IMG/VR virus record: IMGVR_UViG_3300031974_001836
Source of the DNA: an uncultured virus (IMG/VR IMGVR_UViG_3300031974_001836)
Lineage: Duplodnaviria; Heunggongvirae; Uroviricota; Caudoviricetes
Strand: one strand, 5' to 3'
Length of the DNA: 20,000 nt
Shown here: positions 1 to 20,000 of the stretch, one piece after another
Numbering within the stretch: position 1 is the stretch's first letter
Layout: each line of letters opens with the position of its first letter
The notes under the pieces: generated by a model
What the model saw: only the letters and a program-made list of their open reading frames with translations
Told to the model about the DNA's origin: nothing
Database searches by the model: none
Made by a program: the position numbers and the translations under genes

Positions 1-1
1 C

Positions 2-3000
2 CTGAATTACACCACCAACGAAAACGATTGCGTTTGCGTCTTGAGTGTAGAAGTCTAGTGCGAATGTAGTCTGTGCACCGTCACCTGCCATAGTTTGACG
101 TTTCGCATTGTTGAACGCCAACTGAGTAGGATCTTGTAGAGACATTCCGTCAAGAGTGTTGTTAACACGTAGTACGTAACCGTTCTTACCGTCGTATGCT
201 GAATCAGATACATCTGCAAGTTCTAATAGAGACTTAGCAGTGTCGATTGAGAATACACCAGTAGAAGAGTTGTATGATACCTTGCCTTCACCAGCAGTGT
301 CTACTAGAGATACTGAAGCACGAGCAAGTGCATCACTGAAGAACTTCTTACTACCCTCTACTAGATCGTCTGTAGAGAACTGAGAGATGTGCTGTGCCGC
401 AAGACCTGCGTCCAACTGACCCTTGTTCACTGCATCTGTTGCTACAGTACCGTTTGCTACACCCTCAACCTTGTTGCCAGACATGTCCAAGTTGCCAGAC
501 ATTGAATCACCTGACTTCTGTACACGACCGTCGATTTGAGTTTGTAGTGCAGTATCTGCCGCAGCGAATTCACCACGGATTGCTGTACCCTGTGCCGCAC
601 GATCAGTAATCTCTTGTGCTAGACCAGAAGCATTTGTAGCAATATCTGTCTGGTTAGTTTGGATTAGAGATAGTAGATCACCGTCTCCAGACTGTAGTGC
701 CGCAACGATCTCTGTTAGAGAATCTAGTGCCGCAGAGTCTGTGTTAGATACGACGAAGTCGATCTGAGACTGTAGTGATGCTTCAACACCTTGTGCACGT
801 GAAGATTCACTTGCAATTGCCTGAGCATTAGTAGTGATTAGATCACCTAGGTCTGACTCAGCACCAGTTGCACGAGCAACCTCACCGTTGATTAGAGTGC
901 GGTTTGCACCTTCAGCAGCGGTAGCACGAGCAATTTCTGCGTCTAGTTGTGACTGTAGGTTGGTAACACCAGAGTTGCGTGTGTTGTCAACCGACTTGAT
1001 TGCCGCATCTAGTTTCGCAGCCGCATCTGCTAGAGATGTAGATGCATCTAGGTAGTTTGTACCTGCTGGTGTGACGTATGTACCATCTGTTGCAAGACCT
1101 GAAGCAAGTTGAGTTGCAGACATTTCTGTCTCAACAACAGTTAGACGTGTGTCTAGTCCGTTGTCCGCAACCTGACGATCATTGATCTCTTGATCGATAC
1201 GACCATCTAGTGCGTCATCTGCGTTCTCACGTAGAGTTGCTTCACCAGCAACGATACCGTCTGCGTATACCTTAGCAGCTGCTTCCGCATTGTTTGCCTT
1301 GGTAGTCGCATCTGAAGCAGCGTTTGAAGCAACAACTGCGTCACGAGCAATGTAGTCTGCCTGATCTGTGATGCGATCTGCACCTAGATCAGCACGGATT
1401 GCTAGGTCACCGTCGATACGTGCTTGGATTTCTGTTGATAGACGATCACTATCTGCATCAGCACGTGCTTCTGCGGCAGTCATACGACCTTCAACTGCGT
1501 CTAGTTCACCGTGAACTTCGTTAACCGCACCAGTAATTGTTTGTGCAGTAGTGTCGAAGTTGCCTGTGCCTAGTTTAGTTTCAAGTGCAAGGATATCACC
1601 TTCGTTGATAGTCAAACGACCATCTTGTAGAGTGTTCTTGCTCTCGACCGCATCCATGCGAGATTCTAGTGAATCCCCACGACCTTCGATCGCATTCATT
1701 TCTGTCTCTAGGACACCGATGCGTGAAGTGTTGTCGTCTGCTTGTGTGTGTAGTTCGTTTACAGCACCAGTAACGTTGTTTGCAACAGTTGCTAGAGTGA
1801 CCACACCCATCTGCGACTGTAATGTATCAACGTGACCTTCTTCTGTAGTCATGCGAGATTCTAGTGAAGTTGCACGACCTTCGACTGCGTCCATCTCACT
1901 CTGTAGAGTGTCGATTTCACCTTCGGCAGTTGTTACACGAGCAGTTAGAGCAGTTAGATCACCTGCTTCTGCACCTAGTTCTTCGTGTAGTTCGTTAACT
2001 GCGTCTGATAGGTTAGTAGCAGTTGTTAGAAGAGTTGCTGAACCCTGCTTAGTTTCTAGTGAAGTTGCACGACCTTCTAGTACAGTTGCACGACCTTCGA
2101 CTGCAGATGCACGTCCCTGTAGGACAGATACGTCTGAATCGTGACCGTCTAAACGACCTTCTGCTACATCCATTTCTGATTGTAGTAGATCAACGTTAGC
2201 TGCTTCAACGTCTAGTTCACCGTGGATCTCGTTGATCGCGTCAGAAACGTTTGTTGCAGTTGTGTGTAGTAGTGCAGAACCCTGCTTAGTTTCTAGGGCA
2301 GTTGCACGACCTTCAACACCACTCAAACGAGTGTTCTGTACGATCTGATCAGAATCTAGACCGTTTAGACGGTTTGTGTGAGCAACGTCTTTCGCTTCTA
2401 GATCAGTAGCACGTAGTTCGACTGCGTCCATTTCTGATTCTAGAGTAGTTAGACGACCACCGTTTGCGTCGATAACACCTTGTAGGTCTGAGTCTGCGTT
2501 TTGGAATGCACTAACGATTTCTGTTAGTGAATCTAGTGCAGCTCCATCTTCGTTAGAAACGATGAAGTCAACACGACCTTCTAGAGTTGTTAGGTCTGTA
2601 CGGATACCAGTTTCGACACCAGTAGCACGAACAATCTCTGCATCCAACTGATTTTGTAGGTCTGTAACGTCACCTGATTGTAGATTTTGTAGAGCAAGGA
2701 TATCTGAATCGTTTGCAGTAACTTGTGCCTGAACACTATCTACGTCAGTACGTAGACCAGCTTCGATACCTTCAGCACGTGTCTGTTCTGCATCGATGTT
2801 GCCTTGTAGGACACCTTCTGCGGCAGTTGCACGGTTAACTTCAGCAGTGATTTGTGCTTGGTTGTCTGCGTGATCAGTTGCTTGTAGTACTTGTAGAGCA
2901 AGGATATCAGAATCGTTTGCTGTAATTTGTGCTTGGTTAGAGTCGACATCGGTACGTAGACCTGATTCGATTCCAGTAGCACGAGTGATCTCTGCGGCAA

Positions 3001-5437
3001 GACCGTCTGCGTTAACCTGCTCTGCGGCAGATGCACGGACGATTTCTGCATCGATCTGATCTTGTAGGTCTTGTACGTCTGATCCGACTAGACCTTGTAG
3101 AGCAAGGATGTCTGAATCGTTCGAAGTAACCTGAGACTGTAGAGAGTCTGCTGTTGACTGTAGACCTGCCTCAACACCTGAAGCACGTACAACTTCTGCT
3201 AGGATTGCCGCATTTAGATCGGAATCTGCTTCGTTGAAGTCTGCTTCTACTGTATCTAAACGGTTGCTTAGACCCTGTTCAGCTGCCTGTGCACGTGCAA
3301 CTTCTGTGTTGATCGCACCTAGGTTAGAAGAGATGTTTGAGATGTTTGTGTTGATGTCTGTGCGAAGTACTGATTCAGCAGCTTCTGCACGTTGACGTTC
3401 TGTAACAACTGCTTGTGCGTTAGTTTGCTCTGCAGTTGATGCACGAGTAACCTCTGCTGTGATCTGTGCTTGTAGATCGTCAACATCGATTGTAGTGTTA
3501 CTGCTAAGTGCGTTGACCTGTGCTTGTAGGTCTGAGTCACCAGATGCACGTGCAACTTCTTCTGCACGTAGATCGACTTCGTTTTGAGCAGCTAGTGCTT
3601 CAACGTCATCCATCTCACCTTCTAGTACTGTTGTACGTAGAGATAGTGCTTCCTCTGCAGCTTCTGCACGTGCCTTTTCGACATCGTGTAGAGTCTGTGC
3701 AAAGTTAGTTGCTTGTGTCTTAGCAGTTGCGATACGTGCTGTAATTGTGTTACCAGCAGTTCCGTCAACTGAAGCATCACCGATAAGAGCAGTGTCTTGT
3801 GCGTCTGCGTGTGCAATCGCAACTGCTTGGTGTGCGTCTGCTTCTTGGTCAGTGTATGCTTTTGCTTGTGCAAGTACGTCGTCTGTAGAGACGTTTAGAT
3901 CAAGTTCTAGTGCGTCGATCTGAGACTGTAGACCTGCGTCTGCAGTTGAACGAGTTGATGCCTCTGCGTCGATGTTGCCCTGTAGGACAGAATCAGCAGA
4001 TGCACGAGTTGATGCTTCGTTCGAGATTGCAGTAGTGTTAGAAGAAATCAATGCAGACATGTCTGAATCAGCAGACTGGAATGCATCAACGATTTCTGTT
4101 AGTGAGTCTAGTGCTGCAGGATCAGTGTTGTTAGTGATGAAGTCAACTTGTGATTGTAGACCTGCTTCAACACCTTCAGCACGTGCTTTTTCTGTAGCAA
4201 CTTCTGCTGAGTTAGCAACGTCACCAGCAAGACGATCAGCAATTTCTTGATCGATACGAGCACCTAGATCTGAGTCACCTGCGATACGAGCAGCGTTCTC
4301 GATAGCAACATTGCTGTTTGCTTCGACGATTGCTTCTGCTTTTGCAGTTGCGATACGATCTGTGATAGTGTTGCTTGTAGTACCATCAACAGTTGCATCA
4401 CCGATCATTAGAGCATCTTGTGCTTCAGCATGTGCCTTAGCATCTGCTTCTGCTTGAACGATGTCTGCACCTAGATCAGTACGAACCTGTGTATCAGCAA
4501 CAGCACGAGCAACGATCTCATCTGAGATGTTTGATGCGTTCGCAGCTTCTGCCGCAGTTGCACGAGAAACTTCGTCTGCAAGATCTTGTGCGATCGCAGA
4601 TTCTGCGTTAGATGCACGAGTAACTTCTGCGTCGATTTGAGACTGTAGAGAACCAGACTTAGTCTCTTCTGTAGTCAAACGAGCAGATAGAGCATTGTCT
4701 GCCGCAATACGGGCAGTCTCTTCTGCACCGATTAGACCAGCAAGTGAAGACTCTGCAGATTGTGCACGTGAGATCTCTGTAGTAACACGATCATCAATTG
4801 CTTGTTCTGATTGAGTCGCACGAGTGACTTCGTTTGTGATAGCAGTGCTGTTTGCGATGATTGATGCAGATAGGACATCGTCCGCTGATTCAAATGCCGC
4901 AATGATTTCTGCAAACGAGTCTAGTGCTTCTGGACTTGTGTTGTTTAGGATGTTATCGATACGAGTCGATAGTGTAGAATCAGCTGCTTGGTAAGCAGTT
5001 TCGATTGCGTTCTCACGAGCAATTGCACGGGTTTCTTCTGCCGTGATGTTTGCTTGTAGAGTAACGTCTGCCGATGAACGAGTAGATGCTTCTGCGTCGA
5101 TGTTTGATTGTAGTAGAGTCTCTGCCGCAACTGCACGGTTTGTTTCTACTAGAACATCTGCGTCAATCTGCGCAGCGACATCTGTATTAGCACGATCAGC
5201 GGTATAGTATAGGTTAGAACCTTCCGCTAGGTCAGACGTGCTGAACGAAGCGAAGAACTGGTCTGCACCAATCTTCTTTAGTGAGTCAGAACCCACATCG
5301 TAAAGAAGAGTAAAGCAGTCCGCAGGATTTACCATACCTTGAAGGGTTGATTGTCCCTGTACCGCACTTTCGTCAAGTTTGGTATTGATTACCGCCTTGT
5401 CCGCTAGTGCAGGGGATTTAATCTGCCTAAATGCCAT
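2..5437 (-). CDS. Very long segmented coiled-coil virion fibre (fibritin/tail-fibre-like), >=1812 aa, 3' end outside the window
   Basis: Not in the ORF track because there is no stop in the window. ATG at 5437 follows an AGGAGA RBS and begins MAFRQIKSPALADKAVINTKLD. The same frame is still open at the left edge (...GDGAQTTFALDFYTQDANAIVFVGGVIQ). I translated both ends and several internal segments, not every codon. Contains Ala/Glu/Arg heptads (E..RA..AE..L...I), four LDS[LF].EI..A[FL] motifs, four A[VI]NE[LIV]H motifs and a YadA-like neck (KVEGVANGTVATDAVNKGQLD, about 415-490). Confidence 0.88.
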   Translation of the reverse strand, partial: MAFRQIKSPALADKAVINTKLDESAVQGQSTLQGMVNPADCFTLLYDVGSDSLKKIGADQFFASFSTSDLAEGSNLYYTADRANTDVAAQIDADVLVETNRAVAAETLLQSNIDAEASTRSSADVTLQANITAEETRAIARENAIETAYQAADSTLSTRIDNILNNTSPEALDSFAEIIAAFESADDVLSASIIANSTAITNEVTRATQSEQAIDDRVTTEISRAQSAESSLAGLIGAEETARIAADNALSARLTTEETKSGSLQSQIDAEVTRASNAESAIAQDLADEVSRATAAEAANASNISDEIVARAVADTQVRTDLGADIVQAEADAKAHAEAQDALMIGDATVDGTTSNTITDRIATAKAEAIVEANSNVAIENAARIAGDSDLGARIDQEIADRLAGDVANSAEVATEKARAEGVEAGLQSQVDFITNNTDPAALDSLTEIVDAFQSADSDMSALISSNTTAISNEASTRASADSVLQGNIDAEASTRSTADAGLQSQIDALELDLNVSTDDVLAQAKAYTDQEADAHQAVAIAHADAQDTALIGDASVDGTAGNTITARIATAKTQATNFAQTLHDVEKARAEAAEEALSLRTTVLEGEMDDVEALAAQNEVDLRAEEVARASGDSDLQAQVNALSSNTTIDVDDLQAQITAEVTRASTAEQTNAQAVVTERQRAEAAESVLRTDINTNISNISSNLGAINTEVARAQAAEQGLSNRLDTVEADFNEADSDLNAAILAEVVRASGVEAGLQSTADSLQSQVTSNDSDILALQGLVGSDVQDLQDQIDAEIVRASAAEQVNADGLAAEITRATGIESGLRTDVDSNQAQITANDSDILALQVLQATDHADNQAQITAEVNRATAAEGVLQGNIDAEQTRAEGIEAGLRTDVDSVQAQVTANDSDILALQNLQSGDVTDLQNQLDAEIVRATGVETGIRTDLTTLEGRVDFIVSNEDGAALDSLTEIVSAFQNADSDLQGVIDANGGRLTTLESEMDAVELRATDLEAKDVAHTNRLNGLDSDQIVQNTRLSGVEGRATALETKQGSALLHTTATNVSDAINEIHGELDVEAANVDLLQSEMDVAEGRLDGHDSDVSVLQGRASAVEGRATVLEGRATSLETKQGSATLLTTATNLSDAVNELHEELGAEAGDLTALTARVTTAEGEIDTLQSEMDAVEGRATSLESRMTTEEGHVDTLQSQMGVVTLATVANNVTGAVNELHTQADDNTSRIGVLETEMNAIEGRGDSLESRMDAVESKNTLQDGRLTINEGDILALETKLGTGNFDTTAQTITGAVNEVHGELDAVEGRMTAAEARADADSDRLSTEIQARIDGDLAIRADLGADRITDQADYIARDAVVASNAASDATTKANNAEAAAKVYADGIVAGEATLRENADDALDGRIDQEINDRQVADNGLDTRLTVVETEMSATQLASGLATDGTYVTPAGTNYLDASTSLADAAAKLDAAIKSVDNTRNSGVTNLQSQLDAEIARATAAEGANRTLINGEVARATGAESDLGDLITTNAQAIASESSRAQGVEASLQSQIDFVVSNTDSAALDSLTEIVAALQSGDGDLLSLIQTNQTDIATNASGLAQEITDRAAQGTAIRGEFAAADTALQTQIDGRVQKSGDSMSGNLDMSGNKVEGVANGTVATDAVNKGQLDAGLAAQHISQFSTDDLVEGSKKFFSDALARASVSLVDTAGEGKVSYNSSTGVFSIDTAKSLLELADVSDSAYDGKNGYVLRVNNTLDGMSLQDPTQLAFNNAKRQTMAGDGAQTTFALDFYTQDANAIVFVGGVIQ

Positions 5438-5490
5438 TAGGTTATCTCCTAGTTGGTTAGTGTTTTTTGGATTAAACGTTTAATAATATA

Positions 5491-5850
5491 CTAACGAAAT
5501 TTAATGTAGATGTCCGTACCTTGCGGTGGGATCTCAAAAAATTGTATAGTATCTCCAGCGGTTTCATATACTTCTTCAGGATGTTGAAGTACATCATTGA
5601 CCCATACATCAATTAAGTCATCACGTGCTGGAGTACCATTCAATGTGAAGATTGCTGTGTCTCCGGGAGCAATGAATGCCTGTGCTTCTGGAATCACAGT
5701 TCTGTCATTTGTTGATGATGAAGTACCTTCGATAAGTTCGAATAGTTGAGATTCTTGACCAGGGGTTGCTGAAACTTCGTCTTGCTTTTGTTTTGCTAGA
5801 TTGAAAAGACTTTCGGCAAGTACCCTGTTAAAGGACTTATTATTGATCAT
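5491..5850 (-). CDS. Small virion structural protein with a beta-sandwich module (GD...F.L...V.VN.VLQ.P...Y...I.F...P..G)
   Basis: 119-aa ORF directly downstream of a late promoter. Its C-terminal module resembles the one at the end of the 2..5437 ORF and the one in the 292-aa ORF. Confidence 0.75.
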   Translation of the reverse strand: MINNKSFNRVLAESLFNLAKQKQDEVSATPGQESQLFELIEGTSSSTNDRTVIPEAQAFIAPGDTAIFTLNGTPARDDLIDVWVNDVLQHPEEVYETAGDTIQFFEIPPQGTDIYIKFR

Positions 5851-5886
5851 ATCGTGGAATACTAAGGATGGTTAATATACTGTTTT

Positions 5887-5894
5887 TATTTATA
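5887..5894 (-). promoter_or_regulatory. T4-type late promoter TATAAATA
   Basis: Exact consensus on the minus strand, intergenic, about 37 nt upstream of the ATG at 5850. Confidence 0.85.
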
Positions 5895-5923
5895 CTAAAA
5901 ACGAGTTTAACCGATTGATTTTT

Positions 5924-6802
5924 TTACTGTCGGAACTGTAGTAGTTCCTGAAGTAACTCCGTAACATCCTGTAGATCACTGTCTAGTGCATCAATACGAG
6001 CATTGAGTGCATCGACATCGACTTGGTTTGCAACGGGTAGACCATTTAATAAGTAGTTACCAATAAGTTGTACACCCATATCGTCCATGATAAATCTGTC
6101 ATCATTTTGATACTGTATCTTGAACTGACTGTCATTGAAACCCAAATGCTTCATGACGGTGTCAGTACCATTATGATAGAATCGAGTTTCCTCGTTGGTG
6201 CCTACAATAAAGGCAAAGTGGTCATCTAAGATTAGGTCGTTTCCAAAAGAAACACCTGTTGAGTTGTATGCGGCAACCTGAACAACCTGTTCATCGCCTA
6301 CCACATGAGTTAGGGTTATTGAAACCCCGTCGTCTGCAACGTAGTCTATTCCTTGATGGAGTAAGACACCGTTCAGATATACTTGAATTCGAGATGGGCT
6401 GTTAGGGTCTGGATCGTACTGTAGTACGTTACCCTTATCGTCTGCACCTGATACAACTTCTAAAGTCCCATCGGATGTATAGATGTATGCATTAAACGTA
6501 GTGGTCGCAGATAGGTTTCCATCACCTACTGCTCCAATCTCTACGATGGATTGTACACCACCGTCATATTCACGTTTAATATAGAGTTTACCGTCCTGAG
6601 TATTTATGCCAATCTCACCCAGTTTTAACTCATCAATACTGGGAATATCACCAAGACCATCAAAAGTCTTAATATTACCACCGATATCTTGAGCAACGGT
6701 ATTAATAGGACGACCTACGGTAATCCTTTTTACCTGAGTACCAGAACCAAATCCATTGACTCCAGTTACTCCAATTATTCCCCCGACCTTTCTTATTGGC
6801 AT
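5924..6802 (-). CDS. Tail-fibre-associated structural protein
   Basis: 292 aa. Has an LKLGEIGINTQDGKLYIK motif like the N-termini of T4-like fibre proteins, an IQVYLNGVLL..G.DY module, and a C-terminal heptad segment. Confidence 0.7.
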   Translation of the reverse strand: MPIRKVGGIIGVTGVNGFGSGTQVKRITVGRPINTVAQDIGGNIKTFDGLGDIPSIDELKLGEIGINTQDGKLYIKREYDGGVQSIVEIGAVGDGNLSATTTFNAYIYTSDGTLEVVSGADDKGNVLQYDPDPNSPSRIQVYLNGVLLHQGIDYVADDGVSITLTHVVGDEQVVQVAAYNSTGVSFGNDLILDDHFAFIVGTNEETRFYHNGTDTVMKHLGFNDSQFKIQYQNDDRFIMDDMGVQLIGNYLLNGLPVANQVDVDALNARIDALDSDLQDVTELLQELLQFRQ

Positions 6803-6806
6803 GTCG

Positions 6807-7163
6807 TTACCTCGTGACCGAAGGGTTGACTTTTATCTTACCTTCTAGTATTCTTTCTATAATGGTATGACCTTCTTCATCAACGAAACTGATCTCAACA
6901 TCATAGACGTATCTACCACGAGTGGATAGAGCATCGGTCTGTAGGTTAGTTAGGGATAATGTGACGACACCTTCCAGTGCTGGAGTAGGTATTACAGCAG
7001 TAAAGTCGATCGACTCTGTACTCCTGTATGTCTTTTTCATTTTGGCAGCTGCTGTATAACCAGTTAGATCTTTTTTAGATCCATCGGGATTCACTAACTC
7101 TAATTGTAGAGCTAGGTCCGCACCCTGATCAATTGTGAAATCTTCGTAAGTTGCCATAGTCAT
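6807..7163 (-). CDS. Conserved T4-like virion structural protein (BppU-N-like beta-sandwich)
   Basis: Pattern IDQGAD...DLTGYTA.A.M.K...G.VTLSLT..QT..L..GRYVYDVEI...RILEG...V.P.VTR. The start is probably the ATG at 7163 or 7157, not the TTG at 7166. Confidence 0.75.
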   Translation of the reverse strand: MTMATYEDFTIDQGADLALQLELVNPDGSKKDLTGYTAAAKMKKTYRSTESIDFTAVIPTPALEGVVTLSLTNLQTDALSTRGRYVYDVEISFVDEEGHTIIERILEGKIKVNPSVTR

Positions 7164-7194
7164 CAAGACCCTAAGTGTATAAACGTTCTGTGAC

Positions 7195-7202
7195 TATTTA
7201 TA
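7195..7202 (-). promoter_or_regulatory. T4-type late promoter TATAAATA inside an inverted repeat
   Basis: Exact consensus, intergenic. Repeat arms are 7168-7183 and 7197-7213. Confidence 0.85.
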
Positions 7203-7228
7203 CAACTTAGGGTACGTGATATTTTGCT

Positions 7229-7936
7229 TTATTCTGAAGAGATGTCTTCTAAGACCATCTCACGGAAGTCTGCAGATGCTTCCGACCAGTCGAACACATA
7301 AGAAACTGTAACTCTCCACTCATCTTCTGAAGATGCAGCGTGATACAGTACATTCTCTGGTTCGTTGTATGGTCCAAAGTATGCAGCCTTACAAGTCCAT
7401 TGCCCTGGTTTGTCCTGACAACGAATCACCTCTTTAGTTTCTGGGTGAATATAGTCGAACCAACCTGTGCCGTTCTCTGTGTAAGAGAAGACTAGGTTGT
7501 AGCCTGGTGCATTGGCATTGTTGTGCCATGAGATAAATCCACCCGGTGGGTAGATTGCCGCAAGTGCGTTGTGCTTAACTGACAAGAAGTTCATCATCTT
7601 GGCATTAAGATCACGCAACATGTGCGTGAAGTCACGTTTGAATACTGGATCGGCATCTTTCTCAAAGATCATGTGAGACTTTTCTGATAGTTTAAAGTTG
7701 TAACCTACCATCTCATCTGGGAAACCTTCGTGCTTAGTGCCCTGATTGACAATCTCCTGCATGTACTTCTCACCAACGTAGTATGGACGTTGACGTTTGT
7801 GTTGCGCAGAATTTAGGTGCACGTTCTCTTTGAATCCCGCAATGGTATGCAACTTTGCGTACTGGTTTAGAATCTCAAGCAGCTCTGGATTTTTGACATC
7901 CACGTGCTTCAGATATTTGTCGTTTACCTGTGTCAT
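7229..7936 (-). CDS. Putative 2OG-Fe(II) oxygenase-like (double-stranded beta-helix) protein
   Basis: 235 aa with YPPGGFISWHNN...LYHAASSEDEWRVTVSY, matching the Y..G....H.x...H.......R layout. It has HxN where HxD is canonical. Confidence 0.6.
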   Translation of the reverse strand: MTQVNDKYLKHVDVKNPELLEILNQYAKLHTIAGFKENVHLNSAQHKRQRPYYVGEKYMQEIVNQGTKHEGFPDEMVGYNFKLSEKSHMIFEKDADPVFKRDFTHMLRDLNAKMMNFLSVKHNALAAIYPPGGFISWHNNANAPGYNLVFSYTENGTGWFDYIHPETKEVIRCQDKPGQWTCKAAYFGPYNEPENVLYHAASSEDEWRVTVSYVFDWSEASADFREMVLEDISSE

Positions 7937-8670
7937 ACGATTGGTTTATCCTTGTTAAGACCAGCAGAGAAGTGTCGTAAGATCACTGGCCCTGTGTCTG
8001 GTTTTGTTATTGCCCAATTAAGTGCGTTATAGTAGTTCCACCTTAGATCGTCATCAAAGATTCCAACCTTAAGGTCTTTGTACTTTTCCTCTTTCTCTAC
8101 TAACCACCAGAGTGAGAACTGGTCCCAAGACTTGAGACTATCAGCATATCCCTCTGGCCACCATGTATCATTCATCTGTCTGTATGTCAAATCCCACCAG
8201 TCTTGCATGAACTCACGCACGATTGGTTTGGTCATATCATATAGACAGACACCACCACATAGTGTGAACTTAGAAACACCCTCTGGGGTGTCGAAGTCAC
8301 GTTCTGCGTAGATGTAATCACGATCATCTGTTAACGCAGAAAAAACCATGTCATGGTCTTTCATTTCATCCCAAACTTTAACGATGTCTTCGTGTTCGCA
8401 TTCCATGTCTGCGTCGATGTACATCGTTAGATCATATGGAGATTTTGCCATGCCCCATAATTTGGCACGGTAGTGGTCGTCACAAAAGATAATATCATCT
8501 GCTACATCTCTGCCACGGTCATCTAAGAACTGCTCTTCGGTGACTAGGCAAATCTTACATTCATCTTCCGGTTCGTAAAAGTCTCGGATCGACTCTGCTA
8601 GATTGATTGCATACAGATAAAAATTGCGTTTCTTCGACGCAACGATAACAAAACCTTTACTCTTTTCCAT
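7933..8670 (-). CDS. Putative GT-A fold glycosyltransferase (nucleotide-diphospho-sugar transferase / GT8-like)
   Basis: 245 aa with K...M..SPYD.TMYIDAD (DxD motif), CGGVCLY, WDQ, WN and a C-terminal ILRHF. Overlaps both neighbouring genes. Confidence 0.75.
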   Translation of the reverse strand: MEKSKGFVIVASKKRNFYLYAINLAESIRDFYEPEDECKICLVTEEQFLDDRGRDVADDIIFCDDHYRAKLWGMAKSPYDLTMYIDADMECEHEDIVKVWDEMKDHDMVFSALTDDRDYIYAERDFDTPEGVSKFTLCGGVCLYDMTKPIVREFMQDWWDLTYRQMNDTWWPEGYADSLKSWDQFSLWWLVEKEEKYKDLKVGIFDDDLRWNYYNALNWAITKPDTGPVILRHFSAGLNKDKPIV

Positions 8671-9116
8671 TACTCGGCCTCTAGTTGTTCTTGCAGAATC
8701 ATGATCGAGTACATATCGACTTCGATCTTAGATTTGGCACGACGTAGTTTTGCCTTTAGTTTGCGGTTCTTAGAGTTCTTGATTTCATCCACCTCAAATG
8801 CTTCCAACTTGTAGTTAAATAACTTCTCAAGTTTTCGTGCTTTGTTGTGTTCTTCCTCACGAATTTTATCTTCTTCTGCTTCTGCCTTTTTGCGTTCGAC
8901 TCGATCAGTAGTTTCTTGATCGATTCGTTCTTCACCTAAAGCCTCGACAACCTCATTAAACAGTTCGTTTTCATTGCCATCTTTATCATGCCGACGCAGA
9001 AACATTTGTTGATGCGTTACACGACCAACATCATCTTCAAGTTCTAGGATACAGTTCAGTTCTTTCTTTTCGTCTGTTTCCCAGAACGCATTATCCATCC
9101 ATTGTTTACGACTCAT
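8670..9116 (-). CDS. Hypothetical protein, charged and helical C-terminal half (148 aa)
   Basis: ATG at 9116 has a GGAG RBS 6 nt upstream, so it is preferred over the TTG at 9128. Its stop overlaps the glycosyltransferase start. Confidence 0.75.
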   Translation of the reverse strand: MSRKQWMDNAFWETDEKKELNCILELEDDVGRVTHQQMFLRRHDKDGNENELFNEVVEALGEERIDQETTDRVERKKAEAEEDKIREEEHNKARKLEKLFNYKLEAFEVDEIKNSKNRKLKAKLRRAKSKIEVDMYSIMILQEQLEAE

Positions 9117-9159
9117 TAATATCTCCAAAGAGTTCAGTTCAATTCAACTGTATATATGC

Positions 9160-9190
9160 AAAAAATAGTGGGGCAGAAATCCACCCCACT
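9160..9190 (-). terminator. Rho-independent terminator after the 1571-aa fibre gene
   Basis: Minus strand reads AGTGGGGTGG-ATTT-CTGCCCCACT-ATTTTTT: a 10-bp stem with 2 G-U pairs followed by a U tract. Confidence 0.85.
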
Positions 9191-9196
9191 TTGCAT

Positions 9197-9225
9197 ATTA
9201 TACCATAAGGATTGCTATTATGCAA
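9197..9225 (-). promoter_or_regulatory. Sigma70-like promoter TTGCAT-17 nt-TATAAT with extended -10 (TGG-TATAAT)
   Basis: -35 at 9225-9220, overlapping the last codons of the fibre gene. -10 at 9202-9197. Spacer is 17 nt. Confidence 0.6.
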
Positions 9226-12200
9226 CCCTCACATATAGTGTATAGGTATCAGTAACGTGTGTTAGTGTATCACTGATCGTTGCACCTACGTAGTTACCTA
9301 GGAACGATCTTGAGTAGTTACCCACGAAGTCACGAGCATAGTTGCCCTCAAATCCACGTGTGTAGTTACCAGTGAAATCACCTACGTATGTAGAAACACG
9401 GTCACGTGAGTATGCACCACTGTATGCAGACGTACGGATACGAGCATAAGCAGATACACGGACACGTGCATAGTTACCTACGAAGTCACGAGAGTAAGTA
9501 CCAGTGTACTCACCGACGAATCCACGTGCGTAGTTACCCACGAAGTCACCGACAAAGTCACGAGCATATGCACCCGTGTACTCACCAGTAAATGTACGTG
9601 CGTAGTTACCTACGAAGTCACCAGCAAATTCACGTGTGTACTGACCAGAGAACGTACGTGCATAGTTACCAGTAAAGGTGCGGTTATATGCACCAGTGTA
9701 TTCACCAACGAATCCACGTGAGTAGTTGCCTACGTAATCACCAGCAAACTGACGTGAGTAAGTGCCTGAGTATGCCCCAGTGTATTCACCAACGAATGTG
9801 CGGTTGTAAGCACCAGTGTACTGACCAGAGAATCCACGTGAGTAGTTACCGACGTAGTTTCCACCGAAGTCACGAGTGTAGTTACCTACGTAATCACCAG
9901 CAAAGTTACCGACGAAATCACCGATGAAGTTACCTGCGAAGTTACGTGAGTAGTTACCTGTGAAGTCACGAGCATAGTTACCAGCAAAGTCACCTGCAAA
10001 GTTAGTTACACGATCACGTGTGTATGCAGAAGAACGGTTGCGGACATATGCCGATACACGAGTACGTGCGTAAGCAGAGTAACGTGTGCGTGTTGATGTG
10101 CGAGTGTACTCACCAGTAAAGTTACCAGCAAAGTCACCAGCAAAACCACGTGCATAGTTACCTACGAAGTCACCAGCAAAACCACGAGAGTAGTTACCGA
10201 TGAAGTTACCAGCAAAGTTAGTTACTCGATCTCTAGTGAAGTCACCAACGTAGTTGGTTACACGAGTACGAGCATATGCTGAACTACGGCTTCTGGTTGA
10301 AGTACGTGTGCTGTTACGTGTGTATTCACCAATGAAGTTACCTGCGAAGTTTGTTACACGGTTACGTGTGAAGTCACCAACATAGTTAGTGATACGAGTA
10401 CGTGCATAAGCAGAGTAACGTACACGAGTTGAAGTACGGACACTGTTACGAGTGTAGTTGCCTACAAAGTTACCAGCAAAGTTTGTAACACGGTTACGAG
10501 TAAAGTCACCAACGTAGTTAGTGATGCGAGTACGTGCGTATGCTGAATAACGAGTACGGGTTGAAGTGCGAGTAGATGTACGTGCGTAGTTTCCTACGTA
10601 ATCACCTGTGTAGTAACCAGTACGTACGTAGTTTCCTACGAAGTCACCTGCATAGTAACCAGTACGTGTGTAGTAACCAGTGTTGGTTGACGTACGGGTT
10701 GACGTACGAGCATAGTTGCCTTCATAAGAAGCACCACGAGTACGTGCATAGTTACCTTCATAAGAAGCACCACGAGTACGTGAGTAGTCACCGACATATG
10801 ATGCGGCACGAGTACGTGTGTATGCTACTGTACCTACGTAATCACCAGCAAAGTTACCAACGTAGTTTCCGGTGTAGGATGCACCACGACTACGAGTGTA
10901 TGCTACGTTACGGGTATAGTTGGTTGCACGAGTACGTTGATAGTTTACGGTACCTACGTAATCACCAGCAAAGTTACCTACGTAATCACCAGTATAAGTT
11001 GCGGCACGGTTACGAGTATAGTTTTGTGACCACTCACCAATGAAGTCACCTGTGAAGTCACCTGCGTAGTTTGCAGTACCGACGAAGTTACCAGTATAAC
11101 TTGAAGTTCCTGTCCATGATAGACCATATCTCCATTCCGCACCATATGATACACGGAATGTACCTCTTGAATACCATACACCGTTCTTCTGTACAGAAGT
11201 TGTACCTGAAGTACCAGAAGCAAATCCAACATATACTCCGTCAGCATAGAGCATGATACCTTGCATCTCGTAGTCATATACCCACTGGGTGACGTTTGCA
11301 ACGTATACGTCAGTGTTGGTCTGAGTGCCAGTAGAGGTACGTGTTGACGTAACTGAACGAGAATAGTTGACAATTGAGTTACGAGTCGAGTTAGTAGCAC
11401 CACCACGTGAGTAGTCACCTGTATAGGATGCCGCACGACTACGAGTGTAGTTAGTTGCACGAGTACGAGTAAAGTTGGTCTGACGTGTGTAATCACCTAA
11501 GAAGTTACCAGTGTATCCTACTGTACGAGAGTAGTTACCAGTATAGGTGGCTGCACGTGTACGAGTATAATCTGTTGCACGAGTACGAGTAAAGTTGGTC
11601 TGACGTGTGTAGTTACCGACATACGATGCCGCACGAGTACGTGCATAGTTACCGACATACGATGCCGCACGGTTACGTGCATAGTTACCAACATACGATG
11701 CGGCACGAGTACGTGCATAGTTACCTACGAAGTCACCTGCGTAGTATAAAGTACGAGTATATGCTAGTACACGAGTCGATGTACGTGTTGACGTACGAGT
11801 GTAATCTAGTACACGAGTCGACGTACGTACAGAGGTACGTGCGTAGTTGCCTACAAAGTCACCTGCGTAGTTGCCAGCAAACCCACGTGCGTAGTTACCA
11901 ACAAAATCTCCGGTAAACGTAGTAGCATAGTTGCCTACGAAATCACCAGCAAAGTTAGTTACACGATCACGGGTATAGTTACCAGTAAAGTCACCTGTAT
12001 AGTTTCCTGTGAATCCACGTGCGTAGTTACCTACGAAGTCACCAGTAAAGGTTGTCGCATAGTTACCTACGAAGTCTCCCGCAAAGTTAGTGACACGATC
12101 ACGAGCATAGTTACCAATGAAGTCACCAGCAAAGTTGCCAGCAAACGCACGTGCATAGTTACCAACAAAATCTCCAACGAAATCACGGGCATAGTTGCCA

Positions 12201-13933
12201 ATGAAGTTGCCAGCATAGTTGGTTACACGATCACGAGTATATGCTGAGTAACGAGTACGTGTTGACGTACGAGCATAAGCACTGTAACGAGTACGAGTAG
12301 ATGTACGTGTTGATACACGAGCATAGTTACCGACATAGTTGCCAGCAAACCCACGTGAGTAGTTGCCTACAAAGTTACGTGCATAGTTACCTTGGAAACT
12401 GCGTGAGTAGTTACCAACGAAGTTACCAGCAAAGTTTGTAACACGGTTACGAGTATATGATGATACACGAACACGTGAGTAGATGCCAGCAAAGTTAGTG
12501 ACACGATCACGAGTGTAGTTAGTTACACGAGTGCGGACGTAGTTATCAGAATAAGCAGAAACACGAGTACGAGTGTAAGTGCCTGCGTATGCTGAAACAC
12601 GGTTACGTGAATAAGTACCTGCGTATGCAGAGACACGGTTACGTGAGTAAGTTCCTGCATAGGTACCAGTATAAGACGACACACGAGTACGAGTGTAGTT
12701 AGCAGAGTATGCAGAACTACGTGTACGTGAGTATGTGCCTGAGTAAGATGATACACGACCACGAGTGTACGAAGATGCACGGCTGCGTGAGAATGTACCA
12801 GTAAAGTTTGTTACACGGTTACGAGTGTATGTTGATACACGTGCTCGTGTATAAGTTCCAGCAAAGTATCCAGTGAATGCTGTTAGACGTGTACGTGAGT
12901 AAGTCGACGTACGAGTCCTTGAGTAAACACCTGAGTATGCAGAACCACGAGTACGAGAATAGTTACCCTCGAAACCACGTGTGTAGTTTCCTGTGAAGTC
13001 ACGTGAGTATGTGCCCGTGTAATCACCTACGAAAGTACGTGAGAAAGTATTGACACTATTACGTGTATATGAGGAAACACGATTTCTTGAGTAAGCAGAA
13101 ACACGAGTTGTTACATACGATGATGGGCGTGTGCGAGTATAACTCTGATCCACGATCGTACGACGTGTGTTTGTTGCTGAACCCTTTGCCATCCAAGTAC
13201 CTGCAGATGTAGGTACACCTTGTGTATCAGAACGTAATTGATACGAACCGATAGCACCAGCAGTGGCACGTAGAGTTTTTGCACGTTGACCAAGTGTGTA
13301 CTTGATCTGTGCGTCTGTCATTTCTTTAAATCCGTCGACAGAAGAACCATCATAGACAGTTGCAACTGGACGAACAACATCATAAGTAGTTGCACTTAAT
13401 GATGTCTTTTTCCAAATATGGTAGTTTACAGTAGTGCCGTCTCCATGAGTATCTGTAAATACATTCTCAATATGGATACTCCAATCTAAGCCTGGAGATG
13501 TTTGAGATAGACGGAAGGATCCTTGATATTCTAATCCCGCAACGTCTTTCATGACACGTTCTGTAAGTAGGTCTAAGTCCCCGTCGTTCATTTCATAGAA
13601 ACCAGGGTTAGGCCCCACGTCATAGTATCCTACTGGACGGGCAAAATCTGCACCGGACTCATCTGCTGATCCACCCACTTGCTTAAGAGCAGTAGTTGTT
13701 GTGGTACCAGTGATCTGAGATGCAGGGTGTGTCCCTGCTGGTTCGTTGTAGTACGTATCTACGAAGGAACCAATATTCACACTTCCGGTTAAACTGATAT
13801 TACCGATATCACTAGCAGTGGCCTCTGCTAATGCTTCTCCAACCTTAATGGCAAGATATGCTTCTTCTGCCGGTTGGAATTCCTGTAGGTCACCATCATT
13901 AATGATTTTTAGTGGTATACTAGATGCTGACAC
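9218..13933 (-). CDS. Giant Arg/Tyr/Gly/Thr tetrapeptide-repeat fibre protein with mirror-symmetric arms (1571 aa)
   Basis: GTG start with a GAGAG RBS and a late promoter upstream. Architecture is 264-aa base + 606-aa arm + 75-aa tip + 606-aa arm + 20-aa tail, which sums to 1571. Confidence 0.9.
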   Translation of the reverse strand: MSASSIPLKIINDGDLQEFQPAEEAYLAIKVGEALAEATASDIGNISLTGSVNIGSFVDTYYNEPAGTHPASQITGTTTTTALKQVGGSADESGADFARPVGYYDVGPNPGFYEMNDGDLDLLTERVMKDVAGLEYQGSFRLSQTSPGLDWSIHIENVFTDTHGDGTTVNYHIWKKTSLSATTYDVVRPVATVYDGSSVDGFKEMTDAQIKYTLGQRAKTLRATAGAIGSYQLRSDTQGVPTSAGTWMAKGSATNTRRTIVDQSYTRTRPSSYVTTRVSAYSRNRVSSYTRNSVNTFSRTFVGDYTGTYSRDFTGNYTRGFEGNYSRTRGSAYSGVYSRTRTSTYSRTRLTAFTGYFAGTYTRARVSTYTRNRVTNFTGTFSRSRASSYTRGRVSSYSGTYSRTRSSAYSANYTRTRVSSYTGTYAGTYSRNRVSAYAGTYSRNRVSAYAGTYTRTRVSAYSDNYVRTRVTNYTRDRVTNFAGIYSRVRVSSYTRNRVTNFAGNFVGNYSRSFQGNYARNFVGNYSRGFAGNYVGNYARVSTRTSTRTRYSAYARTSTRTRYSAYTRDRVTNYAGNFIGNYARDFVGDFVGNYARAFAGNFAGDFIGNYARDRVTNFAGDFVGNYATTFTGDFVGNYARGFTGNYTGDFTGNYTRDRVTNFAGDFVGNYATTFTGDFVGNYARGFAGNYAGDFVGNYARTSVRTSTRVLDYTRTSTRTSTRVLAYTRTLYYAGDFVGNYARTRAASYVGNYARNRAASYVGNYARTRAASYVGNYTRQTNFTRTRATDYTRTRAATYTGNYSRTVGYTGNFLGDYTRQTNFTRTRATNYTRSRAASYTGDYSRGGATNSTRNSIVNYSRSVTSTRTSTGTQTNTDVYVANVTQWVYDYEMQGIMLYADGVYVGFASGTSGTTSVQKNGVWYSRGTFRVSYGAEWRYGLSWTGTSSYTGNFVGTANYAGDFTGDFIGEWSQNYTRNRAATYTGDYVGNFAGDYVGTVNYQRTRATNYTRNVAYTRSRGASYTGNYVGNFAGDYVGTVAYTRTRAASYVGDYSRTRGASYEGNYARTRGASYEGNYARTSTRTSTNTGYYTRTGYYAGDFVGNYVRTGYYTGDYVGNYARTSTRTSTRTRYSAYARTRITNYVGDFTRNRVTNFAGNFVGNYTRNSVRTSTRVRYSAYARTRITNYVGDFTRNRVTNFAGNFIGEYTRNSTRTSTRSRSSAYARTRVTNYVGDFTRDRVTNFAGNFIGNYSRGFAGDFVGNYARGFAGDFAGNFTGEYTRTSTRTRYSAYARTRVSAYVRNRSSAYTRDRVTNFAGDFAGNYARDFTGNYSRNFAGNFIGDFVGNFAGDYVGNYTRDFGGNYVGNYSRGFSGQYTGAYNRTFVGEYTGAYSGTYSRQFAGDYVGNYSRGFVGEYTGAYNRTFTGNYARTFSGQYTREFAGDFVGNYARTFTGEYTGAYARDFVGDFVGNYARGFVGEYTGTYSRDFVGNYARVRVSAYARIRTSAYSGAYSRDRVSTYVGDFTGNYTRGFEGNYARDFVGNYSRSFLGNYVGATISDTLTHVTDTYTLYVRVA
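9281..11098 (-). repeat. Returning tetrapeptide-repeat arm (aa 946-1551)
   Basis: 148 tetrads plus 7 dipeptide skips, in mirror order to the outgoing arm. Confidence 0.9.
11324..13141 (-). repeat. Outgoing tetrapeptide-repeat arm (aa 265-870)
   Basis: 148 tetrads of types YxRx, F/YxGx, RxS/T/Ax and SxRx, plus 7 dipeptide skips. Confidence 0.9.
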
Positions 13934-13983
13934 GATATCGTCTCTCTTTTAAAAGTTAAAGTTTAGTGGTTAATGACGTAGAT

Positions 13984-13991
13984 TATTTATA
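13984..13991 (-). promoter_or_regulatory. T4-type late promoter TATAAATA
   Basis: Exact consensus, intergenic, about 50 nt upstream of the GTG at 13933. Confidence 0.85.
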
Positions 13992-14010
13992 CGAAATCAG
14001 ATCGTCACTT

Positions 14011-14490
14011 TTAACTTTTTTGAGGCCAGACCACTTCCTGTACAGAAGTAACACCATCTAGGTGGTCGGTGATATCTCTTAACTGCTGCCGGTAGTTTCT
14101 CCATGACTGCAACTCTTGCTCAGATAGAGGAGCATCAAGTGCTTGAGTCCAGTCACAAGCAGTGAGTAATTGGTCTCGAATCATACGAACATCTCTAACC
14201 AAATCTTCGTGGTTCCATGTCCAATCTAAAGACTCGAAGTTCCACGTTGCATGCTTGTTTGGTGGTAACCCTGTGAATTTAAAGGTTTTTGTTGATGCAT
14301 CAAACCAGTGATAATCCATGAAGTAGGACAAGTCACTGCATCCTGCAGGAAGACTATCCTCATGAACATAGATAATACGTTGAGAACCATCGGGAGTAAA
14401 CCCCTCTGAATCAATCTTCACTTGCGGAAGAGAGATCCTTTCTAGTCTTCCTGTCTGCGTATTAGCATATACAACATAGCATAATTTCAT
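14011..14490 (-). CDS. Phage tail (fibre) assembly chaperone
   Basis: C-terminal R..RD.LL..CDWTQ..D.PL......W..YRQ.LRDIT......V.WP signature. Lies directly after a fibre gene. Confidence 0.85.
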   Translation of the reverse strand: MKLCYVVYANTQTGRLERISLPQVKIDSEGFTPDGSQRIIYVHEDSLPAGCSDLSYFMDYHWFDASTKTFKFTGLPPNKHATWNFESLDWTWNHEDLVRDVRMIRDQLLTACDWTQALDAPLSEQELQSWRNYRQQLRDITDHLDGVTSVQEVVWPQKS

Positions 14491-14491
14491 T

Positions 14492-17400
14492 TTAACTTCT
14501 CGTTACTTGATAATAGGTCATAATAGGTCCACCAGAGTAGTCTGTCTCGATGTAATTTCCACGAGTATATGTGAATCCACCAGTTGTTATTGTAGTATCA
14601 TTTTCACTCTGACCTGATAGTGGTTCAGAAAAATACACTTCAGTCCCATTCCATCGAATCTGTATCGTCACAAGATCTTCACCTTCTGGACTAGGAACAA
14701 GTGATACTCTCCACCAAGTGCCAGAGTTAGACGTATCTGTCGTCTGAGGTGGTGGTTCTGAGTTGACATCTGACGAAGTAGGTGCTACCGAAACCGGAGT
14801 AGTTACCAAATAACTACCTGCTGTGATCCATTGACTACCATTGAACACTTTTATATCATAGGTATATGATGTCCCATTAGGTGGGATCTCATTTACCGTG
14901 AAGTTATTTAGACCACTTGTTACTGTAACATCTGTTAAAATGAGAGCATTATCACGATAAACTCTCAACGACACAGGAGTAGACCCCTCTGTCAAATGTG
15001 TTACTGACAGTTGATGTGTTGTGTCATTTTCCGGATGCACTATTCGATTAGAGGTTGTGGCAAAAATACCCGAATCATTATCATATAACGTGAACTCTTT
15101 CTCCGCAAGAACCTCAACGTTGCTACTACCCATTGGTTCGTTGATACTGGAAGTGTCATTCCCAGTACGTAACTGTGCCCTGAAGGTTTCTCCTTGCCAT
15201 CCCATTTCTCCAACACCGGCTGATACTGTACTGGTTCGTGTATAGTTGCCTATGAACTCACCCGTATAATACGTCTTGGCACCATCGGAGTATGAAGAGG
15301 TTCTAGTTCTTATAAAGTCTCTAGTTGAGGTTCTAGTAGAATTCCTTGTCGATGGTACATAATTCGCATAGTTCCCCAAGTAACTTGGTGTCCTCACATA
15401 ACTGCGTGAATCTGTAAAGTCACGTGTATAGTTACCTGTAAAGTTACCAGTGTACTCTCCAATAAAGGACAACACCCTACTGAAAGCAGTGACTCTTATA
15501 TCGGTTCGAGAACTAACACGTGTGTAGTAAGAGATCGGATATCTACTATATGAGTCTACAATGTTGCGACTATAATTACCTTCGTAGTTACCTTCATACG
15601 ATGGAGATCTGCTATACGTTCCTGTATAGTCACCTATGAAATCTCCAACAAATGATCTCTGATAGTTGCCCTCAAAATTACCACCGAAGTCTCGATTATA
15701 GTTTCCGGTGAATGTACCAGCATAGGAGAACACGGACTCTCGTACACGAGTTGACGTACGACTAGACGTTCGTTGATAGTTAACCGCATGATTCTCTACA
15801 CTACCTTCTATGATGACTTGTCGAGTAGACGCACCTACATAATCTCCCGTATAGATGCGAGTATAAATTCCAGTTCTCTCATAGTTACCCGTATACTGAC
15901 CAGCAAAGTTTCTGTTATAAGTTCCTGTGTATTCCGATACAAATCCTCTTTCATAATTGCCTAAGAAACCTGGTGTGTATGTGCTAACTCGGTTTTTAAG
16001 ATATGTGCTGTATCTGGTAACAACCCTTCCACTTGTCTTGGTTGATATTCGAGAGTTCTCTCCCACGAAATTACGTGTATAATATCCAAATATCTCGACC
16101 ATACCACCCGCATCGGGATCGAATATAAATCGACTAGAAACTTTTGTGACGTTGCCGACAAAGGATCGAGTGTAATTTCCAAAATAACTTCTACTATAGT
16201 CCCCATTATAAGCACGACCATAATTACCAATATAGGTAAGAGTACCTGTATATGAAGAGACTCTATTTCTAGTAGAACTACCTCCCACCGATCTAATCCG
16301 TTGATAGTTACCTATAAAGTCTCGGGTATAATTGCCTACAAAGTTTTGACTAGCAGTTGGTGTGCTTGTACTGGTGTTTTCTGCTATTTTATAATCTTCA
16401 ACAAATGTAGTGGCAGTTTGAAGTGTCCCTCTATGATAATATTTACCTCCTACAGGACCGACAATGGATGATACTCTTGCATCAGCCATACTATCGTATG
16501 CACTACTGGTGTAAACGAGTGTTCCATTGTAGTATAATTGAATAAAGTATTCGTACGTAATATCTCCTCTACCGTCACCAAATCCACCTTCTACGAATCG
16601 AGCAAGTCTCCATACGTATTGAGGATTACCATTAGTGATAGAATATAAGAACGGATCAGACCCACTACCACTGACTCTGGTTCGTTCGTAGGTAGAGGTT
16701 CTAGTTCTCTCGTAGTTGCCTTCGTACGAAGCATTTCCCGTAAAATTACCCACAAACGTACGAGAGTAAGTTGAGGTTCTTGAGTAGTTCCCCTCAAAGT
16801 TGCGAGAGTAATTACCGACAAACGTACGAGAGTATCCCCCTTCATATGACTCGACACGTGTACGTGTATAGTCTACCAGATTTGCGTACGAAGACGTTCT
16901 GGTTCGAGCAAACTCACCAGTATAAGTAATCGTTCTGGTGTAGTTACCTACGAAACCACGTTGATAGTTACCAACAAACGTTCGGGTGCTCTCTGTCCCA
17001 CCCCTAGTTCGAGTGTATGCGGAGATTCGAGTTCGAGCATAAGTTCCGTCGTATGTGGACAGTCTTGCTCTCGTTGAGATTCTTTGATACGGCACTTGTC
17101 GGGTAGATGTTATCGAGTATCGATAACGGCCATAATTTACCTGTGGAACGTAATCCCCTATGAAGTTGCCCAGAAAATTTCCAGTGTAGGTTAGAGTTCG
17201 AGTAAAGTCGAATGGTCTTTGTCTTTGATAAGACGATACTCGTGTTCGACTTGATACTCGATTATACGCAGAAAGTCTCGTGCGTGTAGACGTACGAGTA
17301 AATGTCTTCGACGTTGACAACTCTGGTATTCGAGTTCTAGTGTAATTACCAGCGTAGTTAGACGGACGGTTTCGTTGATACGTCTCGGTATATGTACCTG

Positions 17401-18895
17401 GTCTATAGGTTATCTCAAGTCTACCTTCTGGGTCATTCGGTATAGGATTCCAGTTGTAGTAGATGGTGCCCGTATAAAATCTTGAGTAGTTACCCTCGAA
17501 TGATAACCCGTCTGAGTAATTACGTTCGAATGTACTCGTACGTGTACTATTCCTTGTCGACAGTCGAGTGTATAGACCTTCATAGTCAACTGTTCTTACA
17601 TAGTCACCCGTGTACCCTATTGTCCTTGTGCTTGTTCTAGTATAAGTGCTAAGACGGGTATAGTCTCCGGTAAAGTCTCCGGTATAGTACCCTATTGTAT
17701 TACCAATAAAGTCACGGTTGAATCCTGTTGCAATATCAACGATTGACTGTCTGGTAAACGACCCTGTTCTTTCAATGGTTACATTATATGATGTAGTGTC
17801 ATTATAAGAGACAAACGTTGCTGTATGCGCAGACCCCGTAAATGTAGAAAAGTTTGCAGTAAAGTCTTTCTGTGCTACACCGTCTGACCCTGAGAGTCTG
17901 AATAATTTAACGTGATAATTGTTAGGTTCGTTAGTCGTTGCTATTAGACTAATCGATTGTCCTTCAATTATATTATCGACACTAGAGAATTGCAATGCTC
18001 CCTGTAGACTAGATTCCTCTTCGTTTTGTTGACTAGTTCCTGAAGAAGACCCTTCTAGTTTGGCCGCAAACAATGCGTTCAGGTTCCTGAAGTTTTGATA
18101 TATTTCTTGTAGACCTGACTCATCATAGTTAATTAAGATAGAGTCGTAATACCGAACCTGTGTAGTGCTGAACCCCAGTCCGTACAGATTAGTTGTAATT
18201 TGGTTGTCTTGAAAAGCACCACTAATAGCACCGGATAAAGACCATTCAATATTAATATAGCATCCAGCACTATGATTTAAAAACGGGTTGCCTAAGACGG
18301 TCCAGTTCTGACTTGGTGGTAGATAGGTTTCAATATTAAAAATATTATTGGTGATAAGTGCTCTGGAATCAAAAGCAATTCTACCCTGTGATGTCTTTAT
18401 CTGTAGACCATATTCATCGTCGTTTAACGCAGATGAATTTTCTATAATCTCTGCTGTCTCACGGACAATAAAGTAGTCCATGTCCACATCCCAATCAGCA
18501 GTCACATAGGTCTGGTTTAAATATCCACCATTGGTAAGTCCACGACCTTTGAATCTGTAGGTATTGCTTAGTGCATCACTTGCCGTTCGTGCTAGGAAAA
18601 ACACTTCAGGGTTTGAGATAGTAACGTCTTGCGTAGTCCCATTAAAATTGGTAATTGCGTCGGGTACAACTATTGGACCAAATCCGGTTCCAGTTAAATC
18701 TGGATTGTATCCGGTTGCGGTTGGACGTTTTACAAAGACAAAGTCTTCTTTGGTGAGTTCGGAATCTAAGGTAAACGAATGCCCACGACCTGCTGCTACA
18801 ACTCTGTAGTTAAGAAGATCGAGAGTAGTATCGGCAATAATGAAATTGTTACCGTTGCCGTCATTGCCTTGTACCTTTAGACCGTAGGTCATCAT
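14492..18895 (-). CDS. Second tetrapeptide-repeat fibre protein (1467 aa)
   Basis: N-terminal YGL.[VI]...G...[FA]D[ST] motif occurs twice. A Calx-beta-like domain is split by an approximately 860-aa repeat insertion that has a central domain. An Ig/FN3-like domain, a P/S/T linker and a C-terminal domain follow. ATGA overlap with the upstream stop. Confidence 0.88.
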   Translation of the reverse strand: MMTYGLKVQGNDGNGNNFIIADTTLDLLNYRVVAAGRGHSFTLDSELTKEDFVFVKRPTATGYNPDLTGTGFGPIVVPDAITNFNGTTQDVTISNPEVFFLARTASDALSNTYRFKGRGLTNGGYLNQTYVTADWDVDMDYFIVRETAEIIENSSALNDDEYGLQIKTSQGRIAFDSRALITNNIFNIETYLPPSQNWTVLGNPFLNHSAGCYINIEWSLSGAISGAFQDNQITTNLYGLGFSTTQVRYYDSILINYDESGLQEIYQNFRNLNALFAAKLEGSSSGTSQQNEEESSLQGALQFSSVDNIIEGQSISLIATTNEPNNYHVKLFRLSGSDGVAQKDFTANFSTFTGSAHTATFVSYNDTTSYNVTIERTGSFTRQSIVDIATGFNRDFIGNTIGYYTGDFTGDYTRLSTYTRTSTRTIGYTGDYVRTVDYEGLYTRLSTRNSTRTSTFERNYSDGLSFEGNYSRFYTGTIYYNWNPIPNDPEGRLEITYRPGTYTETYQRNRPSNYAGNYTRTRIPELSTSKTFTRTSTRTRLSAYNRVSSRTRVSSYQRQRPFDFTRTLTYTGNFLGNFIGDYVPQVNYGRYRYSITSTRQVPYQRISTRARLSTYDGTYARTRISAYTRTRGGTESTRTFVGNYQRGFVGNYTRTITYTGEFARTRTSSYANLVDYTRTRVESYEGGYSRTFVGNYSRNFEGNYSRTSTYSRTFVGNFTGNASYEGNYERTRTSTYERTRVSGSGSDPFLYSITNGNPQYVWRLARFVEGGFGDGRGDITYEYFIQLYYNGTLVYTSSAYDSMADARVSSIVGPVGGKYYHRGTLQTATTFVEDYKIAENTSTSTPTASQNFVGNYTRDFIGNYQRIRSVGGSSTRNRVSSYTGTLTYIGNYGRAYNGDYSRSYFGNYTRSFVGNVTKVSSRFIFDPDAGGMVEIFGYYTRNFVGENSRISTKTSGRVVTRYSTYLKNRVSTYTPGFLGNYERGFVSEYTGTYNRNFAGQYTGNYERTGIYTRIYTGDYVGASTRQVIIEGSVENHAVNYQRTSSRTSTRVRESVFSYAGTFTGNYNRDFGGNFEGNYQRSFVGDFIGDYTGTYSRSPSYEGNYEGNYSRNIVDSYSRYPISYYTRVSSRTDIRVTAFSRVLSFIGEYTGNFTGNYTRDFTDSRSYVRTPSYLGNYANYVPSTRNSTRTSTRDFIRTRTSSYSDGAKTYYTGEFIGNYTRTSTVSAGVGEMGWQGETFRAQLRTGNDTSSINEPMGSSNVEVLAEKEFTLYDNDSGIFATTSNRIVHPENDTTHQLSVTHLTEGSTPVSLRVYRDNALILTDVTVTSGLNNFTVNEIPPNGTSYTYDIKVFNGSQWITAGSYLVTTPVSVAPTSSDVNSEPPPQTTDTSNSGTWWRVSLVPSPEGEDLVTIQIRWNGTEVYFSEPLSGQSENDTTITTGGFTYTRGNYIETDYSGGPIMTYYQVTRS

Positions 18896-19296
18896 CCAAC
18901 CCTTATCGCAATAACGTCTATGGTTTTATATTCCCATAGTTCTTGTGGAAGGGGAGTGTGTAAATATCTAACATCTTGTAAAGACACCTGAATTCTATCA
19001 TTAGTCCAACCACTAGAAATACCTGTAGGAGAATCTTTACTGATTCTGGTAATATAAATTCGTGTGTAGTAATTTAGATTGGCAGGTTTTCTCACAAGAC
19101 TGACAATAATATTATTGGTGTCAGATGCGTCCGGACATTCAAGTAGGGTGGAGTCACTCGGCCAGGCAAGAGAAAATGTTTCTCTTAGTTGGATATTACT
19201 GGTTCTTATATTATCAGAGAATACGACTTCAGGTTGAACAAATGTACCATCCTCTTGCTCAATTTTAGGGCCGTATAGTTGGATACCATAACTCAT
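18892..19296 (-). CDS. Small tail-associated protein (MSYGIQ...VFSD N-terminus)
   Basis: 134 aa. Its N-terminus resembles the YGL motifs of the downstream 1467-aa protein, and the two genes are translationally coupled. Confidence 0.7.
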   Translation of the reverse strand: MSYGIQLYGPKIEQEDGTFVQPEVVFSDNIRTSNIQLRETFSLAWPSDSTLLECPDASDTNNIIVSLVRKPANLNYYTRIYITRISKDSPTGISSGWTNDRIQVSLQDVRYLHTPLPQELWEYKTIDVIAIRVG

Positions 19297-19304
19297 GGTG
19301 CCCC

Positions 19305-19709
19305 CTATGGTTTAGGTGGCCAAACAACTGACTCCAAATCAGAATAGTCTTGTGTGATATCACGAAGTGTTTGTCTGTACACGCTCCATTCTTCTCGTTG
19401 ACCGTCACTCAGACCATTGTCATCTAACCTAGTCCAGTCACATTCCTGAAGTTTAGTATTACGTGCCTGACGCAATTCTTCTATTTCGATCTGTGCGATA
19501 ACATCATCTGGATAAGGTGCTACAATTTGTGCTACAATATCATCAGATTCAATGTATTTGTTCAGAACAATTGCTCGTGTAGCATCATACTCTTCTTGCC
19601 ACGGAATAAAAAGTTTCCATGCTTCTGGTGATGGTACCACATTATTGGGAAAGGATTGAGGAGAACCCACTGGAATACCGTTATGTACTTTTATAAACTG
19701 TATGCTCAT
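19305..19709 (-). CDS. Phage tail (fibre) assembly chaperone, paralogue of 14011..14490
   Basis: Contains LRQARNTKLQECDWTRLDD..LS..QREEWSVYRQTLRDITQ.......VVWPPKP. AGGA RBS. Confidence 0.85.
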   Translation of the reverse strand: MSIQFIKVHNGIPVGSPQSFPNNVVPSPEAWKLFIPWQEEYDATRAIVLNKYIESDDIVAQIVAPYPDDVIAQIEIEELRQARNTKLQECDWTRLDDNGLSDGQREEWSVYRQTLRDITQDYSDLESVVWPPKP

Positions 19710-19721
19710 TTTAATTTCCTA

Positions 19722-20000
19722 TTAGGGTTCTATGCCACTGCCATTAAGATTGATGTCAAAAGTAACTGCGTCCCCGTTGGCATCCTCAAATCGACCAGTG
19801 TCCGGATTCCAAGAGAAAACACTATCATACAAAGTAGCAGTAGTCTCACCAGCAACCGACGCAACAGTATTGACAAACTCATTATATATAGCAGTTGCAT
19901 CAAGAGCACTCGTTCCACCATCGTCAGAACCACTAACGACCTGATTCGCAGACGATGTTGGATCATAAGCAGCTGCCGTTGAATCTGTTGTGCTTGCTAT
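19722..20000 (-). CDS. C-terminal 92 aa of an upstream, probably tail/virion, protein (5' end outside the window)
   Basis: Open frame from the window edge, IASTTDSTAAAYDPTSS...LYDSVFSWNPDTGRFEDANGDAVTFDINLNGSGIEP, ending at TAA 19724-19722. Absent from the ORF track. Confidence 0.75.
   Translation of the reverse strand: MASTTDSTAAAYDPTSSANQVVSGSDDGGTSALDATAIYNEFVNTVASVAGETTATLYDSVFSWNPDTGRFEDANGDAVTFDINLNGSGIEP

Follow-up and report, generated by a model that had tools for sequence, protein, structure and literature searches.

How does a chain fold when its sequence reads as two long arms of a short repeat, mirrored about a small central domain? The question is raised by gene P0001, found on the minus strand at 9218..13933 of the window (the whole 20,000-nt stretch analysed, from an uncultured member of the Caudoviricetes). 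The gene has a GTG start and encodes 1571 aa, a predicted tail-fibre protein. The best reading of the sequence evidence, and one that we consider highly probable, is a fold-back fibre whose arms would lie antiparallel and in register, with a hypervariable tip at the distal end. Within that reading P0001 would very probably serve a T4-like marine cyanophage as a tail-fibre protein, and its presence in the virion is predicted.

Tetrad arms and their mirror order

P0001 was divided into five parts, all on the minus strand. The N-terminal globular domain (residues 1-264; 13142..13933) is presumed to be the attachment end. It is followed by the N-arm (residues 265-870; 11324..13141), the 75-aa tip domain (residues 871-945; 11099..11323), the C-arm (residues 946-1551; 9281..11098) and a C-terminal tail (residues 1552-1571, ending ..TYTLYVRVA; 9218..9280 with the stop codon). 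The span 9281-13141, residues 265-1551, thus corresponds to the two arms plus the tip. Searches of Pfam and PHROG with P0001 gave no match.

The two ends of the protein are conserved. The N-domain, which contains three weakly similar helix-type motifs, is kept in relatives, at 95% identity in the closest one (L003) and 65-73% across many loci of IMG/VR. No N-domain match was obtained in G001 (19.5 kb), the nearest record. The C-tail is identical to that of L003 at 20/20 residues, and its motif closes nearly all homologues that carry a P0001-type N-domain. The idea that N-domain and C-terminal type co-occur through contact was dropped; the C-tail was also found with other N-domains.

The repeat unit of the arms is the tetrad [Y/F, small, G/R, N/D/T]; of the 268 steps from one aromatic residue to the next, 207 have a length of 4 or 8. 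Position a of the tetrad is Y (.43), F (.31) or R (.18), b is V/T/A/S, c is G (.41) or R (.35), and d is N/T/D. Each arm holds 148 tetrads and seven two-residue skips, the C-arm mirroring the order of the N-arm. The initial annotation had listed these skips and their residues, and the same parse was reproduced exactly from the translation. The N-arm reads 111 tetrads, LD, 3, LA, 1, LY, 12, TN, 6, VG, 3, TN, 10, VT, 2; the C-arm reads 2, AN, 10, VN, 3, VA, 6, VA, 12, GY, 1, GY, 3, GY, 111. Outward from the tip, the block sizes are therefore 2,10,3,6,12,1,3,111 in both directions, as had been claimed, and the arithmetic of two 606-aa arms around a 75-aa tip also held (264+606+75+606+20 = 1571). 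An automatic HMM parse found the same arms, at 604/609 aa, with some short blocks merged in ambiguous STRT stretches.

Of the 2520 ways to order the seven inner blocks, only 1 gives the mirror, and seven skips set randomly among 147 tetrad boundaries do so at p = 3.9e-12. Block lengths (1 to 111 tetrads, with 2-residue skips) are multiples of no coil period. A DNA palindrome was rejected as the source of the symmetry: at the DNA level there was no inverted repeat beyond two weak 25-30-nt pairs with 73-76% complementarity. The symmetry is therefore confined to the protein level.

Pairing code between the arms

Mutual information between tetrad positions of the two arms had one peak register only (z about 25). 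At i+j = 1813 it reached 0.89 bit for position c of the N-arm against c of the C-arm (z 24.9) and 0.60 for a against a (z 24.5); at i+j = 1815 it was 0.73 for N-arm a against C-arm c and 0.80 for N-arm c against C-arm a (z 24-26). One to two tetrads from each peak z was intermediate, up to 9-15, and registers 3-4 tetrads off the peak gave z<=5.8, mostly <3. Couplings along i+j = 1813-1815 bridge up to 1280 residues of sequence. The 147 c-c rungs comprise R-G 44, G-R 34, S-R 16, T-G 14, R-S 9, G-T 8, G-G 8, A-A 5 and R-R 3, and the a-a rungs Y-Y 54, R-F 26, F-R 17 and R-R 0.

Covariation of the contact type was also seen between relatives. At paired a/c sites, double substitutions between the window and L003 were enriched ([[262,7],[6,4]], odds 25, p 2.5e-4), as they were for L011 (odds 10.7, p 1e-5) and L023 (odds 7.1, p 4e-4). 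Paired swaps preserve the code, for instance A-A -> F-G, S-F -> Y-Y and F-R -> R-F.

These data suggest a path for the chain. It would leave the 264-aa N-domain, extend for 606 residues, cross the 75-aa tip and return for 606 residues beside the outgoing arm, in antiparallel register at i + j = 1813-1815, so that the conserved 20-aa C-tail would end beside the N-domain. The arms would recognise each other through one face of the four-residue repeat. Each rung of that face would be Y-Y, a single Arg facing a small or aromatic residue (R-G, R-S, F-R), or G-T, and almost never two Arg; the opposite face would present small or polar residues and be more variable. We infer beta-ribbon hydrogen bonding between the arms, though another antiparallel packing is also possible. 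Its likely role is that of a long and thin fibre, rich in Arg, which could reach about 200 nm at full extension and would present a replaceable binding module at a distance from the baseplate. In P0001 this module may be the tip; relatives may use a propeller or lectin-like domain, placed either at the tip or in the returning arm.

Four independent lines of evidence support the proposed out-and-back path, in which residue i would face about 1815-i. They are register-specific complementarity centred on i+j = 1813-1815, the enriched double substitutions at paired sites, the mirrored, equal-size indels and equal arms of close relatives, and the same code, at its own fold point, in a homologue from phage C48C1.

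Relatives and genomic context

If the arms are bound to stay in register, their length should change solely by matched indels in both. In L003, whose arms are 86-87% identical to those of P0001 (511/590 and 514/590 residues), 3/3 arm indels are matched by one of equal size at the mirrored position (16/16, 12/12, 10/10). Between L008 and L021 the single arm indel is matched (28/28). Between L008 and L023, 0 indels are matched and 13 unmatched; the net change is nevertheless -12/-12. For pairs below ~85% identity matching is noisy, with 123 matched indel pairs against 693 unmatched single indels overall.

The arms remain equal over lengths of about 245 to about 1030 aa. All 14 of the distinct close relatives that are complete (850-2101 aa) have a C-terminus that pairs with the edge of the N-domain. 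When protein length is subtracted from the dominant pairing sum S, 12 of the 14 (850-1639 aa) give 242-247, the value for the window being 242. In the remaining two, of 2101 aa, the tip is a turn of 18 aa and the C-arm carries an inserted domain of 235 aa; with an outer S of 2343, S minus length is again 242.

The tip is the variable part, only 20/75 residues (27%) being identical to L003. A word-based search for relatives of the tip gave 0 matches, and 1.84 billion representatives searched in full with HMMER yielded 4 weak ones. An iterated tip HMM was discarded as contaminated by tetrads.

The i+j = S symmetry, the matched indels and the covariation would be met equally well by pairing in trans, in a two-fold antiparallel homodimer. 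Such a double-length rod would have an N-domain at each end and the two tips at its centre. A fibre must attach by one end, which counts against this arrangement. In L025 and L026 the arms are joined by just 18 residues, a connection that suits a hairpin turn in cis. Tips and inserts of homologues are FG-GAP propeller or LamG domains, folds with adjacent termini, and these likewise suit a turn in cis. We therefore consider pairing in trans very unlikely, and a fold-back within one chain is the arrangement that we would favour.

The same architecture was seen in phage C48C1 (OQ984149.1, Kyanoviridae), whose 3347-aa hypothetical protein WJE88074.1 is 47% identical to P0001 across 82% of the query. 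The two proteins share N-domain, tetrad arms, tip type, C-tail, pairing code and arm equality, but the C48C1 arms are about 1032 aa long and five globular inserts are looped from the returning arm. At its own fold point, S = 2664, the C48C1 protein scored RR 1, RG 60 and GG 1, and mutual information was 0.79 where the baseline is about 0.45-0.5. In its N-arm, 1020 of the 1032 residues align to six C-arm tetrad segments, and each arm carries an extra 28 aa (skip, 5 tetrads, skip, 1 tetrad) at the mirrored place. What reads as an exact 75-aa tandem duplication leaves 29 unmatched tetrad residues in its C-arm, which counts against the fold-back reading.

Gene order in the window is identical to that in C48C1, where the fibre block lies downstream of baseplate wedge genes and runs: chaperone-like gene, fibre homologue, three small ORFs, LtfC-like gene, large fibre gene. 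The module in the window likewise holds PF16778 chaperone-like genes and an LtfC-like gene. One gene resembling tail-fibre assembly chaperones (PF16778, E 5.7e-16; 14011..14490, minus strand) lies between two fibre genes, and a 152-aa ORF (8670..9128, minus strand) directly downstream of P0001 lies where C48C1 has an ORF of similar size. On gene content and order we assign the fibre gene to the tail-fibre module of a T4-like cyanophage (Kyanoviridae).

The neighbouring fibre gene, P0002 (14492..18895, minus strand; 1467 aa), probably encodes a second fold-back fibre. It parses into an N-domain (1-375), arms at about 376-742 and 851-1223, a tip (743-850) and a C-domain (1224-1467). Its arms measure 367/373, and their code alignment stands at z = 4.1 against tetrad shuffles. 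Single-S scans in this family were weak, the expected S ranking first in P0102 and second in P0002.

Structure prediction was informative mainly for the tip of P0002. AF2 run without an alignment on P0001 residues 731-1085 gave an uninformative pLDDT of 29.7. For the P0002 fragment 655-940, with 28 homologues (29-row alignment), pLDDT was 83-95 in the tip and <50 in the arms, and DSSP strands in the model fell at roughly mirrored places (79-87/197-205, 47-60/220-233). When this model was compared with 48,161 PDB representatives the best Z was 3.8, and no fold was assigned to the tip.

That AF2 yielded no long-range model would fit arms that made no mutual contact and formed parallel trimeric shafts (beta-helix or solenoid), their mirror order being chance or the mark of a shared template. 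Repeats rich in G, N and D do resemble the turns of beta-helical fibres. We nevertheless regard such shafts as extremely improbable. They are at odds with the skip statistics and the single-register code described above, with block lengths that fit no coil, and with the matched indels, the closure in every complete close relative and the enriched paired substitutions.

Distant homologues agreed less well. The initial annotation's expectation that homologues keep equal arms and mirrored skips stood in the close relatives; in distant ones the outcome was mixed, arm lengths falling within 10% in 44/81 two-arm proteins of the HMM parse, with three-arm forms besides. Code alignment exceeded tetrad shuffles at z>3 in 16/81 two-arm proteins, and a scan of the outer 120 residues found the expected closure in 28/91 against about 10 by chance. 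An ungapped full-matrix S scan performed poorly, with the best S near the tip in 6/81, since short overlaps gain an advantage from gaps and harsh penalties. When labels alone were aligned, mirrored order was preferred to direct order in 61/81 (direct 14, ties 6), a comparison of weak discrimination.

Three tetrad blocks were parsed in 37 homologues, and in 16 of these the three arms are similar. In the three-arm proteins P0069, P0055 and P0087, arm 1 pairs with arm 2 at the expected anchor. The three-arm homologues lie outside the simple two-arm picture; if their arms are all co-extensive, the C-tail would sit at the far end.

Oligomeric state and comparison with known fibres

The fold-back pairing could be built from one chain or from three. 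As a homotrimer it would be a six-stranded antiparallel needle whose strands run axially, a much elongated version of the T4 gp37 needle, with the small b/d residues in the core and the Tyr/Arg face outside; we give this close to an even chance. Tail fibres are generally trimers, and PF16778 chaperone-like genes stand in the module. Composition is restricted at all four tetrad positions, and the small b/d residues would suit a narrow core. The arms contain 164 Arg and carry a net charge of +103, which speaks against a buried Arg face. Other features fit a trimer less well. Between relatives, b/d positions vary more (51-81% identical) than a/c positions (85-96%), the P0002 tip is predicted to fold confidently as a single chain, and the three motif copies inside the N-domain could replace a trimer, though this last point is weak. 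The gp37 needle binds iron through His, and the two arms of P0001 together (1212 residues) contain 0 His and 0 Cys, so differing from gp37 in offering no His for such metal sites. A complex prediction with three copies of the P0002 fragment, run without controls, scored 0.00 and carries no weight for or against a trimer.

The conserved a/c ladder, the most conserved feature and one that covaries between arms, would fit a monomeric, single-layer beta ribbon. This would have two strands (three in the three-arm relatives) and a Tyr/Arg cross-strand ladder on one face. The three equal arms of some relatives, the predicted self-containment of the P0002 tip and the triple motif of the N-domain point the same way. 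Monomeric single-layer beta-sheet rods exist in SasG/Aap and OspA. For sheet faces open to solvent, as in such rods, the stronger conservation of a/c than of b/d positions and the +103 net charge of the arms give indirect hints. We still rate the ribbon as rather unlikely: a ribbon 200 nm long and two strands wide seems mechanically weak, the nearby chaperone-like genes are typical of trimeric fibres, and we know of no phage fibre that is a monomeric ribbon of such length.

Among known systems, the far shorter needle of T4 gp37 comes closest to the fold-back fibre as a whole. The receptor-binding tip of gp37, needle included, is its last 215 residues (Bartual et al. 2010, PDB 2XGF). As far as that account of the tip extends, the sequence evidence suggests that P0001 is alike in sending the chain out to a distal head and back, with antiparallel neighbour strands, in placing a receptor-binding part mid-sequence at the far end, and in belonging to a tail-fibre module of a T4-like phage. 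P0001 differs in having no sequence similarity to the needle (a phmmer search with the full-length protein found 0 matches at E<=1 among all PDB chains) and in its regular tetrapeptide repeat with a pairing code. Its arms of 606 aa, and those of relatives of up to about 1030 aa, are also much longer, gp37 being far shorter as described there.

Other thin fibres offer partial parallels. In triple beta-helix and beta-solenoid shafts (T4 gp5 C-terminus, gp12, tailspikes) the chains are parallel, strands run across the axis and contacts are local. P0001 shares with them short repeats containing G, N or D and the predicted form of a long thin phage fibre, but its couplings are long-range and antiparallel and no coil period fits. 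The G5-E repeats of SasG/Aap and the central sheet of OspA form thin rods, each built from two or three long strands, with cross-strand ladders and exposed faces, and could serve as a model for the two- and three-arm forms. They are, however, tandem small domains of bacterial surface proteins, whereas P0001 would be one giant hairpin.

A conceptual analogue is the RNA stem-loop, with complementary antiparallel arms whose pairing is maintained by compensatory substitutions and matched indels; the code of P0001 differs in being steric/chemical and degenerate (big against small, one Arg per rung). P0001 would, if the fold-back reading is true, be a protein counterpart of the stem-loop, with intramolecular contacts readable from a single sequence.

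The initial annotation knew of no described phage fibre with this architecture, and our own searches agree: no description was found in the searched literature or by PDB sequence search. It is possible, and we put it forward tentatively, that P0001 represents a new class of fibrous protein, a single chain zipped onto itself over 600 to >1000 residues by a simple, evolvable pairing code (aromatic against aromatic, a single Arg at each rung). Such a protein would be a monomeric or few-stranded beta ribbon with axial strands, its length tuned by matched insertions and its modules pluggable at the turn or along an arm. If the fold-back reading is right, abundant marine cyanophages would use a fibre principle undescribed for any phage, in which fibre length and host-binding modules vary independently (arm indels versus tip and inserted domains). 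Fold-back arms would also offer a natural scaffold for designed nanofibres of set or programmable length. For metagenomes, where such fibres are annotated as hypothetical, the reading would supply a sequence rule for recognising them: S minus length is constant, and R is never opposite R.

A separate repeat family was met among the matches to Synechococcus-phage records (63, all of those listed being S-RIM2), which were set aside. The one inspected, an S-RIM2 match labelled 'structural protein', carries an aromatic-free VTGN/LTGN tetrapeptide repeat, unlike the tetrads of P0001.

Mirrored arms of the 1571-aa protein

Window genes form a minus-strand run with tail-fibre marks, including three very large ORFs. 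Tail-fibre assembly chaperone-like genes (PF16778) lie at 14011-14490 (-) and 19305-19709 (-), and an LtfC-like gene at 6807-7166 (-). One large ORF (9218-13933, -; GTG start) encodes P0001, a protein of 1571 aa with no sequence match in Pfam, PHROG or PDB. Among GenBank proteins its best relative is the 3347-aa hypothetical protein that phage C48C1 (Kyanoviridae) encodes in a gene order matching the window, with baseplate wedge genes upstream of the homologue. Another ORF, of more than 1812 aa with a PHROG match of unknown function, runs off the window edge (2-5437, -). Part of it weakly resembles a YadA stalk, scoring below the Pfam cut-off, and the ORF corresponds positionally to the C48C1 'tail fiber protein' spanning the origin of that record.

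From the translation of the P0001 gene we read an N-arm (residues 265-870), a tip (871-945), a C-arm (946-1551) and a tail (1552-1571). The arms consist of four-residue repeats (tetrads), with position a = Y/F/(R), b = V/T/A/S, c = G/R and d = N/D/T, and aromatics are spaced by 4 or 8 in 207 of 268 intervals. Two-residue skips break the tetrads into blocks which, counted outward from the tip, number 2,10,3,6,12,1,3,111 tetrads in both arms. This confirms the mirrored parse of the initial annotation, reproduced exactly down to block sizes and skip dipeptides. The mirror order is one of 2520 possible block orders, and with seven skips placed at random it arises with p = 3.9e-12. The gene DNA contains no inverted repeat corresponding to the protein mirror.

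Pairing between the arms, and its conservation in relatives

Mutual information (MI) between arm positions was measured against register, using 148 + 148 hand-parsed tetrads of P0001. It peaked at i+j = 1813 for c-c (0.89 bit, z 24.9) and a-a (0.60 bit, z 24.5), and at i+j = 1815 for a-c and c-a (0.73 and 0.80 bit, z 24-26). At an offset of one or two tetrads the signal was intermediate (up to z 9-15), and three or four tetrads off register z was at most 5.8, mostly below 3. Because the peaks fall at 1813 and 1815, the earlier proposal that residue i faces about 1815-i is correct to within two residues over all 606. Facing c-c pairs, or rungs (n = 147), were R-G 44, G-R 34, S-R 16, T-G 14, R-S 9, G-T 8, G-G 8, A-A 5 and R-R 3; a-a rungs included Y-Y 54, R-F 26, F-R 17 and R-R 0. 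The b/d face was weakly coupled between arms (z 4-8).

Scanning IMG/VR with the P0001 N-domain turned up 27 loci; of the 15 complete proteins among these, 14 are distinct. The closest relative, L003, is identical to P0001 at 251/264 N-domain, 511/590 and 514/590 arm and 20/20 tail residues, and at merely 20/75 in the tip; the tip is the variable part. All three L003 arm indels are matched by an equal-size indel at the mirrored position (16/16, 12/12, 10/10). The dominant pairing sum S (i+j) minus protein length was 242-247 in 12 of the 14 distinct relatives (850-1639 aa), and 242 in the window protein. In the remaining two (L025 and L026, 2101 aa) an 18-aa turn closes the hairpin with no tip domain, and the outer S of 2343 minus length is again 242. 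Since this difference is nearly constant, arms of every length bring the C-terminus back to the N-domain boundary; among close relatives (12 + 2 of 14) the equal arms expected of homologues are borne out in this form. L025 and L026 carry a 235-aa globular domain midway along the returning arm, so the tip is not the only place where a binding module could sit.

Between relatives, identity was 85-96% at a and c and 51-81% at b and d. Double substitutions were enriched at paired a/c sites, with odds ratios of 25 in L003 (p 2.5e-4), 10.7 in L011 (p 1e-5), 7.1 in L023 (p 4e-4) and 3.4-5.3 in five others, comparisons that are non-independent through shared ancestry; in L012 the ratio was 1.4, not significant. 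Paired swaps preserving the code include A-A to F-G, S-F to Y-Y and F-R to R-F.

In the C48C1 homologue the code recurs around that protein's fold point, S = 2664 (RR 1, RG 60, GG 1; MI 0.79 vs a baseline of ~0.45-0.5). Its N-arm is 1032 aa, and its returning arm comprises six tetrad segments split by five globular inserts. Complementarity alignment paired 1020 of the 1032 N-arm residues to C-arm segments, ending at the first N-arm residue. Relative to P0001, each arm has 28 extra aa (skip, 5 tetrads, skip, 1 tetrad) at the mirrored place.

The register-specific code, mirrored indels, closure and paired substitutions strongly support the out-and-back chain claimed for P0001. They establish, at the level of sequence, that its arms are antiparallel in fixed residue register, mutually constraining sequence and length, and that its termini meet at the N-domain.

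Distant homologues and a neighbouring protein

A database search found 120 homologues (864-1798 aa), parsed with an HMM trained on P0001. Two arms were parsed in 81, with correlated lengths (r = 0.67); the best matched were 376/375, 374/375, 336/341 and 283/281. Arm lengths agreed to within 10% in 44 of the 81 (within 5% in 26). A further 37 proteins parsed into three tetrad blocks, and 16 of these have three similar arms (e.g. 116/117/114). Five proteins parsed otherwise, some of which look like C-terminal fragments starting within a globular insert.

Mirrored order was favored over direct in 61 of the 81, direct over mirrored in 14, with 6 ties. The code signal was weaker, exceeding z 3 against tetrad shuffles in 16/81, and expected closure was found in 28 of 91 distant homologues, with ~10 expected by chance. 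Single-indel matching was noisy below ~85% identity (123 matched pairs vs 693 unmatched singles), gap placement by the aligner being arbitrary within repeats.

In a three-arm subfamily (P0081, P0087, P0092, P0121, P0069 and others), two globular domains lie between arms of near-equal length. Three examples show arm 1 paired with arm 2 at the anchor expected; if all arms lay side by side, the C-tail would land at the far end. Domains identified at the tip or along the side in homologues P0004, P0069 and P0033 include FG-GAP beta-propeller repeats (E 3.6e-90, 1.9e-62) and LamG/ConA-like folds (E 2.5e-23, 7.1e-17). Weak tblastn matches came from 63 Synechococcus-phage records, with S-RIM2 in every match listed. 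We rejected the S-RIM2 structural protein (L029:4417-10155, residues ~1549-1666) as a family member; its four-residue (V/L)TG(N/D) repeat, in ~24 copies, lacks aromatics and explains these weak matches.

The neighbouring 1467-aa protein P0002 (14492-18895, -) follows the plan of P0001, its arms of 367 and 373 aa flanking a 108-aa tip, but it starts with a different N-domain and ends in a C-terminal domain of 244 aa. Its code signal is moderate (z 4.1), the expected S ranking second. The tip gave a confident AF2 fold (pLDDT 83-95) with no match among solved folds (best Z 3.8). We found ~29 metagenomic homologues with this plan. P0002 is probably a second fold-back fibre.

Likely fibre form and known designs

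The P0001 arms would form a long beta ribbon, tetrad alternation placing a/c on one face and b/d on the other, with pairing within one chain and a length of up to 200-206 nm if extended. Host binding would fall to the tip or inserted domains. The arms (9281-13141, -, excluding the tip) have 164 Arg vs 61 Asp+Glu, a net charge of +103; a fibre this basic might readily contact anionic polymers on the cell surface. In line with the ribbon reading, the arms contain 1 Pro in 1212 residues and lack His, Cys, Lys and Met; the His sites that the T4 gp37 needle reportedly has are absent.

The ribbon may stand alone, or three may join as a six-stranded needle. The gp37 needle, the closest known design, has the latter form: three chains run out to the head and back, six-stranded and antiparallel, as described in PMC9659904. 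Fold-back logic is common to both, for P0001 on sequence evidence; P0001 differs in sharing no sequence with gp37, in its far longer arms and in its added regular tetrad code. The claim that no phage fibre of such architecture is described agrees with our search of openly available full text, which found none, and a term search of the tail-fibre structure atlas PMC12143355 showed no mention of hairpin or cyanophage fibres.

Two smaller features were noted. The C48C1 protein (L001:10438-20481) contains an exact 75-aa tandem duplication at residues ~2008-2156. It covers the last part of a globular insert and 29 residues of tetrads, giving the returning arm extra length with no counterpart opposite, and may be genuine or the product of misassembly. 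The P0001 N-domain (13142-13933, -; residues 1-264) carries a motif of the approximate form F-x-E-M/F...L...A...G-S/N-x-x-L in three loosely matching copies, at residues ~16-48, 111-143 and 202-234. Alignment beat shuffled controls for copies two and three only (z 3.3); the motifs may reflect an internal three-fold pseudo-symmetry.

Follow-up and report, generated by a model that had tools for sequence, protein, structure and literature searches.

The window, that is, the whole stretch of 20,000 nucleotides analysed here, derives from an uncultured virus and carries a long gene in a tail-fibre module of the Kyanoviridae together with two assembly-chaperone genes (Table 1). Positions 9281-13141 correspond to residues 265-1551 of the minus-strand ORF 13933..9218 and comprise two arms of four-residue (tetrad) repeats with a small domain between them. 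Of the named records, that of Kyanoviridae phage C48C1 is the nearest; a relative of the protein is annotated there as "hypothetical protein", among genes annotated as baseplate wedge, tail fiber and chaperone. The source is a marine T4-like phage, belonging to the Kyanoviridae by its nearest named relative. Searches of Pfam and PHROG assigned no family to the protein of the window, and a phmmer search against all PDB chain sequences gave 0 matches at E<=1.

Table 1. Features of the tail-fibre module in the window and domain layout of the long repeat protein
Feature	Position	Strand	Remarks
LtfC-like gene	6807-7166		
Whole gene, proposed fold-back fibre protein	9218..13933	minus	1571 aa + stop, GTG start; from ORF list and translation
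C-terminal tail, residues 1552-1571 + stop	9218..9280	minus	ends in ..TYTLYVRVA
C arm, residues 944-1551	9281..11104	minus	complement of the N arm in reverse order; outer end rich in F-x-G-x
Tip (knob) domain, residues 872-943	11105..11320	minus	hypervariable; contains the symmetry centre
N arm, residues 265-871	11321..13141	minus	tetrad repeats [Y/F/R/S]-x-[R/G/S/T/A]-x; outer end rich in R-x-S/T-x
N-terminal globular domain, residues 1-264	13142..13933	minus	family-conserved; probably the attachment (proximal) end
Tail-fibre assembly chaperone gene	14011..14490	minus	PF16778, E 5.7e-16; phrog_4912 "tail fiber assembly"; lies between the two candidate hairpin genes
Second tetrad-repeat protein, candidate hairpin, 1467 aa	14492..18895	minus	central knob of its own; additional C-terminal domains
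Second tail-fibre assembly chaperone gene	19305..19709	minus	PF16778, E 2.3e-16; phrog_4912

An earlier note on this DNA had claimed that the two arms are related by a complementarity of amino acids resembling base pairing. The arms do match in a single antiparallel register, in which residues i and j face each other when i+j=1815. The symmetry centre falls between residues 907 and 908 (A-S-G|T-S-G), i.e., at 1815/2, within a Gly/Ser-rich stretch of the small domain. In a block of 111 tetrads of constant phase, every R-x-S/T-x tetrad lies opposite F-x-G-x (40/40; 24 in the N arm and 16 in the C arm). The total of 43 such tetrads given earlier depends on the definition used, and there is no exception under any definition: over the whole arms, the motif RxRxS/Tx[YF] faces FxG in 42/42 cases, and in 36/36 in a stricter context. 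R-x-A-x faces Y-x-G-x in 10/10 cases, which sit in tandem 12-residue units and hence are not ten independent events. All 13 S-initial tetrads of the block face F/Y-x-G-x, and the remaining pairs are, as described before, chiefly aromatic-initial (YxR/YxR 21, YxR/YxG 16, FxG/FxG 6). The arms are therefore complements rather than copies, with alignment scores of 724 in the mirror and 82 in the parallel orientation, although the scoring matrix was trained on this protein, so that alignments optimised with it lean to the rule.

The rung types named in the earlier note, Y:R, R:G, F:S/T, A:Y and F/Y:G, are all found (17 F:G and 24 Y:G rungs in the block), and its idea of one hydroxyl per pair fits the counts over the whole family, in which S goes with F 73 times and with Y 31 times, and A with Y 53 times and with F 18 times. 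Only about 8 rung types are allowed. On the coded face, made up of tetrad positions 1 and 3, each rung places a large residue (R, F, Y) over a small one (G, S, T, A), or else is Y:R; aromatic:aromatic and G:G rungs are avoided, and the hydroxyls balance out, S/T being paired with F and A with Y. Tetrad positions 2 and 4, on the opposite face, hold small residues only (V/T/A/S and N/T/D/A). We infer that the tetrad contacts are physical cross-strand pairs.

How unique is this register? Mutual information between tetrad classes has the single sharp peak that had been predicted, 1.09 bits at shift 0; at the other tetrad shifts from -24 to +24 it amounts to 0.16-0.46 bits, but 0.92 at the adjacent shift +1. 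R-x-S/T-x meets F-x-G-x at these shifts in 4-24 of 28-40 cases (best 24/39). In 5000 free or parity-preserving shuffles of the arms, the matches averaged 12 and reached 23 at most, and mutual information was <=0.38. Scanning registers 1700-1930 at the level of residues gave 261/641 complementary pairs at 1815 and 199 at the best of the 230 others. Register 1815 is top or tied in 12/16 forty-residue windows and persists across phase changes in both arms.

A stronger claim had also been made, namely that the order of tetrads fixes one unique register as in nucleic-acid hybridisation, so that a fragment of an arm, taken by itself, would find its mirror partner and no other. The part of it concerning the whole arms stands, as the register is globally unique and all 72/72 segments of 160 residues have the true partner as the sole best-scoring one, with no equally good decoy. 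The part concerning short segments does not: the true partner is the sole best in 0/107 segments of twenty residues (mean 30 equally good decoys), 9/102 of forty (mean 10) and 58/92 of eighty, so that a length of about 160 residues is required for uniqueness. In one relative (P0002), periodic stretches are matched equally well by the aligned register and by shifts of +4, +12 and -8. Since the rung types are few, short segments have many decoys and periodic parts fit several registers, it is more likely that the covalent turn and the joined base determine the register and that the code works as a packing rule. An address written in tetrad order alone and selecting one register thus seems unlikely.

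About 144 cluster representatives share this design at E<=1e-3. The N-terminal domain is common to 8 proteins at 38-63% identity and to 27 viral loci at 48-100%, and a C-terminal motif is present in most of 152 listed proteins. Another set of 63 tblastn matches, to a "structural protein" of Synechococcus phage S-RIM2, was rejected as relatives, being a low-complexity repeat of another kind (T-G-N-V-T-G-N-L type). In homologues the pairing rule recurs and co-varies by three measures: motif counts, anchored registers and mirrored indels. RxRxS/Tx[YF] lies opposite FxG in 14/15 cases in relative P0005, 10/10 in P0008, 8/8 in P0007 and 67/68 in P0002. The arms of P0005 and P0008 have the opposite polarity to those of the window protein, the C arm being R-rich, and the rule is still kept. 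The 1467-aa neighbour, whose tip has weak similarity to that of the window protein (E 0.019), scores 96.8 in the mirror and 34.8 in the parallel orientation, as compared with 23.9+-4.5 (max 36.7) for 20 tetrad shuffles.

A global scan for a single register failed on distant relatives, where central domains and indels outweigh the rest of the sum, and local alignment and anchor-based tests were used instead. The register predicted from the end anchors, with no optimisation, ranks 1 of 41 shifts in 19/34 family members; in 15/34 it is not the best, which counts against a fold-back of the chain. Among 12 distinct complete relatives (850-1639 aa), the anchor-predicted register is the best of 801 in a share of forty-residue windows ranging from 2/6 up to 13/15. 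Scored with the above matrix, relatives with Y-x-x-x arms lacking R/G tetrads gave no signal in the mirror (mirror vs parallel, 28.8 vs 43.0 in P0004, 23.2 vs 21.1 in P0006 and 29.6 vs 21.2 in P0009).

Indels follow the mirror. Between the protein of the window and its closest relative (L003, 86% identical), indels of +16/+16, -12/-12 and -10/-10 lie at mirror positions within 3 residues, so that 3/3 are matched, and between relatives L012 and L021 6/6 are size-matched in the mirror. Further comparisons each yielded one matched pair, with sizes of 28, 40, 60 and 124 residues. In total, 70/195 N-arm indels in 32 sequence pairs have a mirrored, size-matched partner, as against 0-15 with offset mirrors; the same sequences recur among the 32 comparisons, which are therefore not independent. 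Divergence from L003 is symmetric about the turn: identity is 28-58% over residues 801-1000, around the turn, and 84-96% over the remainder of the arms. Of the four tetrad positions, the first and third are much the more conserved (3/214 and 1/214 changed, as against 38/214 and 27/214 at the second and fourth), a trend also seen in 6 further relatives. Double substitutions between the two proteins show no peak at the register (29 vs 14-32 at other registers), and in either arm the changes are concentrated close to the tip. In the C48C1 relative, of 3347 aa, six insertions occur in the C arm only, five of them globular stretches (125-269 aa) and one a 46-aa stretch of duplicated segment; once these are removed, the repeat segments of the C arm pair one after the other with the N arm, which is uninterrupted.

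Could the mirror pattern be a by-product of repeat history, in which an ancient inverted duplication, or a parallel expansion of self-complementary 12-residue units, left complementary arms that do not pair today? There are 19 direct-repeat families, many units being tandem duplicates, and some units are mirror self-complementary, such as Y-A-R-T-R-A-A-S-Y-V-G-N; the flat counts of double substitutions would also fit. However, a DNA palindrome or antisense translation was rejected as the origin of the pattern, as the DNA has no inverted repeat (one 25-nt pair at 76% only), and the arms are complementary in the mirror, not similar in parallel. The size-matched mirror indels arose in independent lineages far in excess of the offset controls, and the rule survives the swapped arm polarity of P0005 and P0008. 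We regard such an origin as very improbable.

AlphaFold2 was applied to an 850-aa relative (L015) with an alignment of 50 rows. Its N-terminal domain was modelled with pLDDT 81-98 in the blocks over residues 1-260 and 78 over 261-270, and the last about 30 residues with 65-97; the arms, residues 274-822, had pLDDT of about 30, so that the base alone was modelled. In this model, strands E249-276 and E818-848 have mirror-image ends under the register predicted for L015, 1096, and the C-terminal tail probably docks onto the N-terminal domain. Foldseek found no match for the model in the PDB at E<=0.001, and the best scores of a wide fold search (Z 5.5 for MACPF-associated/MABP-like beta domains; 2.6 for T4 gp11) are below a meaningful level. 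The tip of the window protein is heavily gapped in a MAFFT alignment of this region with 24 whole relatives, and its fragment 745-1070, predicted without alignment, had a mean pLDDT of 30.7. A complex prediction with three copies of residues 775-1040 scored 0.00 in a run without control and bears neither way on trimerisation.

The predicted base also bears on whether the arms pair within one chain. Complementarity in sequence is blind to this, and the antiparallel partner of the N arm could instead be the C arm of another, adjacent subunit in a domain-swapped or intertwined oligomer, as phage fibres usually are intertwined trimers. Three neighbouring registers (1811, 1813 and 1815) show high residue-level mutual information (0.98-1.14 bits), which could mean two neighbours for each arm, but diagonal neighbours in one ribbon give the same. 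Against inter-chain pairing, the symmetry centre falls on the Gly/Ser-rich stretch inside a small domain; both chain ends join in one domain in the confidently modelled part of L015; and arm lengths are matched at every point. A covalent turn demands all three, whereas an arm swap accounts for them less directly. Inter-chain pairing is therefore improbable.

We thus favour the reading that the gene encodes a virion fibre in the form of a fold-back beta-hairpin, and consider it very likely. The chain would exit the conserved N-terminal domain, run out as a single beta-strand some 607 residues long and reverse at a variable knob of roughly 72 residues; the second strand would return antiparallel to the first, residue i facing 1815-i, and the terminal conserved strand would rejoin the N-terminal domain. 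On this out-and-back course both termini would therefore be phage-proximal and the central part of the gene would encode the distal tip, the knob presumably being the receptor-binding tip. The pairing would then be an intramolecular beta-ribbon. At full extension, taking some 3.3 A for each residue, it would measure about 0.2 micrometre, and the fibre, judging by analogy with T4, may be trimeric. Besides the low pLDDT of the arms, the flat counts of double substitutions and the relatives that gave no mirror signal, two further points count against this reading or complicate it: we know of no precedent in structures for a two-stranded ribbon of about 0.2 micrometre, and a closed core formed from the coded face is hard to picture because the arms carry 164 Arg vs 61 Asp+Glu.

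The fold-back fibre may represent a new class of fibrous protein, for which we see the chances as evenly balanced: a two-stranded beta ribbon, alone or bundled, of up to 0.2-0.35 micrometre, whose strands would be kept in register by a co-evolving residue rule like that of an RNA stem, with compensating substitutions and paired indels, with a knob encoded mid-gene and with globular domains insertable along one strand. Residue-by-residue complementarity over about 600 positions together with compensating indels is rare evidence for a protein, and it makes a structural prediction open to direct test. If true, the set R:G, F:S/T, Y:A, Y:R and S:G+R:F would amount to a natural grammar for designing beta ribbons of great length, fibre length could be tuned by paired gain and loss of cassettes, and a real ribbon would offer simple rules for long beta-ribbon materials. 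The receptor-binding regions of marine T4-like phages would have to be sought differently, in the middle of the gene.

How does this design compare with known systems? The closest is the needle domain of T4 gp37, reportedly the subject of Bartual and colleagues in 2010 (PDB entry 2XGF). As in the needle of that T4 phage fibre, the chain would run to the distal tip and come back antiparallel, the turn carrying the receptor-binding part, here judged by sequence covariation; in both, Gly is packed against Phe and an assembly chaperone is encoded next door. No sequence homology to T4 gp37 was detected by phmmer against PDB chains at E<=1 or in Pfam and PHROG. Each strand of the needle comprises a few tens of residues. 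The needle has iron-binding His-x-His sites on its axis, whereas the arms of the window protein contain 0 His among 1213 residues, and it is a homotrimer forming six strands, whereas a trimer is proposed here by analogy. In T4 gp37, according to an excerpt of the source, the fold-back is confined to the last ~215 residues (PMC9659904). It is a C-terminal tip on a conventional fibre, whereas here it would take up nearly the whole protein with both termini proximal, and the arms are far longer, about 607 residues and, in the C48C1 relative, about 1020. The fold-back fibre design is previously known only in miniature; the excerpts returned by our literature search held no description of it at the present scale.

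The F:G and Y:G rungs that are common here resemble the aromatic rescue of glycine, which is said to go back to Merkel and Regan in 1998. An excerpt of a more recent source describes, as a "mortise-tenon" Tyr-Gly motif of beta-sheets and beta-barrels, an aromatic residue lying over Gly of the neighbouring strand (bioRxiv 10.1101/2020.10.22.346965). Elsewhere this is an occasional local motif, whereas here it is one word of a near-exceptionless rule extending over several hundred rungs.

Other beta-structured fibres include the triple beta-helix of T4 gp12 and the triple beta-spiral of adenovirus. T4 gp5 also has a triple beta-helix, as given in an excerpt of its description (PMC3004832). Like these, the present protein would build a long, thin, beta-rich rod from short repeats, and it is encoded in a tail-fibre module with chaperones. 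In contrast, their rods consist of three parallel chains with contacts between repeats n and n+1, the N-terminus proximal and the C-terminus distal, whereas covariation here links i to 1815-i, as in an antiparallel fold-back. Phage fibres normally read from a proximal N-terminus to a distal C-terminus; in the fibre proposed here, the fastest-evolving, distal part would lie mid-gene and the two ends would be proximal.

The region 9281-13141 falls within a single minus-strand ORF (13933..9218) encoding a protein of 1571 aa, in which two arms are built of four-residue units (tetrads). In an arm tetrad, Y/F/R/S stand at position 1 and R/G/S/T/A at position 3, with small residues at positions 2 and 4. 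Only 16 residue types occur in the 1213 arm residues; His, Lys, Cys and Met are absent, and an excess of Arg (164) over Asp+Glu (61) leaves the arms with a net charge near +103. The stretch of the gene also contains ORFs of 103-172 aa in another frame or on the opposite strand (10576-11043, +; 11605-11916, +; 10978-11496, -); they are His/Tyr/Leu-rich read-throughs of the repeat and very likely not genes.

When the N arm is written forwards above the C arm written backwards, a single register, i+j=1815 (N-arm residue i opposite C-arm residue 1815-i), spans the arms from their outer ends to the centre despite several phase changes in both. It contains 261 complementary pairs of 641, compared with 199 for the runner-up among registers 1700-1930, and mutual information reaches 1.08-1.14 bits at 1813/1815 and stays at about 0.65-0.78 at other registers. 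In a constant-phase block of 111 tetrads, R-x-S/T-x is opposite F-x-G-x in 40/40 cases (24 in the N arm and 16 in the C arm) and S-initial tetrads are opposite F/Y-x-G-x in 13/13; R-x-A-x is opposite Y-x-G-x in 10/10. The earlier note had claimed an amino-acid complementarity code with 43, 13 and 10 such cases, respectively; the last two counts are confirmed, and the first rule has no exception under any definition, its total being definition-dependent (here 40, 42 or 36). The single sharp peak of mutual information which it predicted is present at shift 0 (1.09 bits), since moving one arm by up to 24 tetrads either way lowers the value to 0.16-0.46 bits (0.92 for the neighbouring shift +1), with 4-24 matches of 28-40, and 5000 shuffles, either free or keeping the period-8 phase, yield at most 0.38 bits and 12 matches on average (maximum 23). 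A DNA palindrome as the source of the mirror pattern is ruled out, as only one weak 25-nt inverted pair was found; direct-repeat families in the arm region number 19. Tetrads are interrupted by 'punctuation' motifs of the type S-T-R-T-S-T-R-T-R-Y-S-A-Y (residues 541-568, 1270-1283 and similar), which lie opposite F/Y-x-G-x tetrads or each other at mirror positions, and the local pairing there (S:G, R:F, or S:S, R:R) falls outside the simple rule.

Compensating length changes are the strongest evidence. Against its closest viral-contig relative, L003 (86% identity, ten gaps), the N arm of the protein carries three indels of 4 residues or more (+16 at 607, -12 at 808, -10 at 845), and all three have C-arm partners of the same sizes at mirror positions 610, 805 and 846; the tip is flanked by a 3-residue indel pair. 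The own register of L003, 1839, holds for 582/586 mapped pairs. Among other viral-contig relatives, matched indels were found in 6/6 cases for L012/L021 (-12, -16, -30, -4, +4, -4/-6) and 3/3 for L020/L021, and singly for L008/L021 (+28/+28), L020/L012 (+40/+40) and L011/L013 (+124/+124); a -60/-60 pair between the 1571-aa protein and L019 is displaced by 25 residues. Over all 32 sequence pairs of at least 70% identity, which share sequences and in which the placing of gaps within repeats becomes ambiguous as identity falls, 70/195 N-arm indels have a mirrored partner (same sign, size within 2 residues, at most 12 residues from the mirror position), compared with 0-15 for offset mirrors. The inserted pieces resemble local tandem duplications within each arm, and we infer that paired insertions are two events kept together by selection.

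Phage C48C1 (Kyanoviridae) encodes a 3347-aa relative (L001:10438-20481). When long gaps are made cheap in its mirror alignment, six gaps fall in the C arm, five of which (269, 169, 158, 174 and 125 residues) cover non-repeat, globular stretches and the sixth 46 residues inside a duplicated segment. The intervening repeat segments then match the uninterrupted N arm one after another in blocks of 419, 280, 59, 82, 72 and 65 residues, and away from the tip just 10 and 4 residues of the N arm have no partner. The globular insertions (125-269 aa) are confined to the C arm. The duplicated segment, about 70 residues with flanking repeats (R-H-R-S-Y-L-Y-Y...S-G-Q-Y), may be genuine or may stem from the assembly. 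Large insertions are also tolerated in the base domain, because the N-terminal domain of a truncated metagenomic relative of 1798 aa is interrupted by about 700 residues, to which precomputed Pfam hits (PF14312, PF13385) are assigned.

Identity of the 1571-aa protein to L003 is 84-96% along both arms and drops symmetrically at the centre (48, 46, 28, 58 and 76% in 50-residue windows over 801-1050). In the arms, positions 1 and 3 changed in 3/214 and 1/214 cases, and positions 2 and 4, though limited to small residues, in 38/214 and 27/214; the contrast is repeated in six more distant relatives.

The C48C1 'hypothetical protein' is the sole true GenBank relative among 50,697 phage records and lies in a block where baseplate wedge, tail fiber and chaperone genes are annotated; matches in S-RIM2 were rejected as a different repeat. 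The N-terminal domain retrieved 8 proteins in a word-indexed search, residues 700-1115 retrieved 144 cluster representatives of 101-4564 aa in an exhaustive HMMER search (E<=1e-3), most of them ending in the same C-terminal motif, and a viral-contig scan gave 27 loci, 14 of them with a complete gene (850-2101 aa; 12 distinct). With a log-odds matrix derived from the pairs of the 1571-aa protein, local alignment scores of three relatives were 151 (mirror) versus 44 (parallel) for P0005, 134 versus 40 for P0007 and 148 versus 34 for P0008. RxRxS/Tx[YF] was opposite FxG in long gap-free blocks in 14/15, 8/8 and 10/10 cases, respectively, and in 67/68 for C48C1, both exceptions being I-x-D; P0005 and P0008 keep the rule with reversed polarity (outer N arm G-rich, outer C arm R-rich). 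Because the matrix by which these alignments were optimised rewards the rule, an a priori register was also used, in which the G of G-x-T-[IV] ahead of the C-terminal tail pairs with the aromatic residue 12 after the N-domain motif. Without optimisation it ranked first of 41 shifts in 19/34 family members, or 17/32 with the 1571-aa protein and C48C1 left out, and among the complete viral-contig relatives of 850-1639 aa (12 distinct) it was the best of 801 candidates in 2/6 up to 13/15 forty-residue windows, including ones adjoining the tip. Inner windows of the 2101-aa relative are displaced by -230, as expected from a domain inserted in one arm. In the pool of those 32 members without the 1571-aa protein and C48C1, R:Y, G:S, F:S, F:G, F:R and G:R pairs are enriched and F:F (1 observed vs 13.9 expected), F:Y (11 vs 46.9) and G:G (6 vs 26.7) depleted. 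Some relatives have Y-x-x-x-repeat arms lacking R/G tetrads, which gave no mirror signal with this matrix.

Does the rule act as an address, as the earlier note proposed by analogy with hybridisation? The true partner is the sole best-scoring one for 72/72 pieces of 160 residues and 58/92 of 80 residues, and to this extent uniqueness holds; it fails for short pieces, which have on average 30 equally good decoys along the other arm at 20 residues and 10 at 40. Only eight rung (facing-pair) types recur in the block (F:G, F:R, F:S, F:T, G:R, G:S, G:Y, R:Y). With so few types and so many decoys, the rule is therefore read as a packing grammar, not hybridisation-like addressing, the register presumably being set by the covalent turn and the base.

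The tip fragment alone gave no usable structure model. For L015, an 850-aa relative modelled whole with a 50-row alignment, the N-terminal domain is confident (10-residue-block means 81-98 over residues 1-260), the last about 30 residues have pLDDT 65-97, and the arms are at about 30. The model has long strands at E249-276 and E818-848, which mirror each other because register 1096, predicted from the anchors, pairs 249 with 847 and 276 with 820; we infer that these modelled strands would pair with each other. Fold searches with this model gave no clear match.

The gene stands in a tail-fibre context, every sizeable ORF of the window lying on the minus strand.

Features of the window and of the 1571-aa protein
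Feature	Position	Strand	Remarks
ORF >1812 aa, running off the window	2-5437	-	weak stalk-like matches (YadA-stalk, XhlA)
LtfC-like protein	6807-7166	-	
Two ORFs (235 and 245 aa) inside the fibre module	7229-8670	-	
Tail-fibre assembly chaperone	14011-14490	-	PF16778/phrog_4912
Second tetrad-repeat protein, 1467 aa	14492-18895	-	
Tail-fibre assembly chaperone	19305-19709	-	PF16778/phrog_4912
Non-repetitive domain	residues 1-264		
N arm	residues 265-871		four-residue units
Aromatic-rich domain	between arms		about 72 residues
C arm	residues 944-1551		four-residue units
C-terminal end	last 20 residues		..TYTLYVRVA

The ORF running off the window, rich in Ala/Glu/Asp/Thr with recurring units of about 130 residues, probably encodes a further long fibre, one of another, coiled-coil-like type; just upstream of it, about 5403-5914 is 87% identical to C48C1 DNA whose genes are annotated 'hypothetical protein' and 'tail fiber protein'. 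The two ORFs at 7229-8670 have no Pfam or PHROG matches and are kept in C48C1 as hypothetical proteins. Neither tetrad-repeat protein matches Pfam or PHROGs, and the 1571-aa protein has no match among PDB sequences at E<=1. The 1467-aa protein has a mirror score of 96.8 versus 34.8 parallel and 23.9+-4.5 for shuffled tetrads, far more indels between its arms and its own central knob. Its fold-back appears to be an excursion between two globular ends, because about 200 additional C-terminal residues are present and the conserved C-terminal end is missing.

At the level of sequence, the arms of the 1571-aa protein have a unique, conserved and co-evolving antiparallel complementarity, matched lengths and a hypervariable centre, and the conserved ends of the protein are probably joined. 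The chain would form a fold-back β ribbon, about 0.2 micrometre long if fully extended (607 residues x about 3.3 A), with a putative receptor-binding knob at the turn. On its coded face each rung would place one large side chain over one small, in zipper-like alternation between the strands, with Y:R pairs interspersed, and the second face would consist of small residues only. A closed core built from the coded face is made less likely by the 164 Arg; the face of small residues would fit a narrow core, and three hairpins may bundle as in the T4 gp37 needle.

A search of openly accessible literature found no description of such a protein. Its F/Y:G rungs resemble aromatic rescue or mortise-tenon pairs (bioRxiv 10.1101/2020.10.22.346965). 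The closest known counterpart is the needle of T4 gp37, which, according to PMC9659904 and PMC6957217, has six antiparallel strands, the chain running to the tip and back, with iron bound by His along the axis and a Gly/Phe core contact. The topology predicted for the 1571-aa protein is the same, but neither sequence nor His motifs nor scale are shared.

Follow-up and report, generated by a model that had tools for sequence, protein, structure and literature searches.

The needle domain of gp37, at the tip of the T4 long tail fiber, was reportedly described by Bartual et al. in 2010. In PMC9659904, the chain of this needle is said to go to a distal head and come back, with antiparallel strands. 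A second relevant design is the MABP domain, which, according to PMC2881412, consists of three homologous internal segments that form a beta-prism with internal threefold symmetry. In the MABP domain of perforin-2/MPEG1, one prism hairpin is called "extraordinarily elongated," and in MABP beta-prisms it is a hairpin that mediates lipid binding, as stated in PMC6753088.

Here, we describe a 1571-aa protein encoded in a 20,000-nucleotide stretch of DNA (the window) from an uncultured virus (IMG/VR record IMGVR_UViG_3300031974_001836). Its open reading frame (ORF) begins with a GTG start codon at 13933 and ends with a stop codon at 9218-9220, and its relatives share the identical start MSASSIPLKI. 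The piece to which the original prediction applied, 13142..13933 on the minus strand, corresponds to codons 1-264 of ORF 9218..13933. Both chain ends lie in one small three-bladed base domain, and the approximately 1300 repeat residues between them would therefore have been inserted into the turn of one hairpin, a fold-back topology that we hold to be very probable. That the protein is a fold-back fiber of an uncultured marine T4-like phage, with a base made of aa 1-256 and the last ~15 residues, also seems likely to us. Computational analysis brought out the repeats and the strand that closes the base, and it showed that base and tail co-occur, that the arms follow one register, that indels come in pairs and that the tip has been replaced. 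In the full-text literature outside subscription journals, we found no published account of this family or of its design, and the name C48C1, a phage discussed below, is absent from the relevant papers. "Tentaclin," considered as a related system on the basis of PMC10743442, was rejected as unrelated. The features are collected in Table 1.

Table 1. Features of the gene, its product and its upstream flank, with the evidence for each
Feature	Position in window	Strand	Basis
Whole gene, 1571-aa protein, probably a fold-back fiber-like protein	9218..13933	minus	ORF list and translation
Base repeat 1, aa 1-94, weakest copy	13652..13933	minus	hhalign versus copy 2, AF2 strand order, covariation
Base repeat 2, aa 95-183, complete reference copy	13385..13651	minus	BLASTP and hhalign versus copy 3
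Base repeat 3, N-terminal part, aa 184-256	13166..13384	minus	BLASTP, hhalign
Arm 1, aa 257-872	11318..13165	minus	Gap-free pairing with arm 2; period-4/8 repeats
Tip domain, aa 873-940 (68 residues), centered on 906.5	11114..11317	minus	Mirror center 1813/2
Arm 2, aa 941-1549, return arm complementary to arm 1	9287..11113	minus	Pairing, paired indels in L003
C-terminal tail, aa 1550-1571, GATISDTLTHVTDTYTLYVRVA	9221..9286	minus	Conservation, hhalign, AF2 of relatives, covariation
T4-type late-promoter-like site, TATAAATA, 50 nt upstream of start codon	13984..13991	minus	Match to the T4-type late-promoter consensus
Upstream neighbor, 159-aa protein, tail-fiber-assembly chaperone domain	14011..14490	minus	Pfam, PHROG

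The gene sits in a tail-fiber module beside a gene for a fiber-assembly chaperone. The 159-aa protein encoded upstream matches PF16778 (E = 5.7e-16) and PHROG 4912, "tail fiber assembly" (2e-16), and the record of Phage C48C1 lists a "tail assembly chaperone" at the equivalent position, within the same gene order and adjoining baseplate wedge genes. LtfC-like and fiber-like genes lie downstream. In the wider family, a recognizable chaperone was found upstream of only 23 of 173 genes, with a search sensitive to close relatives alone. The sequence TATAAATA resembles a T4-type late promoter. This motif has three matches in the window, each of them on the coding strand and a short distance upstream of a gene, against an expectation of 0.76, and at least three matches were reached in 7 of 200 shuffles.

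The proposal that the base is internally repeated was borne out. Residues 1-256 comprise three tandem copies of a ~90-residue unit with the order strand-strand-helix-strand-strand-strand, which is common to all three copies in AF2 models of two relatives. By BLASTP, copy 2 matched copy 3 with an E value of 7e-5, and copy 1 matched copies 2 and 3 with E values of 0.032 and 0.040, respectively. Comparison of the copies by hhalign, built on a 95-sequence family alignment, gave a score of 46.5 for copies 2 and 3 (P = 5.8e-9, 63 columns), far over that of column-shuffled controls (9.9 ± 2.6; maximum, 20.3; n = 30). For copies 1 and 2, the score was only 22.5 (P = 9e-4, 70 columns; column-shuffled controls, 9.4 ± 2.1; maximum, 15.2), consistent with the weaker first copy that had been suspected. 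The motifs quoted for the two stronger copies and the C terminus (RPVGYYD at aa 99, HIWKK at 172, RPVATVYD at 188, SATNT at 252, and DTYTLYVR at 1562) and for the first copy (PLKII at aa 7 and TALKQ at aa 81) were all located. The last hairpin of copy 1 has a conserved 13-residue turn (NEPAGTHPASQIT), and the N-terminal part of copy 3, which holds a Trp (W247) that is invariant across the family, ends in the strand GTWMAKGSATNT, where arm 1 departs. Searches of Pfam, PHROGs and NCBIfam returned no family for the whole protein or for the base alone: the former had no Pfam match at E ≤ 0.01, and the latter at E ≤ 1 matched just Gln-synt_N, at a noise-level value of 0.11. Likewise, a PDB profile search gave no match below E = 0.036, and Foldseek with the model gave none at E ≤ 0.001 in PDB and BFVD; matches in the ESM Atlas were exclusively to unnamed viral clusters (scores of 0.82 to 0.83).

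Our data support the view that the last ~15 residues of the tail form the strand that closes base repeat 3. When the last 14 residues were joined to copy 3, the hhalign score against copy 2 rose from 46.5 to 56.7 (P = 8.6e-11), in an alignment of 78 columns that crosses the join, whereas tails of shuffled order yielded 46.2 ± 1.0 (maximum, 48.7; n = 30) and the reversed tail 45.8. Taken alone, the tail lines up precisely with the final strand in copy 2 (columns 70-84, P = 0.006) and in copy 1 (columns 72-83, P = 0.045), matches that are weak by themselves. Covariation among 212 sequences (Neff, 145) placed eight of the ten strongest base-tail pairs on the antiparallel diagonal i+j = 1810-1820, where 0.40 was expected (P = 3e-10). 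The same method recovered the hairpin of blade 1 and that of blade 2, the latter through covarying pairs with sums of 325-333, and the pairs (66,164) and (163,258) link all three turns. By equivalence with the blade-2 hairpin, the register is ~1817 inside the base versus 1813 in the arms; a bulge or a small shift at the stem is a possible cause of this difference. A turn of 5 to 6 residues (HGDGT) connects the final pair of strands in copy 2, whereas 1307 residues (T256 to Y1564) separate their counterparts in copy 3, in agreement with the original prediction that a giant hairpin replaces a turn of about 6 residues.

The structural evidence consists of AF2 models of the relatives P0042 (404 aa) and P0011 (711 aa; base 69% identical). 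For these models, the position of the tail strand beside the copy-3 strand was deduced from how long the strands are, from pLDDT and from the ranges (40..404) that structural matches cover. In P0042, pLDDT is 85-98 across the base blocks and 83-98 over the last 25 residues, with long strands at 242-270 and 372-402. In P0011, the corresponding values are 81-98 for the base blocks and 80-98 for the last 31 residues, and the long strands at 251-282 and 675-709 have end sums of 957-960, in agreement with W251 + L706 = 957. The arms have a pLDDT of ~30 in both models, which do not resolve the ribbon itself.

The ~1300 residues between base and tail divide into two 616-residue arms and the 68-residue tip. 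Arm 1 carries an aromatic residue at every 4th or 8th position, and aromatic residues fall on a single parity in 104 of 108 cases. Paired at i+j = 1813, the arms form 609 gap-free pairs that include 78 Arg-Gly, 43 Arg-Phe, 25 Arg-Ser and 54 Tyr-Tyr pairs and not one Arg-Arg pair; the nine other registers listed in the aromatic ranking contain 20-29 Arg-Arg pairs each. Three 44-aa units of arm 2 lie opposite three 44-aa units of arm 1. The sum of 1813 is also that of W247 and L1566, which means that base strand and tail share the register of the arms. Since the arms pair antiparallel in a single register starting from the base strands, the chain would return and its last strand would close blade 3. 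No inverted DNA repeats of at least 40 nt were found, and the mirror is therefore a property of the protein. An anchor-sum test compared 81 offsets in each of 16 close relatives that are complete (850-2101 aa); the best offset from the anchor sum was 0 in 12 of them and +1 in the other 4. In the wider family, the best offset was +1 in 36 of 94 members and 0 in 4, which puts 40 of 94 in the expected register; the remaining 54 have Arg-poor repeat types that the simple pairing score cannot read. In short family members, the arms pair right to a tight central turn of few residues. Under the same score, a neighboring repeat protein of 1467 aa gave no single gap-free register. Neither of its flanks matched Calx-beta at E ≤ 1, and its mid domain resembles the tip only at E = 0.25.

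Conceivably, ETYTLYVR could be an independent element, such as a chaperone or assembly signal, with a coincidental likeness to the blade 2 strand, in which case the base would be an incomplete three-repeat domain. The weakness of the match of the tail alone to blade 2 (P = 0.006 over only 15 columns) and the chaperone gene directly upstream are compatible with such an element. However, the 10-unit gain in score occurs solely in the native order, as a continuation of copy 3, the base-tail covariation is antiparallel and in register, AF2 places the tail at pLDDT 80-98 in two relatives, and the register of the arms terminates precisely at the Trp of the base and the Leu of the tail. We consider an independent element highly improbable. 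A closing strand, as originally predicted from a C terminus that returns to finish the N-terminal fold, agrees with the covariation, the arm register and the AF2 confidence of the tail, as well as with its conservation in the family and its co-occurrence with the base (see below).

A comparison with the orthologue L003 is informative on how the arms change. Three pairs of indels of equal length occur at mirror sites: 16-aa deletions at 607-622 and 1189-1204 (the mirror of the first being 1191-1206), 12-aa insertions after 807 and after 1009 (mirror, 1006), and 10-aa insertions after 844 and after 970 (mirror, 969). In a strict test on ten pairwise alignments, however, only 32 of 95 arm indels were found in equal-length mirror pairs, a count that includes divergent pairs in which alignment ambiguity fragments the indels. 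Fiber length may evolve through gain and loss of units on both arms together. The ends of the structure behave differently: between the two proteins, the base is 95% identical (92-98%) and the tail 100%, versus ~30% for the tip and 28-48% around it. A conserved end and a variable end fit a protein of a tail-fiber or host-recognition module.

The base was detected at E ≤ 1e-3 in 355 representative clusters, with 35-70% identity. The tail motif ..ETYTLYVR.A is present in 117 of 155 family proteins (the C48C1 protein excluded), most of the others being fragment-like. Among 80 viral loci, base and tail occur together in 130 (97 unique) of 131 closed ORFs; the sole base-only ORF (L039) has overlapping frames and is frameshift-like, and no two-gene form was seen. 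The insert between base and tail measures 126-1824 aa among these 130 closed ORFs and is never a plain turn. Short homologues of ~290 aa, which had been predicted, were not found, the shortest complete members having 397-404 aa. Matches of 92-300 aa, including P0013, were not accepted as mini forms; they break off within the base or where arm 1 begins and are fragment-like. In megablast and tblastn searches of 50,697 phage records, Phage C48C1 alone was matched, by two different queries, and the gene was not found in any cultured phage of this set. A prokaryote genome collection held only two loci, both on contigs of metagenome-assembled genomes (MAGs), and psbA was not found in the related records.

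Closure of the base might also occur in trans, with arm 1 pairing with arm 2 of another chain in a swapped dimer or trimer and the tail completing blade 3 of the neighbor. Phage fibers are usually oligomers, and the mirror register, the paired indels, the covariation and the co-occurrence fit pairing within or between chains equally well. The low pLDDT of the arms in the AF2 monomers is what would be expected if partner chains are required. On the other hand, the few-residue central turn of the short members cannot bridge two separate ribbons, and AF2 closes the base confidently in one chain, although these runs were of monomers and so place the closure within one chain by construction. On balance, we regard closure in trans as quite unlikely and favor a chain that closes its own base.

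As to orientation, we lean toward the conserved base being the virion-proximal anchor and the variable tip being the host-binding end. With the same topology, the polarity might be the opposite, the beta-prism base being distal and ligand binding and the tip or the arms sitting on the virion. The usual pattern in phage fibers, in which the anchor is conserved and the receptor-binding end varies, counts against this, as do the conservation of the base across the 355 clusters and the replacement of the tip between proteins with 95% identical bases. In favor of it, the base loops of relatives carry inserted domains, namely, a Laminin_G_3 domain (ConA-like lectin domain) and eight FG-GAP repeats in P0003, and other domains of 100-260 aa. 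Such large, binding-type insertions imply that the base is exposed and may itself bind something, and the hairpin-mediated lipid binding of MABP beta-prisms (PMC6753088) would point the same way. Overall, the opposite polarity appears unlikely, and a base at the virion remains our preferred arrangement.

For such a fiber, we propose the following architecture. The last two strands of each blade would form a hairpin, and the three hairpins would pack as a pseudo-threefold, MABP-like beta-prism, with a turn of 13 residues in blade 1, 5 to 6 in blade 2 and ~1300 in blade 3. The arms would be alternating-face, beta-type repeats that run antiparallel in one gap-free register continuing from the two base strands. 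One face may pair Tyr with Tyr and Arg with Gly, Phe or Ser, and the other face may carry Thr, Asn, Ala and Val. Together, the arms probably form a long two-stranded ribbon, of ~200 nm if fully extended. A bolder and rather doubtful version is a fiber made of a single polypeptide, in which the three-bladed base imitates the threefold root of trimeric fibers and carries a ~200-nm ribbon on the baseplate. Its register would be locked by a pairing code, like that of an RNA stem, and its length and tip could change, through units gained or lost in pairs and through tip replacement, with the anchor left as it is.

If the fold-back architecture is correct, it represents a new way of making a phage fiber, with a shaft of up to ~1800 residues grown from one beta-turn, the two chain ends side by side, and a self-complementary code that can be read in the shaft sequence. 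Abundant uncultured marine T4-like phages could then vary fiber length and tip independently of the anchor, and an architecture would be at hand for the giant repeat ORFs, hundreds of them in marine viromes, that lack both annotation and a family assignment. Given that natural mini versions of ~400 residues exist, the design would be directly testable. Furthermore, a two-faced, cysteine-free and proline-poor beta-ribbon could serve as a model for register control in beta structures.

How does this design compare with the known systems? The scaffold of the base is less unrelated to known folds than originally predicted, in that the base model bears some resemblance to MABP-type beta-prisms (Z of 6 to 7). 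With the AF2 model of the relative P0042 as the query, MABP-bearing chains scored Z values of 7.0 (121 residues; rmsd, 3.7), 6.8 (116 residues), 6.0 (114 of 152 residues) and 4.9, where values below 8 are middling by the structure-comparison tool's own note, and the next unrelated chain scored 2.9. The structures matched are 8b6v_A, 2qp2_A, 3tow_A, 6sb1_A and 6u2w_A. Like the MABP domain, the base consists of three homologous internal segments (hhalign P = 5.8e-9 and 9e-4). It differs in showing no sequence or profile similarity to MABP domains (Pfam, NCBIfam and PDB profiles) and in the extra N-terminal beta-hairpin and helix of each blade. Moreover, the elongated hairpin spans 126-1824 residues and bears a tip domain, versus tens of residues, and the context is a phage fiber module rather than a pore-forming or ESCRT protein.

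The likeness to gp37 lies in the course of the chain, which in the 1571-aa protein also runs out and returns antiparallel (one gap-free register, 0 Arg-Arg among 609 pairs), and in the setting of a T4-like phage with a dedicated chaperone. Pfam, PHROG and PDB-profile searches found no similarity to gp37. The gp37 needle has an iron-histidine core, with metal coordinated by histidines; the arms contain no His in 1232 residues, and a core of this type therefore cannot be present. In gp37, a homotrimer forms a six-stranded needle that takes up only ~200 residues, at the C terminus of a conventional trimer anchored by its N terminus, whereas here the entire shaft of ~1230 residues would be the fold-back, with both termini in one base domain.

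Internal repetition of the base, claimed in the original prediction, was borne out by BLASTP, hhalign and shuffled-column controls, and the motifs quoted there were found at the residues assigned to them. BLASTP aligned copy 2 (aa 95-180) with copy 3 (aa 184-262) at E = 7e-5, and copy 1 with either of the others at E 0.03-0.04. When three column blocks of the base alignment (95 complete family members) were compared by hhalign, copies 2 and 3 scored 46.5 (P = 5.8e-9; column-shuffled controls, 9.9 +/- 2.6). The suggested weaker first copy also stood out, scoring 22.5 against copy 2 over 70 columns (P = 9e-4; controls, 9.4 +/- 2.1). The internal repeat is real, and in the family consensus all copies share P-x-x-hydrophobic, G-x-x-E-M, a helix, I-G-x-Y-x-L, [FA]-T-D-T, a turn, and Y-x-[IL]-Y.

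The last two strands of copy 2 are connected by HGDGT, and the equivalent strands of copy 3 lie 1307 residues apart, in agreement with the proposal that a giant insert replaces a short turn. The C-terminal residues had been expected to complete copy 3. Indeed, copy 3 plus the last 14 residues scored 56.7 against copy 2 (P = 8.6e-11), with the alignment spanning the join, whereas an order-shuffled tail gave 46.2 +/- 1.0 (30 trials; maximum, 48.7) and a reversed tail 45.8. Thus, the last residues of the protein are predicted from sequence to provide the missing strand. Covariation was scored as mutual information with average-product correction (212 sequences, Neff 145). Eight of the ten base-tail pairs that covaried most strongly fell on an antiparallel diagonal on which i+j, the sum of facing residue numbers, is 1810-1820 (0.40 expected; P = 3e-10), as did 15 of the top 40 (1.6 expected). 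The same run picked up the hairpins of copies 2 and 1 (sums 325-333 and 135-140, respectively) and connected the three turns mutually (pairs 66-164 and 163-258), the pattern expected of three adjacent hairpins. We regard this as support rather than proof, since kinship among the sequences inflates the scores. That the tail motif has a role unrelated to the base seems extremely improbable.

Structures were modeled for two natural relatives, using family alignments. In P0042 (404 aa), pLDDT was 85-98 for the base blocks, 83-98 for the last 25 residues, and below 50 for residues 267-378; all three copies have the same order of elements. P0011 (711 aa; base identity, 69%), the nearest foldable relative, reached 81-98 in the base blocks and 80-98 in the last 31 residues, with long strands at 251-282 and 675-709. 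In both models the arms have pLDDT values of about 30. We infer that the long C-terminal strand of these relatives pairs with the copy 3 strand, because it is the sole strand of matching length, because the end sums in P0011 (957-960) match W251 + L706 = 957, and because structural alignments of P0042 to prisms cover residues 40 to 404.

The arms themselves also appear to be paired. Glycine-rich and Arg/Ser/Thr-rich stretches of the two arms are anticorrelated in mirror order (r = -0.79 for Gly in the 1571-aa protein; family mean, -0.208 versus -0.025 +/- 0.019 with permuted partners). With i+j set to 1813, the arms give 609 pairs, none of them Arg-Arg and 78 of them Arg-Gly; each of nine other registers listed by aromatic ranking has 20-29 Arg-Arg pairs. 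The partners of the 166 arginines are Gly (78), Phe (43), Ser (25), Tyr (10), and others (10). Aromatic residues occupy a single parity (104 of 108 and 117 of 123 in the two arms), one face consisting of Arg (27%), Tyr (23%), Gly (21%), and Phe (13%) and the opposite face of Thr (26%), Asn (17%), Ala (16%), and Val (13%). The arms contain no His, Cys, or Lys and a single Pro. As W247 + L1566 equals 1813 exactly, the arm register continues directly from the base strand and the tail. Among 27 close IMG/VR relatives, excluding 11 ORFs that run off contigs, the best of 81 offsets from the anchor sum was 0 in 12 and +1 in 4 of the 16 complete ORFs (850-2101 aa). In the wider family (n = 94), it was +1 in 36 and 0 in 4, the other members having Arg-poor repeats that the register score reads poorly. 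The insert is thus predicted to fold back as a hairpin that pairs with itself and keeps the register of the base. Closure in trans, between subunits, is distinctly unlikely; in short members the arms pair as far as a tight central turn, which favors pairing within one chain.

Length changes in one arm are matched by changes in the other. The orthologue at family locus L003 (1595 aa) matches the 1571-aa protein at 92-98% identity over the base and 84-96% along most of the arms, dropping to 28-48% around the tip. Its indels fall at or near mirror positions (1813 - i; Table). All six indels between these two proteins and both between loci L008 and L021 are mirror paired; overall, 32 of 95 arm indels of at least 3 aa in ten pairwise alignments form strict equal-length mirror pairs, indels being fragmented in the more divergent pairs. 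Similarly, three 44-aa units in arm 1 lie opposite three in arm 2, unit for unit, and the RDRVTNFAGNF motif of the unit faces its own copy. At the DNA level, degenerate direct repeats occur in 12-nt multiples and inverted repeats of at least 40 nt are absent; hence, the mirror belongs to the protein.

On the reading that we favor, the base would be the conserved anchor, the arms a two-faced ribbon shaft of about 200 nm if fully extended, and the tip an exchangeable host-binding end. The fibre might instead have the opposite polarity, given that beta-prisms and inserted lectin-type domains bind ligands, but we consider this unlikely. Ten relatives have about 100-260 extra residues in or beside the last hairpin of copy 1, the site equivalent to that of the giant insert. 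The first hairpin is interrupted by an insert in copy 2 of two relatives and in copy 3 of three, including the metagenomic relative P0003, in which a 675-residue insertion (residues 197-872) comprises Laminin_G_3 (E = 2.5e-23) and eight FG-GAP repeats (E = 3.6e-90).

Table. Coordinates of features in the window and in relatives of the 1571-aa protein
Feature	Sequence	Position	Strand	Remarks
1571-aa ORF	Window	9218..13933	-	Codons 1-264 = 13142..13933
Threefold 132-nt (44-aa) tandem arrays	Window	aa 565-696 (DNA 11844-12241); aa 1117-1248 (DNA 10184-10567)	-	Mirror positions
Tail-fibre-assembly chaperone-domain protein, 159 aa	Window	14011-14490	-	Upstream of 1571-aa gene; PF16778, E = 5.7e-16
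Second giant repeat protein, 1467 aa	Window	14492-18895	-	Beyond 159-aa chaperone-domain gene
Second PF16778 chaperone gene	Window	19305-19709	-	Paralogous to 14011-14490; E = 2.3e-16
LtfC-like protein; fibre-like protein; coiled fibre protein, >1812 aa	Window			Downstream of 1571-aa gene
Two genes, 245 and 235 aa	Window	7933-8670; 7229-7936	-	Ends overlap; inside fibre module
TATAAATA sites	Window	5887-5894; 7195-7202; 13984-13991	- (coding)	29-50 nt upstream of gene starts 5850, 7166, 13933; third site 50 nt before the last
16-aa deletions	L003	607-622; 1189-1204		Mirror of first, 1191-1206
12-aa insertions	L003	After 807; after 1009		Mirror of first, 1006
10-aa insertions	L003	After 844; after 970		Mirror of first, 969
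Copy 1 elements	P0042	4-8, 13-16, helix 22-34, 51-61, 75-84
Copy 2 elements	P0042	100-102, 107-109, helix 112-128, 135-138, 146-157, 163-171
Copy 3 elements	P0042	183-189, 192-198, helix 201-216, 226-230, 242-270 ... 372-402
Split family gene	L039	8986-11430; 11396-12499		Base-only ORF, 815 aa; tail-only ORF, 368 aa; ends overlap, different frames
Homologue, 3347 aa	Phage C48C1 (L001)	12001-22044		Base 66% identical, same tail

Among 1.84 billion representatives searched, 355 clusters carry the base at E <= 1e-3. With C48C1 set aside, 117 of 155 family proteins have ..ETYTLYVR.A at the C terminus; most of the others stop within the base or arms and look like fragments. Base and tail occur together in 130 closed stop-to-stop ORFs (97 unique) from 80 IMG/VR loci. 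Of the 17 base-only ORFs in these loci, 16 run off the contig; the other belongs to the split gene of L039, for which a frameshift or sequencing error seems likelier than a two-gene arrangement. The base-to-tail insert measures 126-1824 aa (median, 558), and no family member surveyed has a plain turn instead; the predicted short homologues of about 290 aa did not turn up in the material searched. Two base-plus-tail genes lie within about 9 kb in 50 of the 80 loci (L029-L108); the window has only one. Phage C48C1 is the sole carrier among 50,697 phage genomes. Its protein matches no Pfam family at E <= 0.001, and its return arm bears several extra globular domains. By eye, the translation of this arm also contains an apparent exact tandem duplication of a stretch starting KTRHRSYLYYSTDTS, which could be of recent origin or could stem from misassembly. 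We found no published description of the family or design in the literature searched.

The window is a tail-fibre module coded on the minus strand, and the 1571-aa protein matches no family in Pfam, PHROG, or NCBIfam. Each of the two paralogous chaperone genes lies upstream of a giant repeat protein. The 1467-aa protein has GNY/RTR-type repeats like those of the 1571-aa protein, a central globular domain, and globular ends. It gave no single gap-free mirror register with the same score and no Calx-beta match on either flank at E <= 1, and its middle domain resembles the tip only at E = 0.25. The 245- and 235-aa genes are without family, the first having a weak glycosyltransferase-2 hint below the cutoff (E = 0.015). 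The sequence TATAAATA, which we take to be the T4 late-promoter consensus, occurs three times (0.76 expected; at least three in 7 of 200 shuffles), and these sites are probably T4-type late promoters.

Four of five related records carry a T4-type major capsid gene. One such capsid is closest to that of C48C1 (73%), which is classified in Kyanoviridae, followed by those of Stenotrophomonas, Pelagibacter, Methylophilales, and Synechococcus phages (61-65%). The psbA gene is near-universal in cyanomyoviruses; none of the five records has it, not even the one that is a complete 149-kb genome flanked by terminal repeats. "Kyanoviridae-like" phages that carry the family may not infect cyanobacteria.

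Foldseek returned no match in PDB or BFVD. In an exhaustive structural comparison, the P0042 model aligned best with four chains: the C-terminal domains of Mpf2Ba1 (Z 7.0) and Plu-MACPF (Z 6.8), the MABP domain of MVB12B (Z 6.0, over 114 of 152 residues), and the P2 domain of perforin-2 (Z 4.9). Behind these, the best score was Z 2.9. The MVB12B entry is titled as an MABP domain, and passages of the respective reports (PMC2881412, PMC6753088) apply the name MABP to the domains of Photorhabdus MACPF and MPEG1; judging from its architecture, the Mpf2Ba1 domain may be MABP as well. Given middling Z scores and the lack of a sequence match, we propose that the modeled base resembles MABP-type prisms in fold and logic rather than being a member. 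Passages of these reports describe MABP domains as type-I beta-prisms of three homologous segments (PMC2881412) and that of MPEG1 as having an "extraordinary elongated beta-hairpin" (PMC6753088).

Follow-up and report, generated by a model that had tools for sequence, protein, structure and literature searches.

Two kinds of viral attachment fibre provide the closest points of comparison for the protein described here. In parallel trimeric beta fibres, whose shafts are triple beta-helices or triple beta-spirals (T4 gp12 and gp5, adenovirus, reovirus), three chains run in parallel from the base of the fibre to its tip, where the C-terminus lies; to our knowledge, such shafts neither need nor show mirror complementarity within a chain. 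The second is the gp37 needle at the tip of the T4 long tail fibre, a trimer with six antiparallel strands which forms with the aid of separate chaperones, involves roughly a hundred residues per chain and contains iron bound to His-x-His motifs along the axis of its core; we know of no period-4 pairing code for gp37. Parallel trimeric beta fibres are mentioned in an excerpt of PMC9608196, and an excerpt of PMC9659904, referring to Bartual et al. (2010), describes each chain of the needle as folding back, with antiparallel strands.

The window analyzed here is a stretch of 20,000 nucleotides from an uncultured virus (IMG/VR record IMGVR_UViG_3300031974_001836), and all features discussed below lie on its minus strand. 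According to the list of open reading frames and their translation, a gene at 14492..18895 (stop codon at 14492-14494) encodes a protein of 1467 aa, P0001, which we consider likely to be a fold-back tail-fibre protein from an uncultured relative of Phage C48C1, a phage placed in GenBank under the T4-like family Kyanoviridae. P0001 matches no family in Pfam, PHROGs or NCBIfam, phmmer searches of PDB chains with P0001 and its neighbor P0002 returned no match at E≤1, and we found no paper on this fold-back fibre architecture in the literature. Directly downstream lies a tail-fibre assembly chaperone gene (14011..14490; PF16778, E 5.7e-16, above cut-off; phrog_4912, tail fiber assembly, 2e-16). 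Judging from gene order, this is the placement of a Tfa-type chaperone beside a chaperone-dependent fibre, and the gene product is a candidate partner of P0001.

P0001 begins with a conserved N-terminal domain (aa 1-366, 17798..18895), followed by an N arm of tetrapeptide repeats leading toward a knob (aa 367-745, 379 aa, 16661..17797), the central knob itself at the putative hairpin turn (aa 746-849, 16349..16660), a C arm of tetrapeptide repeats leading back from the knob (aa 850-1230, 381 aa, 15206..16348) and C-terminal domains recognized by HMM matches within the family (aa 1231-1467, 14495..15205). Both arms are marked by the period-4 spacing of their aromatic residues and by their pairing with each other. 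They are built from [FY]xG[ND], YxRx and RxS/Tx units, and contain 65 aromatic-aromatic pairs at lag 4 versus 6-8 at lags 1-3, with peaks at lags 4, 8 and 12. We assembled a family of 35 proteins sharing the N- and C-terminal domains of P0001 (36 members with P0001 itself), all of those seen being unnamed or annotated as "hypothetical protein". HMMs of aa 151-366 and aa 1229-1340 each match all 36 members, and many columns of the N-terminal domain are at least 90% conserved. This domain is presumably the attachment end and the base of the hairpin, and the C-terminal domains would lie back at the base, adjoining it; the knob domain recurs at aa 1401-1466. Public data contain few members of the family: 1.84 billion representatives yielded 130 clusters at E≤1e-3.

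The pairing rule was measured on P0002, the 1571-aa product of the neighboring gene (9218..13933), which serves as the reference hairpin protein. Its first arm (aa 263-872, 11318-13147) and second arm (aa 943-1552, 9278-11107) flank a knob at aa 873-942 and face each other in a single register that spans 610 pairs without a gap (657.7 bits). R:R, Y:Y, S:Y and R:S pairs are all absent from this register, versus 6-21 expected (20.8 for R:R and 14.6 for S:Y), as are F:Y and G:G pairs, while R:Y pairs number 95 versus 43.6 expected. The face is made by unit positions 1 and 3: [FY]xG[ND] stands opposite RxS/T or SxR, which yields F:S/T and G:R pairs, and YxRx stands opposite YxRx, which yields Y:R and R:Y pairs. 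Each cell of the ribbon thus places an arginine beside either an aromatic ring or a glycine gap, and the cells may form a ladder of cation-pi contacts and large-small packing. The first-pass annotation had described P0001 as having a different scaffold, and indeed its N-terminal domain is unrelated to that of P0002 (best E 1.5), while an extra C-terminal region of about 240 aa in P0001 is missing from P0002. What the two proteins have in common is the stalk, not the scaffold, their knobs showing a marginal likeness (E 0.007).

The tetrad pairs that had been listed for P0001 from the sequence are all present in its translation, where they form two gapless segments. In the inner one, aa 708-743 (16667..16774) face aa 852-887 (16235..16342), with i+j=1595; the pairs are, outward from the knob, RVSG/FVGN, YERT/YTRD, RTST/FIGN, YERT/YQRI, YEGN/RSVG, a skip of AS/GS, FTGN/STRN, FVGN/RVSS, YSRT/YTGT and a skip of ST/LT. 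In the outer one, aa 536-581 (17153..17290) face aa 1044-1089 (15629..15766), with i+j=1625, through STRT/FIGD, RLSA/FVGD, SSRT/FEGN, RVSS/FGGN, a skip of LT/FS, FLGN/STRV and FIGD/SSRT. Chance was assessed with a pairing matrix derived from P0002 only and with shuffling that leaves the repeat phase intact. Local alignment of one arm to the other scored 62.7, versus 45.0±6.6 for shuffled sequences, none of which (0/60) reached this value. Knob-anchored or global collinear alignments gave z values of 2.8-5.9 (0/60 shuffles in five settings, 1/60 in one), and flipping the C arm lowered the score in every anchored or global setting. The first-pass annotation had staked its claim on scores better than those of shuffled sequence under the matrix of the first protein, and this is what we obtained. 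We thus regard the inner and outer segments as real, but the detail of the middle and outermost parts of the map is uncertain, in line with the earlier caveat that some stretches align poorly: the global alignment leaves 20 unpaired stretches whose placement varies with gap settings. DNA inverted repeats matching the arms were absent, with only one 18-nt pair found, so the symmetry exists at the protein level only.

Mirror arm pairing in P0001 is confirmed, although the signal within its own sequence appears modest and weaker than in P0002. Its complementarity is degenerate, so that many alternative local pairings score equally. This raises the question of whether the arms stand apart, the mirror pattern merely reflecting degenerate period-4 repeats and block-wise composition, and their equal lengths having some other cause, such as two separate shafts of set length flanking a middle domain. 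Several results are compatible with separate arms. Single segments of P0001 pair about equally on and off the nest, the best ungapped segment being off it (i+j=1768, matched by 1/100 shuffles) and the best nested segment ranking eighth; the C arm scores as high against its reversed self (62.5) as against the N arm; and a phase-corrected matrix alone gives no signal (34.4 versus 32.7±5.5, with 36/100 shuffles reaching 34.4). Against separate arms stand the gapless 610-pair register of P0002, with its missing pair types, and the results obtained on relatives.

Under the P0002 matrix, 33 of the 35 relatives outscore shuffled versions of themselves in which the repeat phase is preserved (median z 2.8; 15/35 above 3). 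Four of them (P0009, P0020, P0023 and P0034) have z values near zero, which again suits separate arms, whereas scores drop on flipping the C arm in all relatives but P0009, whose arms were mis-cut. A further 22 distinct proteins that were tested contain ungapped mirror segments of 70-250 pairs (z 9-40), and parallel controls score lower than these segments in all of them but P0115. The proposal that the code defines a family, rather than being peculiar to one protein, is thus upheld by both sets of proteins, although the relatives share common ancestry and the family tests are therefore not fully independent.

Stronger, matrix-free evidence for fold-back comes from matched indels, from the position of the knob at the midpoint and from the pairing of the Phage C48C1 protein. 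Between P0001 and P0004, arm indels of at least 2 aa are limited to two insertions of 16 aa, at aa 708 and aa 910, these extra residues of P0004 adjoining the inner paired segment in both arms. Likewise, P0005 has 36 additional residues both at aa 534 and at aa 1091, with one further indel of 2 aa; as 534+1091=1625, the +36 of P0005 falls exactly on the register of the adjoining outer segment. Among 60 pairs of close relatives, 23 have no indel of at least 10 aa; of the remaining 37, 20 carry a single large indel in each arm, of the same length and sign and at mirrored places. These represent six separate events (16/16, 36/36, 52/52, 22/22, 38/38 and 18/18 aa). Unbalanced cases also occur: relative to P0012 and P0014, P0008 lacks 37 aa of the N half and 78-97 aa of the C half, and the P0016 and P0022 groups differ by fragmented indels (47-60 versus 0-28 aa). 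Six events of identical length at mirrored positions are hard to reconcile with arms that stand apart, a reading already disfavored and, in our view, highly improbable.

The Phage C48C1 protein, a syntenic ortholog of P0002 with 3347 aa, argues in the same direction. It pairs over a gapless block of 416 residues and then over shorter blocks (667 bits in total), between which 269, 46, 177, 182, 186 and 125 aa are skipped in the C arm only. Its one-arm inserts of 125-269 aa are globular, and pairing resumes after each of them, which separate arms would not explain. By analogy, the smaller bulges of P0001 may be side knobs, as had been suggested. Three such one-arm inserts had been described, in the N arm at aa 479-500 (22 aa, 17396..17461) and in the C arm at aa 924-937 (14 aa, 16085..16126) and aa 1027-1037 (11 aa, 15785..15817). 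All are present in the sequence, but the 20 unpaired stretches of the global alignment coincide with only some of them: aa 472-493 and 497-504 are unpaired around the first, the second is unpaired in part and the third overlaps an unpaired stretch at aa 1029-1057. The logic, though only the logic, is that of RNA stem-loops, with antiparallel arms, a small alphabet, a turn loop, one-sided bulges and compensating changes that keep register; unlike in RNA, the units are four residues of protein, and complementarity is steric and chemical (Arg versus Tyr/Gly, Phe versus Ser/Thr).

The knob was located in relatives as the Arg-poorest 60-aa window. Although the arm region ranges from 561 to 1033 aa in the 35 relatives, the knob lies near its midpoint in 34 of them, with a mean offset of 29 aa versus 416 aa expected if random; the arm-length correlation is r 0.78 without P0009 and r -0.08 with it. 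A knob HMM matches only 6 of the 36 members, versus 36 for the base-domain HMMs, and such a variable knob between conserved base domains is as expected of a distal, receptor-facing tip. AlphaFold2 models the knob with pLDDT values of 81-93 inside a long model and of 84 when folded alone, and a fold search with it gave no structural match. The long P0001 construct was modeled poorly (mean pLDDT 36.2, pTM 0.25, 748 of 864 residues below 50). Structure prediction, which had been proposed as a check, thus gave no confident arms, but long strands flank the knob symmetrically (construct positions 287-352 and 508-583), and in these low-confidence arms the position sums equal the constant of the sequence pairing. 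The best fold matches were the long beta-hairpins of gasdermin pores, with a weak Z of 5.1. The fold and the number of chains are thus inferred.

On sequence grounds, mirror complementarity and matched indels fit pairing within a chain and pairing between chains alike, just as a palindromic RNA can form a hairpin or a duplex. Extended chains, two or three in number, could lie head to tail, the N arm of one apposed to the C arm of another and the knobs meeting in mid-rod; the rod would then have about double the length and carry both N- and C-terminal domains at either end. AlphaFold2 does not commit to an intramolecular hairpin. We nevertheless consider this arrangement unlikely. Tail fibres attach by one end, and conserved ends and a variable knob better fit a base and a tip than a symmetric rod; the AlphaFold2 strands are symmetric about the knob; and the one precedent for antiparallel fibre strands, T4 gp37, folds back each chain, as far as the excerpt of PMC9659904 describes it.

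We therefore favor a model in which each chain probably forms a very long antiparallel beta ribbon, folded back on itself. Anchored by its conserved N-terminal domain, the chain would extend outward as a strand of four-residue units some 380 residues long, turn in the variable knob of about 105 residues, and run back for about 380 residues alongside the outgoing strand, which would return the conserved C-terminal domains to the base. The knob would be the distal tip, presumably facing the receptor, and short one-arm stretches would loop out as side excursions, at places where relatives carry whole globular domains. With a strand rise of 3.3-3.4 Å per residue, the fibre would measure roughly 110-125 nm for P0001 and about 200 nm for P0002. 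The 3347-aa relative would similarly form a ribbon of about 330 nm if fully extended, which is implausibly long and could mean that the paired arms wind into a thicker solenoid or sheet assembly, the fibre being much shorter than 100-200 nm. Yet a two-stranded ribbon requires just such a one-to-one register, gapless over 416-610 residues, where a solenoid would require less, and we find such winding very unlikely.

The folded-back ribbon can be compared with both known kinds of fibre. Parallel trimeric shafts are, like P0001, long, thin, repeat-built beta attachment fibres with a distal knob, but in P0001-type chains one half complements the other read backward, and the C-terminus would be back at the base. 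The gp37 needle is closer, as in both cases, as far as the gp37 source excerpt goes, a tail-fibre chain from a T4-like phage context would run out to a head domain and back, with the receptor-binding part at the turn. Through the proxies of mirror complementarity, mirrored indels and midpoint knob, P0001 appears to share this out-and-back course. The arms are far longer than in gp37 (380 aa in P0001, 610 aa in P0002 and about 1000 aa in the C48C1 protein), HxH motifs are absent from the arms of P0001 and P0002 (with 1 His in 760 residues and 0 in 1220, respectively), and homology is not detectable, as judged by phmmer on PDB chains and by Pfam, PHROGs and NCBIfam. A six-stranded shaft of three bundled chains is probable by analogy with gp37, and the downstream Tfa-type chaperone would aid its folding.

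Chances seem about even that these proteins represent a new fibrous fold class, in which the two halves of one chain are zipped together for hundreds of residues by a small amino-acid code reminiscent of base pairing, stalk length is set by matched units in both arms, and whole domains are hung on one arm as side knobs. If this is true, phages would possess attachment fibres of 100-300 nm built on a principle not known from any solved fibre, that is, a new type of shaft, and a protein would evolve in the manner of an RNA stem, changes in one segment being compensated in another far along the chain. The readable pairing rule could in principle be reused in designing long rigid or semi-rigid rods of chosen length. 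Finally, the host-recognizing distal part of many unannotated marine phage proteins would become locatable from sequence, as the knob at the midpoint.

The reference for the pairing rule is P0002, the 1571-aa hairpin protein encoded next to P0001 (9218-13933, minus strand). Its two arms face each other in reverse order along a single gapless antiparallel register (i+j=1813, 0-based, i and j being the positions of partner residues), in which 176 of the 664 pairs are G:R, F:S or Y:R, versus 104 in the next-best register. Expected counts were taken from registers offset by an integral number of repeat units, so that the period is preserved. Five pairs are over-represented, namely R:Y (95 observed vs 43.6 expected), G:R (53 vs 27.1), F:S (25 vs 9.1), F:T (20 vs 6.2) and G:S (20 vs 7.3), and R:R (0 vs 20.8), S:Y (0 vs 14.6), R:S (0 vs 10.9), Y:Y (0 vs 5.9) and G:G (0 vs 4.4) are missing. 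Thus, RxS/T units lie opposite [FY]xG[ND] units only, and YxRx units mostly lie opposite YxRx. The log-odds of 599 P0002 pairs provided the pairing matrix.

The 1467-aa fibre protein P0001 (14492-18895, minus strand) carries an N arm of 379 aa (aa 367-745) and a C arm of 381 aa (aa 850-1230) on either side of a knob (aa 746-849). According to the first-pass annotation, tetrads of these arms pair outward from the knob, with unpaired inserts on one arm at a time, and all tetrad pairs and inserts it listed are indeed present in the translation, each at its place. Inner segments of 36 residues per arm (aa 708-743 and 852-887, i+j=1595) and outer segments of 46 residues (aa 536-581 and 1044-1089, i+j=1625) face each other without gaps, and one-arm inserts are nearly balanced (22 aa in the N arm vs 14 + 11 aa in the C arm). 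Aromatic residues show a spacing of four. Because any two in-phase period-4 sequences score well, we shuffled the C arm in words starting at F or Y, so that the repeat was kept. Local alignment then yielded a score of 62.7, compared to 45.0±6.6 for shuffles (0 of 60 as high) and 33.3 for the parallel control. Knob-anchored or global alignments yielded z values of 2.8-5.9 over three gap settings; no shuffle out of 60 reached the observed score in five of the six tests, one did in the remaining test, and flipping the C arm lowered the score every time. Pairing under the P0002 matrix thus scores better than shuffled sequence in both types of alignment, while the annotation had considered that the opposite outcome would speak against its reading.

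There is, however, counter-evidence, as the C arm scores 62.5 against its own reverse. In addition, the phase-corrected matrix alone gives no signal in local alignment of P0001 (34.4 vs 32.7±5.5), because its off-phase pairs score near zero. When ungapped segments of P0001 are ranked, the best one lies off the nest, i.e. the reverse-order facing of the arms, and the best nested segment comes eighth; global alignment requires 20 gaps, the placement of which is not robust. Judging from sequence, the pairing signal in P0001 is modest: repeats are degenerate, and only the collinear pairing chain is above chance, rather than any single segment.

Neither P0001 nor P0002 matches a family in Pfam, PHROGs or NCBIfam. 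A search for relatives returned 125 proteins at E≤1e-3, 36 of which (P0001 included) have both the N- and C-terminal domains of P0001. An exhaustive search without a profile, covering 1.84 billion representatives, returned only 130 clusters at E≤1e-3, of which 64 remain at E≤1e-10. The relatives seen come from marine metagenomes, in contigs of up to 157 kb. The nearest virus record (G001) is a 19.4-kb fragment in which 62% of the words sampled from the window recur. It begins inside a 319-aa open frame with similar repeats (stretches L001-L004, bases 6-893), which shares ~50% identity with parts of the P0001 C arm. Within the phage collection searched, megablast of window positions 14000-20000 gave no match, and the sole relative is Phage C48C1 (OQ984149.1, 156 kb, filed under Kyanoviridae), in which a 3347-aa "hypothetical protein" is flanked by genes in the same order.

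Comparisons among relatives provide evidence that does not depend on the matrix. P0004, which is 85% identical to P0001 in the arm region, differs from it by only two arm indels of at least 2 aa (+16 at each of aa 708 and aa 910). These two are four-unit tandem duplications that can slide to exactly mirrored places. P0005 differs from P0001 by insertions of 36 aa at both aa 534 and aa 1091, plus one indel of 2 aa; the two insertion points add up to 1625, which is the register of the P0001 paired segment next to them. We then considered indels of at least 10 aa in 60 pairs of relatives whose arm regions share 50-97% identity. No such indel is found in 23 pairs, and 20 others show exactly one indel per arm, identical in length and sign and at mirrored positions; these 20 pairs correspond to six separate events (16, 36, 52, 22, 38 and 18 aa). 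Three of the remaining 17 pairs are balanced in sum (P0004/P0005, 20/20; P0010/P0015, 52/48; P0018/P0019, 46/52), and the other 14 are fragmented and unbalanced (P0008 vs P0012/P0014, and the P0016 group vs the P0022 group). The arm region spans 561 to 1033 aa among relatives. The 60-aa window poorest in Arg, taken as a cruder knob marker, is found in 34 proteins at a mean distance of 29 aa from the arm-region midpoint, compared to 416 aa under random placement; P0009, in which this marker is misplaced, was left out, and the arm-length correlation is 0.78 without it and -0.08 with it. A DNA palindrome as the origin of the symmetry was ruled out, as only one 18-nt inverted pair was detected.

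Under the P0002 matrix, 33 of the 35 relatives outscore shuffled versions of themselves (z >3 in 15 of the 35, with a median of 2.8), with z near zero for P0009, P0020, P0023 and P0034. Among 213 collected proteins of at least 400 aa, many shorter ones contain gapless mirror segments of 100-250 pairs, running from approximately aa 260-300 to the extreme C-terminus. For 22 distinct proteins of this kind (the 24 best-scoring minus P0002 and one identical copy), z ranges from 9 to 40 against 15 shuffles each, and parallel controls are lower except for P0115. The 3347-aa protein of C48C1 displays a gapless block of 416 pairs, followed by blocks of 24-185 pairs separated by skips in the C arm only (269, 46, 177, 182, 186 and 125 aa) or in the N arm (36, 12 and 10 aa). 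Non-repeat, globular-looking sequence coincides with the long skips. This corresponds to the annotation's idea of bulges, at the scale of whole domains. Its deposited sequence (7903-17946 in OQ984149.1) also contains an exact ~73-aa tandem duplication at ~aa 2010-2155. It runs from the last part of a globular insert into the first part of the following repeat block, at a place where the alignment skips 46 aa, and may be either genuine or an artefact of assembly.

Structure prediction, which the annotation had suggested, was confident for the knob only and left the arms at low confidence. With 35 sequences, AlphaFold2 modelled aa 367-1230 of P0001 at a mean pLDDT of 36.2, the knob being the only confident part (81-93); long strands are symmetric about it with a position sum equal to the sequence register, at a pLDDT of 30-60. 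Folded alone, the knob is predicted (pLDDT 84) to form a small beta domain that includes a single short helix. Fold searches were not convincing, either for the long model (VIA wide, with hairpins of gasdermin pores as the best match at Z 5.1) or for the knob (Foldseek vs PDB, best E 0.52; VIA wide, best Z 3.6), and the best BFVD match of the knob, a Rhizobium phage "Gp38 domain-containing protein" (E 0.02, TMq 0.38), is a lead at most. Between P0001 and P0002, similarity is marginal for the knobs (E 0.007) and absent for the N-terminal domains. A knob HMM retrieved 6 of the 36 relatives, with no further extension in five rounds. It also matches the extreme C-terminus (aa 1401-1466) of P0001, P0003, P0004 and P0005, so that P0001 has a second knob-like domain at its base (14498-14695, minus strand). 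Besides P0001, the three relatives closest to it are the only ones with this second copy.

Every long ORF of the window is on the minus strand, and together they form a phage tail-fibre module. In gene order, the 3' end of a gene running off the window (19722-20000) is followed by a tail-fibre assembly chaperone gene (19305-19709; PF16778, E 2.3e-16), a 134-aa ORF, P0001, a second such chaperone gene (14011-14490; PF16778, E 5.7e-16), P0002, three small or medium ORFs, a gene for an LtfC-like protein (6807-7166; phrog_1084, 5.9e-25), two further ORFs and a coiled-coil protein gene (2-5437). Since the gene leaving the window has a PF16778 chaperone gene behind it (19305-20000), one or more further fibre genes served by a chaperone must lie upstream. 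The coiled-coil product is a third very long fibre-like protein (>1812 aa, continuing beyond the window), rich in Ala/Glu/Gln/Thr with heptad-like repeats, which matches phrog_13589 (1.1e-9) and, below threshold, YadA_stalk (E 3.3e-5, 24.6 bits vs a cut-off of 28.4). Directly downstream of P0002, a 152-aa Lys/Glu-rich ORF (8670-9128), with no family in Pfam, PHROGs or NCBIfam, occupies the same place as the Tfa-type chaperone behind P0001, and C48C1 has a 153-aa ORF at the equivalent position. The two ORFs just downstream of P0002 at 7933-8670 and 7229-7936 (245 and 235 aa) keep their order beside the giant C48C1 protein, and their products have no match in Pfam or NCBIfam. The 245-aa product resembles nucleotide-diphospho-sugar transferases (ESM Atlas, score 0.97; PF03407 on 30-51% of the members of two clusters), and the 235-aa product offers weak leads only (2OG-Fe(II) oxygenase, 0.87; Asp/Asn beta-hydroxylase, 0.86). 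Both proteins might be modifiers of the fibre arms.

P0001 combines reverse-order complementarity and matched indels with a variable central knob, conserved end domains and a neighbouring chaperone gene, and is classified here as a fold-back tail fibre. Neither this repeat nor a long fold-back fibre was described in the openly accessible literature searched. According to PMC9659904, the T4 gp37 needle has a six-stranded antiparallel arrangement. P0001 would work by the same fold-back principle, but its arms lack HxH motifs, homology is not detectable (neither P0001 nor P0002 matched a PDB chain at E≤1), and fibres of its type are several-fold to ten-fold longer.

Under this model, each chain would fold back as an antiparallel two-stranded ribbon, whose position-1/3 face would be a ladder in which Arg is set against Tyr, or over Gly beside Phe, and whose position-2/4 face would bring together small and polar pairs (V:V, A:A, T:V, N:N and D:N). 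One-arm inserts would loop out to the side, and three chains would probably be bundled as in the T4 gp37 needle. Arms paired between chains, instead of within a chain, would be compatible with the same complementarity and matched indels. In the fold-back arrangement that we favour, the central knob would be the distal, receptor-facing tip; if the chain does fold back, one P0001 knob would lie at the tip of the fibre and the other at its base.

Follow-up and report, generated by a model that had tools for sequence, protein, structure and literature searches.

The window, the whole stretch of 20,000 nucleotides analysed, contains a gene (P0001; 14,492..18,895, minus strand; 1467 aa, from the ORF list and its translation) whose product is, as part of the joint best explanation, the tail-fibre protein of an uncultured phage. 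One domain of this protein, a β-sandwich, is split by an insertion of 863 residues. Taken together, the evidence makes it probable that the insertion runs out and back as arm, knob and second arm, with the knob at the tip. The core of the finding, that a single domain is split, holds; it comprises an identifiable host domain, an identifiable insertion point and an uninterrupted, ancestor-like form, making it a clear case of domain insertion.

The split sandwich domain and its uninterrupted homologues

The original prediction was that the sequences on either side of a long repeat region form a single domain, with an insertion of approximately 860 aa in one of its loops. The residues it quoted lie where expected, with LQFSSVDN starting at aa 301, FVSYND ending at aa 366, GEMGWQGETF at aa 1229-1238 and FTLYDND ending at aa 1274, and its span of 15,074-17,996 corresponds to aa 301-1274 of the minus-strand ORF. 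In the homologue alignment 863 residues separate D366 from E1230, in agreement with the predicted length. The N flank (aa 300-366; 17,798..17,998, minus strand), delimited by sequence positions, the structure model and the short homologues, contributes four to five strands and ends at N365-D366. The C flank (aa 1230-1274; 15,074..15,208, minus strand), placed by sequence positions and the model, contributes two strands and runs from EMGWQGETF to FTLYDND; the modelled domain extends to about aa 1281, so that a sandwich of about 110 residues is cut into aa 300-366 and aa 1230-1281. The insertion interrupts the seven-stranded sandwich at its acidic end, in the loop that follows strand five. Ten columns distributed over both flanks are invariant among 37 aligned members (E311, G336, E1230, G1235, E1236, L1242, G1245, F1268, D1272 and D1274; the alignment column numbering is offset by 289).

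Homologues that lack the insertion, which the prediction had called for, were found as five diverged clusters (P0008, P0011, P0012, P0013 and P0016; 519-648 aa; 40-49% pairwise identity). With aa 1-372 as query, phmmer retrieved 47 matches at E ≤ 0.001 from 1.84 billion representatives. Among the 38 members with both flanks, five carry only three residues at the insertion site and the other 33 carry 560-1032, with none intermediate. In all five short forms the motif ND-xxx-E-x-G-[WY]-Q-G-E-x-F is one unbroken stretch. P0011 is matched contiguously, from residues 1-511 to 1-517, by ten viral contigs. The short forms were recovered solely with the N-terminal query; in a word-indexed search with aa 1225-1467, none of 1144 candidates among shorter proteins was matched at E ≤ 0.001. 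The equivalent gene slot in a related phage contig (L003) holds a short form of 638 aa, preceded by a homologue of the 134-aa gene found upstream of the fibre gene in the window (E 5e-9) and followed by a chaperone homologue (31% identity, E 4e-33); the neighbouring repeat gene likewise has a homologue (71% identity) downstream on this contig. These homologues show the predicted sandwich to be contiguous in related phages. In the tree, one gain or loss explains the split between long and short forms.

An AlphaFold2 model of aa 290-1290 joins the two flanks. With pLDDT averaged in 10-residue blocks, the N flank (model residues 1-78) scored 63-95 and the C flank (model residues 943-992) 70-94. 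All of the structural matches in the two listings for this model (50 + 50) are single sandwich domains that extend over model residues ~5 to 986 with 79-113 residues aligned. Since this exceeds the ~72 residues of the N flank, the matches need both flanks, and the ranges and lengths of these alignments support the modelled flanks as one domain. Ig-like sandwiches were thus matched, and neither flank formed a complete domain by itself. In the model of P0011 the domain comprises residues 286-395, and the insertion site corresponds to the loop formed by residues 355-366, which connects strand 340-354 to strand 367-375. When the flanks of P0001 were folded as separate chains, they scored 0.34 against 0.01 for the best of three controls, which lends weak support to their association: of 78 solved complexes 51 reached the mark, as did 2 of 108 mismatched pairs, but with a score of 0.60 or below only 5 of those 78 complexes reached it, and all four of the mismatched pairs (of 180) that passed did so in this range. 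Contact agreement in these two-chain runs was at least 55% and partner pLDDT at least 50.

If an insertion splits one domain, its ends must meet. In the model the flanks are shown to form one predicted domain, in which the start and end of the insertion coincide. The expectation that the two ends lie close in space is therefore borne out by the three-residue link in natural homologues, by the modelled flanks and by the structural matches over both of them.

Arms, knob and the course of the chain

The insertion consists of a first arm of 375 aa (aa 367-741; 16,673..17,797, minus strand), a knob of 109 aa (aa 742-850; 16,346..16,672, minus strand; knob HMM E 3.7e-36) and a second arm of 379 aa with the same type of repeat (aa 851-1229; 15,209..16,345, minus strand). 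The arms were delimited by composition and aromatic spacing. They are rich in Thr, Arg, Tyr, Ser, Gly and Asn, with an aromatic residue every four (or eight) positions; four is the commonest spacing, with 25 occurrences in one arm and 38 in the other.

The original prediction of an out-and-back hairpin gained independent backing from the coupled lengths of the arms. In 32 long forms, whose insertions span 559-1032 aa, the knob anchor always falls between 0.462 and 0.519 of the insertion length (0.49 in P0001), and the lengths of the two arms co-vary among them with a Pearson r of 0.93, a symmetry that is partly inherited, as the 32 descend from one event in the tree. Within eight non-overlapping tree pairs, the arms shifted in the same direction in all seven with sizeable changes, for example by +38/+38 in P0005/P0168, -109/-133 in P0014/P0157 and +51/+53 in P0133/P0136. 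When the knob was located by composition only, r was 0.80 if the single outlier P0117 (at 0.855) was left out and -0.19 if it was included. We infer from these data that the arms pair side by side.

Most fibres are trimeric, and swapping often occurs in them. The two flanks might complement each other between chains or fibres, as in pilus-like strand exchange, with the repeats forming a linear shaft or an end-to-end polymer in place of an intramolecular hairpin. The results do not assign the flanks to particular chains, and the neighbouring gene's family, which has the same repeat type, includes a two-knob member and often has its non-repeat domain away from the centre. However, neither the co-variation of the arms nor a knob held at 0.46-0.52 in 32 of 32 long forms is required by a linear or polymeric arrangement, the monomer model closes the domain within a single chain, and chains that exchange flanks at the same position within a trimer would each still have to come back. 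We consider such an exchange between chains unlikely. Equally doubtful is a chain that returns in the form of a flexible, loose low-complexity loop, or of two separate shafts with a knob, instead of a rigid paired shaft. The arms were modelled without confidence (block pLDDT 25-44 for the first and mostly 24-45 for the second, with a maximum of 57 where model residues 627-652 form a short pair of strands), while the knob (model residues 456-561) was mostly at or above 90, and the composition of the arms is of low complexity. Against this reading, strict period-4/8 aromatics over ~750 residues point to a regular structure, arm lengths are matched across relatives, and for a fibre, modelling as a monomer with a shallow alignment would lead one to expect low pLDDT. 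That the flanks are unrelated pieces with a chance resemblance, or that each is a complete domain, is extremely improbable even though Pfam recognises neither, being contradicted by the five clusters that join them, the ten invariant residues across both, the structural matches that need both and a C flank of only two strands.

Under the preferred reading of an out-and-back insertion, the arms would lie side by side as a shaft, as in T4 gp37, with the knob at the far tip, and a trimer would form a six-chain shaft.

Relation to Calx-beta domains and other sandwich folds

The split domain had been described as Calx-beta-like. The part of this description that concerns the common sandwich fold and a similar pattern of acidic residues stands; the Calx-beta label itself is not established. 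The Calx-beta model PF03160 was matched neither by the whole protein at E ≤ 1, nor at E ≤ 10 by either flank, by pieces of a flank plus its neighbouring sequence or by the five uninterrupted homologues, which stood in for the spliced sequence; a six-frame search of the nearest virus record (G001) likewise gave no match, and the curated score of 27 bits was reached in none of these scans. No other Pfam model recognised either flank.

Calx-beta domains (CBD1 and CBD2 of NCX1, and integrin β4) are seven-strand sandwiches similar in size to the domain described here. The model of the short form P0011 matched CBD1 (3gin_A, Z 8.3, rmsd 3.4 Å, 96 aligned, 16% identity; 3ead_A, Z 8.1), in a tie with the macroglobulin domain 2p9r_B (Z 8.2). 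For the P0001 model, Calx-beta matches (Z 5.3-5.5; 9iv8 CBD1, Z 5.5, rmsd 3.2 Å, 93 aligned; 3h6a_B, Z 5.5) fell below those to HAP2 domain 3 and macroglobulin (MG) domains (Z 7-8.1). These Ig-like sandwiches were the top matches listed (7lr3_D, the best, Z 8.1, rmsd 3.3 Å, 101 aligned; 6vbu_1, Z 7.2; MG domains, Z 6.8-7.4), with Z-scores typical of any sandwich and 7-13% identity. To our knowledge, neither MG domains nor HAP2 domain 3 carry a fibre-length insertion in the equivalent loop.

The conserved acidic sites are E311 in an early loop, N365-D366 (mostly conserved) before the insertion, E1230 and E1236 after it, and D1272 and D1274 at the end of the domain. The Ca2+ ligands of NCX1 CBD1, clustered at one end of its sandwich, are E385, D421, D446, D447, E451 and D498-D500 (PMC3386913). 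Compared by sequence order only, the acidic residues of P0001 parallel E385, D446/D447, E451 and D498-D500 of CBD1, and in the short forms a D and an E are four residues apart, as are D447 and E451 there. More speculatively, Ca2+ may be bound by the conserved acidic residues that flank the insertion, and these may clasp the hairpin at its base.

Tail-fibre context, the T4 gp37 tip and portability of the insertion

The fibre gene lies in a fibre gene cluster with an adjoining assembly chaperone gene. Immediately downstream is the tail-fibre assembly chaperone gene (14,011..14,490, minus strand; 159 aa; PF16778, E 5.7e-16; phrog_4912, E 2e-16). The start of the fibre gene is overlapped by the small upstream gene (18,892..19,296, minus strand; 134 aa), for which Pfam and PHROGs gave no family match. 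Pfam and PHROGs also identified a second PF16778 chaperone upstream (19,305..19,709) and an LtfC-like gene (6807..7166). The annotation of the syntenic region in phage C48C1 lists tail-fibre and chaperone genes. Sequence searches with the whole protein against Pfam, PHROGs, NCBIfam and the PDB (no chain at E ≤ 10) gave no match, and none of the three family libraries recognised the family members scanned. The sole relative in GenBank phage records is labelled Kyanoviridae (T4-like cyanophages). P0001 and its relatives constitute an unannotated family in uncultured marine phages. The relatives have no informative names; those that are named appear as 'hypothetical protein' in both listings with names.

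The closest known design is the tip of T4 gp37. In this tip (collar, needle and head) and in those of Bas63 fibres, the chain emerges from a proximal domain, runs along a thin shaft to a small distal head, doubles back and rejoins the proximal domain, and the trimer has a six-strand shaft (PMC12609058). P0001 resembles gp37 in that its chain would return to a proximal domain, as the split domain and matched arms indicate, with the arms presumably paired; both belong to a T4-like phage setting with chaperone genes after the fibre genes. There are also clear differences. The arms of gp37 are about 50-70 aa each, and with about 375 aa per arm P0001 would have a shaft several times longer. The HxH iron-binding motifs of the gp37 needle do not occur in aa 367-1229 (863 aa, two His). 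Unlike gp37, P0001 has arms of period-4/8 Tyr/Thr/Arg repeats, an Ig-like sandwich as proximal domain, ~190 residues after the return of the chain, and uninterrupted orthologues. A short-form profile searched against the PDB retrieved only two PCNA chains (E 0.62 and 2.2) and no solved fibre tip. The doubled-back design of gp37 would extend to much longer, iron-free shafts of simple Tyr/Thr/Arg repeats.

The remaining domains would fit this arrangement. The N-terminal domain (aa 1 to ~280; 18,056..18,895, minus strand) is common to long and short members, with phmmer matches in both that span query residues 2 to ~370, and is mostly β in the P0011 model; it would anchor the fibre to the baseplate, and the knob would be the receptor-binding tip. 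The C flank is followed by a putative Ig-like domain (~aa 1275-1370; 14,786..15,073, minus strand), placed by a sub-threshold Pfam match to the TcfC E-set (E 0.0011; 19 bits, below the cut-off of 29.4) and by its equivalent in P0011 (residues 398-500), which matched Ig-like domains with Z 7-8.6. The C-terminal domain (aa 1401-1466; 14,498..14,695, minus strand) is again of the knob type, which is thus present twice (knob HMM E 2.1e-5; BLASTP of the knob against the C-terminus, E 0.003). Both C-terminal domains would lie near the base, within reach of the downstream chaperone, and the insertion would lengthen a short fibre with both termini untouched. The range of hosts within reach of a phage is set by its tail fibres. 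Orthologues that differ in the presence of a probable out-and-back shaft of 560-1032 aa offer a natural on/off and length series for fibre reach, and the shaft may act as a switch of reach and specificity.

The idea that the insertion is a portable module was upheld in part: the repeat-knob-repeat sequence also matches the neighbouring gene's family, which has an unrelated N-terminal domain, but within the P0001 family there was a single gain or loss. We tentatively propose, as a possibility that we do not yet favour, that repeat-knob-repeat is a self-contained, length-tunable extension cassette, inserted in a sandwich loop with its base clasped by acidic (possibly Ca2+-binding) residues, which makes a short fibre tens of nanometres longer through matched growth and shrinkage of its arms, leaves baseplate attachment and chaperone-dependent folding untouched, and is used by two or more families of marine-phage fibres whose N-terminal domains are unrelated. 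A truly portable module would provide a route to lengthen engineered fibres with their ends undisturbed. In the neighbouring gene's family the repeats are of the type seen in the arms of P0001, and by a crude measure the non-repeat domain lies within 0.4-0.6 of the insertion in only 47 of 90 members. As this family is not consistently symmetric and includes the two-knob member, the repeats may also build linear fibres.

Homologues of the fibre protein with and without the insertion

The split domain and its insertion lie within a single open reading frame (14492..18895, minus strand) that encodes the 1467-aa fibre protein P0001. The peptides quoted in the original prediction match this protein, with LQFSSVDN starting at aa 301, FVSYND ending at aa 366, GEMGWQGETF occupying aa 1229-1238 and FTLYDND ending at aa 1274. 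The insertion (aa 367-1229, 863 aa) consists of arm 1 (aa 367-741), a non-repeat knob of 109 aa (aa 742-850; knob HMM) and arm 2 (aa 851-1229). Thr, Arg, Tyr, Ser, Gly and Asn are abundant in both arms, and the commonest spacing of aromatic residues is 4 (n=25 and n=38 in the two arms).

We queried 1.84 billion representative proteins with P0001 aa 1-372 (phmmer) and obtained 47 matches at E ≤ 0.001. Six were full-length proteins of 1254-1437 aa with repeats, and five (P0008, P0011, P0012, P0013 and P0016; 519-648 aa), termed short forms, had the two flanks adjoining, e.g., TITSVNDSASEIGYQGETFTISLR. The in silico deletion of the insertion that had originally been proposed therefore exists in nature, with 3 residues joining the flanks. 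In a joint alignment, the column of E1230 lies 4 positions from that of D366 in each short form, and 740-904 positions from it in the long forms, which carry the insertion. With one HMM per flank, both flanks were detected in 38 of the collected homologues, and the number of residues between them was 3 in five proteins and 560-1032 in the other 33, with no intermediate values. Since the short forms are mutually 40-49% identical, and residues 1-511 to 1-517 of P0011 were matched contiguously in 10 viral contigs, they are not artefacts. A word-indexed search for shorter proteins with P0001 aa 1225-1467 had found none among 1144 candidates at E ≤ 0.001; as evidence against short forms, this result was overturned by the exhaustive N-terminal search.

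In L003, a related phage contig, a 638-aa short form occupies the same gene slot as the fibre gene of the window. It lies between homologues of the small 134-aa gene (E 5e-9), which precedes it, and of the chaperone (31% identity, E 4e-33), which follows it; the next gene is a homologue of the neighbouring 1571-aa repeat gene, with an N-domain 71% identical. A single branch separates the short from the long forms (SH-aLRT 100; tree without an outgroup). Judged from this tree, one gain or loss would suffice for the split within the fibre family. P0015 (737 aa) matches the N-terminal domain of the fibre at residues 1-205 and continues at once into Tyr/Thr-rich repeats. Its C-terminal end is a Thr/Pro-rich tail, and neither the C-flank motif nor an obvious knob was found in it; by its sequence, P0015 is a third architecture built on the N-domain of the fibre.

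Predicted structure of the split domain and its comparison with Calx-beta

The short form P0011 was modelled with AlphaFold2 from a 12-sequence alignment (mean pLDDT 68). The model contains a sandwich domain at residues 286-395, in which the insertion site maps to a loop (355-366) flanked by strands 340-354 and 367-375. P0001 aa 290-1290 was modelled with AlphaFold2 from a 37-sequence alignment (mean pLDDT 44). In blocks of 10 residues, the pLDDT was 63-95 for the N flank (model residues 1-78), mostly 90 or more for the knob (456-561), 70-94 for the C flank (943-992) and about 24-57 for the arms. The proximity of the flanks in this model was judged by fold search, from the alignment ranges and aligned lengths. 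All 50 matches listed in a wide search, and all 50 listed in a second look, were single sandwich domains; the listed domains, of about 80-110 residues, aligned across model residues about 5 to 986, with 79-113 residues aligned at an rmsd of 2.5-4.6 Å. The aligned residues exceed the size of the N flank, and therefore the two flanks are predicted to build one sandwich in the P0001 model. Folded as separate chains, the flanks gave weak support, with a score of 0.34 compared to 0.01 for the best of three controls; contact agreement was at least 55% and partner pLDDT at least 50 in these runs. Of 78 solved complexes, 51 attained the mark used for two-chain runs, as did 2 of 108 mismatched pairs. 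The range at 0.60 or under held only 5 of the 78 solved complexes and all 4 of the passing mismatches (of 180). From the 3-residue bridge of the short forms, the ends of the insertion should lie within roughly 15 Å of each other if the fold is kept. The insertion-free homologues and the P0001 model thus agree with the earlier inference that the flanks of the split domain meet.

The identification of the host domain as Calx-beta had a different outcome. By profile it failed: PF03160 matched neither the whole of P0001, either flank or the surrounding pieces, nor the five uninterrupted homologues, nor the nearest virus record searched, and no other informative Pfam family was found in the flanks or the uninterrupted homologues. 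Searches of NCBIfam with P0001 gave no match, and PDB sequence searches with P0001 and the short-form profile returned nothing relevant. In fold searches with the P0011 domain, the joint-best matches were the CBD1 structures 3gin_A (Z 8.3, rmsd 3.4 Å, 96 residues aligned) and 3ead_A (Z 8.1), which tie with the macroglobulin domain 2p9r_B (Z 8.2). For the P0001 model, HAP2 domain 3 ranked highest (Z 8.1), ahead of macroglobulin domains at about Z 7 and Calx-beta domains at 5.3-5.5, and all Z values for both models are in the range that the search tool calls common. Foldseek with the whole 519-aa model returned generic tandem Ig-like matches, NCX1 ranking 13, 15, 18, 36 and 43 without query ranges. 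In the ESM Atlas, the best cluster for the P0011 domain was DUF859 at 0.89, below the level taken as more than a lead, and no Calx-beta was present among the clusters listed. The predicted fold is compatible with Calx-beta and not distinctive for it.

The acidic residues of the family point in the same direction as the original prediction. E311, N365-D366, E1230, E1236, D1272 and D1274 show full or almost full conservation among 37 sequences, and they follow the same order as the Ca2+ ligands of NCX1 CBD1, given in PMC3386913 as E385, D446/D447, E451 and D498-D500; the short forms have the same D-to-E spacing, 4, as D447 and E451. If this equivalence with CBD1 is real, the insertion would lie inside a putative metal-binding loop. 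The resemblance to Calx-beta extends to a widespread sandwich fold and a comparable order of acidic residues; the Calx-beta name for the host domain is unproven.

Matched arm lengths and a proposed out-and-back shaft

By topology, the chain has to run outward and return. We measured the arms from a knob anchor, defined as the alignment column of the conserved Asn of the knob. In 32 long forms, with insertions of 559-1032 aa, this anchor fell at 0.462-0.519 of the insertion, and the lengths of arm 1 and arm 2 were correlated with a Pearson r of 0.93. Because the long forms share ancestry, the changes in arm length were also compared in 8 non-overlapping pairs taken from the tree. Both arms shifted in the same direction in all seven pairs with sizeable changes (arm 1/arm 2: P0005/P0168, +38/+38; P0014/P0157, -109/-133; P0006/P0112, +56/+108; P0133/P0136, +51/+53; P0114/P0115, -60/-36; P0001/P0107, +38/+34; P0009/P0117, +25/+22), and hardly any change was seen in the eighth (P0004/P0108, +3/-4). 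A composition-based knob finder, using an R/T/Y-poor window, placed the knob at 0.456-0.522 in 32 of 33 forms and misplaced that of P0117 at 0.855, giving an arm correlation of -0.19 with P0117 and 0.80 without it; the alignment-based anchor was used for this reason. Locating the knob by the longest gap in periodic aromatics proved unreliable.

The covariation of the arms and the split domain both support the original prediction in its structural part, namely, that the ends of the insertion are close and that the chain runs out and back. From the matched lengths, we infer that the arms lie side by side, and in a trimer they would form a six-chain shaft. We regard a long receptor-binding fibre whose tip carries the knob, and whose shaft consists of paired arms, as a well-motivated reading of these data. 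Arm 2 is broken by a short non-repeat bulge, RFIFDPDAGGMVEIFG (aa 919-937; window region 16090-16140, minus strand), which is kept in the homologue P0014 as RFIYDPDAQGLVEVFG, and comparable short Asp/Gly-containing stretches are present in the arms of other relatives.

P0001 resembles T4 gp37, whose tip topology we took from PMC12609058, in its out-and-back design and in its T4-like phage setting; a 2010 review (PMC3004832), which precedes the gp37 tip structure, gives needle size only. In contrast to gp37, the arms of P0001 are about 375 aa each, its shaft is made of simple Tyr/Thr/Arg repeats, and its insertion contains no HxH motif (2 His in 863 aa). P0001 also differs in that its insertion springs from an Ig-like sandwich, that an Ig-like domain and a second knob-type domain come after it, and that it has uninterrupted orthologues. 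Keyword searches of the open-access literature found neither a description of the P0001 family nor one of a hairpin insertion of fibre length in a cyanophage.

The repeat-knob unit in a second fibre family and the tail-fibre cluster

P0001 aa 640-950, spanning the knob and adjacent repeats, matched 139 proteins at E ≤ 0.001. The N-terminal and C-flank motifs of the fibre family were both present in 36 of the collected proteins, and the ending ETYTLYVR.A, typical of the family of the neighbouring gene (9218..13933, minus strand; a second repeat protein, 1571 aa), in about 105 proteins of 389-1571 aa with very different repeat lengths. The N-terminal domain of the neighbouring gene product is unrelated to that of P0001 (BLASTP E 1.5); since the repeat-knob region matches both families, the repeat-knob unit is common to two fibre families. 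Iterated knob HMMs did not spread past 17 proteins in one run, or past 2 and 6 in another.

By eye, the neighbouring protein has a non-repeat segment (aa 871-945) almost mid-way, between two arms (about 605 and 603 aa), and only 21 residues past the second arm. A crude measure put the non-repeat domain between 0.4 and 0.6 of the insertion length for only 47 of 90 members of its family. None of the family members seen was a clean insertion-free form; those of about 270 aa stop within the repeats or shortly ahead of them and appear to be truncated. P0186 (864 aa), a member of the same family, has two knob-type domains (residues 392-496 and 624-713) with repeats between them, an arrangement that does not fit a simple single hairpin. 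The portable module of the original prediction therefore stands in part: the unit occurs in two families, but the fibre family needs only a single gain or loss.

Known phages offered few relatives. Megablast of the fibre gene against GenBank phages and tblastn of the short form P0011 gave no match, and tblastn of P0001 against 50,697 GenBank phage records matched in the repeat region only, and only in phage C48C1 (labelled Kyanoviridae). This phage also encodes, in a syntenic region, a homologue of the neighbouring gene, annotated as a 3347-aa 'hypothetical protein' (GenBank OQ984149, 7903-17946), with an N-domain 66% identical. This homologue is roughly double the length of the window's copy and is the only GenBank phage relative of that gene.

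The gene neighbourhood of P0001 is a tail-fibre cluster. One PF16778 tail-fibre chaperone gene (14011..14490, minus strand) lies directly downstream of the fibre gene, and another (19305..19709, minus strand) two genes upstream, past the 134-aa gene; the two are paralogous. An LtfC-like gene is located at 6807..7166. PHROGs contained no match for P0001 or the neighbouring repeat protein. Other frames of the neighbouring gene contain overlapping ORFs of 103-172 aa (10576-11043, plus strand; 10978-11496, minus strand; 11605-11916, plus strand). Their translations are low-complexity, His/Tyr/Arg- or Leu/Val/Thr-rich, and they look like by-products of repeat DNA rather than genes. A third long fibrous ORF, open-ended and encoding more than 1812 aa (2..5437, minus strand), is Ala/Glu/Thr/Asp-rich with long internal repeats and weakly matches PHROGs of unknown function (phrog_13589, E 1.1e-9); its product is probably another fibrous virion protein. 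Within P0001 itself, a second knob-type domain was detected at aa 1401-1466 (14498-14695, minus strand; knob HMM E 2.1e-5, BLASTP E 0.003). This C-terminal domain is a diverged second copy of the tip knob, and, judging by sequence, P0001 may bear a pair of binding heads, at the tip and close to the base.
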